In this document: positions 1 to 64,000 of the stretch, piece by piece
Layout of the letters: every line of letters begins with the position of its first letter
How positions within the stretch are numbered: the first letter of the stretch is position 1
Origin: a virus
IMG/VR virus record: IMGVR_UViG_3300019888_000002
Span: 32,001 to 96,000 of that record
DNA length: 64,000 nucleotides
Reading direction: 5' to 3' (one strand)
Notes under the pieces: generated by a model
The model's input: only the letters and a program-made list of their open reading frames with translations
Told to the model about the DNA's origin: nothing
The model's database searches: none
Made by a program: the position numbers and the translations under genes

Positions 1-2290
1 ACTTGGCCTCGTAGACGTGGATCGAGTACTGACCACCGGGCGCGTAGTTGTACTGGGTGTTGCCATCCAAGACTTCCTTGACCCACGGGATCGAAGCCGT
101 CTTGGTGGAGCCATAGTGCTCATCGTCGTCATCGTCGTCGTCATAGTTATAGTGCTCTTCGAGCGAAGCACCTTCGGACTTGCCCATTTCGGCATCGTCG
201 TAGCCGAGCTGAGTCCAATAGGACATACCAGGGAACCGAGTCAGCCCCAACGCCTTGCCCTGATAACCGAACTCGTAGTCCCTGTAAATCTCGTCCCAGT
301 TGTCATCACGTCCGTGTCCGAGGTCCCCTGAAAATCCACCGTCACTGTTGTTGAAATCGTCAACCATCTGCTGGGTGACAACGGCCTGCTTACGGTTCTT
401 GCGTGACTTCTTGGTGGAGTCGGCAGCCTGCTTGCGCTTGGCCGTCATCGACTTGAGCGCCTGCTCGGCGGCGTCCTTGGCCGAAGACGTGTCGGTGGCA
501 ACACCGTGAGCGTAGGTCGAGCCCGAGTACGGGTCCTCGACGTACCAGGCGATTCCTCCACCGACCTGCTCGACCACCTGACCGGACGGACCGACCGGAG
601 GTGTGGCGTTGGGATTCCAGGTGGAGAAACCCTTGGTGAAGCCGTCGTCCACGGTGAACCAGGTGACTGCGGCCGTCTTGCGGCGCTTGGCGAACAAAGC
701 GCCCTGGCCCCCACCGAGAGCCTCGAGTTGCTGCTCAGCCCACATCTTGGCCTCCTCGACCGTGGCGAAAGTTTTCTCTGCGACCGTGCGATCCCATTCG
801 TTGGGGTAGATCGAGCACAGGTGCGGGGTGGGGTCGTCATCGAACCACTGATCGATCCGGGCGAACGGGGCCTCGGTATCGGTATTGAGATTGGTACCGG
901 GAAGGGTGCCGATCGACTCGTCGCCGTTGTCACTCCATTCGAGAGAGGCCGTCTTCTTGCTGGCCCACAGGTGAGCGTTGTCCGGGTCGTTCCACCCGCC
1001 AGCGTCCAAGAACGTATCGGTCACATTCTGATCCCATCCTCGGCTCTGACCGAAATCACGCACATGCTGCGGGGAAGCTGTGCCCGGCAGATCGAGCGAG
1101 CGGAGATGCTCACTCAGCTCGTCCCACTTGCCCTCGTTGTGGTACTGCTCGAACGAGTTGGCGATATGCGGGACGACGAGCGGCTTGTGCAGCGCGGTCC
1201 GGCGAGGAACGGTCATAACAGATTCCTTCTTCTTCGTGTCCGACTCGTCGGCCTTGTCATCGTCATCGTCTGTGTCGTCGCGGGGGTCTTCGGCTTCGTC
1301 GTCCGACGGGTGTTGCACCTCGAGGTTCTTCTTCAGGTCGGGGTCCCTCAGCTCCGGGGGAGACTCCACGAACTGATGGAACTCGGACTCGTCCTCTTCA
1401 TCGCGTAACGTATCGACCCGCTCCGGGGATTCGATCTCCCCATATGCCTTCTTGGAGAGGTTGGCTACCCGCCAGTTCGGGTTGGCCATCTCGAAGGTCC
1501 GGCGATGACTCTCGGAGCAGTAGTCGTAGGCGGCATGAGTGCCGGAGGTGTGAACCCACCGGTCGGTGTCGGACTTCTTGGCCCAGCGCTTACAGCCGGG
1601 AAGGTCACAGAGCACCCGGCCGGGCGCGGCACCGACTCGACGGCTGGCGGCGATCACGTTGGAGGTGAGCGCGGTCTCGTCGGCGGGGTCGAACACATAA
1701 CTCAGTTCGAAGAATCCGATGCCCCGGCATTCTTCGTAGACGAGCTTGCCGTCGATCGTCTGCCCCTTGTGATGAAGCACGTGATCGCACATGTCGAACA
1801 TGTCGGTGGCCGTGTTCCCACACACCGAGCAGATTGTCAGTGCAGCAACGCATCCCATGGACACGGCATCGATGCCACCCTCTTCCAGCTCCTTGGCCAG
1901 CTTCGGGTACTTCTTCGCGCTGACTTCCTGGATGACCTGGATGTACTTGTCGGTGCCGTTCTCCACATACCGAGAACCGATCACCCGGCCACGTGCCTTG
2001 CTGGCGTCGTCGTTGGCATGGTTCACGAACAACGGCTTGCCGAGGAAGGTCTTGTACGCGGCTTTGAGTTCCGAGGACGGGAAGCCGTCGAAGTTCTGGT
2101 TGATCCGCGCCGAAATTGCCCTCGTGACGGTGTAGATATGACCCTCGCGCGGGACGAAGCCGTCGACCAAAGCGGAGTCAGGGTAGCTCTGCCAGGTGGC
2201 GATCAGATCACGAGCGGCCTCGATCGAGGACGCAGCGTGCTTGATACGACCTCGAACGCTGTTGGCCTTCTTCATCGTGTCGACGCTCAA
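1..2290 (-). CDS. Prohead (capsid maturation) protease with long acidic/modular C-terminal extension; 3' end runs off the window
   Basis: Absent from the ORF track because no stop lies in the window. Hand translation from TTG 2290 (SD GAAGGAAGGG; in-frame ATG 2275) gives ...RAISARINQNFDGFPSSELKAAYKTFLGKPLFVNHANDDASKARGRV...DAVSMGC...CSVCGN...CDH...GFFELSYVFDPADETA, typical of assemblin-fold phage proteases of large actinophages. Frame checked open near position 1. Confidence 0.8.
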   Translation of the reverse strand, partial: MSVDTMKKANSVRGRIKHAASSIEAARDLIATWQSYPDSALVDGFVPREGHIYTVTRAISARINQNFDGFPSSELKAAYKTFLGKPLFVNHANDDASKARGRVIGSRYVENGTDKYIQVIQEVSAKKYPKLAKELEEGGIDAVSMGCVAALTICSVCGNTATDMFDMCDHVLHHKGQTIDGKLVYEECRGIGFFELSYVFDPADETALTSNVIAASRRVGAAPGRVLCDLPGCKRWAKKSDTDRWVHTSGTHAAYDYCSESHRRTFEMANPNWRVANLSKKAYGEIESPERVDTLRDEEDESEFHQFVESPPELRDPDLKKNLEVQHPSDDEAEDPRDDTDDDDDKADESDTKKKESVMTVPRRTALHKPLVVPHIANSFEQYHNEGKWDELSEHLRSLDLPGTASPQHVRDFGQSRGWDQNVTDTFLDAGGWNDPDNAHLWASKKTASLEWSDNGDESIGTLPGTNLNTDTEAPFARIDQWFDDDPTPHLCSIYPNEWDRTVAEKTFATVEEAKMWAEQQLEALGGGQGALFAKRRKTAAVTWFTVDDGFTKGFSTWNPNATPPVGPSGQVVEQVGGGIAWYVEDPYSGSTYAHGVATDTSSAKDAAEQALKSMTAKRKQAADSTKKSRKNRKQAVVTQQMVDDFNNSDGGFSGDLGHGRDDNWDEIYRDYEFGYQGKALGLTRFPGMSYWTQLGYDDAEMGKSEGASLEEHYNYDDDDDDDEHYGSTKTASIPWVKEVLDGNTQYNYAPGGQYSIHVYEAK

Positions 2291-2350
2291 GAAACTTCCC
2301 TTCCTTCGCCTCTTCTGACTCCGGCCGTGCGGGAATCCATGGTGGATCGG

Positions 2351-4189
2351 TCACAGGAGATAGTGCGTGCCCTCGAGGCTCAACTCTTTGGGGTCCAACG
2401 GAGCCCCGTCGGCCGATGCCTCATTGATCAGTGCCTCCTGCTCGGAGAAGGTGTAATTGCGACCGGCCACCTTGGGCACTCCACCCATCAGATAGGCCAA
2501 CGGGTCCCCCTGATCGCTCACAGCGGCTTCACGAGTATCCACAGCGGAGAACATGGCCAGCGCGGGATCGTCGGCCTCCACCGGGGCCGAGCTGGACCCC
2601 GTGGACCCGGCCAGCGGGTCCATGTTGCCGAACGCCTGAATCGAATCCAGGGATGCCTCCCGGAAATCGTGATCCTCGGAGGCCGCCATCACCGGATTGA
2701 TCCCCGGCACGTTCACCCGTTCCATGCGAGAGCGTTCGTGCCGCTCGACATAGGACTCGCTGGTGTCGATGTCCGGTGCGTCGACCGCGCCGGAACCCTG
2801 GAAAGGCTCATGATTCTCGGGTTCGTAGAGCCCGCCGCAGGCTTGCACCTCGATCGCCGCCGTCAGGTTGTCGGCGTTGTACCCGCGTGCGCGTAAGACC
2901 TGCACGATCCGGCTCATCTCCCGATTGCGCTCCTCGTTGTGCTGCGGCCGGTTGTTCTCGGCACCGAGCGCACGGAGACGTTCCAGCAGCTGCTGATCCT
3001 CGGGATCGATCACCCGTTGGATGTCGATGATGGCGGCCATGATGCCGATGGAGCTGCTCACTCCGATCAAACCGTGCTCGGACCGAAGGTCTTCGTGATG
3101 CAGGTGGCCCCCGGCGTCCGGGATGTCGTTGTCATCGAAATGCAGCGAACCCGGCTCGTGTGTGAGGTACCCCGGTGCGGGCTCGTAGCCCCTCCGTCCG
3201 GCCGTGTTCTGCATGTCGGCATTCGGGTCCTGGTCCTGCGGTTGACCCATGTCGCCCTCGGCATCGGCGGCGGGAACGGGCTCACTGCGGCCCTCACCGT
3301 CGGCCTCGACACTGCGAGAGGCATACCAGGCCGGGGTCTTGTCCTTCTTCTGATGCTGACTCCGCAGCTCGAGATAGGCAGCATAGGCATGGCTGCACAA
3401 CCGGCCGACGAAGGTGAACTTACGTTTGAACGCCCACTTGCCCCATTCACAGGTGCAGTCCCACTCCGAGATCGAACTGTCCCCCGCCATCGCGCCGGAA
3501 CGGACCACGATCGTCTCGTACACCCCGTGGTCCCCCATGACATAGGCGTAGATCGACTGCGGAGTGGCCCCGATGACCTCCACCTGACCGTCGTTACGGA
3601 TACGCACGCCCTTGGCGCGTACGTCCTTCCACGCTGCGGTGCGGATATCGGCATCGGCGGCGAGAAGATTCAGGTAATTGGCGGTGTGCTCATCGATCTC
3701 GTGACCGTCACCGGCATGATGAGCGAACTGGAGGTCCTGAGCGAGCCGGACCGGGTTGTGACGCAACCGGGAGATGATCGAGTCCTTGTCGAACTCCTCC
3801 GGCACGGCAGCGAACCGGGCATCCCGGCTGCCGTAGGTCTCCTCGGTCGACGCCTCGGCGAACAGGTGCCCGGCCGGTGCGGGCTCGGCGGCGTACGGGC
3901 GTTCCTCGAAGGTCAACGAGTCGGACGGGCGCAACCGCTTGTCCGGGTCGATTCTCATGTCTCCGAGCGGCTGCTGATAGACCTCCGAAGGCCATTGCGG
4001 GCGAGGATCGTAGGGCAACGTGGTGGTGTTGCTCCGGTTCACCTCCGGAGGGTTCTCATCGAACTGGAGCAGGGCGGCATCGATCCAGATCTCGAAGCCC
4101 TCACCTGCGACCTTGTGGGTCGTACGACCGTGGACGGTCTGTGTTTCCACGACCTCCCCGAGGCCGTAGGAAGTGTGCACCTTAGACAT
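2351..4189 (-). CDS. Head-module protein with SWIM-type zinc finger (612 aa)
   Basis: WDCTCEWGKWAFKRKFTFVGRLCSHAYA fits the SWIM CxC...CxH pattern; SD CAGGAGG; lies between portal and protease. Confidence 0.65.
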   Translation of the reverse strand: MSKVHTSYGLGEVVETQTVHGRTTHKVAGEGFEIWIDAALLQFDENPPEVNRSNTTTLPYDPRPQWPSEVYQQPLGDMRIDPDKRLRPSDSLTFEERPYAAEPAPAGHLFAEASTEETYGSRDARFAAVPEEFDKDSIISRLRHNPVRLAQDLQFAHHAGDGHEIDEHTANYLNLLAADADIRTAAWKDVRAKGVRIRNDGQVEVIGATPQSIYAYVMGDHGVYETIVVRSGAMAGDSSISEWDCTCEWGKWAFKRKFTFVGRLCSHAYAAYLELRSQHQKKDKTPAWYASRSVEADGEGRSEPVPAADAEGDMGQPQDQDPNADMQNTAGRRGYEPAPGYLTHEPGSLHFDDNDIPDAGGHLHHEDLRSEHGLIGVSSSIGIMAAIIDIQRVIDPEDQQLLERLRALGAENNRPQHNEERNREMSRIVQVLRARGYNADNLTAAIEVQACGGLYEPENHEPFQGSGAVDAPDIDTSESYVERHERSRMERVNVPGINPVMAASEDHDFREASLDSIQAFGNMDPLAGSTGSSSAPVEADDPALAMFSAVDTREAAVSDQGDPLAYLMGGVPKVAGRNYTFSEQEALINEASADGAPLDPKELSLEGTHYLL

Positions 4190-4727
4190 GCGAAGCCTCC
4201 TGCTCGACTATCTCTTCCTGTCCGAAAGATGCAGGGAATACACCATCCGGGATCAATCGAAGGACCGATTGAGCTGTCGTCGGCACGCATTCGATCAAAG
4301 TGAGCCACAACCCCTGGTTGATGACTCGCATCGGTTCGGAGTGTTCGACCGACCCCACCAGATGCGTCACGATGTGCCGGGGCGACATGGTGACGATGAA
4401 GGACACCATCACGAAATCCGGAAGAACCCGCTCGGCTTCGGCCCAGCTGGCCCCTCGGGAGCGTAGCGACTCGAAGAGGGCCACGGCCTGGGCTGCCAAC
4501 TCGTTGTGACGGTCCTGCTGGCTCGAGGGGACATGAAAAGCGATGTCCCGGGTGTGGGTGTCCACTCTGCCGACGGTCTTGGAGACCAATTGGTCCCCGA
4601 ACTCCGATTGAACGAAGCGTGGGGCCACGATCTGCCAGGTGATCGAGCCATGAGCCAACCCGAGATCGTCACCGACGGAGTCTCGGACGATGTTGACCTC
4701 GATCTCTTCGGTGAAAACCGGTCTCAT
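4182..4727 (-). CDS. Hypothetical protein, head module
   Basis: ORF coupled to the portal stop by an ATGA overlap; coding-like composition. Confidence 0.6.
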   Translation of the reverse strand: MRPVFTEEIEVNIVRDSVGDDLGLAHGSITWQIVAPRFVQSEFGDQLVSKTVGRVDTHTRDIAFHVPSSQQDRHNELAAQAVALFESLRSRGASWAEAERVLPDFVMVSFIVTMSPRHIVTHLVGSVEHSEPMRVINQGLWLTLIECVPTTAQSVLRLIPDGVFPASFGQEEIVEQEASHV

Positions 4728-7204
4728 ACCCATAACGGCTGGATTCCGTGGACCAATTCGTACTGCTCGAGCATTCCTTCGAGATCTTCGTGCTGACTGA
4801 CGATGCTGGCGGCCGTGCGCCGACGCACTTCGTCGGAGGCGAAATGATATTCCTCGATATCGGGCCAGTCGGTGTGGAAATCCAGTCCGTTTTGATTGAG
4901 CGTGGAGTAGAAGTGCTCACTGGAGACCAGATCGGCGACCGTGGGCATCTTGTAGGCCATCCGGTCGATGGCTTCCCGGACACTCTGGTCGTCGGCGCGC
5001 AACACGGCTCCCACCGAGGACGGAGCCTGACCCAATCGATTGACCACCACCGGTACCGGCTCTTCTCCGTCGACCGAGGCGGCCTTGGGCATGGTCTTGC
5101 GCTGCTCGTCGGATTCGGCCGGACGAGACCGGTTGCGCGGGCTCGGTGGTTTGGTCTTGGTGTCTTCCGTACCGCTCGGCGGGTTCGCGTCCTTGGCGTC
5201 GGAGATCGAGGTCTCGATCCCGTTGTCCATGTCGTTGGGTCCGGCGCTGTCGGCACCCTCGGCACCGGCTGCTCCAGCCGTTCCTGGCATCTCACCGGTT
5301 TCCTCGAAGTGATCCTTGGTCGACTCGGCCATTTCGGCGTCGGTCTTGGCCTTGTCGTTGTTGATTCCGGCCTGTTCGGCCATCTTCTCTTCACGCTCGA
5401 GCTGCGACTGAGCTGCCAAGAACTTGGCCAGCTCGGGCGGCATCGGCAGCCCCTGAGCCTTGATCAGCTCGGCGGCCTTCTTCATGGCCTGAGCCTGAGC
5501 GACCAGCTTGTCCACCATCTCCTCGGACTGCTTCTCCAGCTCCGACTCGAACTCGATCGGCACGTTGACGGCCAGACTGCGATCCGAGATCGGGACCCCG
5601 GCGTTCTTGAGCATCTGAAGGAACGACCGCTCCTGTGCTTCGTCGCGCAGATTGAGTGACTGGAACTTGATGTCGGGAATCAACAGCTTGGGCACCTTGC
5701 GGATGGTCTCCTCGCCGGTCCGGGGATCGGTCTCCACGATCTCCCGATAGACCGGCTCTCGATTGCCGCCCCGAGTGTCGTAGTCGTAATGGCCTTGGGC
5801 CTCGGCGATGACCAGGCACCGCTTCCGAACGTGGCGTTTCACGGCGTTCTGGTAGCTCAGCATCATCTGCGTGACGAACTCGCGGTTGAGCGCGGTCGAC
5901 GCATAGTTCTGGGTGCCGGTGCCACCGGAGATCAGAGCCTCGCCGATGCCCCATGCCTGCATCAGCTTCTTGTCGATCCGGCTGTAATCGGTGTCGAATC
6001 GGGGAACGGCTTCCCGGCCGAACACACTCTTGATGTCGAGCCCCATGTGATGCACCATCAGGCGGAAATCGGCGGCCAGGGCGCTTTGAAGGTTCTCCCG
6101 GGTTTCGTCCAGTTCGGCAGGGGTGGGAATCCACGGTCCGGCGTCGTCACCGAGGTTGGCGATGCCGAGAGTGGCCAGGATCAGCGGGCTGTAGAGCCGA
6201 TCCGCCACGGCGTCCTGTGCGGCGTTGAGCGATTCTTCGAGCATCAGGGTCTTGAAGGAACGCATCATGTGAGGTGTCCCCCGGGTGTCCCACGGCTGCA
6301 CCTTGTTGACGATCCGAGAGATCAGTGCGTCGGAGATGTCGATACCGTCGTCCTGGGCGGCGGCGGCGATGAACTCGGGGTACTCGTTGACCAGGGTCTG
6401 GTAGTCGTTCTGTCGCTGACGGCGTTCGCTGGCCGAAAGGTTGGCGTCGTCCATACTTCCCGAACCGGAGCGCAGGCCCTCGACCATTTCCTTGACCATG
6501 AGCTGCACTCGTTCGACCGGCTGATCGGTGTCGCTGTTCCCGAACATCGGTTTGGAGACGTGCAGGTGATCGGGGTCCATGATCTCTTCGGCTGTCCAGA
6601 TGCCGAGGGTCTCGGAGAAATGGCCCAGTGCGTTGATCTCACCGGAGATGAAGTATTCCCGACCCATGTCCTGAAGGAAATTCCCGTAATCCAGGGTGTC
6701 GAAGAACATTTCGTTGTAGAAACGCTCGATCTCCGGATCTTTGTTGGTCAGTTCAAACCCGATCACCGGGAACTTGGAGTAGATGTCGATCAGCAACGGA
6801 ATCAGGTCGTGGGTGCAATAGAACAACCGAGCCCAACGCCTGATCTCGATCAGTTCCTTGGGGTTACGGGTGTCGAACGGGATGCCCTTGTCGATCAGCG
6901 AGGACATCGGTTTGCGGACCTTGGGCAACGCCAGTTGCACGTTGGCCCCGGTGCGGGACATCGCCGCCACTCGTTGACGAGCGGCCCCCATGGACGCGGT
7001 GAGCGTCCGATTGTCCATCGACTCCCGGACCCGCGCTGTCTCCGACATGGCCGAGCCGTCGGAATAGGGCAAGGTGTATCCGGCCTGCCGAAGCTGCTGC
7101 ATGTGGGTGTTGAGGTTGGTGGTCACAAGCCGGGGGTTGGTGGTGGCTCCACCCACACCTGCCGTCCGAGAACCACGGAGGTCTCTCACCGTGAAATCGG
7201 CCAT
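4724..7204 (-). CDS. Portal protein (826 aa)
   Basis: IRRWARLFYCTHDLIPLLIDIYSKFP, NKVQPWDTRGTPHMMRSFKTLMLEESLNAAQDAVADRLYSPLILATLG resemble large-actinophage portals; position between terminase and protease. Confidence 0.8.
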   Translation of the reverse strand: MADFTVRDLRGSRTAGVGGATTNPRLVTTNLNTHMQQLRQAGYTLPYSDGSAMSETARVRESMDNRTLTASMGAARQRVAAMSRTGANVQLALPKVRKPMSSLIDKGIPFDTRNPKELIEIRRWARLFYCTHDLIPLLIDIYSKFPVIGFELTNKDPEIERFYNEMFFDTLDYGNFLQDMGREYFISGEINALGHFSETLGIWTAEEIMDPDHLHVSKPMFGNSDTDQPVERVQLMVKEMVEGLRSGSGSMDDANLSASERRQRQNDYQTLVNEYPEFIAAAAQDDGIDISDALISRIVNKVQPWDTRGTPHMMRSFKTLMLEESLNAAQDAVADRLYSPLILATLGIANLGDDAGPWIPTPAELDETRENLQSALAADFRLMVHHMGLDIKSVFGREAVPRFDTDYSRIDKKLMQAWGIGEALISGGTGTQNYASTALNREFVTQMMLSYQNAVKRHVRKRCLVIAEAQGHYDYDTRGGNREPVYREIVETDPRTGEETIRKVPKLLIPDIKFQSLNLRDEAQERSFLQMLKNAGVPISDRSLAVNVPIEFESELEKQSEEMVDKLVAQAQAMKKAAELIKAQGLPMPPELAKFLAAQSQLEREEKMAEQAGINNDKAKTDAEMAESTKDHFEETGEMPGTAGAAGAEGADSAGPNDMDNGIETSISDAKDANPPSGTEDTKTKPPSPRNRSRPAESDEQRKTMPKAASVDGEEPVPVVVNRLGQAPSSVGAVLRADDQSVREAIDRMAYKMPTVADLVSSEHFYSTLNQNGLDFHTDWPDIEEYHFASDEVRRRTAASIVSQHEDLEGMLEQYELVHGIQPLWV

Positions 7205-7569
7205 CAGTGTGCCCTCTCATGAACCCTGGTCAAACAAATACCGGTGTACCAACGATCTTCGGGCCACTTCTCCGGATCGTCCATCTTCACGAGATACGCG
7301 GGGAAGACCGGTGTCCCCCCGTCGTGCAACTCCTCGGAGACCCGGACGACCTCCCCGTTGCCGTCGTAGTACTCGCCCACGGTGCGGCACTCCACCCGGT
7401 CTCCGACCCCGAACGGGAGCAACGAGTCGAGAAACTGAAGGTGCACGTTGAAACTGGAGGTGATGTCGTTGGACGCACATCCCCGGCAATAGCCTCGCTC
7501 GGTGATCTGGTCGACAAAGGCCACCGGTTCTCCATCAGCGCCCCAACACCTCTGCTCTGTATCCGACAT
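7204..7569 (-). CDS. Hypothetical protein (CxxC plus SH3-like region)
   Basis: 121-aa ORF abutting the portal start; YCRGC and FGVGDRVECR motifs. Confidence 0.6.
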   Translation of the reverse strand: MSDTEQRCWGADGEPVAFVDQITERGYCRGCASNDITSSFNVHLQFLDSLLPFGVGDRVECRTVGEYYDGNGEVVRVSEELHDGGTPVFPAYLVKMDDPEKWPEDRWYTGICLTRVHERAH

Positions 7570-7581
7570 GAGCCAACTCTG

Positions 7582-8304
7582 TCATGTTCGAGAGGCCAGC
7601 ACGGCGTCGGCGCGTACCGGTACCTCACGGGCGATCATCTTGGTTCCACTGGCCGACTGCACCGTGTGAATATTCCACTGCTTCCCACACTCACAGACAC
7701 CGAAGCTCGGTGCTGCGATCTTGACTCCACAAGTGCAGTCGAACGAGTCGATACCGGACTGAGCGATATATCCGGACTGATGGTGATCCCAATCCCATCC
7801 GGCGATACGCGCGATGTTGCCGCTCTGTGGCTGAATCGGCATCAGCGCGGTCTTCTCTCTCGAACCGGTCTTGTGGCTCTTCTTCCCCGGACCCCACTTC
7901 TCCAACGCCTTCTTGTGCTGGGAAGAGCCGGTGCCGAACATGGTCTCGGCATTCCTGATCTTCTCCTCGTTGGAGAACTCACCGGGAGCCGCTGTGCGGG
8001 CTGCCCGACGAGCGGACATGAACTGGCGCTGGAACTCGAGCCGAGTCTCCTCGACTTCGTCCTGACTCTTGAGCGCACCCTCGGCCATCAGCCAGTCCTC
8101 GAAGGACTGCACCCCATGATCGGTGTAATAGGCCCCACCGACCTCGTTGAACCACTGCCGGTAGTCCTCGATGTTCCCCTCGGCGATCAACTCTTTCTCA
8201 CCGGGTCCCAGTGCTTCCCAGTTCTCGGTGGCCTGCCGGGGCACCGATGCCTCGAGATACTGAAGCGTGTGGTGCCCTTCCTCTTCGGTCGCCTCACCGA
8301 TCAA
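7582..8304 (-). CDS. Hypothetical head-associated protein with C-terminal Cys cluster; start uncertain
   Basis: RIAGWDWDHHQSGY...CTCG...CECGKQWN motif; TTG start with weak SD. Confidence 0.6.
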   Translation of the reverse strand: MIGEATEEEGHHTLQYLEASVPRQATENWEALGPGEKELIAEGNIEDYRQWFNEVGGAYYTDHGVQSFEDWLMAEGALKSQDEVEETRLEFQRQFMSARRAARTAAPGEFSNEEKIRNAETMFGTGSSQHKKALEKWGPGKKSHKTGSREKTALMPIQPQSGNIARIAGWDWDHHQSGYIAQSGIDSFDCTCGVKIAAPSFGVCECGKQWNIHTVQSASGTKMIAREVPVRADAVLASRT

Positions 8305-8336
8305 CGGGTTCAGTGTCCAGCCCGACGCGCTACCAG

Positions 8337-10526
8337 CTATGCGCGACGGGCCTTGCCGAAAGACTCTGCCCTCACAGCCAGCTCGGGGAAGTCCTTACTG
8401 GCCTGTTGGCGCATGGACTCGTACCCCATGCTCCGGCGCAATGCCCGCAGAACATCGTTGACGGCATCGGCGAGGAACTGCGAGGTGCCCGAGACGATCG
8501 TGGAGCCCGCCTGCCGCAGGTACCAGTCCCAACCGTTGTCCCCGGAATTGATGCCCATGCTGCGAAGCTGGTTGTCCGGGCTGCTGTACCAATGCTCGGT
8601 GTGATAACCCTCGGCCACACCCTCGGAGTACTGCCACCCGTTGTCGATGAGCCAGCGGTCGACGTTGTTCGGGTCCGGCACCACCCAGGCATAGTCCTCG
8701 GCCGTCTTGCGCAGCTCGGGGAAGTCCTTCATGGCCTGCCGCAATTCCGGGAAGTCCCGCGCTGCCACCGTCGGGTCGAGCGGCTCAGCGTCGTCCTTCA
8801 TCTCTTGCTCGTTGGTACCCGAGAGCGGAGGGTCGACCTTCTTCGGCGGGTTGTCGGCCTGTTTGCGGCGAGACTGCTTCCAAACCGGATGTCCGGCCCA
8901 CGATTCGAAGTCGAGCGGATGACTGCCTCCGGCTTCCTGAAGGCCACCGAGCGAAAGAGTGCGCTTGGCGATCCATGAGGCATACCCTTCGGCCACATCC
9001 GAATCCACCCCCTGGTCGATAGCCCAGTCGAAAGCGTGCTGGAAGGCGAACTGCGACTCCTCCCACAGCTCGGGAGACACATCGTCCTTGCTGGTGCCGC
9101 CTTCTTCCCCGATTCCGAAGACAGCCAGCTTCTTCCGGGCTGCGGCACGCTCCGAAGTGTTGTCGGACTTGCACTGCTCGAGCAGTTCGGCGACCTCTTC
9201 CCAGCTCAGTCCACCGGGCTGGATGGCTTCCTTGCGTTTTCCGTGGAAATGCGGGTTGGAACCGACCGGTTCCCCGGTGCTGGGCACAATGCGCGGGCTG
9301 CTGAGCACCTGCTCGGCGAAAGCTCGAGCCTCGGCGGCGGTGTTGAACTCACGACCCTCGGAGTCACCCGAAAGGGGTTCCACATAAACCGTGAACCCTT
9401 CACCAGTGGACCCGATCTCATAACTACCCCGGTCGTCCGAATGAGATTCGGCCGTCTTGCGAGCCGCCGTACGCGGGTTGCGGTAACCGTTCTGCCACGC
9501 CATCCGAGTGGCCGAATCCAGGGCCGGAAGTAAAACGGACTCATCGGTCTCGGAGGCATATGCCTGAGCCAAGAGTGCCAAATCGACCCGATCGATCACG
9601 TTCTGAGTCAGGATCGTGCCTCGGCGTGACTCCCACGATCCGCCGTTCAGTTCGGGCGCAGGGGCGAGGCCGGAAGGATCACCGGCCGTCTTGCGACTCG
9701 AATACAGCTCCGGGAAATCCTTGCGCAGCTGCTCCTCGGTACCCCGGTCGTAACCCTTGGTGAAATCCTCCATGATGGACTGATTCGCAGGGTCACCCAC
9801 CGGTCGGCTCTTCATGCCGTCGTTGACCACGTTGTTGAGCGAGGGAGCCCGCATATCGCCCCGGCCGTGCGCGGCATAACCTTCGTCTTCGTAGATGCTG
9901 GCTCGCCGGTCGCTGTCCTTGGCGAAGTCGGCACGCTCGACCTCGGCGACATCGCGTTCCCGCTCCCACAGGTACCCGTCGAAGTCGTCCTTGGGGATCA
10001 GTGGTCCCCCGTCGATCGGCCCGGTGCTGTCAGCCTGCTTACGACGAGCAGTCAAAGACCAAAGCTTGTCGACCACCCTTTGTAGATCGACAGTCTCGAT
10101 GACCTGCTTGGTCTTGTCGCTGCCCTTCTCGTAAGCCTGGAGAAGAAGGTTGGCAGTGTTGATATCGACCAAGAGCCCGTCGATGTTCTGGTGACCCTGA
10201 GTCTCGACAATGGAACGAATCGTGTCGATCCGACTGGACTGCTTCTCAACACTTCTTGCGAAGTCCGGCTTCTGAGAGGCCACCACCCGGCGCATCACCC
10301 CCGGCTTGGGCATGAGGAACTCGGCAACCCTCTTCATCATGTCGGACTTGACCAGCGCTATCCGGTCGGTGAAATCGTCCTTGTCCTTGGCGGCACCGAG
10401 GAAGGTCCCGAAGTCCTCGGACACGGCGTGAATCGCTCGTTCCAGAACCTGGTTCGCATCTCGTGCGGCGATCCGCTGTTCGCCCTCGTTTGTGTCGAGA
10501 GCATCGAAAACTCCGAAAACACTCAT
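8337..10526 (-). CDS. Large modular acidic protein, probably virion-associated (729 aa)
   Basis: Long ORF with SD GGAAGGA; repeated RKTA/RKQA and DFPEL motifs; head-module location. Confidence 0.7.
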   Translation of the reverse strand: MSVFGVFDALDTNEGEQRIAARDANQVLERAIHAVSEDFGTFLGAAKDKDDFTDRIALVKSDMMKRVAEFLMPKPGVMRRVVASQKPDFARSVEKQSSRIDTIRSIVETQGHQNIDGLLVDINTANLLLQAYEKGSDKTKQVIETVDLQRVVDKLWSLTARRKQADSTGPIDGGPLIPKDDFDGYLWERERDVAEVERADFAKDSDRRASIYEDEGYAAHGRGDMRAPSLNNVVNDGMKSRPVGDPANQSIMEDFTKGYDRGTEEQLRKDFPELYSSRKTAGDPSGLAPAPELNGGSWESRRGTILTQNVIDRVDLALLAQAYASETDESVLLPALDSATRMAWQNGYRNPRTAARKTAESHSDDRGSYEIGSTGEGFTVYVEPLSGDSEGREFNTAAEARAFAEQVLSSPRIVPSTGEPVGSNPHFHGKRKEAIQPGGLSWEEVAELLEQCKSDNTSERAAARKKLAVFGIGEEGGTSKDDVSPELWEESQFAFQHAFDWAIDQGVDSDVAEGYASWIAKRTLSLGGLQEAGGSHPLDFESWAGHPVWKQSRRKQADNPPKKVDPPLSGTNEQEMKDDAEPLDPTVAARDFPELRQAMKDFPELRKTAEDYAWVVPDPNNVDRWLIDNGWQYSEGVAEGYHTEHWYSSPDNQLRSMGINSGDNGWDWYLRQAGSTIVSGTSQFLADAVNDVLRALRRSMGYESMRQQASKDFPELAVRAESFGKARRA

Positions 10527-10600
10527 TGCCGTGGCTGTCCTTCCAGTCCAGGAATTGTCACTCTTTCCCTGTCCTGACCCAGAACATCACAGCATCGGGC

Positions 10601-10960
10601 TCAGCCTCGGCGTCCGGCCGGTGGCATCAGGCGATCTCCGAGCATCCGACCGGACCAACTGTTCGGTCGCTCGAGCCGAGCCCGGTGTGCCGCCACAGCA
10701 CCGAAGAGCACACACATCAGGGCAGTGGTCAGGGCTGTGTCCCGGCCGAGCACGGCATAGTCGACAGTCCACATGGCATAGAGAAGGCAGAGGGCCGACC
10801 ACAACCTGGCCCGCTCGATTCCGGCACAGAACCCCAGGCGGCAGAAGAGAACGAGAGTGACAGTCGTGAGAATGCCGGTCCCGACCCATGCCGATGCCGA
10901 GGTCGCACTAGACATTGGGTACCACCCACCCAGTGTGCGCTGCATCACAGAATCTGCCAA
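10601..10960 (-). CDS. Membrane protein (2-3 TM)
   Basis: Hydrophobic segments in a 119-aa ORF; contiguous with two other membrane ORFs. Confidence 0.5.
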   Translation of the reverse strand: MADSVMQRTLGGWYPMSSATSASAWVGTGILTTVTLVLFCRLGFCAGIERARLWSALCLLYAMWTVDYAVLGRDTALTTALMCVLFGAVAAHRARLERPNSWSGRMLGDRLMPPAGRRG

Positions 10961-10967
10961 GAGGACC

Positions 10968-11477
10968 CTACTTCGCTCCGCACTTCGGTTCCGGTAGGGG
11001 ATTGTCCTTGCGTATCTGTTCGTTCATCGCGCGTTTCGTATCGGTAGCACCCACCTGAGCGTTGTAGTCCTCGATCAGTTTGCGTGACTGAGCGGCACCC
11101 TCCTCGCGCGAAATATTCTGCGGAATCGACAAGAGCTTGACGAACAGGTCCGCCAGCGATTTACGGTCACTCGTGGCCAGCATCTCGTTGTCCTGCGACA
11201 CCGACGACCGCACCTTCAGCGTGGAGTTGAACTCGGCATTGCACGCTTCCTGACGGCGAGCCTGAAGAGCCGTGATGCCCACTGCGAAGATCGAGGTCAC
11301 CAGCATCAGGATCACGATGAGCGTGAAGTTCTTCGAATTCCGATCGATAAAAGGAACAGTGACCGCCTTTCCGTGTATGTGAACTTTCCCGGAAGAAAAT
11401 ACAATTCCGATGACGATCCCGACTCCCACCGAAACCCCGTAACGAACCAATGCCAATAGAATTTCACTCACACTCAC
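10968..11477 (-). CDS. Membrane protein (2 TM plus helical ectodomain), paralogue of 18062..18667
   Basis: TM segments followed by QEACNAEF...NPLPEPKC. Confidence 0.7.
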   Translation of the reverse strand: MSVSEILLALVRYGVSVGVGIVIGIVFSSGKVHIHGKAVTVPFIDRNSKNFTLIVILMLVTSIFAVGITALQARRQEACNAEFNSTLKVRSSVSQDNEMLATSDRKSLADLFVKLLSIPQNISREEGAAQSRKLIEDYNAQVGATDTKRAMNEQIRKDNPLPEPKCGAK

Positions 11478-11734
11478 GGAGTCGTCCCTTCTCTCTCTGT
11501 CGTTCTGTTTCCGGGACCATTGTCGTTATTCGGTGGTTTGGTCAACCGTTGCTGCGCCACAAAGAACGCAGTGACCAGGGCAATCATGGTCTCGTTCAAC
11601 CCCGTGGGTGCGTGGTACTCCGGCTTGAAGATCTCAGCACTCAACGAGGCCAACCACCCCAGAACGAAAACCACCAAAACCGAAGTGATGACCCACGGCG
11701 GGATTCCCCCTATGGTGTTCTTCTGAGACGCCAC
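11474..11734 (-). CDS. Small 2-TM membrane protein (holin-like)
   Basis: PWVITSVLVVFVLGWLASL / TMIALVTAFFV; charged C-tail. Confidence 0.6.
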   Translation of the reverse strand: MASQKNTIGGIPPWVITSVLVVFVLGWLASLSAEIFKPEYHAPTGLNETMIALVTAFFVAQQRLTKPPNNDNGPGNRTTEREGTTP

Positions 11735-11809
11735 AATCGTCCGCCCCTTCGTTAACCCTGGGCCACAACGGCCGGGATTGCTGCTTGTTCCGTAATCCCA
11801 CTTGCATTG

Positions 11810-12373
11810 TCAGCCATACAGCAAGGCGTCGTCGAATTCGGTCCGAACCTGCGCCTCACGCACAACCGGACCCTGCGGCCGAACTGCTTCGGCAACCTTT
11901 TCCCGGAAACATGCCACGATCGGCTCCGCTTCCTCGACCGGAAGTCCGGAGACATGACGTTCGGCATATCGGACGGCACGGAGATCGAGTTCGTCGCCGT
12001 TGCTCACGGCATCGGCATTGTCGGTGACGAACGCGCTCACACGGGTGGCCACAAACTCTCGGCCCCGGGCCGAGAGCGGTCCGGTGGCGGCGGTGCGCTC
12101 GGGGACCTCTTCGAGCCCGGCCCCGATGGTGGCGATCTTGGCGAAATTCGCCATCTGGATCAGTTCCGTCTCGAGTTCGGCCGCCAAACAGATGGCCTGA
12201 TCGGTGCCGAGCTGCTTGGCCTGATGCAGGATCGCCTCCAGGAAACGTCTGCGAGCCGTGATCGATGCCTCGGTGCCGTCGAACCAGGTCTCGGCGGCAT
12301 CGTTGAGCGCGGCGACCTTCTGGGAAAGAGACTCGGCTCGCTGCTCGACAAGATGGGAGCGGGGAGAAAACAT
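11810..12373 (-). CDS. Hypothetical protein (187 aa)
   Basis: SD CAGGAGG; helical, Ala/Glu-rich. Confidence 0.7.
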   Translation of the reverse strand: MFSPRSHLVEQRAESLSQKVAALNDAAETWFDGTEASITARRRFLEAILHQAKQLGTDQAICLAAELETELIQMANFAKIATIGAGLEEVPERTAATGPLSARGREFVATRVSAFVTDNADAVSNGDELDLRAVRYAERHVSGLPVEEAEPIVACFREKVAEAVRPQGPVVREAQVRTEFDDALLYG

Positions 12374-12436
12374 GATCGTGGCCTCCTGAAGGGTGTGTCA
12401 CCTATTCCATCGGCAAGAAGGCAACATCACACCATC

Positions 12437-12616
12437 TCAGGTGTAATTGCGAAGCAACCGTTCCACCTCTTCGATCTCCTTCAGCAGACTGGTCCATTCG
12501 TCTCCCTGGCCGCTCACCCAGTATGACTGCATATCCGACTTCTCCTGGAGCAAGTCGGCGAGCACAGCCAGCAATTCGGTCTCACTCTTGTCCTGATACA
12601 GACTCACTGTCTTCAT
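12437..12616 (-). CDS. Small hypothetical protein (59 aa, below track cutoff)
   Basis: Hand-translated MKTVSLYQDKSETELLAVLADLLQEK...RNYT with SD GGGAAAGGG. Confidence 0.45.
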   Translation of the reverse strand: MKTVSLYQDKSETELLAVLADLLQEKSDMQSYWVSGQGDEWTSLLKEIEEVERLLRNYT

Positions 12617-12878
12617 CCCTTTCCCCCTCCAGAATGGCTTGTGCCGTCATCGGACCCAACACGGACGCAAGTATCGGTTGGTGATCTACGCGGGTCTCCA
12701 CGAGGCACAGGGAGCGAATGAGAGTGATAGGAACCTTGACGACCTCGAGGCGGCCGGTACGAATACGCCACGACCGGATGTAATCCCGATTGGCCTGGGT
12801 ACATGACTCACACGCCCAGCCTCGAAGCTTCATCTCCTTCTGGAACTGAGCCGTCGTGCCGTGCGCGACCTGTTCCAC
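12582..12878 (-). CDS. Small Cys/His protein (HGT..C.C motif)
   Basis: GTG start with SD AGGAG; AHGTTAQFQKEMKLRGWACESCTQANRDY. Confidence 0.6.
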   Translation of the reverse strand: MEQVAHGTTAQFQKEMKLRGWACESCTQANRDYIRSWRIRTGRLEVVKVPITLIRSLCLVETRVDHQPILASVLGPMTAQAILEGERDEDSESVSGQE

Positions 12879-12888
12879 AGAGACTCCT

Positions 12889-12922
12889 ATCCCGGACCCT
12901 TTCGTACTTTCAGGTCCGGGAT
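12889..12922 (-). terminator. Hairpin terminator candidate
   Basis: atcccggacc / ggtccgggat 10-bp inverted repeat after the stop at 12947. Confidence 0.5.
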
Positions 12923-12946
12923 CGGAAGATATTCCATTGTCGAGAC

Positions 12947-13264
12947 TCAGGAACGGTCCTGAGCAGCGCGGTAGGCGTCCTCGAACTGCACGACGCCCCG
13001 CGCGTCTTCCATCTGACGGTCGAGTTCGGCCTCTTCCCAGCCCGCGTTCTCCGCGTGTCGAAGCCAAGCGTTCTCGGCCCAGATTTCTCCGGCCTGCTGA
13101 GCAGCCCATTCTTCGAGCTGACCGACCTCTTCGTGGCTACGGATGCCGCCCTCGCGGGAGTAGCACAGACGAACCTGAGCGACGGAATCGTGGTGGTGGG
13201 CCATGCCCTCCAGCTCTACCGCGAAGTGCTGGTGGCACTTGTTGCCGCAACGTACGTCGGACAT
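12947..13264 (-). CDS. Early hypothetical protein with RCG..HH..VA.V..C motif
   Basis: Own promoter and SD GAAAGGAACCCCCACC. Confidence 0.75.
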   Translation of the reverse strand: MSDVRCGNKCHQHFAVELEGMAHHHDSVAQVRLCYSREGGIRSHEEVGQLEEWAAQQAGEIWAENAWLRHAENAGWEEAELDRQMEDARGVVQFEDAYRAAQDRS

Positions 13265-13350
13265 GGTGGGGGTTCCTTTCGAATGATCTTGCCTTGTTCC
13301 TGTACTAACACTGTACCACGGCTGCGCCGAAGCGCAACCGTGGCTGTCAA
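13265..13350 (-). promoter_or_regulatory. Sigma-A-like promoter with GTAC-N7-GTAC motif, overlapping a 12-bp cUUCGg hairpin (13316..13343)
   Basis: -35 TTGCGC, 16 nt, -10 TACAGT; gtac at 13302 and 13313. Confidence 0.7.
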
Positions 13351-13354
13351 GAGA

Positions 13355-13528
13355 TCAGGAACGCATCTCCAGCTCGAAGATCGCGTCGGCCCAGTCGTCC
13401 ATCTGCCGCTCCTCGATGGAACGAACCGGCCGGACCAGCTGGCAGACCTTGGTCTGAGCGACCGTGTCGTGGTGGGCGTGGGGACCGGCGTTGAGGGCCA
13501 TGTGGACTCGGTTTCCGCAGCGGATCAT
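13355..13528 (-). CDS. Small early protein, paralogue of 12947..13264
   Basis: MIRCGNRVH...HAHHDTVAQTKVC; SD GAAAGGAACTCCCC. Confidence 0.7.
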   Translation of the reverse strand: MIRCGNRVHMALNAGPHAHHDTVAQTKVCQLVRPVRSIEERQMDDWADAIFELEMRS

Positions 13529-13600
13529 GGGGAGTTCCTTTCTCGGGTCTTGCTCTTTGCTTGTACTAATACTGTACCTCAAGATTCCTCGGTCCGCAAC
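13529..13600 (-). promoter_or_regulatory. Sigma-A-like promoter with GTAC-N7-GTAC
   Basis: TTGCGG-17-TACAGT; gtac at 13563 and 13574. Confidence 0.75.
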
Positions 13601-13623
13601 CCCCGAATCGCGACGATCGAGAA

Positions 13624-13643
13624 GGTGGGGCCGAAGCCCCACC
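13624..13643 (-). terminator. Terminator hairpin GGTGGGGC-TTCG-GCCCCACC
   Basis: 8-bp GC stem with cUUCGg loop just after the stop at 13650. Confidence 0.6.
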
Positions 13644-13649
13644 CCGAGA

Positions 13650-14006
13650 TCAGCAGAGCGTGGAGATCACGCTCGAGTCGAGCAGGCCCAGGCCCTTGGC
13701 GAAGACGCCCTCCCGCTTGGCCATGGCGATGAGATCGCCCTTGAGCTGACCCTTGCGGAACTGGTGAACCGGAAGGTCGACCGTGACCTTCGTGCCGTCC
13801 TTCAGCTCGCCGTAGCAGTAGCTGAGGTCCCAATACGGGAAGCCGGGATCGGTCAGGAGGCGAAGCCGGACGACGCGGGCAAGACGCGGATCGTTCAGGG
13901 AAACCCGCTGGCTGCGGTCGATGTTCTCGCGGAAGTCGTGCCAGTGCTCGGTCATCCCGTTGGTCTCGTAGACACCGTAGGTCTGGAGTGCGTCCTGGTT
14001 GATCAT
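13650..14006 (-). CDS. Early hypothetical protein (118 aa)
   Basis: RVVRLRLLTDPGFPYWDLSYCYGEL; strong SD and own promoter. Confidence 0.75.
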   Translation of the reverse strand: MINQDALQTYGVYETNGMTEHWHDFRENIDRSQRVSLNDPRLARVVRLRLLTDPGFPYWDLSYCYGELKDGTKVTVDLPVHQFRKGQLKGDLIAMAKREGVFAKGLGLLDSSVISTLC

Positions 14007-14080
14007 GGGAGGTTCCTTTCGTGGGTCCTGCTCTGTGCCTGTACTAGAACCATACCATAACTGTACTAGGCACGCAACAC
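14007..14080 (-). promoter_or_regulatory. Sigma-A-like promoter with three phased GTAC half-sites
   Basis: TTGCGT-17-TATGGT; gtac 14041, atac 14052, gtac 14063. Confidence 0.7.
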
Positions 14081-14092
14081 CCCCGGGTCACC

Positions 14093-14818
14093 TCAGCTGT
14101 CGATCAACGGGAAGACATATTCCTCTGACCCCCAGCGTAAAACGATTCGGTCGAAGGTGATCTCTCCCGGGGGTGCCAGCTCCTCGATCGAACCGTCGTA
14201 CTTTGCTGTGAGATGGGGCAGCCATGGCTCGTGCTGCTCAGGAAGAGGCCGGGGGCCGAAGACGGAGACCGTGTGGTTGACGATCTCTTTGAGTGGAGTG
14301 AGCAGAGTGGAGTCGCTGACCAGATAGACAGCACAGGGTTCTTCGGAGGTGGGGTTGAACATGGCATGAGCGAAAAGCTTGGCCGTGATCGTCGGATACA
14401 TCTCCAGCTCGGCATCGAGCCCGGTGAGCAGCTCTCTACACGAGAGCGCGGTGACGTCGGAACCGAAGAAATAGAGCGTGACGTGAAGATCTTCGACCGG
14501 TTCCCCGCCCTCGACGGCATAGTAACGGGCATCCTCGATCCGGGGTATGAGCGCCAACATCCCACCGGTCTTCTTACTCTGCTCGGCGTCGGCAAGATGT
14601 AGCTGTGGTGTGGTCATGAACCCAGTGTCTCTCAGCATCGGAGGATTGGGCTCGAGATCGACATCCTGGGGATAGCCCCCGTGCTCCACGACCCACCCGA
14701 TGATCAGCTCCGCGCGGCGCTCGAAATCGATGCGTTCGTGCTCGGTCAAAGGCTGTTGCGGACAACAGGCTTCACATTGATGAAGGAAAATGGCGAGACG
14801 TCTTTGTAAGTCCGACAT
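14093..14818 (-). CDS. 2H phosphoesterase (2'-5' RNA ligase-like)
   Basis: Two HxT motifs, DLHVTLYF and WLPHLTAKY; preceded by GGMLALIP. Confidence 0.8.
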   Translation of the reverse strand: MSDLQRRLAIFLHQCEACCPQQPLTEHERIDFERRAELIIGWVVEHGGYPQDVDLEPNPPMLRDTGFMTTPQLHLADAEQSKKTGGMLALIPRIEDARYYAVEGGEPVEDLHVTLYFFGSDVTALSCRELLTGLDAELEMYPTITAKLFAHAMFNPTSEEPCAVYLVSDSTLLTPLKEIVNHTVSVFGPRPLPEQHEPWLPHLTAKYDGSIEELAPPGEITFDRIVLRWGSEEYVFPLIDS

Positions 14819-15020
14819 AGCCTCAGCTCGGCGAAGCGGTCCGGGTCCTGATCCTGAGCAGAATGTCCATCGGTTTCACCCCGAGAGTGGCACAAAGTTC
14901 GGATACGGCCTGTTTGTAAAGATCGTGCTCAGCGGATAATTCGTCCAATCGGCGGACACACCAGGCGATGGAACCCGAAGACGAACCGGCGTCTCTGTCG
15001 CTACCACACATGACACAGCC

Positions 15021-15215
15021 CTATGAGATCTCGACCAAGGCGAAAGCTGTCCTGGGATCAAGGCCCAGCATGAGGAAGGATTCCTCGGCCTCCTCCCGAG
15101 TCTTGGAATGAGCACAGACGGTACGGATGGCCTGGCGTTCCTGTTCGGTGGTGGTGGTGGCAGGGTCCACCTCTTCGATCTGATCGGCCAAGACACGATA
15201 CGACATTTGTACCAA
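15021..15215 (-). CDS. Small hypothetical protein
   Basis: 64-aa ORF between terminase and 2H gene. Confidence 0.5.
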   Translation of the reverse strand: MVQMSYRVLADQIEEVDPATTTTEQERQAIRTVCAHSKTREEAEESFLMLGLDPRTAFALVEIS

Positions 15216-15272
15216 ACCCTTTCTCCGCTAGGAACTTTCTCTAAGGTAACTCTGCCGCAAGGACTTCGGGGA

Positions 15273-17375
15273 TTAGCGTGTGGTCCGTCGCAGTGGGGTG
15301 AGCCCGGGCTGATCCCCTCCGGAGTGTCTCCCCGAGGACAGGTTCCGCAACCGGTCCCGCGCGCTCCCGGTATTCCAGCCTCGAGTTTGACCGATGGCGC
15401 TTTCCCGGAATTGACCCATCCGTTCCAGTTCATGGCCTGCCCGAAGCGCCGAGACGTTGGACGATCCGACAGACGGAGCGATACCGAGATTCTCCTCGTA
15501 CCATCGGTCCAGGCTGGCACCCAGAAGCTTGTCGGTGACCACCATCAAAGTGTCCGAAAGATCCTTGGTGGTGACCGGTCCGAAGTCTTGCTTGTCGACC
15601 TTTCCGTTGGGCTTCTTCTGAAGAAACTTCAGCTCCATTTCCAGCAGACTGCCGTCTTCCTCATCGAAGAAATTGTCCCGAAAAGAGTGCACCCAGCCAA
15701 GATTGATCGCAGTCTTGAAACGCTCGAACCGACTCTGGTTGTAGGCCGCATTGAAGTTCTCTTCGGAGATACGGATACGCGGGGAGTACTTCTTCCGCAG
15801 CGCTGCGATGAATCCGGCCGAGTTCCACTGGTCGAAGCTCATGTGCGTGGTCGAGGGAAAACGCTCCAGGATATCGTCCAGCTCTTCGCCGATCTCGACA
15901 TAGTCGACGGTGTGGTCCTCGAAATTCTCCGGTTTCCACACGTGCATGAAGTCGACCACGACATGGGGCCAGACGGTACCGTTCTTGTCGGCCGGACCGT
16001 CCTCGAGGTGGGCGATCGTGATGGCGAAATTGGCGTTGGTCGTAGAAGGGTCGACGTGGATGCGGTAGGGGATGTCCATCCGGCCACGCGAGACGGACTC
16101 GAGTACCCGGCCCTCGAACGGGTCGAAGATGGCCTCGACCTTGCGAGGGTTGAGGTAGGCGTCGAGTACCGAGGCGAACTGAGCCTTACGCTCGACCGCG
16201 AACTTGTCCGGGCTGGTCAGCTCGAGCCGTTTCATGCGCTCGTCGTACGCCTGAATCGGCCGTTTGATCTTCGGTCCGCCGAGGCTCTCGGACTTCTCGT
16301 AGTCCTCGTAGAGCCCCCAGCTCGGCAACTGGACCACCAACATCTCGGGGTTGGCGGTCAACTCCACCAGCCGCTGTGCCTGTTCGTCCCGGGTGGTGCC
16401 CAGCTCCTTGGCCGTCTTCATCTCGATACGATGGGTATCGGTCTCGGGATCGTAAGTGCTCATCAGCACCTGACCCTCTTTGTAGAGGCTGTACGCCTTA
16501 CCCGTCTTCGTGAACGGACTCGAGGGGATGTACGTCAGGGAGTCCTTGCCGAACTGATCCAGCGAGGGCTGGTACGCCTCGTAGATCTCCTCGCTCGACT
16601 TCTGTGACCCGGTACCGGACACCATATGTGCGAATTCGTCGTAGAAATTGGCAAAGCCCGTACCGCCACGGCCGGAGGACGAATTGGACGACATTGCCAC
16701 CACTCGTAACGAAGCCACCACATGGTCGATCGGCATCCTCTTGGCCCGCATGTAGGCCAACCGTCGGGAATCGGCCGGTGTCCGGATGGCCACCTCCGAA
16801 GCGCTGGAGAGGACCAGAGCGCGCTCGAGGTATTTACAGGATTCGATAGTCTCCCGGATATCGGCGAACTGGAACTTCTTGGCCTGGTTCTGGCTGGTGG
16901 CCACCACCGAGGCATAGCCGTCCTTGCCCCGGGCGATGCCGTAATGCTCCTGCCAGTTGTCCAGGGAGTACATCTGAGCGACCTTCTCGGCCCCGAGAAC
17001 ACCCCCGATCAGACCTTTGGAGCCACGGCGGCCGACGAGCGACTCGATGTGCGGGAAATGCCGGTAGCCGCGCTCCTTGAGGTAATGCACACGCTCCCAG
17101 ATGTCCTCCTGGACGCCAGCGACCTCAGAGGTGTCCCTCCACCCCTCTCGCCACCCTTCGATCACGTCCACGTCGTACGCGGTCATGTTCTCGGTCTCGA
17201 GATAGATCAGCCGGAGCAGCGTGATCTGACGGGGGTAGAGCCGGAGCCCACAGAAGCTGGAGTGCGTGGCGAACGTGGTGATGTTGTCCCAGGGCAACGA
17301 GACGTCCTGATTCAGTTCGTTGTGGAACTCACTGATCAGATCGAACGGAGCTGTCGTCGTTCCGTTGCGGGGCAT
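15273..17375 (-). CDS. terL: Terminase large subunit
   Basis: Walker A-like GRRGSKG, Walker B NFYDEFAH, coupling motif SSP, RNase H-like nuclease IHVDPS...FDQWNS...DLSD. Confidence 0.9.
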   Translation of the reverse strand: MPRNGTTTAPFDLISEFHNELNQDVSLPWDNITTFATHSSFCGLRLYPRQITLLRLIYLETENMTAYDVDVIEGWREGWRDTSEVAGVQEDIWERVHYLKERGYRHFPHIESLVGRRGSKGLIGGVLGAEKVAQMYSLDNWQEHYGIARGKDGYASVVATSQNQAKKFQFADIRETIESCKYLERALVLSSASEVAIRTPADSRRLAYMRAKRMPIDHVVASLRVVAMSSNSSSGRGGTGFANFYDEFAHMVSGTGSQKSSEEIYEAYQPSLDQFGKDSLTYIPSSPFTKTGKAYSLYKEGQVLMSTYDPETDTHRIEMKTAKELGTTRDEQAQRLVELTANPEMLVVQLPSWGLYEDYEKSESLGGPKIKRPIQAYDERMKRLELTSPDKFAVERKAQFASVLDAYLNPRKVEAIFDPFEGRVLESVSRGRMDIPYRIHVDPSTTNANFAITIAHLEDGPADKNGTVWPHVVVDFMHVWKPENFEDHTVDYVEIGEELDDILERFPSTTHMSFDQWNSAGFIAALRKKYSPRIRISEENFNAAYNQSRFERFKTAINLGWVHSFRDNFFDEEDGSLLEMELKFLQKKPNGKVDKQDFGPVTTKDLSDTLMVVTDKLLGASLDRWYEENLGIAPSVGSSNVSALRAGHELERMGQFRESAIGQTRGWNTGSARDRLRNLSSGRHSGGDQPGLTPLRRTTR

Positions 17376-17403
17376 TCGTTGTTTGTACCACTTCCGTGCT
17401 AGA

Positions 17404-18051
17404 TCAGGAGACAGGTGTCGGCGAGGAATCCCCCGGTGAAGTGCTTTCCACCGGGCTCGGCGCTGGTGACAGCGTTGCCACTGTCACCGAGGTCTGCTCG
17501 GGAGTGGTGACGACGGTGGTTGTGGCTTGAGTGGTCTGAACAGTGCTCTGCTCGGGTGGGGACGTTGTCTCTGTGGTGGTGACGACCGGAGGGGGCGACG
17601 ATCTCGTCACCGTGCTCGAGGTGGGCACCGAGACCGAACTACCAGTCTGTTGCGGAGGAAGGGGAGGTGGGGGAGACAGCGAACTGCTGCCCCCACCGAG
17701 CACGACACACGCCGGTCCGGAGATCACCTCGGCGAGGCATCCGTTGTAGACCTTCACGTCTTCGGCCGTGGACAGCCTCGAGCGAGGATCATCCGGAGGG
17801 AAAGCGTTCGGGTTCAGGGCTACCGGGTTCCCGTCGGGGTTGAGGACATCGGGACGACGCGCTGCCGACGGGGGAACTGTGGTTGTGGTGGGGGAGGGCC
17901 GGACCTTGGTGCCATCCGAGGAATCGTTCGCCGGAGGCGAGTAGCTGAAGACGAAGACGATCAGCATGACGAAGAGTAACGAGAAACTCCCCACCACCCA
18001 GATCACCAACCATGGGCTGACAGGGGGTGTCGACTCCTTCTCCGGGATCAC
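17404..18051 (-). CDS. Membrane-anchored Pro/Thr/Ser-rich protein
   Basis: N-terminal TM (WLVIWVVGSFSLLFVMLIVFVF), CxxxxxxxxxC pair, long P/T/S-rich tail. Confidence 0.7.
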   Translation of the reverse strand: MIPEKESTPPVSPWLVIWVVGSFSLLFVMLIVFVFSYSPPANDSSDGTKVRPSPTTTTVPPSAARRPDVLNPDGNPVALNPNAFPPDDPRSRLSTAEDVKVYNGCLAEVISGPACVVLGGGSSSLSPPPPLPPQQTGSSVSVPTSSTVTRSSPPPVVTTTETTSPPEQSTVQTTQATTTVVTTPEQTSVTVATLSPAPSPVESTSPGDSSPTPVS

Positions 18052-18061
18052 AAACCTCGCC

Positions 18062-18667
18062 TCAGTCGCAGTGGATATCCGGGATCGGGTGGTCCTTCTG
18101 GTCCTGCGTCAACGCTGTCCGCTGTTGGCCCGTCGCCAGAGTATCGGTGTGGTATCGGTCGAACAGCGCTCTTATCTCGGCCTGAGCGTCCTGTCTTCCC
18201 AGGTAGGGGATGACTCCGAAGACGAGAGCCGAGATGTTCTGGGCGTCCTGAGCGTTGACCATGTTGATCCTGGCGTCGATCGACTGTTGTGCGATAAGCG
18301 CGACCTTGACCTCCTGATTGCACGCGGCCTGCGCTTGCACGCTGTTGCTTTGCCGGTTGAGGGCGAAGCCGCTGATCACGATCGAGACCGCCGAGATGAT
18401 CAGAATGATCACCAGCATTGCCGTCTGGCCGTTCTCCCACCTCCGAGTTTTCGCCTGCAATTCGCCGGTCAGTATCTCCGCCGCGCGAGTCTCCTTCTCG
18501 GAGGCCCGGGTTTCCTTCTCCGAGGCCCGAGTCTGTGTCTCGGAGGCCCGAGTCTCCTGCTCCGAGGCCCGAGTCTGCGCCTCCGATGCGCGGGCTGTCT
18601 GGTCCGACATCTTCTGCCGCAACCTGTCCTCTTCGTTGAACACAAATCCGCCTTCTTCATTCGTCAT
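18062..18667 (-). CDS. Lysis-cassette membrane protein with cytoplasmic heptad repeats
   Basis: (RASExxT)n coiled coil, one TM, then AQAACNQE...HPIPDIHCD. Confidence 0.7.
   Translation of the reverse strand: MTNEEGGFVFNEEDRLRQKMSDQTARASEAQTRASEQETRASETQTRASEKETRASEKETRAAEILTGELQAKTRRWENGQTAMLVIILIISAVSIVISGFALNRQSNSVQAQAACNQEVKVALIAQQSIDARINMVNAQDAQNISALVFGVIPYLGRQDAQAEIRALFDRYHTDTLATGQQRTALTQDQKDHPIPDIHCD
18482..18597. repeat. 21-bp imperfect tandem repeat (about 5.5 copies) encoding RASExxT heptads
   Basis: Recurring gaggcccgagt units every 21 nt. Confidence 0.85.
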
Positions 18668-18682
18668 TTACGGAGCACCCTG

Positions 18683-19216
18683 CTATTGAGGTGGCTGAGC
18701 GTAGTTCGGCGTGATCTTGAGTCGGGCCACGTACGAAATCGCCGTCTGGATGACCGTCTTCGCGACCAGGATCGCCAACACGCTCCACGCGGCCTTGTTG
18801 AAGAAATCGAAGCCCGTCCCCGACGTCAGCACGAGGCCGAACACCGACAGCAACGCGAACCCGATGTCGATGCCGAGGCCCTGCACGAACGTGCGGAAGC
18901 TCCGGTTCCTGGCCGACGCGATGGTCAGCTCCTTGCCGGTGACCGTGGTCCCGGTGATGTTCGGGACGACGCCGGGAAGCCCCTGTCCGGTCAACTCACC
19001 CATGCCGACCTGCTGCACGTAGCCAGCCACCTGAGCCTGAAGAGCCGGTTGCTGCGCCTTGATCTCGTCGCGTGCCGCCGTGGCGGCCTCCGCGCGGACG
19101 GATTCCCAGAATGAGACCTTGCCCTCGCCGGGTATGTGCTGCCCCGGTGTGTCGGGATTGGCCACACCGATCAGCTCGGGAGGCGGAGAAGGTGTCGAAT
19201 CCTTCGGCGTGCTCAT
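18683..19216 (-). CDS. Holin
   Basis: RNRSFRTFVQGLGIDIGFALL...AWSVLAILVAKTVIQTAISY, a typical actinophage 2-TM holin; directly downstream of the lysins. Confidence 0.7.
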   Translation of the reverse strand: MSTPKDSTPSPPPELIGVANPDTPGQHIPGEGKVSFWESVRAEAATAARDEIKAQQPALQAQVAGYVQQVGMGELTGQGLPGVVPNITGTTVTGKELTIASARNRSFRTFVQGLGIDIGFALLSVFGLVLTSGTGFDFFNKAAWSVLAILVAKTVIQTAISYVARLKITPNYAQPPQ

Positions 19217-20553
19217 TTGGTCATCTCCTTCACTACGGCATCGTGTTCGGCCACCGTGAGCGGAGAACCTTTCTCGGCGGCCTTGCGCAGCAACGCGAGC
19301 ACGATGTTCAACTCACCGCGTGCGGACAGAATGTGGCCGAAGGCGTCGTCGTCCTGTGCCGGGGTGACGGGACGCTTGATCGTGCCCTCGCCCCACACCC
19401 TCAGCCGCTTGGTGGTCTTCCACAGCACCTTCGCGAATGCGCCACGCAGGCTGAGCTTGTCGCCCTGCTCGTTCTCCTGCAACGGCAGACCCGCGCTCGC
19501 CGACAACTCCGAGGCGATGTTCTGGAGAGATTCCTCTGCGGTCATGGTGGTGATTCCTTTCGATGGGGTTGCGTTCTGAGCTGGGGGTGCCACGACGCGA
19601 GGTAACGAACCCCGCACCTGCATGACGTGATAGGGATCGGCGTTGTCTCCCCACTGACTGATCGAATAATGCAGGTTGTCCATCGTGGAGAGCGGGTGAA
19701 AGAAGCCCCCGTAGAGCCGGGGGAACTGCACTCCGGTGGCGAGATCGTGCCGTGGTGCGGTGTAGGCGTTCCCGGTGGGTCCGTCGAGCACTCTGCCGGT
19801 GACCGCGTAGCGAGTGGGCTCGAATACCGAGATGACCCAGTTGCCCTCGATCTTGCGCCAGTGCGGCTCACCGAAAATTCCGGTGATGATGGGTGACGGT
19901 GGCCGTCCCCATTTCCAGTCCCGAGAATCCTTGTCGTAGCCCCAGCCCTCATAGGTGCTCAGGTCACTGAGCGACCCCACCGGAGCCCGCTGAATGAAGA
20001 GGCCATCGGCCAGGTGCCGTCCGTTCGACGTGGACAGGCAGTAGGCGTAGTTGCCGTCCACGATCCACGACTGCATCTGGAAGATGTCGCTGTGCACGAG
20101 GTTGTTGTTCCACAGCTTGTGATCGTCCCAGGTCTCGCCCCGGTCGGCCGAGAAGGCCAGGCCAGCGTAGTTCGTCTCCCAGGTGCCGTGATCCCAGTTG
20201 TTGACGCTCATGTAGCTCATGCAGAAGATGCCGTCGACCACGAACACGTCGGTCGGAATCTTGGTGACCTCGCCCTCGTACCACTTCTGATGCGCGTTCG
20301 GGAGTAGCTCCCTCCCTCCCGCCAGAGCCCGGTCGAAGGTGATACCGGAGTCGAGGTCCGTCGCGGTGGACACCAGACCCACCGGAGAACGCCACCATCC
20401 CGGCCTGCCGACGTTGTCCTCGAACGAGTCGCCGAACAGGGCACCGAACTCGCCATTTCCCATGTCCCACCAGATACCAAGATCGGTACCGCCGAGACCC
20501 AAGGTCTTCGGCCTGACGTCACTGCCCACGAGGGTCTTGATCAGGTCGCTCAT
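19213..20553 (-). CDS. DUF4185 / GH183 endo-D-arabinanase-like protein with C-terminal ~110-aa domain
   Basis: GGTDLGIWWDMGNG..LFGDSF...WRSP...IPTDV...YMSVNNW...W.TNYAGLAFSAD.GETW is the DUF4185 signature. True start is ATG 20553 (ATGA overlap with LysA stop), not 21582. Confidence 0.85.
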   Translation of the reverse strand: MSDLIKTLVGSDVRPKTLGLGGTDLGIWWDMGNGEFGALFGDSFEDNVGRPGWWRSPVGLVSTATDLDSGITFDRALAGGRELLPNAHQKWYEGEVTKIPTDVFVVDGIFCMSYMSVNNWDHGTWETNYAGLAFSADRGETWDDHKLWNNNLVHSDIFQMQSWIVDGNYAYCLSTSNGRHLADGLFIQRAPVGSLSDLSTYEGWGYDKDSRDWKWGRPPSPIITGIFGEPHWRKIEGNWVISVFEPTRYAVTGRVLDGPTGNAYTAPRHDLATGVQFPRLYGGFFHPLSTMDNLHYSISQWGDNADPYHVMQVRGSLPRVVAPPAQNATPSKGITTMTAEESLQNIASELSASAGLPLQENEQGDKLSLRGAFAKVLWKTTKRLRVWGEGTIKRPVTPAQDDDAFGHILSARGELNIVLALLRKAAEKGSPLTVAEHDAVVKEMTK

Positions 20554-22124
20554 GGCAGGAACTGCCTCTCGATCAACTCGACCAATTTCTCCTCGATCGA
20601 AGTCACTGCCGGAGCCGGTGAAGAGGTCGGCGTAGCTCCTGGCGCGGACTGAGCAGGCGTTTCTCCTGGCGTCGGCGGTGCCTGAGCTGGCGCTGCGATA
20701 GATACCGGCGCGGGAGCCAGACTCGGCGCTGCATCGTTGACACCCCACGCCGACAGCCACACATGCAGCGGCATCTTGGAAACATTCATGTCGGTAGGAC
20801 CGAATGGAGCGGTGTCTTCGGAGTCGGTGTACTGATGACCGAATATCGGGTCCGGGCTGTCGGGCTCGTTGTCGGCCCCGTTGTAGGCAGGCACGACGAG
20901 CTTGATGCCGTTGGGCCTTGTTTGCCACAACTCCGCGTTGGAGTTGAAGTTGAGGTATCCCGCCGTCGCCTGTGGGTTCTTGAAATAGTCGTTGATCTTC
21001 GAGATCAGCTCGTTGACCTCCGCGCTCTGGTCGCCGGAGATGCCCCACTTGGCCCCGCCGTCTTCGACGTCGACCATCGCGCACAATTCGGCGAACACCC
21101 CACCTGTTTGCGTGATGACCCCGGTGAACGTGCCGAGGTTGTCGACTCCTGGAACGAAGAAGTGATAGCCGATGACCTTCTGGAGCTTCCCCCTCGATAC
21201 GGCATCGCGTGCCTTCTGCATCTGCTCGACAGCGTGCTCGTCCACGGTATCGCCGATGGAGAGCCGGAACGCGATGACCGGATAGGGGTAGGAATCGTCC
21301 AGGAAGGCGTCCTGATACTGGCTGTAGTCGCCCCACTTGACCACGACCGGCTCGGGGTCCGAGATAACGGAGAGCGGGGCCTTGAGTCGCCAACCGTCCT
21401 TGATGACCGCGTCCCATTCCCACGATCCGACGTGACCGTGCGGTGCCCAGCCCTTGTCGAGCTGAAGCAGAGTCGCGGCCTTCGAGGTGGCACCGTCGTT
21501 CCATTTCTTGGTGACCGGCAGACCGAGAGCCTCCTGCCAGCGGCCCAAGCCATCCTTGGCCGCCTGCGAATCTCCACGCCACTCACCCGAGACGGACTCG
21601 TCGGGACCATCCTGCGGCCCGTAGTAATAACCGAGCGGTAGCGGAAACTCGTTGGGGTCCGCAGCGGCCCAGATGTTGAGGTAGCCACCCTGTAGCTTCG
21701 CGGCGAACGGAGCGATCTGTTCCGCGTTGCCCTGAATCTGGAAGTGCATTTCGTCGGGACGATCCCAATCCCGGCCCCAGAACACCGTGCCCTCGAACAG
21801 TGCGAGACCGACACGAATCTTGTCGATCATCCACTGCGGCATGGTGTATTCCTGCCAGGGCCACTGACTGGAGTTGATGTCCATCGCGGTGCCCGAGAGG
21901 TGGTTGGAATTCCAGACGGTATTCGTCCGACTCCAACCCCATTCGTCGCGCTCACCTTGATCTATCGGTGCGACGTTGCGGTGATACCAGGCTGCGAACC
22001 CCTTGAGAATGGTGGTGACATCACCCTGAAGAATCTCGCAGACAGCATTGGTGCCGGGAATCAGTCCCCGATCCAACACATCGGAATCGCATTGATCCCA
22101 ACCGTTCTCGGTCACAATAGTCAC
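20550..22124 (-). CDS. lysA: Endolysin (Lysin A): M15 peptidase, PG-binding-like linker, GH25 muramidase
   Basis: ENGW...SNHLSGTAMDIN...WG.DW.RPDEMHFQI (M15); GDYSQYQ...GYHFF...MVDVEDGG (GH25). Confidence 0.9.
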   Translation of the reverse strand: MTIVTENGWDQCDSDVLDRGLIPGTNAVCEILQGDVTTILKGFAAWYHRNVAPIDQGERDEWGWSRTNTVWNSNHLSGTAMDINSSQWPWQEYTMPQWMIDKIRVGLALFEGTVFWGRDWDRPDEMHFQIQGNAEQIAPFAAKLQGGYLNIWAAADPNEFPLPLGYYYGPQDGPDESVSGEWRGDSQAAKDGLGRWQEALGLPVTKKWNDGATSKAATLLQLDKGWAPHGHVGSWEWDAVIKDGWRLKAPLSVISDPEPVVVKWGDYSQYQDAFLDDSYPYPVIAFRLSIGDTVDEHAVEQMQKARDAVSRGKLQKVIGYHFFVPGVDNLGTFTGVITQTGGVFAELCAMVDVEDGGAKWGISGDQSAEVNELISKINDYFKNPQATAGYLNFNSNAELWQTRPNGIKLVVPAYNGADNEPDSPDPIFGHQYTDSEDTAPFGPTDMNVSKMPLHVWLSAWGVNDAAPSLAPAPVSIAAPAQAPPTPGETPAQSAPGATPTSSPAPAVTSIEEKLVELIERQFLP

Positions 22125-22215
22125 GCGATATCCACCCTCTCTCGGTCTGCCCTTCTCTCTTTCTCGGGAGTTAGTGAGCAGATCACATCAGCTCCCTCGA
22201 ACGACACACCCTCTG

Positions 22216-22962
22216 TCAACCGATCTTCACGAGATACACCACTGCCGTTACCAGGTACCCGGTAGCGCCGAAGGTCACCGACGTCCCCGAATTGTTGAAC
22301 GGCTCCACGATGTTCAACGAAATATTCGGGGTACTGGCCCCCGAATACGAAGTCGGCGGATTACCGGACTGAGATGTGATGTCCGGGGCCGGATGAAGCG
22401 AGACCGCCTGATATCCGTTGTAGGCGAAACCCCAACCGAACCCGATCAAGGTGCCGCTGAGCCTGGCTTCGAGACAGGGCCTGGTCGAGCCCGCCCCGCT
22501 GATGATCGCCGAGGCGAAGATGAGCGGTCGCCAGGAGAATCCGGGAGCCGAGAGAGTCCAGTTCGCGATGGTGAAGGAACCACCCTGTCCGGCCGTACCC
22601 GTCGTGCGGGAGGTCGTACCGAACGGACCCTGAATGTTCCCCGCCCCGAACGCGGGAATCTGCGCAACGGGAATCTTGGAACCGGAATCGAGACTGGCGA
22701 CCCCGTTGGCGGCCGCCTTCTGCGCATTGGGAATCAGCAATCCGTCTTGTTGCTGGTAATAAGCGGGGGTGGCAGCATTGTTGTCTGCGGCGTCCACATA
22801 ATCCGTACGCGCGAGCCCGGTGACCCCGGTAGCCACCTTGTTGTCGACATAGGAACGCTGGGTCCCTCCGGCAAAAGTATTGTCGATAGCAAGGCGTCTG
22901 GTGATGTCGGTAGTCGCAGTGGGAGCCTTACCTGTGTACTTTAACGAAGACGTTTCACTCAC
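22216..22962 (-). CDS. Minor tail protein
   Basis: SLKYTGK...YVD..D repeats; paralogous with the next two ORFs. Confidence 0.7.
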   Translation of the reverse strand: MSETSSLKYTGKAPTATTDITRRLAIDNTFAGGTQRSYVDNKVATGVTGLARTDYVDAADNNAATPAYYQQQDGLLIPNAQKAAANGVASLDSGSKIPVAQIPAFGAGNIQGPFGTTSRTTGTAGQGGSFTIANWTLSAPGFSWRPLIFASAIISGAGSTRPCLEARLSGTLIGFGWGFAYNGYQAVSLHPAPDITSQSGNPPTSYSGASTPNISLNIVEPFNNSGTSVTFGATGYLVTAVVYLVKIG

Positions 22963-22968
22963 CTCCCT

Positions 22969-23712
22969 TTACAGCGACGGCAGTAGTAGCGCATAGAAAA
23001 TGAAACCTGTGCTCTGGAAATAAAAGGTTCCACTCCCGGAATACAGCGACAGCCACAATTCCAGTGTCCTTCCGCCACTCAGTCCATAAGCCGCCTGTGC
23101 AGCCGCTGCGTACGGCATGACCTGGTAGCTCTGAATATTGGTGTTGTCCCCGGTAACACCTACGCCAGTCCACCCGTTGTTCGAGGGGTCGAGAATGACA
23201 CCCTGGCCCCAATTGCCTGCCGCCGAGGCGAACCCTCGCAACGTGGCGAACGAGAACATCACATACGGCCAACCGGGATCGGGAACCGTCAGGCTGGCTG
23301 CCCGATAGGTCTTCGTCGTCGTACTGGACACCCCTTGCGTACCGCTGAGATATTGCGTTCCGGTGGCGGCAACAACTATGGAGCGGTCGGGTATGGACGT
23401 TGGCACCTGCGCGGCCGGGACCAGATTGTCCGCGCCGAGGGACGCTATGCCGCTCGCGGCTCCGCGCGCCGTCGCCAGGAGATATCCGTTGTCCGCCGTG
23501 TCGACTGCGGTCTTCTTGGCCTTGGTGTTGTCCTGGGTGTCGACATAGGTCTTGAGCGCGAGAACGCCGGTTTGCGCTGCCACAGCCGAATTGACGTACG
23601 CCTGATTGACACCGGTCGTGGCGAATCGATCGTCTACGGTCTGTTTACTCGAGATCGAAAAGTCGGAATCGGCTGCTTTCCCGACATATTTAAGTGACGA
23701 CGTTTCACTCAC
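22969..23712 (-). CDS. Minor tail protein
   Basis: MSETSSLKYVGK N-terminus nearly identical to the neighbour; GIASLG...VP..Q.P fibre motif. Confidence 0.7.
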   Translation of the reverse strand: MSETSSLKYVGKAADSDFSISSKQTVDDRFATTGVNQAYVNSAVAAQTGVLALKTYVDTQDNTKAKKTAVDTADNGYLLATARGAASGIASLGADNLVPAAQVPTSIPDRSIVVAATGTQYLSGTQGVSSTTTKTYRAASLTVPDPGWPYVMFSFATLRGFASAAGNWGQGVILDPSNNGWTGVGVTGDNTNIQSYQVMPYAAAAQAAYGLSGGRTLELWLSLYSGSGTFYFQSTGFIFYALLLPSL

Positions 23713-23715
23713 CCC

Positions 23716-24426
23716 TCACGAAGGTATGGCCATCACGTAGAAATACGGCTTGTAGGTCGACACTGTCACCTGACCATTGCTCCCGCCTTGATACAGCGTC
23801 ACATAGAGCGTCGTCGCGCCGGTCTTGATCGTCTGTCCGTTCACGTTGTACGGCTCCACGTTCACACCTGTCCAGTACGTCGCATCGGCTGGCCCCCACC
23901 CCTGCGCTATCAGCTGTCCACCGGAACTGCCGACCCGAACCTCGATGACGGGATAGGTGGAGATATCGGCGGAGTGCACCTCATGACTGGCAAAACACAG
24001 CAACCTGTACGAATAGCCAGGGTCGCTGATCGCACAGGTGTAGAGGACTGTCGTTCCGCTGTAAACATCGACGTTCGAGCCGGGGTAGGACGAAGGACTC
24101 CAGAACAGTCGGTTGTTGCGTTGCGTGACCGTGACGTTGAGCTTGCTGGCCAACACCTTGCCGGTCGCGCCAAGCCCAGGGACCCCGTTCGCCACATCCT
24201 TCTGCGCGAGCTTGAGCCGGAGGTTGTCCTGACTGTCGACATAACTCGTCGTCGCGTTGAGCGCGTCCTGACTGTCCACATAGGTCTTCGCGGCATACGG
24301 GGCGAGCTGGCTGTTGACCGAGGTATCGACCTGCGCCTGGGTCAGAGCCGTAGCCTGGACGGAATCCACATAGGATTTCCTGGCGATCGTCTTGGCGACA
24401 TCGACAGACTTGCCGACATATCTCAA
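23716..24426 (-). CDS. Minor tail protein
   Basis: RYVGK...KSYVD...YVDSQD repeats; GVPGLG motif. Confidence 0.7.
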   Translation of the reverse strand: MRYVGKSVDVAKTIARKSYVDSVQATALTQAQVDTSVNSQLAPYAAKTYVDSQDALNATTSYVDSQDNLRLKLAQKDVANGVPGLGATGKVLASKLNVTVTQRNNRLFWSPSSYPGSNVDVYSGTTVLYTCAISDPGYSYRLLCFASHEVHSADISTYPVIEVRVGSSGGQLIAQGWGPADATYWTGVNVEPYNVNGQTIKTGATTLYVTLYQGGSNGQVTVSTYKPYFYVMAIPS

Positions 24427-24474
24427 GGTGCTGATCTCACTCGCCTCCCGTCACTCGACACGAAACCCTCATTG

Positions 24475-27400
24475 TCATCCGATTATCGACGCTTCCCATT
24501 GGTTGGTCGTCGGTGCCGTGTCGAACTCGATGGAAGCCGAAGTCAACGAGATAGCCGTGACACCGATGAGCTGAATGTCGTTGGTGGACAGGTCCCGGAC
24601 CCAACCCCAGACCGCCTGAGTGTTGAGATTATGTGTGAGCGTGACCAGCGTGCTCCCTGCGGGTACGACCTGGGTGTACTTCCGCATGACAGCCGTGGTG
24701 TCCAGGGTGAGACCGCTGGCCCCGATGAGCAACGGTGCCGCGACCTTGACGGCCAGGGTCTTGGCTGCGGAGTCCACCACGATCGAGGCGTACGGCGAAG
24801 TCGACGCGGTATAGGCAATCGGCAGACCACCCCGAAGAATCTTGGCCCAGTTCTGTGCGGTGGTGTCCACTGTCACGGTACCGGTACCGGTCATCTGCCA
24901 AATCGAGTCGGCGTTGGTTCCACCGGACTGGATGGCGATGAGCGCACCGGGCATCAACGCAGAGCCACTGGCCATGTCGGTCGGCCGAATCCACGCCCCG
25001 GCCTTCACGATCCAGATACCGTTCTGGCTCGAGGCCGACTGAAGAGGAAGCAGCACTCTCTTGTCCAGGGCGACCAGGGTGCCGTCGATCGATTGCTGAC
25101 CGGACAACGAAGACACAGCGGCATTGGCGGCATAATCGACCGCGAACTTGGCCTGACCCAACGTGGCCACCTGATCGGTGACATTGGACGGGGTGGTCCG
25201 GGTCGCCACCTGAGCGTTGACATAGGTGGTGTCGGCCTTGTTGGTGAGCGCCGTGGTCAGACCGGTGATGTCGGATTGTGGGATGGCCACGGCGGCCGAG
25301 CGCGCGCCCACATCGGCGGCGTTGAGCACGATGGTGCCGGTGTACCCGTTGACCGAGGTGACCGCGTTCGGCAGAGACTGATAAGCCAGCCAGTTCCCGA
25401 ACTGACTCGGGTCGGCGGCCACCAACGCATAGGTGCCCTGATCAGCGGTGGAGGTGATGATGGCCACATCACCGAGCTGTACCTGAGCGGTGGTCAGTGC
25501 CAGCATCGCGGCCCTGTTGGCCACGGCATATGTTTCGTGAGTAGCGATAGCGGGAATCTGACCGGTGGGCACTTTGCCGCCAACGAGGTCGGCTTTGCCC
25601 GCTAGTCCGGTCGTGAGGGCCGAGCTGTCGGCCTTGGAAGAAAGCGCCGTATCAACTTGGTCCTTGCGATACGGATGCCCCGCCGCCGTCGCGGCGACCA
25701 CAGCGAACAGTCCCGCACTGTCGGTCTTGACGAGCTGGCTGGCTGTTCCGGTCGCGGTTGCGGCGTCGACCGAGGTCTTGGCGGCGTCTCCTCGGTTCAG
25801 CTTGGACTGGGTTCCCGCGTCGAGCGTGGTGGCGGGGATACCTCCGACCGGAACCTGATACTTGGTGGCCAGCTGCTGGTCCACCGAATCGGACTGGGTA
25901 TTGAAGGTGGACGTGTCGACCTTGGACTGTAGTGCCGTGTTGGTGTTGTCCAGTGCTGTCTGGTCGGCCTTGGTGGCGACCGTGGTGCTCAGCGCATTCA
26001 GTGCGGCTGTGGTGGCCTTGGTGCCGACCGTGGTGACCAAGGTATCGAAAGCGGCCTGGGCCACCTTCCCGTCGACCGTGGTCTGAAGAGCGTTGAGCGC
26101 TGCTGTGGTGGCCTTACCAGCGACCACGGCAGTAAGTGCATCCAGAGCGCTCACCGTGGCAAAGGCTGCCTCGGCCGGAGCGTTGAGATCGAGTTTGCGG
26201 AACGAAAGCGCGCCGTTAGCGGCGACATAGGGCCACATGGCCTCGGCCGGGTCCGCACCGAGGTGGTTGTAGTAGAGCACTCCCCCCGGGGTCCGGCCGA
26301 ACGGGGAACGGATGGCCACGGTGCCGATGTCATCGAGACCGTTGTCCACCCAGGACACCAGGTTCTTGGGAGCACTGCCGCCGCCCCCGAGCGCGGCGAT
26401 ATCGGTCTCGTTCTGCGAGATACGACTCAGTGCCGACGTGAGTCCGGTCTGTGCGGCCTTGGCGTCCAATGCGTCCTGAAGCCCGGCCACATCGGCCAAG
26501 GGCACAGCGACCGTACTGTCTCGAGCCCCCACATCGGCAGCGTTGAGGACAACAGTGCCGATATGACCGTTGACCGAGGCGACCGCGCCGGAGCCACCCC
26601 CGGTGGAGATGACCGTGCCGTCTTTCTTGACCAGCTGATTGAGGTTGTTCACCAACGGCACATCGGAATCGAGCAGCGTGGTAGGGACGAAACCCCCGGC
26701 CGTCTTGAGCACGGCAGAGTTCTGAAGCGTGGACAACGAGGCAGCGCTGGCCTTGGTGCCGAGCGCGGTGTTGATCGTGGCCAGGTCGGTCTGAGAAAGC
26801 TTGGCCGCCAGGTCTGCGGTGAGCCCGGTGATCTCGGATTCGGCGATCGCCAACCCGACCGGTCGTGCCCCCACATCGGTGGCCCCCAGTGTGATAAGCC
26901 CGGTCTGTCCGTTGACCGAGGTGACACTGCCTGCGGCTGCCGAAAGCCGTTTCCAGGAGGCGAGCAGAGCAGGGCTGGCAGACACCAACATCCAGGTGCC
27001 GTCCGGCCGGATCGCAATGTCTCCGGGCTGTACCTGCGTGGTGGTCAGTGCCAGCATCCCGGCTTCGTCGTTGACCGAGAGGGCAGTGCCCAGGGCGATC
27101 GAAGGGATCTGACTGGTCGGGATCTTGCCTCCCACCAAGTCGGCCTTGGTGGCCATGGTGGCGTTGAGCAGAGCAAGCGAAGACGACAGCGAAGCCACCG
27201 AGGCGTTGGTGTCGGTGACGATCCCGTTGACCGTGATCTGAAGCGCGGCAATCGCGGACTCTCGAGCAATCCGCTCGGTGAGATCGGCAGCCCGGAACTC
27301 GGTGATCGCACCGTTGATCATGGCGGTGCTCGAGGAGATGACAGAGCTGATCTGGATCTCGAGCTGCGCAGCGGCATAAGACCGGTTGGCAGCGTCGATC

Positions 27401-27906
27401 GTCATACGATCCAGAATCTCCTGAGTGATCCTGTTGTCGAGTGCGGCAGTGGCATCGCCCCCGGTGACCTCGTTGCCGTTGGCGTCGATCACCAGACCGG
27501 CCGAGTTGAGCCGGGCCACCCGTCCCGCCACCCCGAGGTCTTGCTCCTTGAGGTAGGTCTCGTCGCCCATGATCGCACCGAGATCGAAGAGATCGTCGTA
27601 GCTGATGTCGGAGTTCGGCATCGTGAAATCGGTGTTCTCCACCCGGCCGAGGAAGTCCTTGCGCCAGGAGACTCGGTACAGGATCGGCCGATCGAGTCCG
27701 GGTTCGTAGCTGGGGGTCAGCATGAACTCGGCTGTGTTGATGTCGTCGGTGAGCGTGATCATTCTGCGCTCGAACACAGCCGGGTAGGTCACATTGCCAC
27801 TGCCGGAGCTGCTGGTGGTCAACGACCGGACGATGACCTCGATCCGGTCTGCTTTCCCGGTGGCGGTGATCGAATGCCCGAACGGGACCGAGAATTTCCG
27901 TTTCAC
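24475..27906 (-). CDS. Tail fibre / long minor tail protein (~1140 aa)
   Basis: KAD/KV helical repeats, duplicated MLALT..VQ.GD.AI modules, SVNG.TG.V.L.A.DVGA repeats, C-terminal THNLNT motif; GTG 27906 with SD GGGAG. Confidence 0.8.
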   Translation of the reverse strand: MKRKFSVPFGHSITATGKADRIEVIVRSLTTSSSGSGNVTYPAVFERRMITLTDDINTAEFMLTPSYEPGLDRPILYRVSWRKDFLGRVENTDFTMPNSDISYDDLFDLGAIMGDETYLKEQDLGVAGRVARLNSAGLVIDANGNEVTGGDATAALDNRITQEILDRMTIDAANRSYAAAQLEIQISSVISSSTAMINGAITEFRAADLTERIARESAIAALQITVNGIVTDTNASVASLSSSLALLNATMATKADLVGGKIPTSQIPSIALGTALSVNDEAGMLALTTTQVQPGDIAIRPDGTWMLVSASPALLASWKRLSAAAGSVTSVNGQTGLITLGATDVGARPVGLAIAESEITGLTADLAAKLSQTDLATINTALGTKASAASLSTLQNSAVLKTAGGFVPTTLLDSDVPLVNNLNQLVKKDGTVISTGGGSGAVASVNGHIGTVVLNAADVGARDSTVAVPLADVAGLQDALDAKAAQTGLTSALSRISQNETDIAALGGGGSAPKNLVSWVDNGLDDIGTVAIRSPFGRTPGGVLYYNHLGADPAEAMWPYVAANGALSFRKLDLNAPAEAAFATVSALDALTAVVAGKATTAALNALQTTVDGKVAQAAFDTLVTTVGTKATTAALNALSTTVATKADQTALDNTNTALQSKVDTSTFNTQSDSVDQQLATKYQVPVGGIPATTLDAGTQSKLNRGDAAKTSVDAATATGTASQLVKTDSAGLFAVVAATAAGHPYRKDQVDTALSSKADSSALTTGLAGKADLVGGKVPTGQIPAIATHETYAVANRAAMLALTTAQVQLGDVAIITSTADQGTYALVAADPSQFGNWLAYQSLPNAVTSVNGYTGTIVLNAADVGARSAAVAIPQSDITGLTTALTNKADTTYVNAQVATRTTPSNVTDQVATLGQAKFAVDYAANAAVSSLSGQQSIDGTLVALDKRVLLPLQSASSQNGIWIVKAGAWIRPTDMASGSALMPGALIAIQSGGTNADSIWQMTGTGTVTVDTTAQNWAKILRGGLPIAYTASTSPYASIVVDSAAKTLAVKVAAPLLIGASGLTLDTTAVMRKYTQVVPAGSTLVTLTHNLNTQAVWGWVRDLSTNDIQLIGVTAISLTSASIEFDTAPTTNQWEASIIG

Positions 27907-27994
27907 TCTGTCTCCCAGGGCCGACGGTTGGGCTTGTCGTCCATTCTGTTGCCAGCCGGGGGAGGTCACAGCATCGGTAGACCTACCAGGTACC

Positions 27995-28576
27995 TCAGTC
28001 GGTTGCGTAAGGCGTCTTGGGGATGTCCGAGATGTTGTCGATGTTCCCTAGACCAATTTCCTGCTTGTACGGCCGGACCGTGCGCTTCTCGACAACGGGT
28101 TTACTCCGAGAAGCGTCATAGGGGTCGTACATCAAACCCTTCTGCACCTCACCAGGACCCAGATCCTCCAGCATGATCTCGGCTTCTCGAGCCTTGATCT
28201 GTGACCGTAGCTCGACGGCCTCGGTCACCCAGGTGGCACCGTTCTCCACGAACCAGCGGAGGTCGTCGTCGCTCAGGTCATCGATCCGGTGGTCGTAGTC
28301 GGGGATTACGGTGACCGTGAACTTGGGGTCGAGCTTAGGCAGGTCGTACACGGTGAACATCTCAGGAATAGCGTTGATGACATCTTGCTCGGCCGATCCG
28401 GATCGGGGCTTGATCCCCCAACCCACCACGATAGATGCCACCATGACAGCGAACAGCACGTAATTGATCTCCAGAGGCAGAAGATATCTCGGATTCATGA
28501 TCTGAACCACGATCTGAAGAGCCCAGACGACACCCGTCAGCACAGTAAGGAATCGAAACACCTTGACCGGGATCAT
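27995..28576 (-). CDS. Membrane protein (2 N-terminal TM)
   Basis: MIPVKVFRFLTVLTGVVWALQIVVQ...LFAVMVASIVVGWG. Confidence 0.6.
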   Translation of the reverse strand: MIPVKVFRFLTVLTGVVWALQIVVQIMNPRYLLPLEINYVLFAVMVASIVVGWGIKPRSGSAEQDVINAIPEMFTVYDLPKLDPKFTVTVIPDYDHRIDDLSDDDLRWFVENGATWVTEAVELRSQIKAREAEIMLEDLGPGEVQKGLMYDPYDASRSKPVVEKRTVRPYKQEIGLGNIDNISDIPKTPYATD

Positions 28577-28893
28577 CGTCTTTCCAACACCCGACGAACC
28601 TTCTCGATATCGGCGCGAGCATCGGCCAGACCTTCTTTGCCCGCCGTACAAAGCACCTGATCGGCCAGACGCTCGAACGCAGCCTGCGCCGGACTCCGAC
28701 GCAACTTGCGAGTACGGAATCTACCTTTGAAACGCCACACGGCCGTGGCTTTGTGGTTGCGGAACTGCTCGAGACCCACGCTCTGCGGGTCGAGACAGTG
28801 ATCTTTCGGTCGGTGAGCCTCGTAGGCGTCCCCATTGATGAAGATCGATCGGCAACGCTCACACCAGGTCTCGTCTGGCAGAAGTAGAGGCAT
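28573..28893 (-). CDS. Phage zinc-binding protein (FDxHR-like)
   Basis: WCERCRSIF...AYEAHR...CLDPQSVGL. Confidence 0.55.
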   Translation of the reverse strand: MPLLLPDETWCERCRSIFINGDAYEAHRPKDHCLDPQSVGLEQFRNHKATAVWRFKGRFRTRKLRRSPAQAAFERLADQVLCTAGKEGLADARADIEKVRRVLERR

Positions 28894-28931
28894 GGAGGTA
28901 GGCACGGTGTGGGGGTTCCTTCCGTCGGAGG

Positions 28932-29183
28932 CTAAGCCGAGGCTGGATAGAGTTCTCCAGTCTCCGGATCGGCAACGGTTTGTTCGCGAAGTGCCGTGGC
29001 AAGGTTCTCGCACATCTCGAGAACTGTTCTCAGGGACATTCCTCCAGCAAGAATGACCTGGATGTCTGGTTCGTCCCCACACGTGCATCCCCGAGGATGT
29101 CCGGGCAGAAGAAGAACGCCGGGCTGTACCGACTCGGTGTTGTACTGGATCGCCACCGAGAGATCATTCTGACCTTGAGACAT
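28932..29183 (-). CDS. Hypothetical protein
   Basis: SD GAAGGAAAGGAG; HPRGCTC motif. Confidence 0.6.
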   Translation of the reverse strand: MSQGQNDLSVAIQYNTESVQPGVLLLPGHPRGCTCGDEPDIQVILAGGMSLRTVLEMCENLATALREQTVADPETGELYPASA

Positions 29184-29252
29184 TGGTGGCTCCTTTCCTT
29201 CAGGTAGCCACAGTGTATCCAACCTGTCCTAGCATTGACATGATCAACTGGG

Positions 29253-29579
29253 CTACAGCGTGTGACCGATGGTGTCGATGAACAAGAAGGGCTTGGGTCT
29301 CAACCCGTCGGGGGTGTTGACGGTATCGCCCTTGACTCGGCCGACCACGTTCACCAGGTCGCCCTTGACGACACCCTCCTTCACCGATTCGGCCTGATCA
29401 CCGAAACAGATGGCCTCGATCTCGAAGGAATCACCGGGCACCTTACGGCCCAGGTTCTTGTCGAAGCGTTCCGAACTGAAGCGCAGCTGAACCAGAGTCG
29501 TACCTTTACCCTTACCGTTGCGGCTGAACGAAGGGTCCTCGAGCAACTCGGCTTGTCCGTTCAGATACGGAAGTCCCAT
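29253..29579 (-). CDS. ssb: Single-stranded DNA-binding protein-like (OB fold)
   Basis: L..DP.F...G....V.LR....R........GD...I....FG.QAE.V...V.KGD.V.V.GR pattern of SSB. Confidence 0.7.
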   Translation of the reverse strand: MGLPYLNGQAELLEDPSFSRNGKGKGTTLVQLRFSSERFDKNLGRKVPGDSFEIEAICFGDQAESVKEGVVKGDLVNVVGRVKGDTVNTPDGLRPKPFLFIDTIGHTL

Positions 29580-29589
29580 GATGGATCAC

Positions 29590-29650
29590 TGTTCCTTTCG
29601 AGTGGTCGTGCTCTGTACCCAGACTGTACCACAGTCAGAGGTTGTCGTTG
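29590..29650 (-). promoter_or_regulatory. Promoter with GTAC-N7-GTAC
   Basis: TGTGGTACAGTCTGGGTACAG; gtac at 29615 and 29626. Confidence 0.7.
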
Positions 29651-30071
29651 GGTGGGGCTCCCGAAGGAACCCCACGAGATCAGAGGCTCTGAGCGCGGAG
29701 CTTGGTCGAGTTCGCCATCTTGTCGGCGAAACGCTCGATGCTCGGCCGGAGCATCTCGGCGTAGTTCAGCCACGCCTGCTCGTCGGAGGCCATCCAGCCC
29801 ATGCCGTAGACATCGGAGACCGGCCGGTAGCAGCTCCGGCAGATGACCCCGTGCTGTCCGCCCTTGCCGGACGCCTTGCAGCAATCGGTGAGGTAGTACA
29901 CGATCCCGTCCTGGGCTACCAGGGTGCCGCCGACCGAGTCGGACGCGAGGACTACCGGCTGGCTGGGGGCGAAGGTGGAGGACATGAGGTTCCTTTCTCG
30001 GCGAGGCCCGGTGCCTTGCTCGTAATAGAACTGTACCACAGATGTACCTAGGGTTGTCAACCCCCGAACCG

Positions 30072-30110
30072 AAAGCAAAAATCCCCTCTCCCGCGAGGGG
30101 AGAGGGGATT
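30072..30110 (-). terminator. Intrinsic terminator
   Basis: ATCCCCTCTCCC stem around a short loop, followed on the minus strand by TTTTTGCTTTC. Confidence 0.85.
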
Positions 30111-33100
30111 CCGGGGAATCAGGCGTTGATCAGGAACTTCACGCCGTTACGGTCCTGGCGGAAGTCGCGACGGTCACGACGGTGGCTGGAAGCCTTGACG
30201 ACCTTGCGAACGCGAGCAACCTTGCGGCTCTGCACGATGTGATCACAATGACCGTCGCACTTGCCGTGGAAGATGTCCAGCTCGTCGGCGGTGGTGTTGT
30301 GAAGGGCTCGCATCGGGGGTTCCTTTCGTTGTTCTTGCTTGTGTACTCATACTGTACCACAGATTTAGGAAGCCGCAACGGTCGATTCCTGGAGGGCTCG
30401 CTGAATCGTCGCGGCGATCATCTCCTCGGTGGCCCCGGCCGACCGGGCCTCGTTGGCCCAGCTGATCTGAGCGGCTCTTCGAGTCCGGATCAGGTCCCGA
30501 TCAGCGTTCTCCAGCGCGGCCTGATAGAGACGCTGGGTGGAGTCGTGAACGCGCCCCAGGGACTGGTCGAGAGACGACATGTGGTTTCCTTCCGAGAGGT
30601 TCTTGCCTGTACCCATACAGTACCACAAATGAACTACATGCACGCCCGAACGGACCGGGGTTTTACATCTCGTACCAGTGCGAATCCAACTGACCTGTTG
30701 CCCGCCCGAACTCCAGAATTCTTTCCAGTTCCTCGTTGCTCATCGTCGTGTCCTCTCGTGTGAAGTAGAGCGTGAAGTGGCCGGGGAGGTTGCCCCCCTC
30801 CCCGACATCCGATCAGGAGAACTGTACGTAGAAGGCGGGACGGTCCCGACGATCCTTCTCGACTGCCTTCAGGTCTCGCTTGTTCTTCGCGGCTGCCTTG
30901 TCCTCGAATCCCTTGAGCACCTCGATGAAGTCCCTCCCATGCTTGGCAGCAACGGCCCGAGCGATCCGGTCTGCTGTATTGATCCACTCGGCAGCGTCGG
31001 GGTGCGTCTGGCCGTACCAGAGAAGACTGGCCAGACCGGACACTGCTTCGAGTTCCGCGCCCCGCTCGGTCTTGAACATCATCTCGCCGGTCGTCGGATC
31101 GTTGAGCTGCTTGGCGTTCTTCTCGATGTTCTTGGCTGCCCGCTCCGCACGAACCTGCTCCAGGCGACGGTCCTCGTCGGTCTTGATCGTCCCCGGACGG
31201 CTGGTCATCTCGACCGGAGCGTCCGGGTAGCACCAGGTGCACGCCTTGTTGCCTGCGGCGGCGATGATCTCGTCCTGAGCCTGCCCGCTGAATTCGGTGA
31301 GCCACACGTACTCGGTGGTAATGAAGCACGATCCGCAATGAGTGCTGGTGTGCACGTGCCCCCCGGTGTTGTTGACCAGGAAGGCCCGCTCCCATCCGCC
31401 CCGCGCCGCGAAGACCTCGTTGAGGTAGTCCTGACGCTTGCGAACCTCGGCCAGCTTGGCTGCCAACACGGCCTCTTCGCCACCGAGCTTGGACAACTCG
31501 CGATCGATGTCTGCTGGGGTGCGAACCTGGTCTGTGTGGCGGATCGTGGTGGTCATCGCGGGGGTTCCTTTCAAGTGGTCTTGCTTACAACTCCTATAGT
31601 ACAGGAGTGGTACAGCACCTGTCAACACATGTACCCAAACTGACCCAAGCCTGTGCTTATCGAAACTAACGATCCGCCTGACCTGGGGAAACAGGAACCG
31701 ATACCTCGATCTCGTCGGCCAACTCCCGCAACCACCGAGCTACTCGGGCTGGAGTGTGATTGACCCCGGTCATCTTGGACTCGGGATTCTCCGGCCCACC
31801 ACCGATGTAGACCGAGACATGAATGTTCCCGAATCGATCGACCTTGTGCTGAAAACTCATCAGACCTCGGCTCCCGAGGTCACCAGCCTGCGCAGGGCAG
31901 TCTTGATGCTGGTCTCCCCGACCACGGTCAGGACCCGCTCGTCACGGCCCTCGAGCACGACGATCTCCTTGGTCGTGTTCGGCACGGCCTCGATGAAGAA
32001 GCGCGTCGGCAGCCAGGTCGGCCGGGAGGTCTGCGGGCTACCGGTACCGGACTGCGTGGTGTCACGACGGACTCCTCCACCGACGGCCTGCTCGATCCGG
32101 TAGGTCCCGTCCATCAGCTCCACTGCGCGGAGCCTGAGATCGGTGAGGGTGTCGGTATGGTAGACGGTCTTGCTCATAGCGGGGGTTCCTTTGCTGGGGA
32201 GTGAAAGTGTCGGCGCGCGTGTCAGCGGGCGAGGTACCGGGTCCAGGCCCCGTTACCGGTGGCGAGCACGAACTGGTGGCGCACCATCCATCGGATGACC
32301 ACCGAGGTGTCCTGGTAGTCGGCCTTGACCTTGCGTGCCAGCTCCGAGATCGTCCAGGTCTTGGCCGGATCGGCCCGGAGCACGGCCTCGATCGGATCGG
32401 CGAGGTCCCACTGGGTGTCGGTCATCTCCCCGGCGAGGTACGCGGCGAGGCCGTCGTTGGCGGAGTCTCGGACATCTTGGTCGGCTGCACAGATCATGAT
32501 GCGGTTCCTTTCGATGGGTCCTGCTCTTTGTGTGTACTGTTACTGTACCACAATTGAGCTAGTGTGCAACCCCTTTTACGAGACTCTCTGGAAACACTCC
32601 AGGACGGCCTTGGTGACGGCCTTCTCGATATCGTCGTGCCCGAGCGCGGGGAAGCGCTTGAGCAACTCCCCCATCCGCTGCGCCAGGGCCTGACCCTCTT
32701 CGGTCTCGTAGAGGAACTCCTGGACCACGAAGGTGGCCACCTCGGTGACCCCCCGATCCAGCGCCTCGGCAATCTTCTCGGCGAGCGCGTTCTCCACGCT
32801 GTCCGAAGCCACCGAAAAGGTGAAGGCGGCCGGGGTCGGCTCCTGCTGCTCGGTGAAGTACTTGCGAAGTCGTTCCCGCAGATTCATGTTCATCGGACGA
32901 TCCTTTGAGGGGAGAGTTTGTCTCGGAGAATCGGAATCAGCTCCCCAAGATGTTTCCGGGTCGACGGCCACGGGACCACGTTGGCCGGGATCGTCGGGTC
33001 CGGGTAGTAGGGGGCAGGCAGATAGACCGAGTACGCCTCGAAGGAGACCGCGATCGAGAGCACATGATCCCCGGCGTAGCTCCCCTGCGTGACCCTGGTC

Positions 33101-33681
33101 AGGCCCAGAAGATACCGGGTCCCGTCCCCCGGCTGCCACACGGTGCCGATCTCGCCCAGGGTCTCGATCAGGTGCTGCGCCACGGCCGCGAGGTCCCGGG
33201 AGGGGTCGGTTGCCTCGTTCTCGAAAGACCGAGTCATCGTGTGCGCTCGTCGTGCTCGAGCGCGGGGAAGCGCTTCCACTCCTCGGGCAGGAAACCACCC
33301 TTGGACAACCATTCGTCCAGGGCCGAGACGGCCTCGGACATGTCCTGTGCGGCATCGAGCGCGGTCTCGTCGTTCTCAGCGTTCGAGAACGTCTCCCGAG
33401 CTTCTCGCAGAGTGCTCAGGGCTGTATTCGGGTCCATCGTGGGGGTTCTCCTCTAGGTCTTCGGTCTCGATGAAGCGGGCACCGCATTCGATGCACACCG
33501 ACAATATGGGGGTTCCGTCGTCCCCGGTCTCGGAGACCGTGACGTAGTGGGTGTAATGCCGGTTCGGTGTCATTCCCACGAGCGAAATCACGATCATGGC
33601 AGGTTCCTCCGAATGAAACATCTGTGGGGGTGGAGAGGAATGTACCGAACCCGGGAAGAGCTGTGTGAGGATTCGCCGAGA

Positions 33682-33705
33682 CGGGGCTCCGTGTCGGAGC
33701 CCCGC
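33682..33705 (-). terminator. Terminator hairpin
   Basis: cggggctcc-gtgtc-ggagccccg right after the stop at 33711. Confidence 0.6.
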
Positions 33706-34041
33706 CGATCTCAGACGTACTTGCGGGCGATCTCGACCATCGTCTCGGCGTAGATGTCCTTGGCGTCTTCGAGGGACTCCCACTCGAAGGTGCGCTTGTT
33801 CAGGAACCCGATCGACATGTCGTAGAGGTCGAACGGGGTGAGTGTGATCGTGACCCGCATGATGCGGACCTGACGGGTGCCCGGCTTGACGATCCGGGCG
33901 TCGAAGGTGAGCGCGTCCCGGTAGTAGGCGAGGTTGTGTGCTCCCATTCCCATCAGGGTGGCCACACCGAGCTGACGCTTGATCTCGAGCGGAACACGGG
34001 CCGAGGACTCGGTGGCGGCGATGTTGGCGGGGATGAAGGAG

Positions 34042-34124
34042 GACATTGTGGGGGGTTCCTTTCGCTTGGTGTACCACCACTGTACCATAGATATCTCGGG
34101 AGGAGAACCCCCCCCCACAATGTC
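34042..34124 (-). promoter_or_regulatory. Promoter nested inside an anti-RBS inverted repeat
   Basis: gacattgtgggggg (34042-34055) / ccccccacaatgtc (34111-34124), a 14-bp perfect inverted repeat enclosing TACAGT and GTAC-N7-GTAC. Confidence 0.75.
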
Positions 34125-34133
34125 AGGGATCGA

Positions 34134-34583
34134 TCAGGACCCGAACGACCCGGTCGGGATCATGCCACCCAGCCCGGTCGACGGATCAGACTGCCGCTGA
34201 GGTGGTGTCTTCTGATACGCCGGACCCTGGTGTGGCTTGGACCCCGGCAACGATCCACCGGGCACCACGACCCATTGCTTGCCCATCGAGAAGCTCTGGC
34301 AGCCCCACGACACGCTGTAACCACCTCCGGGGACATCGGTATAGGTCACCGTCGCCGTGCTCCGTGGCGGGACCCGCAGAGTGATGGTGTCGAAGTACAC
34401 CGGCCCCGAAGCCTGAGCCGCACAAGAGGTGGCATCGTAATCGTTGTTCGTGAACGTGAACGTGAGAGCGTTGAGACTCGGTGTCGCGGTGAGAGGAACG
34501 ACAGCGGCATCGGCTGCCCCCACCCCCAGCACCAACGCCGACACCAACGCGCCCATCGAGACCAGCAGAGTGCGAACCTTCAT
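34134..34583 (-). CDS. Secreted/exported protein
   Basis: Signal peptide MKVRTLLVSMGALVSALVLGVGAADA; two Cys; beta-rich. Confidence 0.7.
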   Translation of the reverse strand: MKVRTLLVSMGALVSALVLGVGAADAAVVPLTATPSLNALTFTFTNNDYDATSCAAQASGPVYFDTITLRVPPRSTATVTYTDVPGGGYSVSWGCQSFSMGKQWVVVPGGSLPGSKPHQGPAYQKTPPQRQSDPSTGLGGMIPTGSFGS

Positions 34584-34657
34584 GAATCGAATCCTCTTCT
34601 TCTAGGTCCCCGACCCATAGGCACAAGATGTGTCCAAGCTGATCAGTGTGCCCGGTT

Positions 34658-35581
34658 TCACGATTTCTCGTGCTTGTACTGCTTGATCTTCTGAAGAACG
34701 AACGCAACATCGTCCGAACCACTGACCAAATTGTCACGAAGCCATACCTGGAACCCGTCGAGCTGGTCGAAATGATCGGTTTCGAGCACCTCGTCCCAGG
34801 TGATATGCACAGCCGTGTCATCGGCTTCGATCCTGGCCCGGTCCATGTAGGAACCCTGCGGCCCCGACACCTGGAACATTCCGATCAACTGTTCGAGGTC
34901 GCCCACGACTCCGGGAGTCGGGATGCTCATGTGGTGTCGAAGAATGTGCTCGACGCCGGTCGTCACGTTGGTCATCGTTCTCCTGGATGGGTTGGTTGGC
35001 TCTCGTATCGTTTCTTGAGGCGGAGATAGTCGGCGTAGTCGGGATCGTCCTCACGATTGACGTACTTGCCCTTATTCCACACGCATTCGGCCCTGCCGGT
35101 GCCGTACAGCAGGTCGTGACTGCTGATCACGTAGACGCTGCCCGGTGTGCCCTGCGTACTGGAATGGCGCGCATCGGGCATGTAGTCGGGCCATTCGCCC
35201 CTCTCCGGAACGACATGCGCCTCGTAGACCCTCTCGCCACCCTTCCCCTCGGTGAGATCCTCGTTGCCGGTGATGAACACGATCCAGCTCATGAGCGGTA
35301 ACTACCGTTCATCCGGGCGTCGGCTCGTATGCGGTGCGCTGACGTAACTCCTCGGGCTGCTCCCAGGCGTACCAGGGTTCGCTACTGGAGGTCTTGTCGA
35401 TGGGTGGCCCTTCGGTCGGCCCGCCATAGGTGTCGAATCGGTCGGTGTGCTTCTGGCACAGCGCACCCCAACCTCCACGAGTGGCGTGGCGGCGGAAGCC
35501 GCACCACCACACCGAACACAGGACATAGCCATCGGTACTCATCTTCGGTGGCCGCATGATGCTGTTCGCCCGTACCTTCAT
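34658..35581 (-). other. Three short hypothetical genes (34658-34975, 34972-35292, 35309-35581)
   Basis: Coupled ORFs with SD sites. Confidence 0.6.
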
Positions 35582-35597
35582 CGAAAACTCTCCTTCT

Positions 35598-36104
35598 TCA
35601 TCGGTAGTCACCCTTCATCTCGAGGTTGCCTCCCTTGGCCTGGGCATCGACCCAGTGATCCCAGCCCGGCACGTGATAGGTGGGGATGCCGAACGACCTC
35701 CACAACTCCACGATGTGCGGGGCATCGTCCATGGCCGCCACGATCCGGAACCCGAGCTGCGTCACGAGATGGTCGTACATGTCGGTCTTGACCTCGGTGT
35801 CCGGACGGCCGTCGTCGTCGGCACGCATGATCGGCCCGTGATAAGGAACCGGCATGTGCTCGTTGAGCCAGGACACCGTGATCCCCCGGAACTTTTCCTT
35901 GCGGCCGGTGGCGACGATGACCACATGACCGTCGGCCACTGCACGCTCGCACCAATCCAGAGACTCCCGATGTGGAGGGCATCCCCTGGCCTCGAGGTGA
36001 AACAACTCGAAATCCTTGGGCTGGCTCAGCACATGATGACGAACACTGGAGACATCACAAAGGGCTCCGTCGAAATCGGCGATGACTGCCGTCTGTTCTG
36101 TCAT
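35598..36104 (-). CDS. HAD-family phosphatase, polynucleotide kinase 3'-phosphatase-like
   Basis: IADFDGALCDV (motif I), VATGR (II), DTEVK (III), AMDD (IV); T4 PNK phosphatase-domain pattern without a kinase domain. Confidence 0.8.
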   Translation of the reverse strand: MTEQTAVIADFDGALCDVSSVRHHVLSQPKDFELFHLEARGCPPHRESLDWCERAVADGHVVIVATGRKEKFRGITVSWLNEHMPVPYHGPIMRADDDGRPDTEVKTDMYDHLVTQLGFRIVAAMDDAPHIVELWRSFGIPTYHVPGWDHWVDAQAKGGNLEMKGDYR

Positions 36105-36254
36105 CAGGCAGGCTGTGGAGCCAGGCCGAAACCGAACCAGGCGACTACTTGCTGCCAGGGACTGGGGCTCGGCCGAAAACTCGGGATGAAATGCTGGACG
36201 GTGTAGTGATGACGACCTTTGCCGGTTCTACGATGCATTGGGGGTTCCTTCTGA

Positions 36255-36698
36255 CTAGTTGTGGGCGAGAAACTGGGGGCAGAGGTGGTTTGCGGCGATA
36301 CCGACGAACTTGTATGCCTGACCGAGAGAGATGCCCCCACCCGCAGCATGGCCACGGTCGCTGTTGGAGAACAGAGAATCGGCGGCCGAGCGCACGGAAA
36401 GGCCACCTTGCAGCATGTCGCACACGTCGGCGGCCGTCCCGTAGACACTGCCCCCGGGGCCGAAACCGATCCCGGCAGCGGACACCTCGAGTTCGAGAGA
36501 TTCCCGGGGGGTGAGGCTGGTGCTGTTGTTCAGGCCGAGCGAGTTGCCCCCGTTGGACTTCGGTCCGTCGGTGTGAGTGACGATGCTGAGCAGGACGACG
36601 ACGGCGATGACTCCGAGGATGATCACGAAAAGCTTGTTGTTGTTCATCTTCTTGCGGGGTCCGGCGACAAAGATCGGGGGAGCGTCGAAGTGCGACAT
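36255..36698 (-). CDS. DUF732-like membrane-anchored exported protein
   Basis: One TM, then VCDMLQGG...A..FVGIAANHLCPQF. Confidence 0.7.
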   Translation of the reverse strand: MSHFDAPPIFVAGPRKKMNNNKLFVIILGVIAVVVLLSIVTHTDGPKSNGGNSLGLNNSTSLTPRESLELEVSAAGIGFGPGGSVYGTAADVCDMLQGGLSVRSAADSLFSNSDRGHAAGGGISLGQAYKFVGIAANHLCPQFLAHN

Positions 36699-36778
36699 CG
36701 GGGGTTCCTTTCGGGGTGGGAGGCTCGGTGCCTCCTTCTACCGAAACTGTACCAGAGATGTACCTACAAACACAAGGG

Positions 36779-37330
36779 CTAGGCACATCTCGTCGGGTAG
36801 TGGCACAGCTCCCCGGTGGCATACGCCCTGCGGTAACACCTCGAGCACAGGCTGCGGCTGTGCTCGGCCACCGTGTTCGGGGCTTCACAGAGCTTGATCC
36901 GGCGTGGACGCAGCGCCACCCCGCAGCACCGGCAACCCCATTCCTCGGGTCCGGCCCGGTGGGTCGGCGGATGAAGACGCTTGGGTTCGCCGGAAGCCTT
37001 GCGCTGAGACGGCCGCACCTTGCGATAGACCCGGCGCAACGACTCGTTGTAGTCACCGGAGGCCAGCTTCCGTTTGAGCTGATATCGGGCCTCGGTCGTC
37101 TCGGACCGATTGCCGGAGGAGGTTTCCGGGAGAGCCACCCCGGCCGCCACCAGACCGGACCAGTTGTCGGCCAGTGCATACCCGGCGCAGCGCTCCCAGA
37201 TCGGGCACCCCTCACAAAGCCGATGAGCACGATCCCGGCGCTTACGCGGATCTCGAGGCAGATTGTCGGTCGTGAAGGCTTCAAGCCTGCCTCCACACAA
37301 AGAACCATCCCAAAATCCAGGGTCGAGCAT
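36779..37330 (-). CDS. whiB: WhiB-family transcription factor with extra C-terminal Zn-binding segment
   Basis: LC...AHRLCEGCPIWERCAGYAL...GLVAAG (WhiB Cys spacing); C-terminal CRCC...HSRSLCSRCY; SD AAGGAGG before ATG 37330. Confidence 0.75.
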   Translation of the reverse strand: MLDPGFWDGSLCGGRLEAFTTDNLPRDPRKRRDRAHRLCEGCPIWERCAGYALADNWSGLVAAGVALPETSSGNRSETTEARYQLKRKLASGDYNESLRRVYRKVRPSQRKASGEPKRLHPPTHRAGPEEWGCRCCGVALRPRRIKLCEAPNTVAEHSRSLCSRCYRRAYATGELCHYPTRCA

Positions 37331-37607
37331 CGCTGATTCCTCCTTTGTGGGGTCAGAGGTCATCGCTCAGACGCGGGCTGCTGCACGTCGAGTGGATGAG
37401 CTGTACAAGAACTGCCGGTGATTCCCACGGCAGACGTGATGGAACAACAGGTCGATCAGCCAATAATGCGCCAGATCGAGCCGATCCAGCAGGGTGGGTC
37501 GAGGGACGGCGAAGACCTCGTGCGCCCAGGTCTTGTAATCCACCACCGTCGAGGAGACAGAACCGGGAACCCGCTGGTATCCACCTGGCGAGTCCATACG
37601 GCGCTCC

Positions 37608-37886
37608 TCACGTCGTTGAAGAGTCCTTTCCCTCACTTATTCCCGGTGAAACTTGCCCAGAGTGAAGTGCCTGCTCGCTCTGCCATTTACACCAACCACG
37701 CACATTGACATATCCGTAGGCTGCGGCCGAAATGATGAACCCCCACTGAGTCGTGCTGACGGCATAGACCACCCACAGCACCTGCACCCCCACCCCGATC
37801 ATGAAGCCATACCAATGACGATTCGTGACCAGGTACAAACCAGATACGCCGATACCGGTGAGCACGAAACTCCAGAGTGGGTTCAC
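37608..37886 (-). CDS. Small membrane protein, PnuC-like (nicotinamide riboside transporter-like)
   Basis: 3 TM; G..L......W.G..IG...Q.LW..YA....QWGF.......Y..VN..G...W pattern. Confidence 0.45.
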   Translation of the reverse strand: MNPLWSFVLTGIGVSGLYLVTNRHWYGFMIGVGVQVLWVVYAVSTTQWGFIISAAAYGYVNVRGWCKWQSEQALHSGQVSPGISEGKDSSTT

Positions 37887-38049
37887 AGCTTCCCATTGAC
37901 GAGCCCGGGATCACAGGTGGCCAGGGTGGCATGGATCTGGGCCTGGGCCAGAAGCTGACGTATCGGTGTCTTGTCGTAATCCCGCTCGTACCAAGCGTTC
38001 ACCTCGGCAAGAAGCTTCTCGGCCGTCTCGTAATGCTGTTGTGGAGTGC

Positions 38050-38556
38050 TCACCACTCGACTCCTCTTTCCGCAGCGATATTGGACAGCACCCAGGTGGC
38101 GTGCCGGATTCCCTGGGCATAGCTCGAGGGATCGGAGGCCGGGTAGTTCTCCTCCAACAAGTCGAGCCGACGAAGCAGAGCCATCAGGGTGTCTCGCGTC
38201 TGTTTCTCCTGCTCCCGGGCAGAGAGCCGAGCCCTCGGAACGATCGGCCCCGTCTCGACCACCCACACGATGGCCTGCCGCCCACTACGCATGGGCCGAC
38301 GACGAGAGGTGTCTCGAACCAACCCGAGATCTCGCAGTTCGGACCGACGAGAACGCACGCTCTGCGGAGTTTGATACGGGGCATCGCTGCGGACATAGGC
38401 GGCGACCAATTCTTCGTCGGTCATCCCGTCGCTCGCGCGCAGGATCTCGAGTATCCGACGTTGCCGCTCCCGCAGCCCGGTGATCGAGGCCGCCGCCTCG
38501 TGCGAGGTCGAAGGATCGGTGGTCCGTGCGGTCGCCGTGGCACCGGACAACTCCAT
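38050..38556 (-). CDS. Winged-helix DNA-binding protein
   Basis: ARTTDPSTSHEAA...ILEIL...GMTDEEL...SVRSRRSELRDLGLV...SGRQAIVW. Confidence 0.7.
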   Translation of the reverse strand: MELSGATATARTTDPSTSHEAAASITGLRERQRRILEILRASDGMTDEELVAAYVRSDAPYQTPQSVRSRRSELRDLGLVRDTSRRRPMRSGRQAIVWVVETGPIVPRARLSAREQEKQTRDTLMALLRRLDLLEENYPASDPSSYAQGIRHATWVLSNIAAERGVEW

Positions 38557-39812
38557 CAGCCGACCCGCTTCAGTCGCATCGGGACACGGCCGGTGTGCGG
38601 CATCGGATCGAACTGTCCGGCGCAACACCGAAGACACGGCTCGACACCGTGCGCGACCGCGTCCCCGATCGTGGTCCAGATGTTCTCGTGCAGAGTGCGA
38701 AGCTTGTCGATCGCTTCGTCGGTGCCCCGCACATAGCCGGTGCACTCTTCGCTCAGGTGAAACCTGCGCCCGGTGCCGGTGTAGAAACACCGGGACTCGA
38801 GCAGGTCGATCACATGAACCGGTTTCATATCATGCCTTTCTTGGTGGGGGTTATGACAGTTCCGTCCTCGTTCAACGACACGACAGAGGCCGAGATCATG
38901 CGGCCGTCCTCGAGATGGACCCGGGCACGTTCACCGAGATAGTCGTCGTGATAACGCTCCACTCGGTCGATCATGTCCGGCGCGATACGACCGGTGGCAC
39001 TGATAAGCACGATCAACTCGGACACTCCTGCTCCTGTCGAGCCCACACCTGCTGCACGCTGTCCAGCTTCACCAGGTCGACCCTGTAGGTATCGCCCGCC
39101 TGATAATCGGCCGAATGCTTCCCGGTGCCCCGCATCCTGTGCTTCTCGCATCGTCGCTCCCCAGCGAACCCATGATTACGGCAATACGGGTCGGAGCCCT
39201 CTCGCTCACCGCAGGAACAGCAGTAACACGTGGTGCGCTCACACTCGACCCACGGTGTGGCCGTGACCGTCCGGCTGTTCTTCCAGCCGTACCAATCCTG
39301 GTACTCGGTCCAGGTCTGCACCCGGGTTTCCGGGTCGACGGTGACCGGCCCCTTGGAATAGGACTCGTAGATGCCCATCAGGCCCTCTTCAGCTCTTCGA
39401 GAGTCTTGATCTCGGTGGTCTTGCGGTCGATCCCCTCCTGGAGAAACGCGGTACGAGAAAGACTCAGCTCGGCATCGGCGACCGTGGGCTCGAAGAGGGC
39501 GTACGCCAGATGCTTGTAACGCGCAAACTCCGACGGCGGGTAAGAATCCCACTTGTCGTCGTGCAGTTCGGTCCCGTCGGCATCCTCCCCGAAAGAATCG
39601 TTCCGATCGAAGAGCCACTTCCCGTCACACTGGTACCGATATTGCAGCTCGGTCGTGAAATAGACCCGCTCGGGTCGAGGGGAGGATTCACCGAGCACCA
39701 TGACGAACTCCACGGTCACACTGGCGAATCCGGCCGAGAGCACCCGGGGAAGGTGGTACTCGATATCGGCGAAGGCGACCTCGGTTCTCTGAGGGCCAAG
39801 AATCTCGGTCAT
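38556..39812 (-). other. Four short hypothetical genes (38556-38828, 38825-39025, 39013-39378, 39378-39812)
   Basis: Coupled ORFs; motif promoter at 39840-39854. Confidence 0.6.
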
Positions 39813-39896
39813 CGGTGGGGGTTCCTTACGTTGTGGGTTGTACCCAGAGCGTACCGGAAACGAACTAAGATTTCATAGCGACACGCCGAGACCGAA

Positions 39897-40400
39897 TCAG
39901 ACGATCGGGTCTCCGTCACGACCCTCCAGCTCGTCGGACACGTACACGGCCAAGGCATAGCTCTGCCACACGTCGGAGCGGAAGCCGTGAAACCATCCCG
40001 GAGCGGCCTTGGTCCCCTTGCCGTGGTTGGGCTGCCCCGGAGCGAACCGATCCACCAGGGCCTGGGTGACGTTGGAGTCCTTGGCCTTGGCGCTGTGGCA
40101 GAAGTGCATCTTGACGGGGCGACGATAGACGAGCCGCGCGTCTCCCCTCACACACTCCAGGAACCGACCGACCCACACGCAGGTCTCGAACACGTCCTTG
40201 CCGACCGCCATGCCGTAGGACGCCACCATCTCGATGGCGTAATGGTCGGCTTTCACCTCACCCTGAACCATCTCGCGCAGGGTGTGGTTGTCGTGCTTCC
40301 CGAACTCCAACGGCTTTCGGGTCTCGGCGTCGATCAGCGTCCAGCCGCTCTCGGTGTTGCCTGGGTCTATGGCGAGGATCGTGGTCACTCGTTGCTCCAC
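39897..40400 (-). CDS. ruvC: RuvC-like Holliday junction resolvase
   Basis: ILAIDPG, YAIEMV, VKMHFC..AKAKD, DVWQSYALA. Confidence 0.8.
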   Translation of the reverse strand: MEQRVTTILAIDPGNTESGWTLIDAETRKPLEFGKHDNHTLREMVQGEVKADHYAIEMVASYGMAVGKDVFETCVWVGRFLECVRGDARLVYRRPVKMHFCHSAKAKDSNVTQALVDRFAPGQPNHGKGTKAAPGWFHGFRSDVWQSYALAVYVSDELEGRDGDPIV

Positions 40401-40403
40401 GGG

Positions 40404-41207
40404 TCACACGGCAATCGGCGCTCGGATGGCCTCGTGATGCTGGTAATCGAGAACGGCGACGTCTTCGAACCGATAATCAAAGATGCTGTTTCGCTTCGTG
40501 AGCTGGAGAGTGGGAAACGGGTACGGCTCCCGGGCGAGCTGCTCGGTCACCTGGTCGAAATGGTTGATGTAGATGTGACAGTCACCCCCGGACCAGATCA
40601 GATCGCCCACCTCGAGGTCGGTCTGCTGCGCCAGCATGTGCGTGAGTAGTGCATAACTGGCGATGTTGAACGGCACGCCGAGGAACATGTCGCAGCTGCG
40701 CTGATTGATCATCAGGTCGAGCTTGCCGTTACGCACATTGCACTGGAAGGCGTAGTGGCACGGGGCCAACGCCATCTCGGGGAGATCGGTGGGGTTCCAC
40801 GCCGTGACAAGATGCCGACGGCTCTCGGGGTTCGTGCGGAGGCCCTCGATGAGCACGGCGATCTGGTCGATCCCCTCCCAATCCGTGTCGTCCTGACCCC
40901 AATGACGCCACTGGAATCCGTACACCGGACCCAGCTCACCGTCTGGACTAGCCCACTCGTCCCAGATATGCACCCCGTTGTCGTTGAGATACCTGATATC
41001 CGTCAACCCGGACAGCAGCCAGATCAGCTCGTGAACGACGGCCTTGAACGCCACCTTCTTGGTGGTGATCAACGGAAATCCCTGGCTCAGGTCGTACCGC
41101 AGCTGCCGACCGAACACCCCGTAGGTGTCGACTCCGGTCCTGTTCGGCCGCAGCACCCCGTCGCACAGAATCTCGCGGAGCAGGTCCTCGTACTGATGTT
41201 CGGTCAC
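40404..41207 (-). CDS. thyA: Thymidylate synthase
   Basis: [62 protein letters not shown]. Confidence 0.97.
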
Positions 41208-43243
41208 TTCGTCTCCTTCGGAGGTAGTAATGCATCGATCTGAGCCATCCATTCGCCCGATGGAGCCCACCGTTCGCCCATGATGTCCTGAAGCTTGCGG
41301 GTGAGCTGATGTGCGTCCCAGTGCTTCGTGTTCTTCAGCAGCGGTAGGAACTCCTCCCGCAACCGAGCACGCTGATAGCTATCGGAATCGGCGTTGGCAG
41401 CGCCGACGAGCATCACGAACGCCATGTGCCCTGCGAGCAACTTGGGGTCGAGAGTCACCGCAGCCCCCTCATTGCATGAAGTTTGCCGCAGGCCACGTGC
41501 ACATAGAACCCGGAATCCAGCACTCGGCCGATCATGTCTCCGGAATCGATCTCCGTTCTGCATCGGACACAGGTGCCACCGAACTCGGCCTCGAAAGGAT
41601 GCCCGATCGTCCAGTCCGGCTCGGTGTCCAGCGTCAGGCCCCGGCAATCGGCGCAATACGCCTTGGTCATGCCGTGTTTGCACTCGTCGTCATCGGCAGG
41701 CATGGTAAGCCGCCCCTACTGGTACATATTCGCTGCATCCCTCACACACCCGATGGCCCGGACGAACACCGTTCAAGTACATCTCGTGAGTTCGAGCCAG
41801 ACTGCGAGCAGCCAGAATGCGCCCGAACGCCTGCTCCTTCTCCTCCGTGGTGGATGTCCACAGATCGAAGGACTTGTCAAGGTCCCCGGAAGCGATGAAA
41901 GGGTAAGCCCGGACCATTTCCTGCTTGTAGGCGGAATCGAAGTCGGCCGAATCGAAGTCGGCCGAATCGAAGTCAGCCGAATCGAAGTCAGCCACGCTGA
42001 TCCTCGACATACTCGGGATGCTGATTCTTCATGTGCCGGGTCACTTGGGCGAACGTGCGATGACAACAGGGGCAGATCCCGGCAGCAATACGTTTCCTCA
42101 CCTTGGTGAGCTGGCCCTTGGTGGCGGCATGAGAACGCCTCTGCGCCTCGATGGTGTTGTCCTTTTCGGCGATGATTCGATCCCGTGACTCCAGCGACCG
42201 GGACAACCGATCGGCGCGTTCACGTTCCTTCTGCGCCTGAGACTTCTCCTGATAGGACCCCACGTGACCGTTGGGACAGTAGATGTCCTGGTGATCCGCT
42301 CGACGCTTCTGCTCGTAATCGATCGGGAAAGCGTAGGCGATCCCACACTGCCAACAGGTCTCGACATGGAACGTCTCGATGCTGGTGAAGCTAGCCACGA
42401 CTCGACTCCTTTTCCTTGGTCTTCTGAGCCTCACGCTCGGCGTGATACCTGCTCAGCGGCATACGGGTCCAGATATCGGTGTCGATCTCGGAATCGACCA
42501 GGACGCTCCACGTGATTTCCAAGGTGTCCTCGTTGTCTCCGATCACATCCACCCCATAGGTGTAAACCCGGTGGGACCCGTTATCCAGGTAGTCCCCGTC
42601 GGCCGTGACCGGCATTCCCGGAAGCACCCTGCGTGGGCTCGGCTGATGACCGAAACTCCGAAGCTTCTCGTCGGCGGCGCGACCGTCGGCACTGCGTTTG
42701 TCCGGGACGATCTGCCCGGGACGGGGCTTGTTCCTGGTCTTCCTGCGCCATCCACGGGGGATGCCGTCAGCTCGGTTCGGCAATCCGAGACAGGACACAT
42801 AGGTGCTGTCGAGGAAACCGCTGAAATAAGCCATGCCTCCCTCTCCGCAGACCTCGACGGCCCAGGCGTGCACGGCGGCGATCCAATCGTTGGCAGCGGT
42901 GCGCGCCTCTCGATACGCCCGTACCAGCTCGGGATCGGAGGATCGATAGACCTCCATCGGGTTGTCGACCATGCGATCCTCTCGTGGGGTGTCCCCCGAT
43001 TGTACTGTCTCCGTACCAGTGATTACAAGGTCAACAGTAGTAGCACTTGGGAGTACTCTTGTCGTGCCGTACACGGCCGCAGTTGAAGCACGGGCTCGGA
43101 GGTGCCAGCGTGATCTCCAGACGTCCCGGCCACTTGTCGGAGTCACCGATACCGACGAGATCCTGACCGTTGCAGAACACCTCGCGGTCCATCCGATCGG
43201 GGCCACCGTCCTGACAGGCCCGGATCAATTCGGCCAGTGTCAT
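41204..43243 (-). other. Six short hypothetical genes (41204-41458, 41455-41703, 41690-42010, 41988-42398 Zn-ribbon/coiled coil, 42391-42972, 43031-43243)
   Basis: Coupled ORFs; motif promoter at 43002-43016. Confidence 0.6.
41934..41993. repeat. 15-bp tandem repeat x4 encoding (ADFDS)4
   Basis: gaatcgaagtc(g/a)gcc repeated four times. Confidence 0.9.
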
Positions 43244-43707
43244 CGGGCTTCGGCTTCCCTCGCTCGATACGCCTGCCTGAGAAATTCGGCATCCCGGCGT
43301 AACGGTGTGACGATCGATTCCTGATTGGGTCCGTTACGGTCCGAGTTCATCTCGTACCATTCGGCGGCGCGCTCGAGAACAGCCGCCTCCTCCAGCAGAC
43401 TCTCCGCACCGTCCATCCCGTACTCGAGATCCTGAGCGGCGATCAGATTGCGCTCCTCGATGGCCGTCCTCAGGTAGACACAGAGATCCAAGGACTCCTC
43501 ATAGGCATCCTGAAGCTGATCTCTCCCGTTGAACGGCTGAAGCAGGGAATTATATTTGTCGAGGCCGTACTGCTTGCGCTTGGTCTGGTCGGCGATCACC
43601 AGATCGTGCGCGGAGGGTCCCCCGTTGGAAATGGGCTCGGGCTGGACCTCGAGTCCGGCGTCGGCGAGCATCTTCTTCTCGGCCTCGGTGGGCAGGGTGT
43701 CACTCAA
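43240..43707 (-). CDS. All-alpha NTP pyrophosphohydrolase-like (MazG/dNTP diphosphohydrolase-like)
   Basis: R...G..KY...LQPFNGRDQLQDAYEESLDLCVYLR. Confidence 0.55.
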   Translation of the reverse strand: MSDTLPTEAEKKMLADAGLEVQPEPISNGGPSAHDLVIADQTKRKQYGLDKYNSLLQPFNGRDQLQDAYEESLDLCVYLRTAIEERNLIAAQDLEYGMDGAESLLEEAAVLERAAEWYEMNSDRNGPNQESIVTPLRRDAEFLRQAYRAREAEAR

Positions 43708-43845
43708 CGGACTTGCTCCTCTGTTCTTTGAGCTGTTTGACGAACTCCTCGACGGCCTTCATGTCCGTTGTGCTCGGTTTCCCGCGTCCCCGCAACCGCA
43801 CGGTGACACCGTCGACATGAACCGAGCACCACCCGATCTTGTCGA

Positions 43846-44643
43846 TCATGCGGGGCTCCCATACCGGGCATTGAGCAGCTCGGCCCCATATTCGTTCCAG
43901 GTGAGCGAGGACCCCGGGAAATGATGACCCGGGTCCATGTAGGCACCGTGCTCCGTCGGTGGCGTCTTGGTGTAGTTGTAGATGTCGACCACCGCTTGGC
44001 TGTACCGCAGCCAGAACGCCGGATTCCAGAACTGATAGAGAGCCTGCTTGTTGCGTTGCACCCTGATCTGCGCGCCGAGATTGCCGATCTCCCCGCCCTC
44101 GATCAACGAGAACGGCGAAATAGCGTCGGAAATACGTCGAACAGGGCTCAACGGGTCGGCATCGGTGATCATGTCGGCGGGGTTGGCCAGCTCGTAGACC
44201 GGAATATCAGCCGGACCGAGCACCCGCTCACCGTGTAACCCGAAATTGGTCTTGTTGCAGACATCACCGATGCTTTCTCCGGCGCGGCGACCGGGATTGG
44301 CGATGTTGAAAGCGAAACGGACATCCATGTCACCCCGAACCTGCGGACTGACCAGCTCGGTGAGTATCTGATCGACCACCAACGCACCCAACGAGTACCC
44401 CAGGAAGGCGATCGGCGTCCCGGCGTACTTCTGGGCCAGCGCCAGACCGTTGCTGGCACCGATTCGCACGGCCGTGTTGAGCGAAACACCCGAAGGCTGG
44501 ATTCCCCGACCGACTGGGCCGAGCGTTGCCGGGAAATCCACGTCCTCGACCGCGAAACTCGAGTTCAGACGGTCGGTGAAGTCCTTGAGCATCCCCTCGC
44601 CCAATACCTCGCCGGTACCTCTGAAGGCAAGAACCATAATCAT
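43846..44643 (-). CDS. lysB: Lysin B-like cutinase/esterase (alpha/beta hydrolase)
   Basis: AFRGTGE, DFPA, FLGYSLGA nucleophile elbow, IANP.R, D and C-terminal H (TEHGAY). Confidence 0.75.
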   Translation of the reverse strand: MIMVLAFRGTGEVLGEGMLKDFTDRLNSSFAVEDVDFPATLGPVGRGIQPSGVSLNTAVRIGASNGLALAQKYAGTPIAFLGYSLGALVVDQILTELVSPQVRGDMDVRFAFNIANPGRRAGESIGDVCNKTNFGLHGERVLGPADIPVYELANPADMITDADPLSPVRRISDAISPFSLIEGGEIGNLGAQIRVQRNKQALYQFWNPAFWLRYSQAVVDIYNYTKTPPTEHGAYMDPGHHFPGSSLTWNEYGAELLNARYGSPA

Positions 44644-44674
44644 CCGATCAACTCCCTGAGAGTGTGGCGGCGAC

Positions 44675-44923
44675 TCATGGTATGTCTCTCTTTCGAGTTA
44701 TTTCCTCGGTTTCGGTGATGGCACCGAGATGGTCGAGCACGATGAGCACATACGGAGGCTCATTGCGGGTCAATGCCTGTATTCGGCAATGTTGCTGGTC
44801 CGAGCACCCCTCACTGCTTCCGGCGACGATCTCACCGTGTGGGGTGGTGCGCTTCCAGCGCCAATTCTGTGCGGTGTCTCGGTGGACGAGCACCTCGGGA
44901 AGCTGTACCGGTGTCTCACCCAT
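44675..44923 (-). CDS. DUF1508/YegP-like protein
   Basis: RDTAQNWRWKR...HGEIVAGSSEG. Confidence 0.6.
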   Translation of the reverse strand: MGETPVQLPEVLVHRDTAQNWRWKRTTPHGEIVAGSSEGCSDQQHCRIQALTRNEPPYVLIVLDHLGAITETEEITRKRDIP

Positions 44924-45470
44924 GTTGCGGCCCCGTCCAGGGAAGTTTCAGCCCATCGTTCTCGGTCCGTGGGACTACGTGAATGTGAGTGTGATTCACG
45001 CTTTGACTGGCAGGCTCACCGATGCTGGTGATGATGTTGGCCGAATACCCCTGGTCCTGCACGTAGGAGGCAGCCACCCGAAACGCCTTCCCCGCCCAGC
45101 CCGGCCGGACGGCTGCCGAGGTGCTGTGCACCATCGGCACGAACAACATGTGCCCCGGTGTCACCGGATCGAGCGGGGTGAACCACACGACTCCGAGTTC
45201 CCGGTTGTACCCCTCGACCTTCTGTCTCCGCACGAGATCGCAGAACACACAGACCTCGGCCTCCGGGTCGTCCGGCACGGCCATGAACTCCCCGCACAGC
45301 GGAGCCCACTCGGCACCACCGGGGGTCCCGCACCAGGTCGAATAGAACGGTTCGTCGTTATCGTCCAACGACCCCCGGGGATGAGTCCAGAACCCTGTCG
45401 CCCCGACGATCTTGGGCTGTTCGGCCCACTCGACAGGCTCGAGACAGTTCTTACATAAATGGTCGGTCAT
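44916..45470 (-). CDS. HIT-family nucleotide hydrolase
   Basis: CVFC, DPVTPGHMLFVP, SQSVNHTHIHVVPR (HxHxH triad). Confidence 0.9.
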   Translation of the reverse strand: MTDHLCKNCLEPVEWAEQPKIVGATGFWTHPRGSLDDNDEPFYSTWCGTPGGAEWAPLCGEFMAVPDDPEAEVCVFCDLVRRQKVEGYNRELGVVWFTPLDPVTPGHMLFVPMVHSTSAAVRPGWAGKAFRVAASYVQDQGYSANIITSIGEPASQSVNHTHIHVVPRTENDGLKLPWTGPQHG

Positions 45471-46649
45471 CCTCTTCTTTCCGATAGGGGTTGTCGAGAC
45501 GGGCACGAGCGAAATGCACGTTGTCCCGGTGGCTCTTCATGCCGTGGAAGAAACCTTCGAGCCACGCTGCCTCCCGAATCGGACGCAACCGCTCGTCCTC
45601 CTTGTCCTTCGCCTCGGCAATACGTGCCGCAGCGTCGTACCACCCGAGATGCGGGTTGTAGCTGAGACCCTTGGCCTCCTGTGCCGCATAGTCCTCCAGG
45701 AACAACCGAGCGATCTGCTCGTACTTCTGATTCTCTGGGTGAACCCGGATGATGTGCTCGGCGATTCCCTTCTCGGTGTGAGCCAGGGCTTCGCATCCCT
45801 TGACCGGACACGTCGCGTCACTCATGTCCTTCGCCTCCATTCGTTGTCGCGATAGTCGTCCCAGTCGTTCGCCGTGCGGTATTCCCCGGTGAGGCACTCG
45901 GTACAGCCACAGTCGGGCGGATCGACCTGACGGACGTCGATATCGTCAATGTCGAGCCCCAGCTTGCACAGAACTCCGAGAATGATCTCCGTCTCGTGAC
46001 GGCCCGGATACTTCAAGCGCGGAATCAGTCGAAGTATCTCGTCCACGAGCGCGTCGTGACCTCTGCCGTCGAACGGGTCACTCATCATGGCTCCGGTCGA
46101 GGTAATCCAGCGCGTCACTCGCGACGTTGTGCCAGCTCGTAAGACTGATATCGGAACCGCCGCTCCCCCACTTACCGAAGAGATGAAACGCCAGACCTTG
46201 GACGGCAACGACCCGAACTTCGCCAGTCCCGTATTTGGTGTGTGCTGCGCAGTATCCAGTGCTGGTTCGTTTGTCGTGGTGATGGCAATCGCCCATGCCA
46301 TCGTGTTCATGTAGTGGGTGTGTGCAGATATCACATGAGATTGTGTTCACGATGTCCTCCATCGCGTCACTCATTGCACCACCGCTGCCCAGAAGTACCC
46401 GAGCCAGAAGACGGCCATGGGACCCAGCTCTTTCGGGATAGCGCTGTCACCGAACATCACCACGGTGTGGTCACCCTGGAGCGTCAGATCGGACACGAGC
46501 TTGGCCACCGTCTCGTAGCTGTACTTGTCGATGCCGTTCTTCACATAGCTCAGGGTGACCACTTCCTCCTCGCCGAGGAAGTTGTCGACCAGAACGACCT
46601 GGTTCGGCTCCACGAACTGCATGACGTACCGATCGTTCAGCCTGGCCAT
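45451..46649 (-). other. Four short hypothetical genes (45451-45840, 45822-46085, 46078-46374, 46371-46649)
   Basis: Coupled ORFs; several Cys/His clusters. Confidence 0.6.
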
Positions 46650-47314
46650 CAGGGGTTCCTCCAATAGGTGAGGTGCTTCCGGTATCTCTTGTCTTCCTCG
46701 ATCAGCCGCTTGGTCGTCTTGTCACTCCAACAGCCCTGCCACTCGGCATAGCGGCCGTAGCTGCGGCGCAGTGCCTTCATGCCGTCCCAGTTGTCGGTGC
46801 ACACATCGAGCCACACATCGTGCCAGACGACGGCCCAGCGGTCGTCCTTGCCGAAGAGCGCCTTCCGGTCGTACGCATCCCCGTGATGGATAGTGAGGGT
46901 TTTGCCGTGCTCGGCCGCAAGCTTCTCGTAGTGCGGGCCGACCAGATCGATCACGTTCCGGTCGATCTCCACCACGTCGATGTGCTGCGGGTCCGGCAAC
47001 AGGATCATGGCCTGCACGACCATGCCGATCCCCAGCCCGGTGATGAGCACCCGCCGGTTGTCGGTCAACGAGCGCGCCCGCTCGACCGGACCGTAATGGT
47101 CGGCCATCTCGGCGTGAGTGTCGCTCATCCACAACTCGCCATTACGGTCGAGCCGGGTATAGGTCCCCGGTGGGGTGTAGAAACGCATTCCCCCCTTCAT
47201 CATCGCAAAGGACACGTCCTCTTTGCTGATGTCGAAGCGACTGATCGAGACGGCGTTCCTTGTGCCGACGGGCACCGAGACTGTCATCAGATCCCGGTAG
47301 TTCTGATACGTCAT
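46649..47314 (-). CDS. Class I SAM-dependent methyltransferase / spermidine-synthase-like fold
   Basis: RVLITGLGIGMV (GxGxG), IDVVEID, IHHGDAY, W.VVWHDVW. Confidence 0.75.
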   Translation of the reverse strand: MTYQNYRDLMTVSVPVGTRNAVSISRFDISKEDVSFAMMKGGMRFYTPPGTYTRLDRNGELWMSDTHAEMADHYGPVERARSLTDNRRVLITGLGIGMVVQAMILLPDPQHIDVVEIDRNVIDLVGPHYEKLAAEHGKTLTIHHGDAYDRKALFGKDDRWAVVWHDVWLDVCTDNWDGMKALRRSYGRYAEWQGCWSDKTTKRLIEEDKRYRKHLTYWRNP

Positions 47315-50300
47315 GCCGTGACCCTCCGAAGGCCCTGGTTCCAGCGCAACTCCTCGAGCGCGTCGAGCAGCTTGGCATAGGCCCCGGGCTCGACCGAGAC
47401 GGTAGCCCCCTGCACCCCGATGTATTCGGCTTCCCATCCGCCCATGGACCCGTCGGCCATGGTCTTCCAGACGAACGCCCGGCCGACCGGCTCCGAGTAG
47501 AACGTGATCCCCTCGAAGAAAACGGCGTGGGAACTGACGATCCGATAGTCCTTGACCTCACCGGCCTGCTCAGCGTCGAGAATTTGGTCGATCATCTCCT
47601 GGGCTGCCGCGAGATCGGCGACATAGAGCTTGACGAACTCCTTCCCACCGTCCTCGGAGAGATACTGGAGAACGAAGCTGTGCAGGGTGTCATGCGTCCC
47701 CTTGCGCCCATAACTGGCGAAGAAACGATCGTCTCGAGTGTGATAGACGCCAGGTAAGCGTTCACTTTCTCGCAGTTCTGTCATGAGGGGGTTCCTTTGT
47801 ATCGGCGAAGACTACTTGTCCCCCTACTGTACCATGAATGAACCAGTTGTCTAGCCCAATCAGGTGGCCTCGAGATGCCGGGAGAACCTGTCCTTCTCCT
47901 GCGAGGCGTACAGGCACTCGGACACGATGTGGATGCCACAGACATCGGTGACGAAGGTCAGCCCCTCGTAGTGGTACTTGGCCTGCCGAGTGCACTGCTT
48001 CTCGGTGGTGGTTGCTGCCCGACACCTGCGTTCCACCGAGATCAGAGCCACCCAGGGCAAACCCAGGTATTCCGCTTCCTTCTCACTGGCCACCCGGGGA
48101 CTCCTCACCCTGCGACGACATGCCGAGAGCCGTATAGAGTTCGGCGGCGAACGCACGAGACACCGGATGCGGGGTACCGGTCTCCGAATTGAGCGCGTCG
48201 TGCCAATCGTTGGCCAACTTCAGGGCCTTGGTGTACGCGACGACGAGCTTGTTCAGCTCCGGCAGCCGGGCGAGCACTATCTTCTTCGGGTCGAAACTCA
48301 CCGTTTCGTAGGGCTCACCCAGGCTCCGATGCCCGGACACGATGATCATGTCCGGGTCGACCGGGTGTCCGGCCTCCTCGTGCAACGCCATCAGCTCGGC
48401 CGTGGGAACCACGGTGTACGGGGCCGGGGGCCTCTGCCGGGGTTCAGCCACCGGATACCTCCTCGTTCTGGGGCCAGGTATCGGACGAGACCGTCGGCTG
48501 CCCCACGATCCTGGGATAGAGCACCGGAACCGCATTGGCGACCATGTCCGTCATGGCCCACCGCACCCGATCGGTAGCGTGCGCCCCGGCGTTCTCGGCG
48601 GCCTCCAAGTTCGGAGCCTCGAGCACCAGATCGACCCGGATCTCCACCTCGAACCGTGCCATCAGAGGTCGGTCGTCACCAACGACGACCCGGCGAAGTA
48701 CCGGAAACACGCCTGCTGCTCGTGCATCGCGTGCATGGTATAGGGCAACAGGGTCTCGTAGCCGTACCGTTCCAACACGGCCTTCGGATACCCGGTGCTC
48801 ACCTCACTCGTGTTCTTGTTGACGACCAGCGACGTCAGCAACGGCTCACCGTGAGCCTTGTTCAACCGGACGACCTCCATCAGCCTGTCCGCGATCGTGT
48901 ACCGCCAGTTCGGTCGTTGCAACTCCCCCATCCGGACACTGACCGCCGCGTCCAGTGCGCTGTAACTGATCAGCTCCCGGCGCGCGGCCTGCTCGATCAG
49001 AATGATCCGGGCGTACTCGGCCCAGAGCAGGAAACTGCGGACACTCATTTCTCGTCCTGTTCGGTCTCGGCGTCGAGAGAGTGGATGTCAACAGTCGCGG
49101 TCCCGAGAGCGGCAGACAACTCGTCGGCGAACCTCCGATGCACCGCAGAGGGGTCCTTGGTTCTCGTGTCCAGCGTGGTGCGCCACATCTCGGCGAGCAC
49201 GGTGGCCCTTTCCACGGCACCCCGCAGGTCGGCCAGCTCCTCGTTCTTGACGACGGTGTACTTGGCCACGTCCAGAATGTCGAACGGGGCCAGGATCGGG
49301 TCGACAGCCGTGTCGGCGGTGTCCGCCACGGCCTGTTCGCTCATTTCTCGATCCCCTTGGTCGCGGCAGCCTTGAGCTGACCTGCGCCCGCCATGTCGAT
49401 GATCGTGTCGATTCGGCTGCGGACACCTATCGCGTCGGCCAGCTCCTTCTCCTTGCGATCGATCTCCTTCTGCGACGTCTCGCGCAGGGTGTTCATGTGC
49501 GAAGTGATCTCGTCGGGAGTGGCGTGATAGAGAGCCACCTCGGAGTCTCCGGCAAAGACCTGAAGCTGCACCCTGACCGAAGAGTAGTTCTCCTCGAATT
49601 CGATGGCCGTGATTGCGGCCTCCTCGCCGTTGTGCATGATGCCGGTGACCACACCCAGATAGAGCTTGTAATCGGTCTCGTAGTTGTTCTTGTGCAGTCG
49701 CTTGTAGACATCACCCTCGGCGAGATTGGTGATAGTGACGATGTTGGCGGTGGCCTGAACGAGAGTCTTGGTCTGCATGGTGGGGGGTTCCTTCACGGTT
49801 GTGGGGGTTTGTACTCATAGCGTACCAGTAGATAACTTCAATTACTCAGTCGACCCAGCCCCTTTTAATTCGCAGCTCGTCCAGACTCAGGCCCGGGAAG
49901 CTGGTCCATCCGGCATCCGGGGTCACCCTGCGGACCAGCTCGTACTCGTTCCACGGCTGTACCGATTTGATTTCACCGGCCCGGTCCAGCACCTCCCGGA
50001 AGGTGTGGAAACCTCCCAGGACCAGGCCCGGGATCGTGGTCTCGCTGGCATGAGCGAGCAGGATTCCGTACTCGTGGGCCGGTGTTCTCGACATCGGGGG
50101 AGGTTCCTTTCATGGGGTCGAACACGGCATCGGAATGGTCATGTCCTCGCATAGAGACCGGATTCGGCCGGGATCACCGTGACGACATAATCGTGACGAC
50201 GTGACGGATGGAGGTGGTCGTAGAGCAGACACCCCACGACCACTCCCACCAAGGCGGACACGAGAAACAGGACACAGAGTTGGACGACGTACTTCGTCCT

Positions 50301-53300
50301 CATCCGGGGCATCAGATCATTCTCGATGCTCGTCATTCCTGCCTTCCGGAAACTCGACGGCGAAATGCACGTGCTCGTGGTTCGGGTCGATCCCGAGCTT
50401 CGCGCTGAGATGACGGGGCTCGAAGTAGGTGACGTCGGCCACGGTGGGATCGTATTCGTATCGCTCGCACAGCAACACCCACTTGAGCGCATTCGACTCC
50501 AACGGGATCAGCTCGTCCCGGCCGTCGAACCCGGACCCGGTGTCACCGCTCATGCTCGTTCCTCGTATCGGCCGACGACGGCCCAACGGTTGGCCACGTC
50601 CAAGGCCCGGGCCTTGGACGTGAGCCGGTGACGTTCGAAGAGCACCGTGCCGCCGACCCCGATCACCTCGAGCGACCACAGCATGTCGTTCTCGTGTTTG
50701 CGCACGATGTAGCGCTCGGGACGATACATCCTCGGGTCCAGCGCCTGATAGTGCCCGGATTCGACCCGATGGAACGAGAGCGCCAACGGCTTGGCCACCC
50801 GGGGCGGCCGCTGCACATGATGCAGCACCGAGAACGGGGCCAGGTCGATCAGTTGAGAGGTGGACCAGACGGTCGGGCTGTCGTCGGCGTAGTGCCAACC
50901 GTTGTCCCGTAACTGAGCGACATTGCCCTCACGATCGAGAACAGCTGAGCCGAGTCCGAGCAGATCGAGGTCCTCGACGCCTTCCGAAGAAATGGTCATG
51001 GTGGGGGTTCCTTACGTTAGATGTCCCTAGACTGTACCACAGGTACAGTTCACGTCAGAATGCCTTCTTGTCGTAGCCCTCAGGCTCGCCCTGTCCGTCC
51101 CACGCAAAGGCTGCGGCGGTGGCAGCAAGCAGTGCGGTGAACATCGTGCGCGGGGTGCCTTCATTGTTCGTGCCGTGCCCGAAGTAACAGAACCCGTGCT
51201 CGGTGAGCATGTGTGGCGAATCGTCAGTGGGACGATGGCTGGTGAGCACCACCCGGTAGTTGTAGAGCATCTTGAGCACGTCGACACAATGCGTCTCATC
51301 GACCCGCTTGACGCACCAACCACCCAGAATCGGAGTGAGTTCGTCCATCAGTATCGCCGCGCGGTCTTGAGGCTGTCTTTCACGGTCATGTCGCGTACGT
51401 AATAGGTGTCGCCGAGCCACGAGCCCCGGCGAGCATCCACCCACTGATTGGCGGTCTGCTCTGTGGAGAACAACTCCACCACCCGCACCCCGTCGTCCCC
51501 GGAGTGCGAATCGGGGTCGTCACATCCGCCGTCATGTTGAGTCACGGCCCATACCTTCATCGGTCCCGCGCCGACACCCTCTCGTTCCTCGGCGTTCGCA
51601 CCGGTATCCGGATCGACAAAGGCAATACTCGACCCGATGAACTGCACCTGTGTGCCCTCCGGGTAGCGAGACAGGATCTCGATCCATTCCGTAGTGCTCT
51701 TCATCAGTTCGCCTCCAGCTTCGCCTCGAAGAACTCGCGGTTCATCTCGATGAGGTCGAGGGTGAGCTGGCGGAAGCGCTCGGCGTCCATGTCCCGATCC
51801 TGCTGGTACATCACTCCGAGAATCTCGGTGTCGACGCACGCCTTCTGGTGGTCGAGGGTGAGCTTCCCCCACGCCATTCCCCAACGGTCCTCGGCGTAGC
51901 CGGAAGCAATGCCGTAGAGGCGCTCGACGTTGGTCTGTGGCTTCTTCTTGGTCATCGGGACTCTCCTCGTGGGGGTTTCATCTGCTCCTGTACCTAGACT
52001 GTACCACAGGTATTGCCCCCGTCAAACCCCCACGGGTCACCGGAGCGACGTGTCCTCGGCCTTCACTCGTACAGCTCCCTCGTACCCCGCCGCTGATTCT
52101 CGATCAGACGCGCCTGCCGCTGCCAGTGCCGCTCCCGGAAACGCTTACGCACCCAATACGTCTCGGCCCCGGCCATGTTGTCCTCGGCCGCGATGGTCCA
52201 CACCCGTTCGCAAACAGAACACACCCAGATATCGCCGGGCTCCCCGTTGGGAAAACCGTCCTCCCGGCCGGGCACATCGCACCGATGCTGCTCACCCAGC
52301 TCCTTGGCCCGATACACCCAGGTCACCATCGGCTCCGATCGAAGAAATGCAACAGATCGTAGATCAACAGATCGAGCAGGCTCGAATTCATCGGTACGGA
52401 TTCTCGGGTTCGCTCCGGTCCCGGTCGAGCATGTCCTTGACGTCGGCGTCCTTGGTGTCGTACCCCTCGCGCCACGCCTCGGCGAGCACGGCCATCAGTG
52501 CCTCCCCGGAGATCAGGATGTTGTGTTTGTGCGACGGACCCGGGAACTCCTCGGGCTTCAGATGCGAGAACTGCTCCATCACCCGGTGCACATGTTCACA
52601 GGCCGGACAGAACGACATCCCGGTCTCGTTGGTGATTCGGCCCATCACGTCGTCCACAGGAGTTGCGCGGGAAGGTAACGGCGCATCGTGGATGCGGCCA
52701 ATGGTGCGGTTTCGTAGCTGCACCACAGACTGTCGCGCTTCTGATGCATGTCTCGGTCCCGGTCGATAACGACAGCAAGATCCGGCAGTGCATTCAACTG
52801 CTCGACGGTGGTGATGGTGCAGGCATCTCGGATTGCTTGCGCGATATGCCCTGCGAAGTCCAGTGCCTGTGCGCCGTGGCCTGCCGATGACTTCCAGCCA
52901 CACGAGCAATCGCGACGATGAGAGTGCGGATAGAGAATGGGGTTGTACAGGTGTGCTGCGATGACGCTCGTCAGATCGCTCACGACGTCACCTCACGATA
53001 CGGATTGACGATATCGTCGTTCGAACATGCTGCCAATACGCCTTCGTCCCATGCTTCGGCGCAACGCGCCTCTGCCAACATTGCGCGCTGATGCAGTGAG
53101 ATGAGCCGCGCCGCGTCCTCGTCACCTCGGGCTGCCGCCTCTTCGAAACGTCGCTTCCACTCGTCCGCTCGGTCGCGTTCGATCCCGATCTCTGTAAACA
53201 ACTGCGGCACTGTCATGTGTGCGATCTGCTCGTCGGTGGACCGATTACTCGTGTGCGGCATGAAAGCCTCCGCAATTATGGAAGTATCGTTCCTCGTCCA

Positions 53301-53720
53301 ACTGCTCCTGTAGACGATCTGCTCGATCTCGTTCGGCGACAGCAAGGTTGCGCAGTTGCAGCATCGGCACGCGGTAGTCACCCTCGGGGTGAGTGCATCC
53401 CATCGGTAGACCACCGTCGCAGAGACCACAGACCGCGAGCCACGGATCGAACTCGGAAAGCTGCTCGTCCGTGGTCCGAGGCCGCTCACCGGCATCGTGG
53501 GTCATCAGTCCACCTGAGTGTTCCGGTCGTCGGAGCCCTGGTACTCCCGCAGAATGTCGTCGTCGGAATAGATGTCGGCCATCCGCATGGACGACCCATC
53601 CGGCCCCGCAGCCTCCCGTTCCACCAACCCCCGCTCGTCGTCCAGCACATCGTCCAGGATGTGATCCTGCACGTACGAACTCGGTGACGGGGTCGACCCC
53701 CTACCCTCCGGACCGATCAT
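47311..53720 (-). other. Array of ~20 short hypothetical early genes
   Basis: Coupled ORFs such as 47311-47784, 48083-48451, 48662-49048, 49045-49344, 49341-49778, 49846-50094, 50550-50999, 51704-51955, 52063-52329, 52645-52983; motif promoters at 47829, 49811, 51034, 51990. Confidence 0.65.
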
Positions 53721-54022
53721 CGGAACAGGTCCGGCTCTTCGAAATACCCGCTCCACGGTTCCACCGTCGGATCGAAACCCTCCGGCAGACCCTCCACCGC
53801 GATCGAAGCGTTGGACCACATGGCAGCCTGCTGAAGCGCGGTGAGCGCCAGATTCCGGTGTCGCCCGGGCCGGGTCATGTCCATCACGGTGACGGCCATG
53901 GCCTTGTACGAACGCCGGATCGTCTCGTGTGCCTTGACGCTGAGCGCGTTCGGCGGATGGTAATCGAACCGGTTGAGCACCTCGACCACCTCCTTGGCGC
54001 TGAACTCCTCCTCATTCGTCAC
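53717..54022 (-). CDS. Acb2/Tad1-like helical-hairpin protein (putative nucleotide-signal sponge)
   Basis: NRFDYHPP...HETIR...A......PGRHRNLALTALQQAAMWSNASIA resembles the Tad1/Acb2-family C-terminal helix (RE.A.ALT..EEA.MW.N). Confidence 0.6.
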   Translation of the reverse strand: MTNEEEFSAKEVVEVLNRFDYHPPNALSVKAHETIRRSYKAMAVTVMDMTRPGRHRNLALTALQQAAMWSNASIAVEGLPEGFDPTVEPWSGYFEEPDLFR

Positions 54023-55574
54023 CGTCGTCCCCCTCTTCGTCGTCGGTCTCGACCTCGGGTCCCCCGAGCAGAGCGTTACGGTGCTCCTCGGCCGTGGCGA
54101 GACGCTCCAACGCCTCGGCGATCCGGACCGCTGTCTCTTGGGTCATTTCGAATCCTTCTGCTTTGTGCACGGTTGTTGGTAGCCGTCGTCTTCGCATCCG
54201 CAATCCCGGCACCTGCGTCCGCGACCGAGCGTGGTCTTGCTCCACGGTTCCCAGTCGTGATCGCCCGAACCTTTGATCCGAGGAAGGCGTCCGTCGATAG
54301 TGAGGTGCTCGGTCACGGTGTCTTCACGTCCCCGCGAAAGGACGTGCGCCGTTCTTCGTCGGTGCTCAGTTCCCGCACGGTATAGGGATCGTGACCTGGT
54401 CCGTGATTGGGCGCAAAGGGCCTGAAATCGTCATCGAGCACGAACCACTCGCACGCCTCGTGCGTCTCCACCTCGATCACCCGGTCGAAGAGCCAGCGCC
54501 GCCACGACTGCTCGTTGTAGCTTGCGGCCGGAACGATGAAAAAGTGCAGCACACCCCGATTGATCTCGTGATGATAGGTGTCCGGCCCCACCACCTGAAT
54601 CGTGAGGGTCAAACCCTCGGACCCTTGTCCCCGATCGATCTCTCGAAGGTTGAAACACCAGTTGGCCTTGTACGTGAGCCGGGACACCAGGTCCGCCAGC
54701 GCCGTGGGGTACGGCGCGCTCTGAGTCATCGGCTGCTCCGGCATCACCGTTCTCCTTCGGGCCGAATGTCGAAGGTCCGCTGAATCCAGCTGCCCCCCTC
54801 GTGGTCGACGGCCATCAACGCGACACCCTCCGAACTCGGCTGGAAGCCCGGAGTCAGAGACTGGGTGGAATGCCGCATCGCCTGCCGCAACGATCGCAGA
54901 TGATTGTCACAGGCCGTGTCGATGAGCGTCTCGAGATCACCCACCGGCATAGTCCCCTTCCGTTCCTCCTCGAGACTCTGGTGCAGCAGCAACGACAGCA
55001 CGGCCCGGATCAGGTCCCGCCGAGTGGACTCGGGACTCGGATAGTGCGGGAACGGACTCTTGCTCATCGGATCATCTTCCTCTCGACCCCCGACGGAAAC
55101 GACCCCCGGAACCCCCGTGCGGCCGCCCCAAACGGCCGCCCGAGCCTGTTCGGCGTCGGCGCTCACATTTCCCCTGCCCGGCCGGTGTTGCGGACGCAGG
55201 AAAGCACTCCGGCGATCACCAGACCCATGTAGACCCCGACGGCGAGACCCAGCACGATCGACACGAACCTCACGGGCGTATCTGACACAACTGGTCCACC
55301 CCGAAATGACTCCAGTACCAGACCCCCACCCCGAAACCGACGGTCCCGAAGCTCAGCATCCCGACGATGCTCACGAAGAGCAGGTTCTTCGCCATCACGA
55401 CCAGAGACGAATCACCGCTCATCGGATACTCATCTCGTCGGAGATCTCATAGACGTGTGCGACGACATTGCCCGCGTAGTCGCTGGTGTCCTCGTACCAG
55501 GTATGGCCGGTGGGATCGACATGGTGTTGCCCGTCGCAGTCCTCCGCGATACAGAACAGAGCCTTGCATCTCAT
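54012..55574 (-). other. Short hypothetical genes, including two tiny membrane proteins (~55163-55421)
   Basis: 54313-54747, 54744-55068; hand-translated MRFVSIVLGLAVGVYMGLVIAGVL and MSGDSSLVVMAKNLLFVSIVGMLSF. Confidence 0.5.
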
Positions 55575-55608
55575 ACCGCTCTCCTCAGGTCGATTGCCGA
55601 AAATGGGG

Positions 55609-55710
55609 TGGACCAGGGAGGAATCGAACCTCCGACCACGGATAACACCGACTCTTGCCGAGTCCGCTGCGCAGCATGTGCCCCTTGCTCTACCACTGAG
55701 CTACCGGCCC
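55609..55710 (-). ncRNA. tRNA-like RNA with expanded, branched anticodon domain
   Basis: GGGCCGG TA GCTC AGTGGTA GAGC ... GGTC GGAGG TTCGATT CCTCC CTGGTCC A: 7-bp acceptor stem, canonical D arm and T arm, but ~49 nt between D arm and variable loop instead of ~18; intergenic. Confidence 0.8.
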
Positions 55711-55714
55711 CTTG

Positions 55715-56901
55715 TCATTCGACCGAACCGATCTCCAGGTCGTGCGCCATCCACCCGTTGTCGTGCACCAGATCCGACAACCGGCTCTCGGCGTCGTCCC
55801 GGGTGTCGAGACCCGCCTCGATCTCGTCCCCGGTCACGGCGTTGAAGATGACATACTCCTCGCCCGGCATCGTCAGAACCTCCGCTCGCATCGCCAGGGA
55901 CCGATCAGCCAGGTGTGGCCCCGCCAATAGATGCGCAGCCGCCTGTTCGATGTCGCCGGGTGCCCGTCGAACCACGTCGTGGTGGCGTGGTGGACGCTGA
56001 TCAGACGTTTGTCCAGCGCCGTGAAGCCCAACGAGTCCCGCACATGAACGACGTTCATCCGATCCTCTCTTGGGTCGCCTCGAGCACCTGCACATTGGTC
56101 TTCCCGAACTCCGTCTCCAGCCCCCGCTGCACCCGTTCGAGGAACCCGCTGCTCGAGATCGGATCGAGATCGGGGGGCACCCGCAACGCCACGGTGAGCG
56201 TGAGGAAGCGCCGCTCCCAGGGTGCGGAATCCTCCCGGGCACAGACCTCGGTCCTGGTCGAGGTGCTCACGACGTACCGCGACTGCGGGTTGCCGACGGG
56301 ATGCAACTCGACCGAGATCATCGAGCCGTCCATCCCCAGGTAAGGCCGCGACACCCCGAAGATCAAGCACTCCTCCCCGTTGTTACGGATGACGTGCCCG
56401 GGCCGAAGATCGGCCACGGGCATCTTGTCCCAGAGTGCCCGGTCGGTCATCCGTCCTCCGGATCGTCGCTGTAGGGGTGCTCGGCACCCTCTTCCATCAC
56501 CGAATCCCAGTACCCCAGTGCGTCGGGGTCGATCTCGTCATTGTCCTCGAAATCGAAGTTCGGGTCCATCCGGTGAAAGCGGTCCATCGTGGTGTCGATC
56601 ATGGGGGTTCCTTCCGTCGGTTGCTGCTACACCTATGGTACAGCATCGGTACAGGAAGTCAATCCCCTCTCATCAGGGATCGCTGCTCGTGCATCTTCTC
56701 GAGCCGTCGGTTCATCTCGGCATCGACCTCCGCGACATCACGGCCGAGCTGCTTGCGCCGGGCGTCCAGCTCCGTCAGACTCATGGCCTCGAGGTTCACG
56801 GGCGGAACCAGCTCGTTCACCCTTTTCACCCGCGCCGATATTTGTTCTCGAAGATGTCGTTCTTGATGGGGTAGAAACCGTGTGAATCCTTCGCCACCCA
56901 T
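55715..56901 (-). other. Short hypothetical genes (55715-~55873, 56055-56450, 56659-~56830)
   Basis: Coupled ORFs; motif promoter at 56638-56652 (TTGACT-16-TACCAT). Confidence 0.5.
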
Positions 56902-57131
56902 TCTCCGACCTCCAGGGGTAACCAGGACTCGTTCGCATCGACATAGAGGTTCGCCGTACGTCCGACGACCCCTTCACCGGGAGAAATGACCGCCCTCGAC
57001 ACAAACTTCGGTCCGCACCACTCCAGCACGGCGTCGGTACTGTCGGGCTCCCCCGTCCACTGCATGGCCACGATCTCGGTGGGAACGGAGACGTAGGTCT
57101 GCGGTTCCGTCGACGCATTCCGAAAGCTCAT
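56826..57131 (-). CDS. Widespread phage protein of the P..I.A.QW...FYP.K.DIF family (possible Acb4-like sponge)
   Basis: VPTEIVAMQWTG...GEWVAKDSHGFYPIKNDIFENKY. Confidence 0.45.
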   Translation of the reverse strand: MSFRNASTEPQTYVSVPTEIVAMQWTGEPDSTDAVLEWCGPKFVSRAVISPGEGVVGRTANLYVDANESWLPLEVGEWVAKDSHGFYPIKNDIFENKYRRG

Positions 57132-60100
57132 GACGAAGCCCCCTCTTCGTCCGCATGGTTGCAGCCGGGAGAGAGCCACCCCGGGAATATCTTGCTCCAC
57201 AGGGCCATCAGATCTCGGAGCGGCACGATGACGTCGATATCCTCGTTCTCGTTGATCACCCTGATCAGCTCGGGCTCCACGTTGTGATAGGCCAACCGGA
57301 CCCGGCGACGTTCCCCGTCGAGATAGACCACTTCGTCGGGGGTGTGCGGATCGAGAGTGTCGTACTCCATCCCGTCCACGATCATCCTGGGAGAAACAGG
57401 CATCACAGCGCCCACAGCCGGGTCAGCAGCAGGTAATAGATCAGGTTCCCGAGTTTGCGGATCATCACTCACCATCCTGTCCCCAATCGTCGCTGTTGTC
57501 CGGACTGACTCAGGGCCAGCTGCTCCCGCAGGTACCTGATCTCCTCGACCAGAGGCTGCTCCCCGGTCACGGCGGTGTACGAACGGTGCGGGCCGGGATG
57601 GGCGTAGGTCTGCGAACACGTGACATCCGAACAGTTCCCGGTGCGGCCGTTGTCCTTGGTGAGCCCGGAGGGCATCGTCGTCTCCTTCATCGGGCATACA
57701 CCTCCGGATGTGCCAGCCACTCCGGCAGAACGGTGGGAGCGTCCTCGGGGCTCAGCTTCATGTCGTGGAACTTGGCCTGCTTGAAGACGTTCTCCCGGTC
57801 GTACATCACGATCAGCCGGATCATGCCCTTCCCGAAACTGTCGTAGGTCGGCCCGGACACTCGTTGCCAACCCTTGAGCCGGGCCTCCTTGGCCACGGCG
57901 GCACGACCCAGCTCGATCCTCTTCATGGCTTCATCCTTGGCTTCATCCACCTTCGCATCGGGTCTCTGTTCTCCGGGATCACATAGGGGTTGCTGGCCTG
58001 CTTCCCACCCTGGGGCTCGGTCCAGTTGACCTTCGGGAAATCATCGATACAGGCGTCGTAGCCGTTGTTCCAGGCTTGGTAGAGCGGATCGAGCCTCTCC
58101 CAGAGTCCGCGCTCCTTGGCCTCCAGAATCGATCCGATGATCTGCCGGGAGATCAGGCCGATTCCCAGCAGAACGAGACACAGGAGGATGACCACCGAAA
58201 GCGTGGACACCATATCGATCGCCCACCGGCTCAGCATGTGTCGCCGCTCTCTCGTAATTCCACCGGAGAGCCTTCAACCCGGCTCCAGCCCGTGTGGTCG
58301 AACAACCACACCCCGAAGTCCTGGGTACGGTGCGGGACGAAAGACGGGTCGACGTCCTCGGTCGGGAGCACCAGGGTGGGTTCGTCCTCGAGCGGTTCGG
58401 GTTCGAGGTCCTGTTTGAGCGGCACCACGAAATGACCGTGCCGAGTGCTGCGCTGAGGTTTGTGCCCCACCGGCAGACAGCACCTCCACCCGGGAACATC
58501 GGTAAATCCACACGTCTCGGCCGGACCGTCGACCGACTTCACCTTCTTCAAGTGCCTGCCCCTCTTCTCGATGGTGGCGAAGACCCGGCCACAGGAACAA
58601 TGCCAGCCGTACTTGGTCCGGGTCCCCGGAGTGTGCTCAACCATCCTCGAGTCCGTCACGGTCCATCAGATATGCAGCAGCCAGCGCACGAGGCTGACCG
58701 CCGCTCCGAGCAGCAGCAGTACGGCATGTGGGTCTATGGGGTCTCTCATCACGGCTCCTCGTGTTGTTTCGTCGCAGCTTCAACGGTATGCCGAATTGCG
58801 TTGCTCAGAGCGTCCACAGCGGCCTCGATACCGGCGTGAAAAGTGGTGTGTGTCCCGGTGTTCGCAACCAAGGCAGAACAGCGATGGCACACCCAGAGCC
58901 CATTCAGGGCGGTGTAGTCATCCGACAGCGAGTACGCCAGCCCGAAATAATGGTTCGTCTGGATGTCCGCCTGACCACGATTATGTCCAGCGGCAAGAAC
59001 GCACCGATGACCGTTGTAGGTCGCACCACATTGCCGCTCTCGGCTCGACTGTGCCGAGTCCGGGGGTGGTGTCATCTCGCTGCGAGGCACGGTCGCCGAG
59101 GGGTAGCCACCCGTGACCTCCCGGCTCATGTCTATCCGGCCCGCGTCTGTCAGGCACGGATCTGTCAAGCGCGTCCAGCCCGCATGGTTGAACAGGTAGA
59201 CGCCGTAGCTGGAGGGATTCTCGAGTTGACTCGGGTCCGTGGTGTCGGAGTCGGTGTCGAGCCGACGGCAGAGATCCCGCCACTTCTGACCGTCCGACAG
59301 CACCTCCTCACCGCTGTTCGGAGAATTCATCGTTCATCCCTCCATGCATCTGCATACCCAACGACTGTCGATCAGCGTCCTACAGCCACCGCACCACCGG
59401 CACACGTCGGTGATCAGCTTCATCCGAGCCTCTTCCAGCAGTAGTTGCATCGCCTGCGAACGAACCCGGAGTACCCGATACGCCTCGTGGAGCGGTGCCA
59501 GCCCAGTCGGCACAGAAGCGGAACCTTGCATGGGGCAGGACCGTCGAAGTTCAGCTCAGTCCCGAGCCGATGTCTCATCAGCGCACTGCCCTCGCGCACC
59601 GCACGTGGAAGATGGAACCCGCAGCAGGATGGTTGTCGGCCAACATCCTGGGGAACGGTGAGCCGATGTATCAGCACGTCCTTGTCGGTGAGCTGTGCAG
59701 CCACCAGGGCCACCCCCATAGGACCGAACTCGTCGCCCAGCACCCGCAGCATCCATGACAGCCGGTGGTCGATGCCCGGTAAGCGCGAGCGCTCTATTTC
59801 CTTGTTCATGCGCACTCGCACGGCCTCGGCGTCGTACCGCTTCTCGGTCATGGCTACGGAAGGATGAGCTTGCTCTTAGGGTCACCCAGGGTGCCGTCGG
59901 CGCGCAGTGTGCCCTCCTTGCCGTCGGCCGCACCACTCTGAATCTCACGGGACATCTGCTCGTGATCGATGGTGTAGTCCTTGGGGTCGATGCGGGCCTC
60001 GATGGCGATCGTCGGCAAGAAGTACAGGGTGTCCGAGTTCGGGTCCCCGTCCACATCCACATCCTTCCAATAGACCTTGGCAAGCAGGCCCAGAGCGGCG

Positions 60101-60264
60101 AAGCGATCCGGGACCTCGGCCTCGAACGCCTTGCTCGTCGTGTCCGTGAACGGCTTGAAGCCGTACTTGTTCTGAAGGTCGGCTGCCAGCTCACGGACCG
60201 AGTTCATCTCATTGGGGTACAGATCGATGCTCTCGGGTGGACCTGCTGTAGGCATCTGGGGCAT
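57128..60264 (-). other. About 9 short hypothetical genes (57687-57950, 57923-58237, 58231-58659, 58749-59330, 59420-59851, 59854-60264 and others)
   Basis: Coupled ORFs with SD sites. Confidence 0.6.
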
Positions 60265-60342
60265 AAGTGACTCCTGGGATCATTAGGGTAAAACTGTTTA
60301 GGCCAGTTCGTATTCAGTTGTCGGTCACTTCGACATTGTCGT

Positions 60343-61416
60343 TCAGACCGTATTACGATCCGGGATCACCCGTTCACATGTCTGGCAACGATGCACGATG
60401 GCAGCAGTGTGATCGATCATGTGTCCGCCGAAACGCTGAAGCTTGTTGGCCTGAACGAAGCTCGCCCGGTTGGCCAGACTGGTGAAGAGATTCAGTGCGT
60501 CGTACACCGTCCACTCCGTCTGTCCGTAGGCTGCGGCCCAGTCCAGTGCCCGGTCGATCACCGTACGGCTGATGCCGTGATCCTGTCCCACCTGACGCAG
60601 GAAGGCGAGATAGTTCCCCGGGACCGCCGTCTCCGCCGTCTTACGGAAATTGTCGAGATGCTCGTCCAGGCCGGAGAGCAGCACCCCCGCCGCATTCTCC
60701 ATCTCCTCGAGAATGTCATCGATCGTCTGACCCTTGAGCTGGATCACCTGATCGGTCGACGGAAGCACCATGCCGTTGGTACATACCAGACGGTTGAGGA
60801 ACGTGGACACGACCGGCTTGTGCTCCTTGAGGTTGGTCGGCACGTAGAGCCGGATACCTCCGGAGGTGATGTCCCCGACCTCGCCGACGGCCGGACGGTC
60901 CAGCACCCCGTTGCCGGGGACGTCCACCTGCCAGCGCTCGGAGGTGATGTCCATCTGAAAGGTGCGGTCGTCGGTATGGAAGGTGTGGATGGTGTCGTCG
61001 GCCTCGAAGACACGCGGGATGATCTCGGCCACCCGGGAGGTGGGCAAAACGACCTTGTCCGGGGTGTAGACGGCATTGATGTCTCGGCCGTCGATGACCG
61101 AGAACACGGCCGAGGACTCGGCGTTGGCCTGAAGCCAGAAGTTGAGATTGATCGCCTTGAGCTGACCCGGGCAGTTCTCGATGTACTTGAACGGGACCCC
61201 GAGGAACTTGCTCAGCTCCTTCTCACTCAGCTCGTCCAGAGAGAACCGGGTGACCTTGGGGTCCTGCTCTTCGGCGAAATGATCCTCGGTCACGTTGATG
61301 AAATGCCCGGTCTCGTCCACTTCCACGTTCTCGAGACGCACCTGGACGGGGGAGGGCTCGTGCTTGGGCAGCAGCGACTCGAGTTCAGACACCTTGGTGT
61401 TGTAGACACTGGTCAT
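60343..61416 (-). CDS. DUF932-like protein
   Basis: LSKFLGVPFKYIENCP, FLNRLVCTNGMV signature, C-terminal TVYDALN..TSLAN. Confidence 0.7.
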   Translation of the reverse strand: MTSVYNTKVSELESLLPKHEPSPVQVRLENVEVDETGHFINVTEDHFAEEQDPKVTRFSLDELSEKELSKFLGVPFKYIENCPGQLKAINLNFWLQANAESSAVFSVIDGRDINAVYTPDKVVLPTSRVAEIIPRVFEADDTIHTFHTDDRTFQMDITSERWQVDVPGNGVLDRPAVGEVGDITSGGIRLYVPTNLKEHKPVVSTFLNRLVCTNGMVLPSTDQVIQLKGQTIDDILEEMENAAGVLLSGLDEHLDNFRKTAETAVPGNYLAFLRQVGQDHGISRTVIDRALDWAAAYGQTEWTVYDALNLFTSLANRASFVQANKLQRFGGHMIDHTAAIVHRCQTCERVIPDRNTV

Positions 61417-61516
61417 GTGAGTATGGGCTCCTTGCTGAATGGTGAATGAACGACGTTGCAGAACGACATGGGCCTGCCGGGGGAGATGATCGTCGGAAGT
61501 GGTTCACGGACCACCC

Positions 61517-61750
61517 TCAAATCACATCCTCCTTGCGGCCGGATGCCTCCAGCCATGTCTCGATGACGGACTTACGCCAGACAGGTCGACGGCCGATCAT
61601 CTCGGGCGCAGGATCAGGAAGCAGATTGCGCTTCTTCCATTGGTACACCGTGCCGACCTTGACGCCAGCGAGTTTGGCCACGTTGTGATAGGTCAGCAAC
61701 GGGTCGGGTTGGTCGACTGGTCGTGGTTTGGAAGTGGTCTTGGCGGACAC
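61517..61750 (-). CDS. Excisionase/MerR(BldC)-like HTH DNA-binding protein
   Basis: LLTYHNVAKLAGVKVGTVYQWKKRNLLPDP...GRRPVWRKSVIETW. Confidence 0.75.
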   Translation of the reverse strand: MSAKTTSKPRPVDQPDPLLTYHNVAKLAGVKVGTVYQWKKRNLLPDPAPEMIGRRPVWRKSVIETWLEASGRKEDVI

Positions 61751-61904
61751 GTTTCTCGTCTCTTTCCTGAGGATCGTTCGTTCCAGAGGACAGGGCTCCT
61801 TGTGGGGGAAGGATTGTTCTGGTGGGACTACAGATTGATGGGTGGGGTGTGCATTCCACTGCGGACGTCTCACGGCCCGGGAGGTGGGGGTTCAGTTGTG
61901 ACTC

Positions 61905-61950
61905 ATGTCCGTAACAGTACCAGAACTGTACGGTTTGTGTCCAGCTTGTG
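61905..61950 (-). promoter_or_regulatory. Promoter with GTAC-N7-GTAC upstream of the HTH gene
   Basis: TGGACA-18-TACTGT; gtac at 61917 and 61928. Confidence 0.6.
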
Positions 61951-61992
61951 AGCTACTCAGGCTCAAGAAATCTCACACTGTCATGAAGAAAA

Positions 61993-63084
61993 TCAGGATG
62001 CGATCATTTCGAGATAGGTGGTCGCCGTTCCCGCCGTCATCGTCTTCGACAGACCCGAAGTCTGCTTGGCCTGGAAGCTGACCAGGTCTCCCCAGGCCAC
62101 GGTGAACGGCGAAGTGGTGACCGTTTGCGTCGTCCCTGTCGTGGCGGCGCTCGTTGCCTGGGCAACACCGTTCTTCAGGATCTGTATTTGAAGGTTGGTC
62201 GCCGATGCCGATGTCGTGACCTTGGCATTGCATGTCACCGTTCCGGCCCCGGTGCAGAACAAGGCACCGTTACCCTCGAACGAGGTGTCGTCATAACCGG
62301 CCTTCTGGAAAACACCGTTCGCGGCAGTGGACAGAACGGCAGCGTTCCCGATGGTGACGAAGGACCCGGTAGCCAGAGAGGTGTTCGTGCTGAGATATAT
62401 GGCCTGCGAGGTAACGAGGTCGGTAGCGGCAACATCCCTCGCCCAGAAATCGTCCCAACCAGGACCATAACTCACGGCACCCGCCGGGACCGTGCGCAGC
62501 ACCGTGACATCGGCCCCCACATACAGATGGCTGGAATCTCGCGGAATGACGTTGCTGGCATCAGTGAACGAAAGTATCAGCACGCCGTTCTGATACGCCT
62601 TGAGCAATTGCCCGACAGCTCGGACCTTCATCCTGCTACCCGCCGGAACAGCAGTAGTCGACGTTGACGTAGCGAGACTGGTTTGACCACTAGCGCTGTC
62701 CTGTTTGACGAATGCTCTGGCAAATGCACCCCTAAAGCAGGTAAGTGCACCGAAAACCCCGTCTCCGATAGGCATTCGGAAGATAAGGTAAGTCGAGTAG
62801 TTGGACTGCGTAATACCCGACACCATGTCAACCAAGGTTCCCCTGACCTCGACATCACTGGTGAGTAACTGCTCATCCCTGTGCATCGAGCAGTTGGTGC
62901 CGCTGGCACCGACTGGTGGGTTGGACGACCCGGCCAACCTGTTGCTCCATATCCGTAAGGCAGCCGAAGTGTGGGTGCTCTCCATGTTTATCGGGCCGAC
63001 CCAACCGGTTATCGGCTCCTCGTCAGCACGACCGAACGCGTCGACAATCACAGGGCGACGCTGTCGCATCATCATCCGACTCAT
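61993..63084 (-). CDS. Minor tail protein (beta-sandwich/lectin-like domains)
   Basis: Thr/Gly/Ala-rich, beta-strand pattern, WDDFWA and LKNGVA motifs common in actinophage minor tail proteins. Confidence 0.6.
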   Translation of the reverse strand: MSRMMMRQRRPVIVDAFGRADEEPITGWVGPINMESTHTSAALRIWSNRLAGSSNPPVGASGTNCSMHRDEQLLTSDVEVRGTLVDMVSGITQSNYSTYLIFRMPIGDGVFGALTCFRGAFARAFVKQDSASGQTSLATSTSTTAVPAGSRMKVRAVGQLLKAYQNGVLILSFTDASNVIPRDSSHLYVGADVTVLRTVPAGAVSYGPGWDDFWARDVAATDLVTSQAIYLSTNTSLATGSFVTIGNAAVLSTAANGVFQKAGYDDTSFEGNGALFCTGAGTVTCNAKVTTSASATNLQIQILKNGVAQATSAATTGTTQTVTTSPFTVAWGDLVSFQAKQTSGLSKTMTAGTATTYLEMIAS

Positions 63085-63090
63085 ACGAGA

Positions 63091-63297
63091 TCACTCTGTC
63101 CCAATACGGCAGCCTTGGTCTTGGTAGGGGTGACGTCGGCGGCATACCAGGTCACCGTGGCCCCCGACCACGAGCGCCCGAAGGCGGCAAACGTCACCGG
63201 ACCGGTATGCGGTCCCGCATGAGCAGAAGTCCCGGCGTTGGTGCATGTCACGACCACGGCGGTGCCGGGGAACGTCTTGGTTACTCCACACGCCATT
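63091..63297 (-). CDS. Small tail-associated protein
   Basis: MACGVTKTFPGTAVVVTCTN..., between two tail ORFs. Confidence 0.45.
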   Translation of the reverse strand, partial: NGVWSNQDVPRHRRGRDMHQRRDFCSCGTAYRSGDVCRLRALVVGGHGDLVCRRRHPYQDQGCRIGTE

Positions 63298-64000
63298 ATG
63301 CGTACCTGCCTCTCAGCTGGACATGAACAGGATCGGGAACCACGGCAGTGCCCTTGGTGAAGTACGCCCGGATCACCGCATTGGCCGCGCACGCCTGTGG
63401 CGTACCCAGGGTCGTGATGATGTTGTTCGAACCCACAGTGAGCGTGATGGTCGAGAGCAAGGTGCCCTGTGTGGTTGCGGTGCCGGAGTAGATGGCGATG
63501 GTCAGGTTTCCGGTGCCCACCGTCCCGGCCAGGTTGCCGATGCGCACCCAGATCGCATCCAGGATGACGCCCGCAGCGGCGATTCCCGGCTCCACCGCGA
63601 TACCACCGGGCATGTCGTTGTAGCCGTCCACGATGGAGACGGAGTTGCACACCATTTCCGGGCACCACGGAATGGTGGCATTGTCCACCTTGGCATTGAG
63701 CGCCGTCTGCTGTGCGGTACTGACCGGCTTGCCTGCATCGGAGGTGTTGTCGACACTTCCCAGACCCACATCACCCTTGACGATTCCGGTCGGTGTGACA
63801 AGAGCGGGAGATGTGGCGAAAACCGCTGCGCCGGAACCCGTTTCGTCCGACAGGACGCCTTTCAGTTGTGCCGAAGTCGTCGCGGCGAACTGTGACAACG
63901 GGTTGGCGACCAGGGCATCTCCGCCACCGGCAGGCAACGTCTGCCAGGTCTTGTCGCCACGCCAGTACTGCCCGGTGGTACCCGCCGCGATAGTCGGTTC
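63296..64000 (-). CDS. Tail fibre-like protein, 5' end outside the window
   Basis: Open from 64000: EPTIAAGTTGQYWRGDKTWQTL...DETGSGA.VFATSP...DVGLGSVDNTSDA.KPVSTAQQTAL fibre motifs. Confidence 0.75.
   Translation of the reverse strand, partial: EPTIAAGTTGQYWRGDKTWQTLPAGGGDALVANPLSQFAATTSAQLKGVLSDETGSGAAVFATSPALVTPTGIVKGDVGLGSVDNTSDAGKPVSTAQQTALNAKVDNATIPWCPEMVCNSVSIVDGYNDMPGGIAVEPGIAAAGVILDAIWVRIGNLAGTVGTGNLTIAIYSGTATTQGTLLSTITLTVGSNNIITTLGTPQACAANAVIRAYFTKGTAVVPDPVHVQLRGRYA

Follow-up and report, generated by a model that had tools for sequence, protein, structure and literature searches.

Why would a phage lysis cassette carry, next to its endolysin gene, a gene for an enzyme that degrades arabinan? 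The question is raised by a 131-kb uncultivated virus (IMG/VR record IMGVR_UViG_3300019888_000002), in which we analysed a window of 64 000 nucleotides (record positions 32,001–96,000; coordinates below are those of the window, and all features lie on its minus strand). The host of this phage is a member of the Mycobacteriales, though not necessarily a Mycobacterium. Arabinan forms the covalent bridge between the peptidoglycan–galactan layers and the mycolate outer membrane. The original prediction placed a GH183 (DUF4185) D-arabinanase at 19213–20553, between endolysin and holin, as a lysis enzyme complementing LysA and a distant LysB.

The open reading frame at 19213–20553 codes for a product of 446 amino acids without an internal stop. 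Its ATG shares four nucleotides (ATGA) with the TGA of the upstream LysA frame, and its TGA shares another ATGA with the ATG of the downstream frame for a 177-residue protein, so that the predicted four-nucleotide overlaps are present on both sides. The gene is co-oriented with the endolysin and holin-like genes and lies inside the lysis cassette, in which a scan for promoters and terminators gave no signal above shuffled expectation. A longer frame of 789 codons (19213–21582) was rejected as a spurious open frame running over LysA in a GC-rich genome; the homologues begin at the ATG at 20553. We also ruled out that the separation of LysA and the GH183 gene is a frameshift artefact, since the GH183 frame has an ATG of its own, with the DUF4185 domain setting in at about residue 5, and the same split exists in Mycobacterium phage Myrna.

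The family assignment is clear. The PF13810 (DUF4185) profile covers residues 16–314 (profile positions 8–309 of 309) with an E-value of 1.9e-67 and a score of about 228–229 bits against a gathering cut-off of 39.5, a match far beyond chance. In PHROGs, the protein falls into an ‘endolysin’ family (phrog_28089) and one family of unknown function, and phmmer aligns it with EndoMA1 of Microbacterium arabinogalactanolyticum (8HHV, E 6e-30). The AlphaFold2 model of residues 1–320 (19594–20553) has block-mean pLDDT values of 86–98. In a Foldseek search with this model, the two EndoMA1 structures 8IC1 and 8HHV took ranks 1 and 2 (E 3e-28, rmsd 2.7 Å), followed at rank 3 by AraH2 (Rv3707c) of Mycobacterium tuberculosis (8AN0). 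The catalytic part is thus modelled as the same five-bladed beta-propeller as in the solved GH183 enzymes.

The three acids essential in this family, the Asp/Asp pair and a Glu, are intact, as the original prediction required of an active enzyme. In the phmmer alignment, D24 (TDLG motif, 20482–20484) corresponds to the nucleophile D33 of EndoMA1, D42 (FGD, 20428–20430) to the acid/base D51 and E229 (GEP, 19867–19869) to the third essential acid, E243; mutation of these EndoMA1 residues abolishes activity (PMC10509167), and the catalytic roles in GH183 are also given in PMC10115798. The conserved Arg, Trp and Tyr that contact the substrate in EndoMA1 and AraH2 are present as well: R179, W120 and Y281 align with EndoMA1 R198, W138 and Y293. 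All six residues are invariant among the eight nearest homologues, and D42 and E229 are conserved in at least 90% of 128 sequences. The protein is accordingly predicted, from its sequence, to be a catalytically competent retaining endo-alpha-D-arabinofuranase. A catalytically dead, arabinan-binding module tethering lysis proteins to the wall appears extremely improbable when every essential acid and substrate-contact residue is conserved; nothing speaks specifically for such a tether, and the one observation that can be set beside it is that of Payne and Hatfull, according to whom the Myrna-type LysA has no C-terminal wall-binding domain.

The phage protein differs from its cellular relatives in lacking a leader. 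No 19-residue Kyte–Doolittle window reaches 1.6, indicating neither a signal peptide nor a hydrophobic N-terminal segment, whereas cellular GH183 enzymes are secreted by means of Sec signals or lipoboxes. Export of the phage enzyme would consequently rely on a holin. EndoMA1 possesses a CBM domain where the phage protein has a helical module. Another informative relative is EatA, a mycobacterial GH183 toxin secreted by ESX-4 (9MZ5), whose GH183 domain damages the arabinan of another cell from the periplasmic side; the work on EatA shows that arabinan cleavage harms mycobacteria. EatA carries an N-terminal helical T7SS targeting domain and is accompanied by Tap partners and the immunity protein EatI; its similarity to the phage protein is weak (E 0.002), and no immunity gene is evident in the phage. 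Leaderless proteins of this type are not exclusive to phages: the idea that the nearest leaderless clade is confined to phages was abandoned in view of a leaderless homologue in Nocardia callitridis (45% identity), which lies in an apparently cellular context, next to an ABC transporter and with no phage genes at the locus.

The neighbourhood is that of a lysis cassette. LysA (524 residues, 20550–22124) matches Peptidase_M15_4 in Pfam and the ‘endolysin’ family phrog_26250 (E 3e-172), and corresponds to Myrna gp243. It comprises an N-terminal M15 peptidase, a wall-binding-like centre (FPLP-GYYYGP), a C-terminal endolysin domain and a Pro/Ala-rich tail, and a Kyte–Doolittle scan detected no transmembrane segment, signal peptide or other hydrophobic segment in it. 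Neither LysA nor the LysB-like protein described below has sequence homologues in the PDB. The 177-residue product of the downstream gene (18683–19216), the counterpart of Myrna gp245, has two C-terminal transmembrane segments (110–136 and 142–164) and belongs to a PHROGs family of unknown function; at the corresponding position, Rhodococcus phage Finch and Gordonia phage GMA6 have a gene annotated as ‘holin’. The predicted setting therefore stands as far as the endolysin is concerned, whereas the holin is a candidate designated by its position.

Two further genes for single-pass membrane proteins precede the terminase gene. The first (18062–18667, 201 residues) codes for TRASE-type N-terminal repeats, a single transmembrane segment (78–106) and a C-terminal region, and a search of the phage collection with the sequence of its product gave no match. 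LysZ proteins are defined by architecture alone (PMC13123898); the repeats and the single segment fit this architecture, but a Pro-rich linker is not evident, and the likeness to LysZ is one of architecture only. The second, last before the terminase (17404–18051, 215 residues), specifies an N-terminal transmembrane segment followed by an extended tail rich in Pro, Thr and Ser.

On the other side, three paralogous genes for minor tail proteins (22216–24426, phrog_1446) lie directly upstream of LysA, themselves preceded by a gene for a virion structural protein. This proximity invites the alternative that the enzyme is carried on the tail or baseplate through its helical module, to which no function has been assigned, and drills through arabinogalactan or LAM during entry. 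In the nearest relative of the catalytic domain with known context (L010, 49% identity), which was the one locus found by a metagenome scan with alignment A3 (a scan with A4 gave none), the gene even follows the minor tail genes immediately. However, this gene is itself succeeded by an endolysin-like gene, and in our phage LysA intervenes between the tail genes and the GH183 gene, with the holin-like gene after it. No tail-type domain was detected in the protein, its PHROGs families are the endolysin and unknown-function ones rather than a tail family, and related domains in Finch and GMA6 are fused to peptidoglycan hydrolase domains. A role in entry therefore seems quite unlikely to us.

Comparison with annotated phages supports the link with lysis. 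Myrna (cluster C2) displays the same gene order (gp241–246): minor tail genes (gp241–242), LysA, DUF4185, a two-segment membrane protein and terminase, with identities to our phage of 54% for LysA (gp243), 43% for the membrane protein (gp245) and 47% for the terminase. Myrna gp244 is also separate from LysA, has an overlapping start and consists of DUF4185, a Pro-rich linker and the same helical module. Its catalytic domain, however, is just 27% identical and belongs to a different DUF4185 clade; an AU test rejected a single clade for the two (p 8.8e-7). Our phage further differs from Myrna in possessing a LysB-like gene and the two additional single-segment genes ahead of the terminase. In Finch, the same synteny is observed, with a virion structural protein, three minor tail proteins (gp224–226), a lysin (gp227) and a holin. 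Finch gp227 and GMA6 Orf45 contain DUF4185 as the C-terminal part of one multi-domain LysA of 947–1087 residues, with a holin-type gene directly downstream; Orf45 combines Rv2525c-like, Amidase_2, M23 and DUF4185 domains. These fusions tie DUF4185 to endolysin function, while in our phage the enzyme, which shares about 26–30% identity with them, is a separate gene product with its own C-terminal module. The GMA6 domain (‘PhageGH4185’) is an endo-D-arabinanase that cuts arabinogalactan, and both separate and LysA-fused DUF4185 domains in the lysis cassettes of cluster C, cluster DQ and Finch have been reported (Al-Jourani et al. 2023, PMC10115798, main text and Suppl. Fig. S9).

The linkage is not universal. 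The closest annotated phage homologues, from Rhodococcus phages NiceHouse and Trina (41% identity) and also Dorin, are encoded outside the lysis cassette, amid genes of nucleotide metabolism. These genes, together with the cellular-looking N. callitridis homologue and the nearby tail genes, are the evidence that runs counter to a lysis role, and in the searchable literature we found neither an in vivo lysis role nor a published deletion for a phage DUF4185 gene.

Does the arabinanase replace LysB or act beside it? The legend of Suppl. Fig. S9 in PMC10115798 proposes, for clusters C, DQ and Finch, that the DUF4185 enzyme substitutes for an absent LysB. Myrna conforms to this view, being without LysB in the published account (Payne and Hatfull) and without a phrog_102 match in our search. 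Our phage does not: about 23 kb from the cassette, the predicted LysB was recovered as an alpha/beta-hydrolase of 265 residues (43846–44643) with a phrog_102 match (E 4e-34) and the serine motif GYSLG. A tblastn search with it matched 154 phage records, the best annotated as ‘lysin B’ in Gordonia phages. On these sequence grounds, a GXSXG alpha/beta-hydrolase homologous to annotated lysin B proteins, it qualifies as LysB-like. In addition, Finch, GMA6, NiceHouse and Dorin each have a phrog_102 gene, and a separate paper places lysB at a distance of about 24 kb from the cassette in cluster DQ. We consider replacement improbable here; the LysB-like gene in the same genome argues for an arabinanase that adds to LysB. 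The gene content is in keeping with the predicted attack on three envelope layers by LysA, arabinanase and LysB-like esterase.

The family membership, the catalytic residues, the cassette overlaps, the conserved synteny and the LysA fusions of relatives give good support to an accessory lysis enzyme. The sequence of events that we regard as probable, though not assured, is the following. The GH183 gene would be transcribed late, probably on a single transcript with LysA and the holin-like gene, and its translation would be coupled to both. The leaderless enzyme would accumulate in the cytoplasm and gain access to the wall only after the holin has permeabilized the membrane. Its targets in the wall would be the D-arabinan linking the mycolate layer to galactan–peptidoglycan, the arabinan of LAM, or both, and their cleavage would loosen the outer envelope while LysA acts on peptidoglycan and the LysB-like esterase on the mycolyl–arabinan ester. 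We infer the substrate in the actual host, the dependence on the holin and the contribution to lysis.

As to the substrate, preference for arabinogalactan or LAM varies among GH183 enzymes (PMC10115798). The same enzyme with the same timing might be directed at LAM, a lipoglycan anchored in the membrane, or at capsular arabinomannan, and not at wall arabinogalactan, helping to overcome a mechanical LM/LAM barrier such as that recently described for corynephages, where these polymers block lysis unless a phage LysZ is present (PMC13123898). Some GH183 enzymes, such as MSMEG_2107, do prefer LAM (PMC10115798), and the mycolyl–arabinogalactan link is already covered by the LysB-like gene. Nevertheless, the GMA6 domain and most assayed GH183 enzymes are more active on arabinogalactan than on LAM (PMC10115798), and the cassette also has its own LysZ-like candidate at 18062–18667. 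A LAM-directed function is therefore rather doubtful, and an accessory lysis enzyme cutting arabinan remains our preferred reading.

The most distinctive part of the protein is its C-terminal module of 110 residues (337–446; 19213–19545), joined to the propeller by a Pro-rich linker (residues 321–336; 19546–19593). Four helices are predicted by AlphaFold2 at low confidence; modelling on a seven-sequence alignment gave a pLDDT of 59, insufficient for a fold search. The module had no Pfam match at E-values up to 1, no usable feature match in the ESM Atlas and only weak structural look-alikes (TM at most 0.53). It has no paralogue elsewhere in its own phage genome and no tblastn match among 50,697 phage records, and two word-indexed homologue searches recovered the query alone. 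It is common to Myrna gp244 and to P0024, P0038 and P0114, and it also exists as a free-standing protein of 108 residues (P0134, 52–53% identity). Such free homologues form a cluster whose members start at the homologous Met and are encoded by 17 contigs, with lengths reaching 100 kb. A search of viral contigs for related loci with P0001, alignment A3 and P0134 found none.

In our phage, the module begins at an in-frame ATG (M337) with AAAGGA ahead of it, the Shine–Dalgarno-like AAGGA being 9 nt upstream; of the 108 ATGs that lie inside long reading frames, just 3 are preceded by an equally good match. Our best guess is that the module is an autonomous unit that targets or regulates the enzyme. 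The free homologues starting at Met, the Shine–Dalgarno-like motif, the sharing with Myrna-type proteins and the AU test also allow speculation about a bolder scenario, which we rate as unlikely: a separate unit of the lysis system, serving in targeting, timing or partner binding, produced both as part of the arabinanase and, by initiation at M337, as a separate 12-kDa protein, and retained while the propeller was exchanged for that of another DUF4185 clade. This would have a parallel in Ms6 lysA, which also gives a second, in-frame product.

The novelty of the arrangement was overrated in the original prediction, as it was published in 2023 by Al-Jourani et al. (PMC10115798). The concept of an accessory lysis arabinanase and its biochemical basis date from that work, and our phage does not define a new class. 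New here are a catalytic clade unlike that of Myrna combined with a shared module, the free form of this module together with the Shine–Dalgarno-preceded ATG, and the coexistence with a LysB-like gene. A phage enzyme that cleaves arabinan could serve as a reagent or be paired with LysA and LysB as an enzybiotic against mycolata, and it could also be a tool to gauge how far each envelope layer resists lysis. To the GH183 family, this case adds a divergent leaderless member with an uncharacterized helical module, and the coexistence of GH183 and LysB-type genes in several large actinophages provides further evidence against a simple replacement of one enzyme by the other.

The gene at 19213-20553 (minus strand) is an uninterrupted frame of 446 codons whose product matches nearly the full DUF4185 profile (PF13810) over residues 16-314 (E = 1.9e-67; 228 bits, Pfam cut-off 39.5). 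It is real and was correctly read in the original prediction. In a phmmer search of PDB sequences, the top match (E = 6e-30) was EndoMA1 (8HHV; D51N mutant 8IC1), an endo-alpha-D-arabinanase (PMC10509167), followed by AraH2 of M. tuberculosis (8AN0) and the toxin EatA (9MZ5). An AlphaFold2 model built from 128 homologues has a block-mean pLDDT of 86-98 over residues 1-320, and Foldseek ranks 8IC1/8HHV first among solved structures (E = 3e-28, rmsd 2.7 Å) and AraH2 third. In EndoMA1, the nucleophile D33, the acid/base residue D51 and also E243 are each essential, and R198, W138 and L292/Y293 contact the substrate (Shimokawa et al., PMC10509167). The phmmer alignment places D24, D42, E229, R179, W120 and L280/Y281 of the phage protein at these positions, so that the catalytic Asp and Glu proposed for checking are all present. 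D24, D42, E229, R179, W120 and Y281 are invariant in the eight nearest homologues, and across 128 family members the conservation of D42, E229, R179 and Y281 is 90% or higher. Because sequence, fold and catalytic residues all agree, the protein can be assigned to GH183, with arabinanase as its predicted activity; that it is a dead binding module is hardly credible.

The arabinanase is encoded in a cassette of a 131,157-bp IMG/VR virus record with direct terminal repeats, of which the window covers bases 32001-96000. The minus-strand order is a 1164-aa virion structural protein, three minor tail proteins, LysA, GH183, a protein with two transmembrane (TM) segments, two 1-TM proteins and the large terminase. 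The 4-nt overlaps reported earlier exist at both ends: the arabinanase ATG lies within an ATGA shared with the stop codon of LysA (20550-22124, minus strand), and its own stop codon overlaps in the same way the ATG of the holin-like 2-TM gene (18683-19216, minus strand). The upstream gene is indeed an endolysin, of 524 aa, with a Peptidase_M15_4 domain (phrog_26250, E = 3e-172). At its C-terminus (residues ~465-524; 20550-20730, minus strand) a Pro/Ala-rich linker of ~45 residues leads into a short helix, IEEKLVELIERQF, just ahead of the point where the arabinanase start overlaps, a layout resembling that of the arabinanase C-terminus. The 2-TM protein, of 177 aa, carries two C-terminal hydrophobic segments and matched no named PHROGs family. 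The arabinanase frame also runs without a stop through the 343 codons that precede its ATG, overlapping LysA in another frame, but a longer gene (19213-21582, minus strand) is contradicted by the N-termini of homologues, and the extension is an open-frame artefact of GC-rich sequence.

Of the 1-TM proteins, that at 18062-18667 (minus strand; 201 aa) has five N-terminal TRASE-type repeats (TRASE/ARASE/TRAAE), a TM segment at 78-106 and a C-terminal region. Its architecture recalls the lysis factor LysZ (PMC13123898), a likeness in layout alone, and the phage collection contained no sequence matching it. The other (17404-18051, minus strand; 215 aa), the last gene before the terminase, combines an N-terminal TM segment with a long Pro/Thr/Ser-rich tail. 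No promoter or terminator signals above shuffled expectation were detected inside the cassette. The best phage matches differ by gene: Mycobacterium phages for LysA and terminase, Gordonia for the LysB-like gene and Rhodococcus for GH183.

A tblastn search found the DUF4185 domain in 36 records belonging to phages of Gordonia, Rhodococcus and Mycobacterium. Gene order is the same in Myrna (cluster C2), running from minor tails gp241-242 through endolysin gp243 and DUF4185 gp244 to membrane protein gp245 and then terminase-like gp246, with identities to the window proteins of 54% (LysA), 27% (DUF4185), 43% (membrane protein) and 47% (terminase). The 17404-18051 gene is missing there, gp245 abutting gp246. 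In Rhodococcus phage Finch, a virion structural protein and three minor tails precede a 947-aa endolysin and then a holin; DUF4185, a separate gene in the window, forms residues ~557-885 of that endolysin. Likewise, Orf45 of Gordonia phage GMA6 is a 1087-aa endolysin with Rv2525c-like, Amidase_2, M23 and DUF4185 domains, and a holin comes next. Among sequence-level arguments for a function in lysis, such fusions with LysA carry the most weight. A 452-aa protein (P0009) in a cellular genome record of Williamsia herbipolensis opens with the FPLP-GYYYGP central region characteristic of these LysA proteins, directly fused to DUF4185, and may be a prophage lysin remnant. Linkage to the cassette has counter-examples: NiceHouse and Dorin, two Rhodococcus phages, carry the gene among ThyX and methyltransferase genes, and no phage neighbours were seen around a leaderless homologue in Nocardia callitridis (45% identical).

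The three tandem paralogous minor tail genes directly upstream of LysA (22216-24426, minus strand; ~240 aa each; phrog_1446) recur as a conserved arrangement, with three copies in Finch and two in Myrna. In the nearest relative with context obtained, a JGI contig whose catalytic domain is 49% identical, the gene has minor tail genes on one side and an endolysin-like gene on the other. A virion enzyme acting at entry is nevertheless an improbable reading. Neither the arabinanase nor LysA has an N-terminal hydrophobic segment, while many cellular homologues of the arabinanase carry Sec/TAT-like leaders. We consider it likely that the arabinanase is a lysis-cassette enzyme working with LysA and released by membrane permeabilization. 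LysA, arabinanase and the 2-TM protein would be expressed together late, and both leaderless enzymes would build up in the cytoplasm until permeabilization frees them. LysA would then cleave peptidoglycan and the GH183 enzyme arabinan chains, uncoupling the mycolyl-arabinan layer, and the LysB-like esterase would strip mycolates. Of this, the family, fold and catalytic residues, the missing leader, the order of the genes and the fusions in related phages are shown, and we infer the holin dependence, the substrate in the host and any effect of the arabinanase on lysis. That lipoglycan (LAM) rather than arabinogalactan is the key target is rather unlikely, although compatible with this mechanism.

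Possible earlier notice of DUF4185 in actinophage lysis regions had been allowed for, and the idea, while right, is already published: both stand-alone and LysA-fused DUF4185 genes were described from the lysis cassettes of clusters C and DQ and of Finch, and the GMA6 domain has endo-D-arabinanase activity on mycobacterial arabinogalactan (Al-Jourani et al. 2023, PMC10115798). No deletion or lysis phenotype for a phage DUF4185 gene was found in the literature searched.

The arabinanase was also proposed as a third enzyme beside LysB, and a LysB-like alpha/beta-hydrolase does coexist with it at 43846-44643 (minus strand; GYSLG motif; phrog_102, E = 4e-34), its top phage matches being labelled 'lysin B' in Gordonia phages. 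The phrog_102 search also found genes in Finch (117719-118591), GMA6 (13590-14270, with one in-frame TGA), NiceHouse and Dorin, and no match in Myrna, which is described as lacking LysB, its gp243 lacking a wall-binding domain (Payne and Hatfull 2012). In DQ phages, lysB lies ~24 kb from the cassette (Pollenz et al.). The Finch and GMA6 genes are at odds with the legend of Suppl. Fig. S9, by which DQ phages and Finch lack lysin B (PMC10115798). Since LysB-type genes occur in the window phage, these four phages and DQ phages, the arabinanase usually accompanies such a gene; that it substitutes for LysB is very unlikely given this distribution. Coexistence favours the wording 'third enzyme' over the published 'replacement'.

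The C-terminal part of the arabinanase (residues 337-446; 19213-19545, minus strand) is a 110-aa module predicted with low confidence to form four helices, and received no Pfam, Atlas or PDB-level assignment. It shares 52-53% identity with free-standing proteins of 108 aa (P0134, P0164, P0165), a cluster encoded on 17 contigs, the longest reaching 100 kb. As these begin at a Met homologous to M337, whose ATG in the window is preceded by AAAGGA at 9-nt spacing, a second, free module product is possible. An equally good Shine-Dalgarno match occurs at only 3 of 108 internal in-frame ATGs of ten long ORFs, and the internal start is suggestive only.

In a maximum-likelihood tree of 44 DUF4185 catalytic domains, the window domain falls in a clade of seven (99% support), the other six being leaderless proteins of 321-343 aa. 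Myrna gp244 and the Myrna-type proteins P0024 and P0038 group in another clade with the domains of Finch, GMA6 and Tonitrus. The AU test rejected a single group of window and Myrna-type proteins (delta lnL 114, p = 8.8e-7), a group motivated by synteny but named after the tree was seen. Exactly these Myrna-type proteins share the window's C-terminal module despite their different catalytic clade. Between 19594-20553 (minus strand) and the Myrna locus (L003:3992-5281) the propellers are 27% identical and the flanking genes 43-54%, with the module in both. Differing propeller clades, alongside similar flanking genes and a retained module, point to the catalytic domain having been swapped within the DUF4185 family. 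Most of what is of interest at this locus lies in its C-terminal module and in the presence of a LysB-like gene in the same genome.

Follow-up and report, generated by a model that had tools for sequence, protein, structure and literature searches.

The virus genome IMGVR_UViG_3300019888_000002 carries a tRNA-derived gene whose tRNA-shaped RNA cannot decode codons: the acceptor, D and T parts of a tRNA are intact, and a 48-nt domain stands in the place of the 17-nt anticodon arm. The reading slightly favoured over a pseudogene is that the gene encodes a functional non-decoding tRNA mimic, which is put forward tentatively, at somewhat less than an even chance. Positions given below refer to the window (the whole stretch of DNA analysed, 64,000 nucleotides corresponding to positions 32,001 to 96,000 of the record) unless otherwise stated.

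The tRNA body and its expanded anticodon domain

The gene and its parts are the following:

55609..55710, minus strand: whole tRNA-shaped gene, from position 1 (55710) to A73 (55609), 102 nt (RF00005)
55704..55710, minus strand: 5' strand of the acceptor stem, GGGCCGG, 7/7 pairs with 55610-55616
55687..55701, minus strand: D arm GCUC-AGUGGUA-GAGC, with G18G19 (sequence and RF00005 match)
55638..55685, minus strand: expanded 48-nt "anticodon" domain replacing the 17-nt arm (RF00005 alignment, deletion models and folding)
55644..55674, minus strand: 31-nt stretch CUGCGCAGCGGACUCGGCAAGAGUCGGUGUU, called as an intron at 37/38 by ARAGORN in intron mode
55650..55664, minus strand: sole robust hairpin of the insert, GACUC-GGCAA-GAGUC (pair probabilities 0.6-0.9)
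55617..55633, minus strand: T arm GGAGG-UUCGAUU-CCUCC (RF00005 match and pairing)
55609..55616, minus strand: 3' strand of the acceptor stem, CUGGUCC, and discriminator A73 (pairing)
55604..55608, minus strand: 3' trailer CCCCA, with no encoded CCA directly 3' of A73

On the minus strand, positions 55710-55609 match the Rfam tRNA model (RF00005) from end to end (model positions 1-71) with 46.2 bits, the gathering score of this family being 29, and the gene has 41 nt where the model has 11. The sequence reads, as it had been quoted in the first-pass annotation, GGGCCGG-UA-GCUC-AGUGGUA-GAGC-A, then 48 nt, and then GGUC-GGAGG-UUCGAUU-CCUCC-CUGGUCC-A. The acceptor stem is paired at 7/7 positions (G3.U70 and G6.U67 included), the D stem at 4/4 and the T stem at 5/5, and the core nucleotides U8, A14, G18G19, U54U55C56 and A58 of the T loop, and G15/C48 (the Levitt pair) are present, so that the tRNA-perfect acceptor, D and T parts and the intact elbow described in that annotation are borne out by both the score and the complete pairing of the stems. 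The gene also contains, in its sequence, the alanine identity set (G1-C72, G2-C71, G3.U70 and A73). Default ARAGORN called no gene in the window or in the whole genome. This gene is the sole tRNA-type match in the complete genome, in agreement with the earlier remark that it stands alone, outside any tRNA cluster, and no working tRNA genes were found in the 131 kb. Contigs assembled from two further runs contain the same sequence letter for letter (100% identical), with no population variation at the locus, and because these runs assembled it identically the insertion is not an assembly artefact.

Several departures from a normal tRNA are grouped in the anticodon arm: A33, G37, a G28.G42 mismatch and the insertion itself. 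The remaining 56 nt of the gene are free of disruptive change. The approximately 31 extra nucleotides that had been noticed in this arm agree with the excess over the Rfam model and with the 31-nt insert delimited by ARAGORN. The absence of a 7-nt anticodon loop was likewise upheld when all single-deletion models of the arm were enumerated: none of them yields such a loop with U33 and none restores a canonical arm, and a 5-bp anticodon stem with a 7-nt loop containing U33 and a purine at position 37 was not found in the domain. The 31-nt insert has no second copy in the genome and, being unique, was ruled out as a repeated or mobile element.

It had also been suggested that the inserted sequence folds as a stem plus two hairpins. 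The GACUC/GAGUC hairpin of that proposal is robust, but the three-way fold is no better than chance. In comparison with dinucleotide shuffles, neither the whole RNA (z = -0.12) nor its 53-nt central domain (z = -0.10) shows extra folding stability, and the proposed stem with two hairpins evaluates at -9.7 kcal/mol against -15.7 for the minimum free energy structure. A related three-way fold, with the outer CAC/GUG stem shifted by one register, is among the suboptimal structures (-13.0) only if the variable loop is kept unpaired, and in the ensemble constrained in this way the pairs specified earlier have a probability of about 8%. A branched fold of the inserted domain is thus not supported by these structure predictions.

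The domain contains scraps that resemble anticodon loops, CACAUG on its 5' side and CGG-UGUUAU-CCG on its 3' side, the latter being similar to the CCGG-CUGUUAA-CCGG arm of tRNA-Asn(GUU). In a genome scan, tRNA-Asn(GUU) and tRNA-Lys(UUU) genes had most of the 5' half of the gene, CCGGUAGCUCAGUGGUAGAGC, in common with it, and one Caulobacter tRNA-Lys has this entire half from position 1; the half is thus a common D-arm half of the Asn/Lys type. The loop-like scraps would fit scrambling of an arm as well as they would fit design.

The phage, the surroundings of the gene and the search for relatives

The 131,157-bp virus record has direct terminal repeats and nearly all of its genes are on the minus strand. 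It encodes a bacterial DNA polymerase III alpha subunit, RecA, a DnaB-type helicase and a Toprim primase, together with a baseplate J protein, an SLT lysozyme domain and a 789-aa DUF4185 protein (19213-21582, minus strand, 226 bits) that agrees with a mycobacterial-type cell wall in the host. A structural protein is 67% identical to that of Rhodococcus phage Finch, 66% to those of the Gordonia phages Stormageddon and RedWattleHog and about 59% to those of cluster C mycobacteriophages. Because of these bacterial-type genes and structural-protein relatives, the virus is classified, from its gene content, as a lytic myovirus of a Mycobacteriales-type bacterium, and a host of this type would have no tRNA splicing endonuclease. 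No match to TROVE/Ro60 (PF05731), no RtcB ligase and no CCA-adding enzyme were found in the complete genome, which rules out a phage-encoded RNA repair or Ro system, and ARAGORN in tmRNA mode called no tmRNA in the window or in the genome.

The immediate surroundings of the gene contain these features:

55715..55897, minus strand: upstream small ORF of about 60 aa, of no family, with 4 nt between its TGA and tRNA position 1
55419..55574, minus strand: downstream 51-aa ORF, with GAGGAG at 55581-55586 and no homologue in the searches
56635..56662, minus strand: nearest upstream promoter-like site, TTGACT-16-TACCAT, about 0.9 kb from the gene

The gene lies within an early array of small ORFs on the same strand and has no promoter or terminator of its own, no terminator-like site having been found in 54800-57000. 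The distance of 4 nt to the upstream stop codon, given in the first-pass annotation for a gene beginning at 55711, holds for a start at 55710 and not for 55711, which includes one extra G; on the other side, the downstream ORF starts 34 nt past A73, behind its GAGGAG. Since the gene is part of a polycistronic early transcript, a free RNA would need to be excised from it. A 101-aa ORF located 1.6 kb downstream on the same strand (53717-54022, minus strand) has an Acb2/Tad1 hairpin domain (PF24729, 50.3 bits; also phrog_1454), which belongs to a family of phage anti-defence sponges. This ORF is likely to encode a cyclic-nucleotide sponge acting against CBASS- or Thoeris-type defence, judging from its domain, and, given the family to which the domain belongs, the tRNA-like gene may lie in an anti-defence neighbourhood.

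The locus is a singleton among the phage, viral-contig, metagenome and protein collections searched. No homologue was obtained by blastn against phages with a 321-nt query, nor in viral contigs when they were searched with the exact 3' half, with the junction pattern or with the flanking proteins. The flanking ORFs match no protein family, and their proteins gave only self-matches in a collection of 5.8 billion proteins. A pattern scan of metagenomes gave no relative either, its matches being intron-bearing tRNAs of archaea and fungi or chance hits. The check by BLAST across phages that had been proposed therefore found no homologue of the locus, although at low stringency it did find similarity confined to the T arm and the 3' acceptor end. 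As a separate observation, the first pattern scan found tRNA-Tyr(GUA) genes interrupted after position 37 by short introns of eukaryotic style in four viral contigs (L002, L003, L014 and L015), two of which are giant-virus MAGs.

The relatives of the phage differ from it in their tRNA genes. Finch has no tRNA gene, and a single ordinary tRNA-Arg(CCU) is present in each of the phages Stormageddon and RedWattleHog. The closest uncultured relative, G001 (a 103.6-kb contig with 74% marker-protein identity, syntenic almost throughout), has a single canonical tRNA-Met(CAU) at 15156-15230 (L163 1501-1575), in the replication module, between homologues of genes found at 114.2-115.8 kb of the present genome, which has no tRNA there. 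G001 has no detectable counterpart of the 10-kb block of small ORFs that occupies 81.8-91.8 kb of the present genome (about 49800-59800 of the window) and carries about 25 kb of unrelated sequence at the equivalent place, indicating that this block is a hypervariable early region.

Possible roles of the RNA and alternative explanations

Several observations favour a functional mimic that does not decode. The body scores 46.2 bits in spite of the missing arm, with its stems paired and its core nucleotides present, and the several departures of the arm are accompanied by none that disrupts the other 56 nt, which is the pattern expected from selection on the body and not on decoding. Only 4 nt separate the gene from the upstream ORF and 34 nt from the downstream one, a tight packing within a compact lytic genome, and the Acb2/Tad1-type anti-defence gene lies close by on the same strand. 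There are also precedents for elements of this class, i.e., the arm-altered tRNA shapes kept in Microbacterium phages and the published case of the tmRNA of phage DS6A, which is reduced to the TLD (PMC4131195, PMC11915505), both of which are considered in the next section. The same kind of body also bears an expanded arm in an independent GC-rich viral contig (L032, IMGVR_UViG_3300042934_000727; 70 kb, GC 0.68), whose element at 2062-2163 (minus strand) has a tRNA-Ile-type body with A3-U70 and an anticodon arm enlarged by about 25 nt, is reported by ARAGORN as "tRNA-???(acag)" or with odd intron solutions, and belongs to a contig unrelated to this phage beyond one weak protein match of 28% identity. 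Against the mimic, the locus is a singleton and neither the RNA nor its flanking ORFs have a homologue in the collections searched, the inserted domain gives no thermodynamic signal of structure and it contains the loop-like scraps. The G3.U70 pair is weak evidence alone because 2/7 of the acceptor pairs are G.U, and the expanded element of L032 has A3-U70 instead.

The main competitor is a recently disabled tRNA (of the Met/Ile2-CAU or Asn-GUU type), whose arm would have suffered an insertion or the replacement of a segment and which would persist without function until it is deleted. This is a serious possibility, although it is considered less probable than the mimic. The relatives carry one canonical tRNA each (with the exception of Finch, which has none) and the present genome has no working one, so the gene could be that tRNA, broken. 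In addition, the locus is a singleton within some 10 kb of hypervariable sequence that has no counterpart in the closest syntenic relative, the lack of a structure signal and the leftover scraps in the insert are compatible with decay, and a single complex replacement could explain all the defects of the arm at once. On the other hand, deleting the insert restores no canonical arm, and therefore more than a simple insertion happened in it, while no disruptive change is seen in the remaining 56 nt. Phage genomes shed useless DNA fast, so a functionless remnant would be expected to be lost quickly, and the Microbacterium phages show that tRNA shapes without a normal arm are retained across diverged phages.

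If the gene does produce a mimic, host RNase P would cut at 55710 and free the 5' end of the RNA from the polycistronic transcript, and 3' trimming to A73 would be followed by CCA addition, releasing an RNA of about 102-105 nt; this excision would also sever the early mRNA at the gene. The released RNA could be read by enzymes that recognise only the acceptor/T-arm part and the elbow. AlaRS reads the G1-C72, G2-C71, G3.U70 and A73 set and does not need the anticodon, and since the RNA carries this set, AlaRS may alanylate it through G3.U70 and A73. Such an RNA would most likely serve to bind or titrate a host factor acting on tRNA ends, the candidates being AlaRS, the CCA enzyme, a toxin or defence enzyme that modifies acceptor ends, or SmpB, as proposed for DS6A. 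A more specific version, which is regarded as unlikely, is that the RNA is charged with alanine through G3.U70 and A73 and disarms a host system that reads the acceptor end, being one of a broad and undescribed group of anticodon-less mimics of actinophages; candidate targets of a mimic charged in this way would be trans-translation through SmpB, an acceptor-end-modifying toxin or abortive-infection enzyme, and AlaRS itself. The decoy for anticodon nucleases that had been offered in the first-pass annotation is unlikely, and is the least likely version of a mimic, because the RNA has no anticodon loop for such an enzyme to recognise.

The gene could also be a pure mRNA punctuation signal, a site for RNase P and RNase Z that splits the early transcript and whose excised RNA has no job. 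It is embedded in a polycistron, between a stop codon 4 nt away and the next start at 34 nt, with no terminator and a single promoter-like site 0.9 kb upstream. Moreover, RNase P requires just the acceptor/T-arm part, and one of the Microbacterium phages (BirdInFrench) is indeed down to an acceptor/T minihelix. Nevertheless, the full D arm, the elbow formed by G18G19 and the T loop, and the Levitt pair have been kept here when a minihelix would suffice, and no second element of this kind was found in a 131-kb genome that is coded almost entirely on one strand, which makes punctuation as the only function quite improbable.

Still less probable, to the point of being very doubtful, is a true intron-containing tRNA-Met/Ile2(CAU) from which the 31 nt would be removed and the exons rejoined to a 73-nt decoding tRNA. 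This interpretation is invited by ARAGORN, whose intron mode reports a tRNA-Met(CAU) at 55607-55710 with a 31-nt intron exactly at the canonical 37/38 position. Furthermore, the uncultured 595-kb phage LR756511 has a tRNA(CAU) (L158 101-193, 54.4 bits) with 21 extra nt (hairpin CGGGUU-UAUCA-AACCCG) immediately upstream of a UUCAUAA loop that is intact. However, the ARAGORN solution, which is also the best of the single-deletion models, would leave the loop CACAUGA, which has A33 and G37, closed by a 4/5 stem that contains a G.G mismatch. A scan for bulge-helix-bulge (BHB) motifs gave one strict hBHBh' match (defined by both splice sites lying in 3-nt bulges around a 4-bp helix), which is incompatible with the cloverleaf, and the relaxed BHB-like pairing that can be drawn at the arm (G31.U, C32-G, A33-U and C34-G) has a 1-bp inner helix and leaves a 5-nt loop. 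To our knowledge, bacteria have no protein-spliced tRNA introns, and archaeal-type splicing is excluded because the host is bacterial; RtcB is also absent from the phage genome. An archaeal virus with a BHB intron was ruled out by the bacterial replication and lysis genes, the actinophage relatives and the failed BHB scan. A group I intron was discarded as well, as a group I ribozyme core takes about 200 nt or more and 31 nt is too short; no group I match was obtained at E values up to 10 and no other intron family matched. There is thus no clean intron in the gene and no known bacterial route to splice it.

A functional RNA would be further evidence that phages put the tRNA shape to uses other than decoding and that genes of this kind escape standard tRNA finders and annotations, as default ARAGORN was blank here and most of the Microbacterium analogues are unannotated. 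If it is only a broken gene, it serves as a warning that the intron mode of ARAGORN can report a plausible "tRNA-Met with intron" in a bacterial-phage setting in which it could not be spliced.

Comparison with known tRNA-like elements

The gene shares with the ordinary tRNAs of related phages (the tRNA-Met(CAU) of G001 and the tRNA-Arg(CCU) of the Gordonia phages) the cloverleaf body and the core nucleotides, and it is likewise the single tRNA-type gene of its genome and lies between small ORFs. It differs from them in lacking the 5-bp stem and 7-nt loop with U33, its 48-nt domain replacing the 17-nt arm, and it occupies a different genomic place from that of the ordinary tRNA of G001. Archaeal and eukaryal pre-tRNAs with an intron at 37/38 are similar in that the extra sequence can be placed at that position, but this phage has a bacterial host, its gene lacks a usable BHB motif and splicing would give a non-canonical product.

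Cluster C mycobacteriophages, which are distant relatives of this phage, encode Ro60 and YrlA tRNA mimics (PMC4201824), which raises the idea, also present in the first-pass annotation, of a Y-RNA-like scaffold for a Ro60-type protein. YrlA and the other Y RNAs are, like this RNA, tRNA mimics with an elbow made by D and T arms, and occur in relatives of the phage group. However, YrlA is permuted, ends on its "anticodon" side and is encoded beside Ro60, whereas this gene is not permuted, ends at the acceptor stem, has no TROVE/Ro60 gene in its genome and does not match YrlA even at E = 10, tRNA being the only Rfam family reported, so that a Y-RNA-like scaffold has hardly any chance of being correct.

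The closest analogues in general design are found in Microbacterium phages and were reached by low-stringency BLAST. They match the RF00005 model with 41-54 bits, lie in one syntenic slot after the SSB gene, and in none of the five phages of the series is the anticodon arm normal:

Marcie (L027 557-630): 6-nt anticodon loop (Marcie type)
Fizzles (L028 560-634): closed stem with a tetraloop
SallyK (L170 133-254): anticodon domain of about 59 nt
SadLad (L171 39-150): anticodon domain of 47 nt
BirdInFrench (L172): only the acceptor/T minihelix remains

The anticodon domains of this series are 5, 13, 47 and about 59-60 nt long. Two-sided changes are seen at acceptor pair 5:68 (G-C/A-U) and at T-stem pairs 51:63 and 52:62. 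The elements of Marcie, Kelcole and Fregley are annotated as "tRNA-OTHER" or "tRNA-Tyr", and those of Fizzles, SallyK, SadLad and BirdInFrench have no annotation. As in the present gene, the acceptor and T arms are intact, the anticodon domain is non-canonical or expanded and the element sits in a tight intergenic slot of an operon; the GGAGG/CCUCC T stem and the G1-C72, G2-C71, G3.U70 and A73 set are shared too, with G3.U70 in four of the five and A73 in all five. In contrast, the Microbacterium slot follows SSB, the inserted domains have no sequence in common, and these phages are siphoviruses of another host family. The BLAST similarity of the series to the present gene covers the T arm and the 3' acceptor end only and never the insert, and neither a shared slot nor a shared insert sequence that would indicate common descent was found, so that these are elements of the same kind and not demonstrably of the same lineage. 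As an observation apart, the domain of SadLad (L171, about 70-100) can be read by eye as GCA GAC GAC AGC GGA UCA GUC CUC AGC UGA, i.e., A-D-D-S-G-S-V-L-S-stop, which begins like an actinobacterial tmRNA tag and does not have the usual LAA end; chance could account for it.

The remaining comparison is with tmRNA. The RNA is not a TLD: its complete D stem (4 bp) and loop are features that tmRNA lacks, tmRNA finders do not detect the gene (the ARAGORN tmRNA search was negative) and tRNA is the best Rfam match within its clan. Nevertheless, the tmRNA gene of phage DS6A has been described as "little more than the TLD", a molecule of this type inhibiting tmRNA, perhaps by titrating SmpB (PMC4131195, PMC11915505). 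DS6A is also a phage of a Mycobacterium-type host, and its TLD-only tmRNA resembles the RNA described here in having G3.U70 with A73 (present in this gene at the level of sequence), a T arm and no anticodon; as in the TLD of tmRNA, the extension of the present RNA lies in the position of the anticodon stem.
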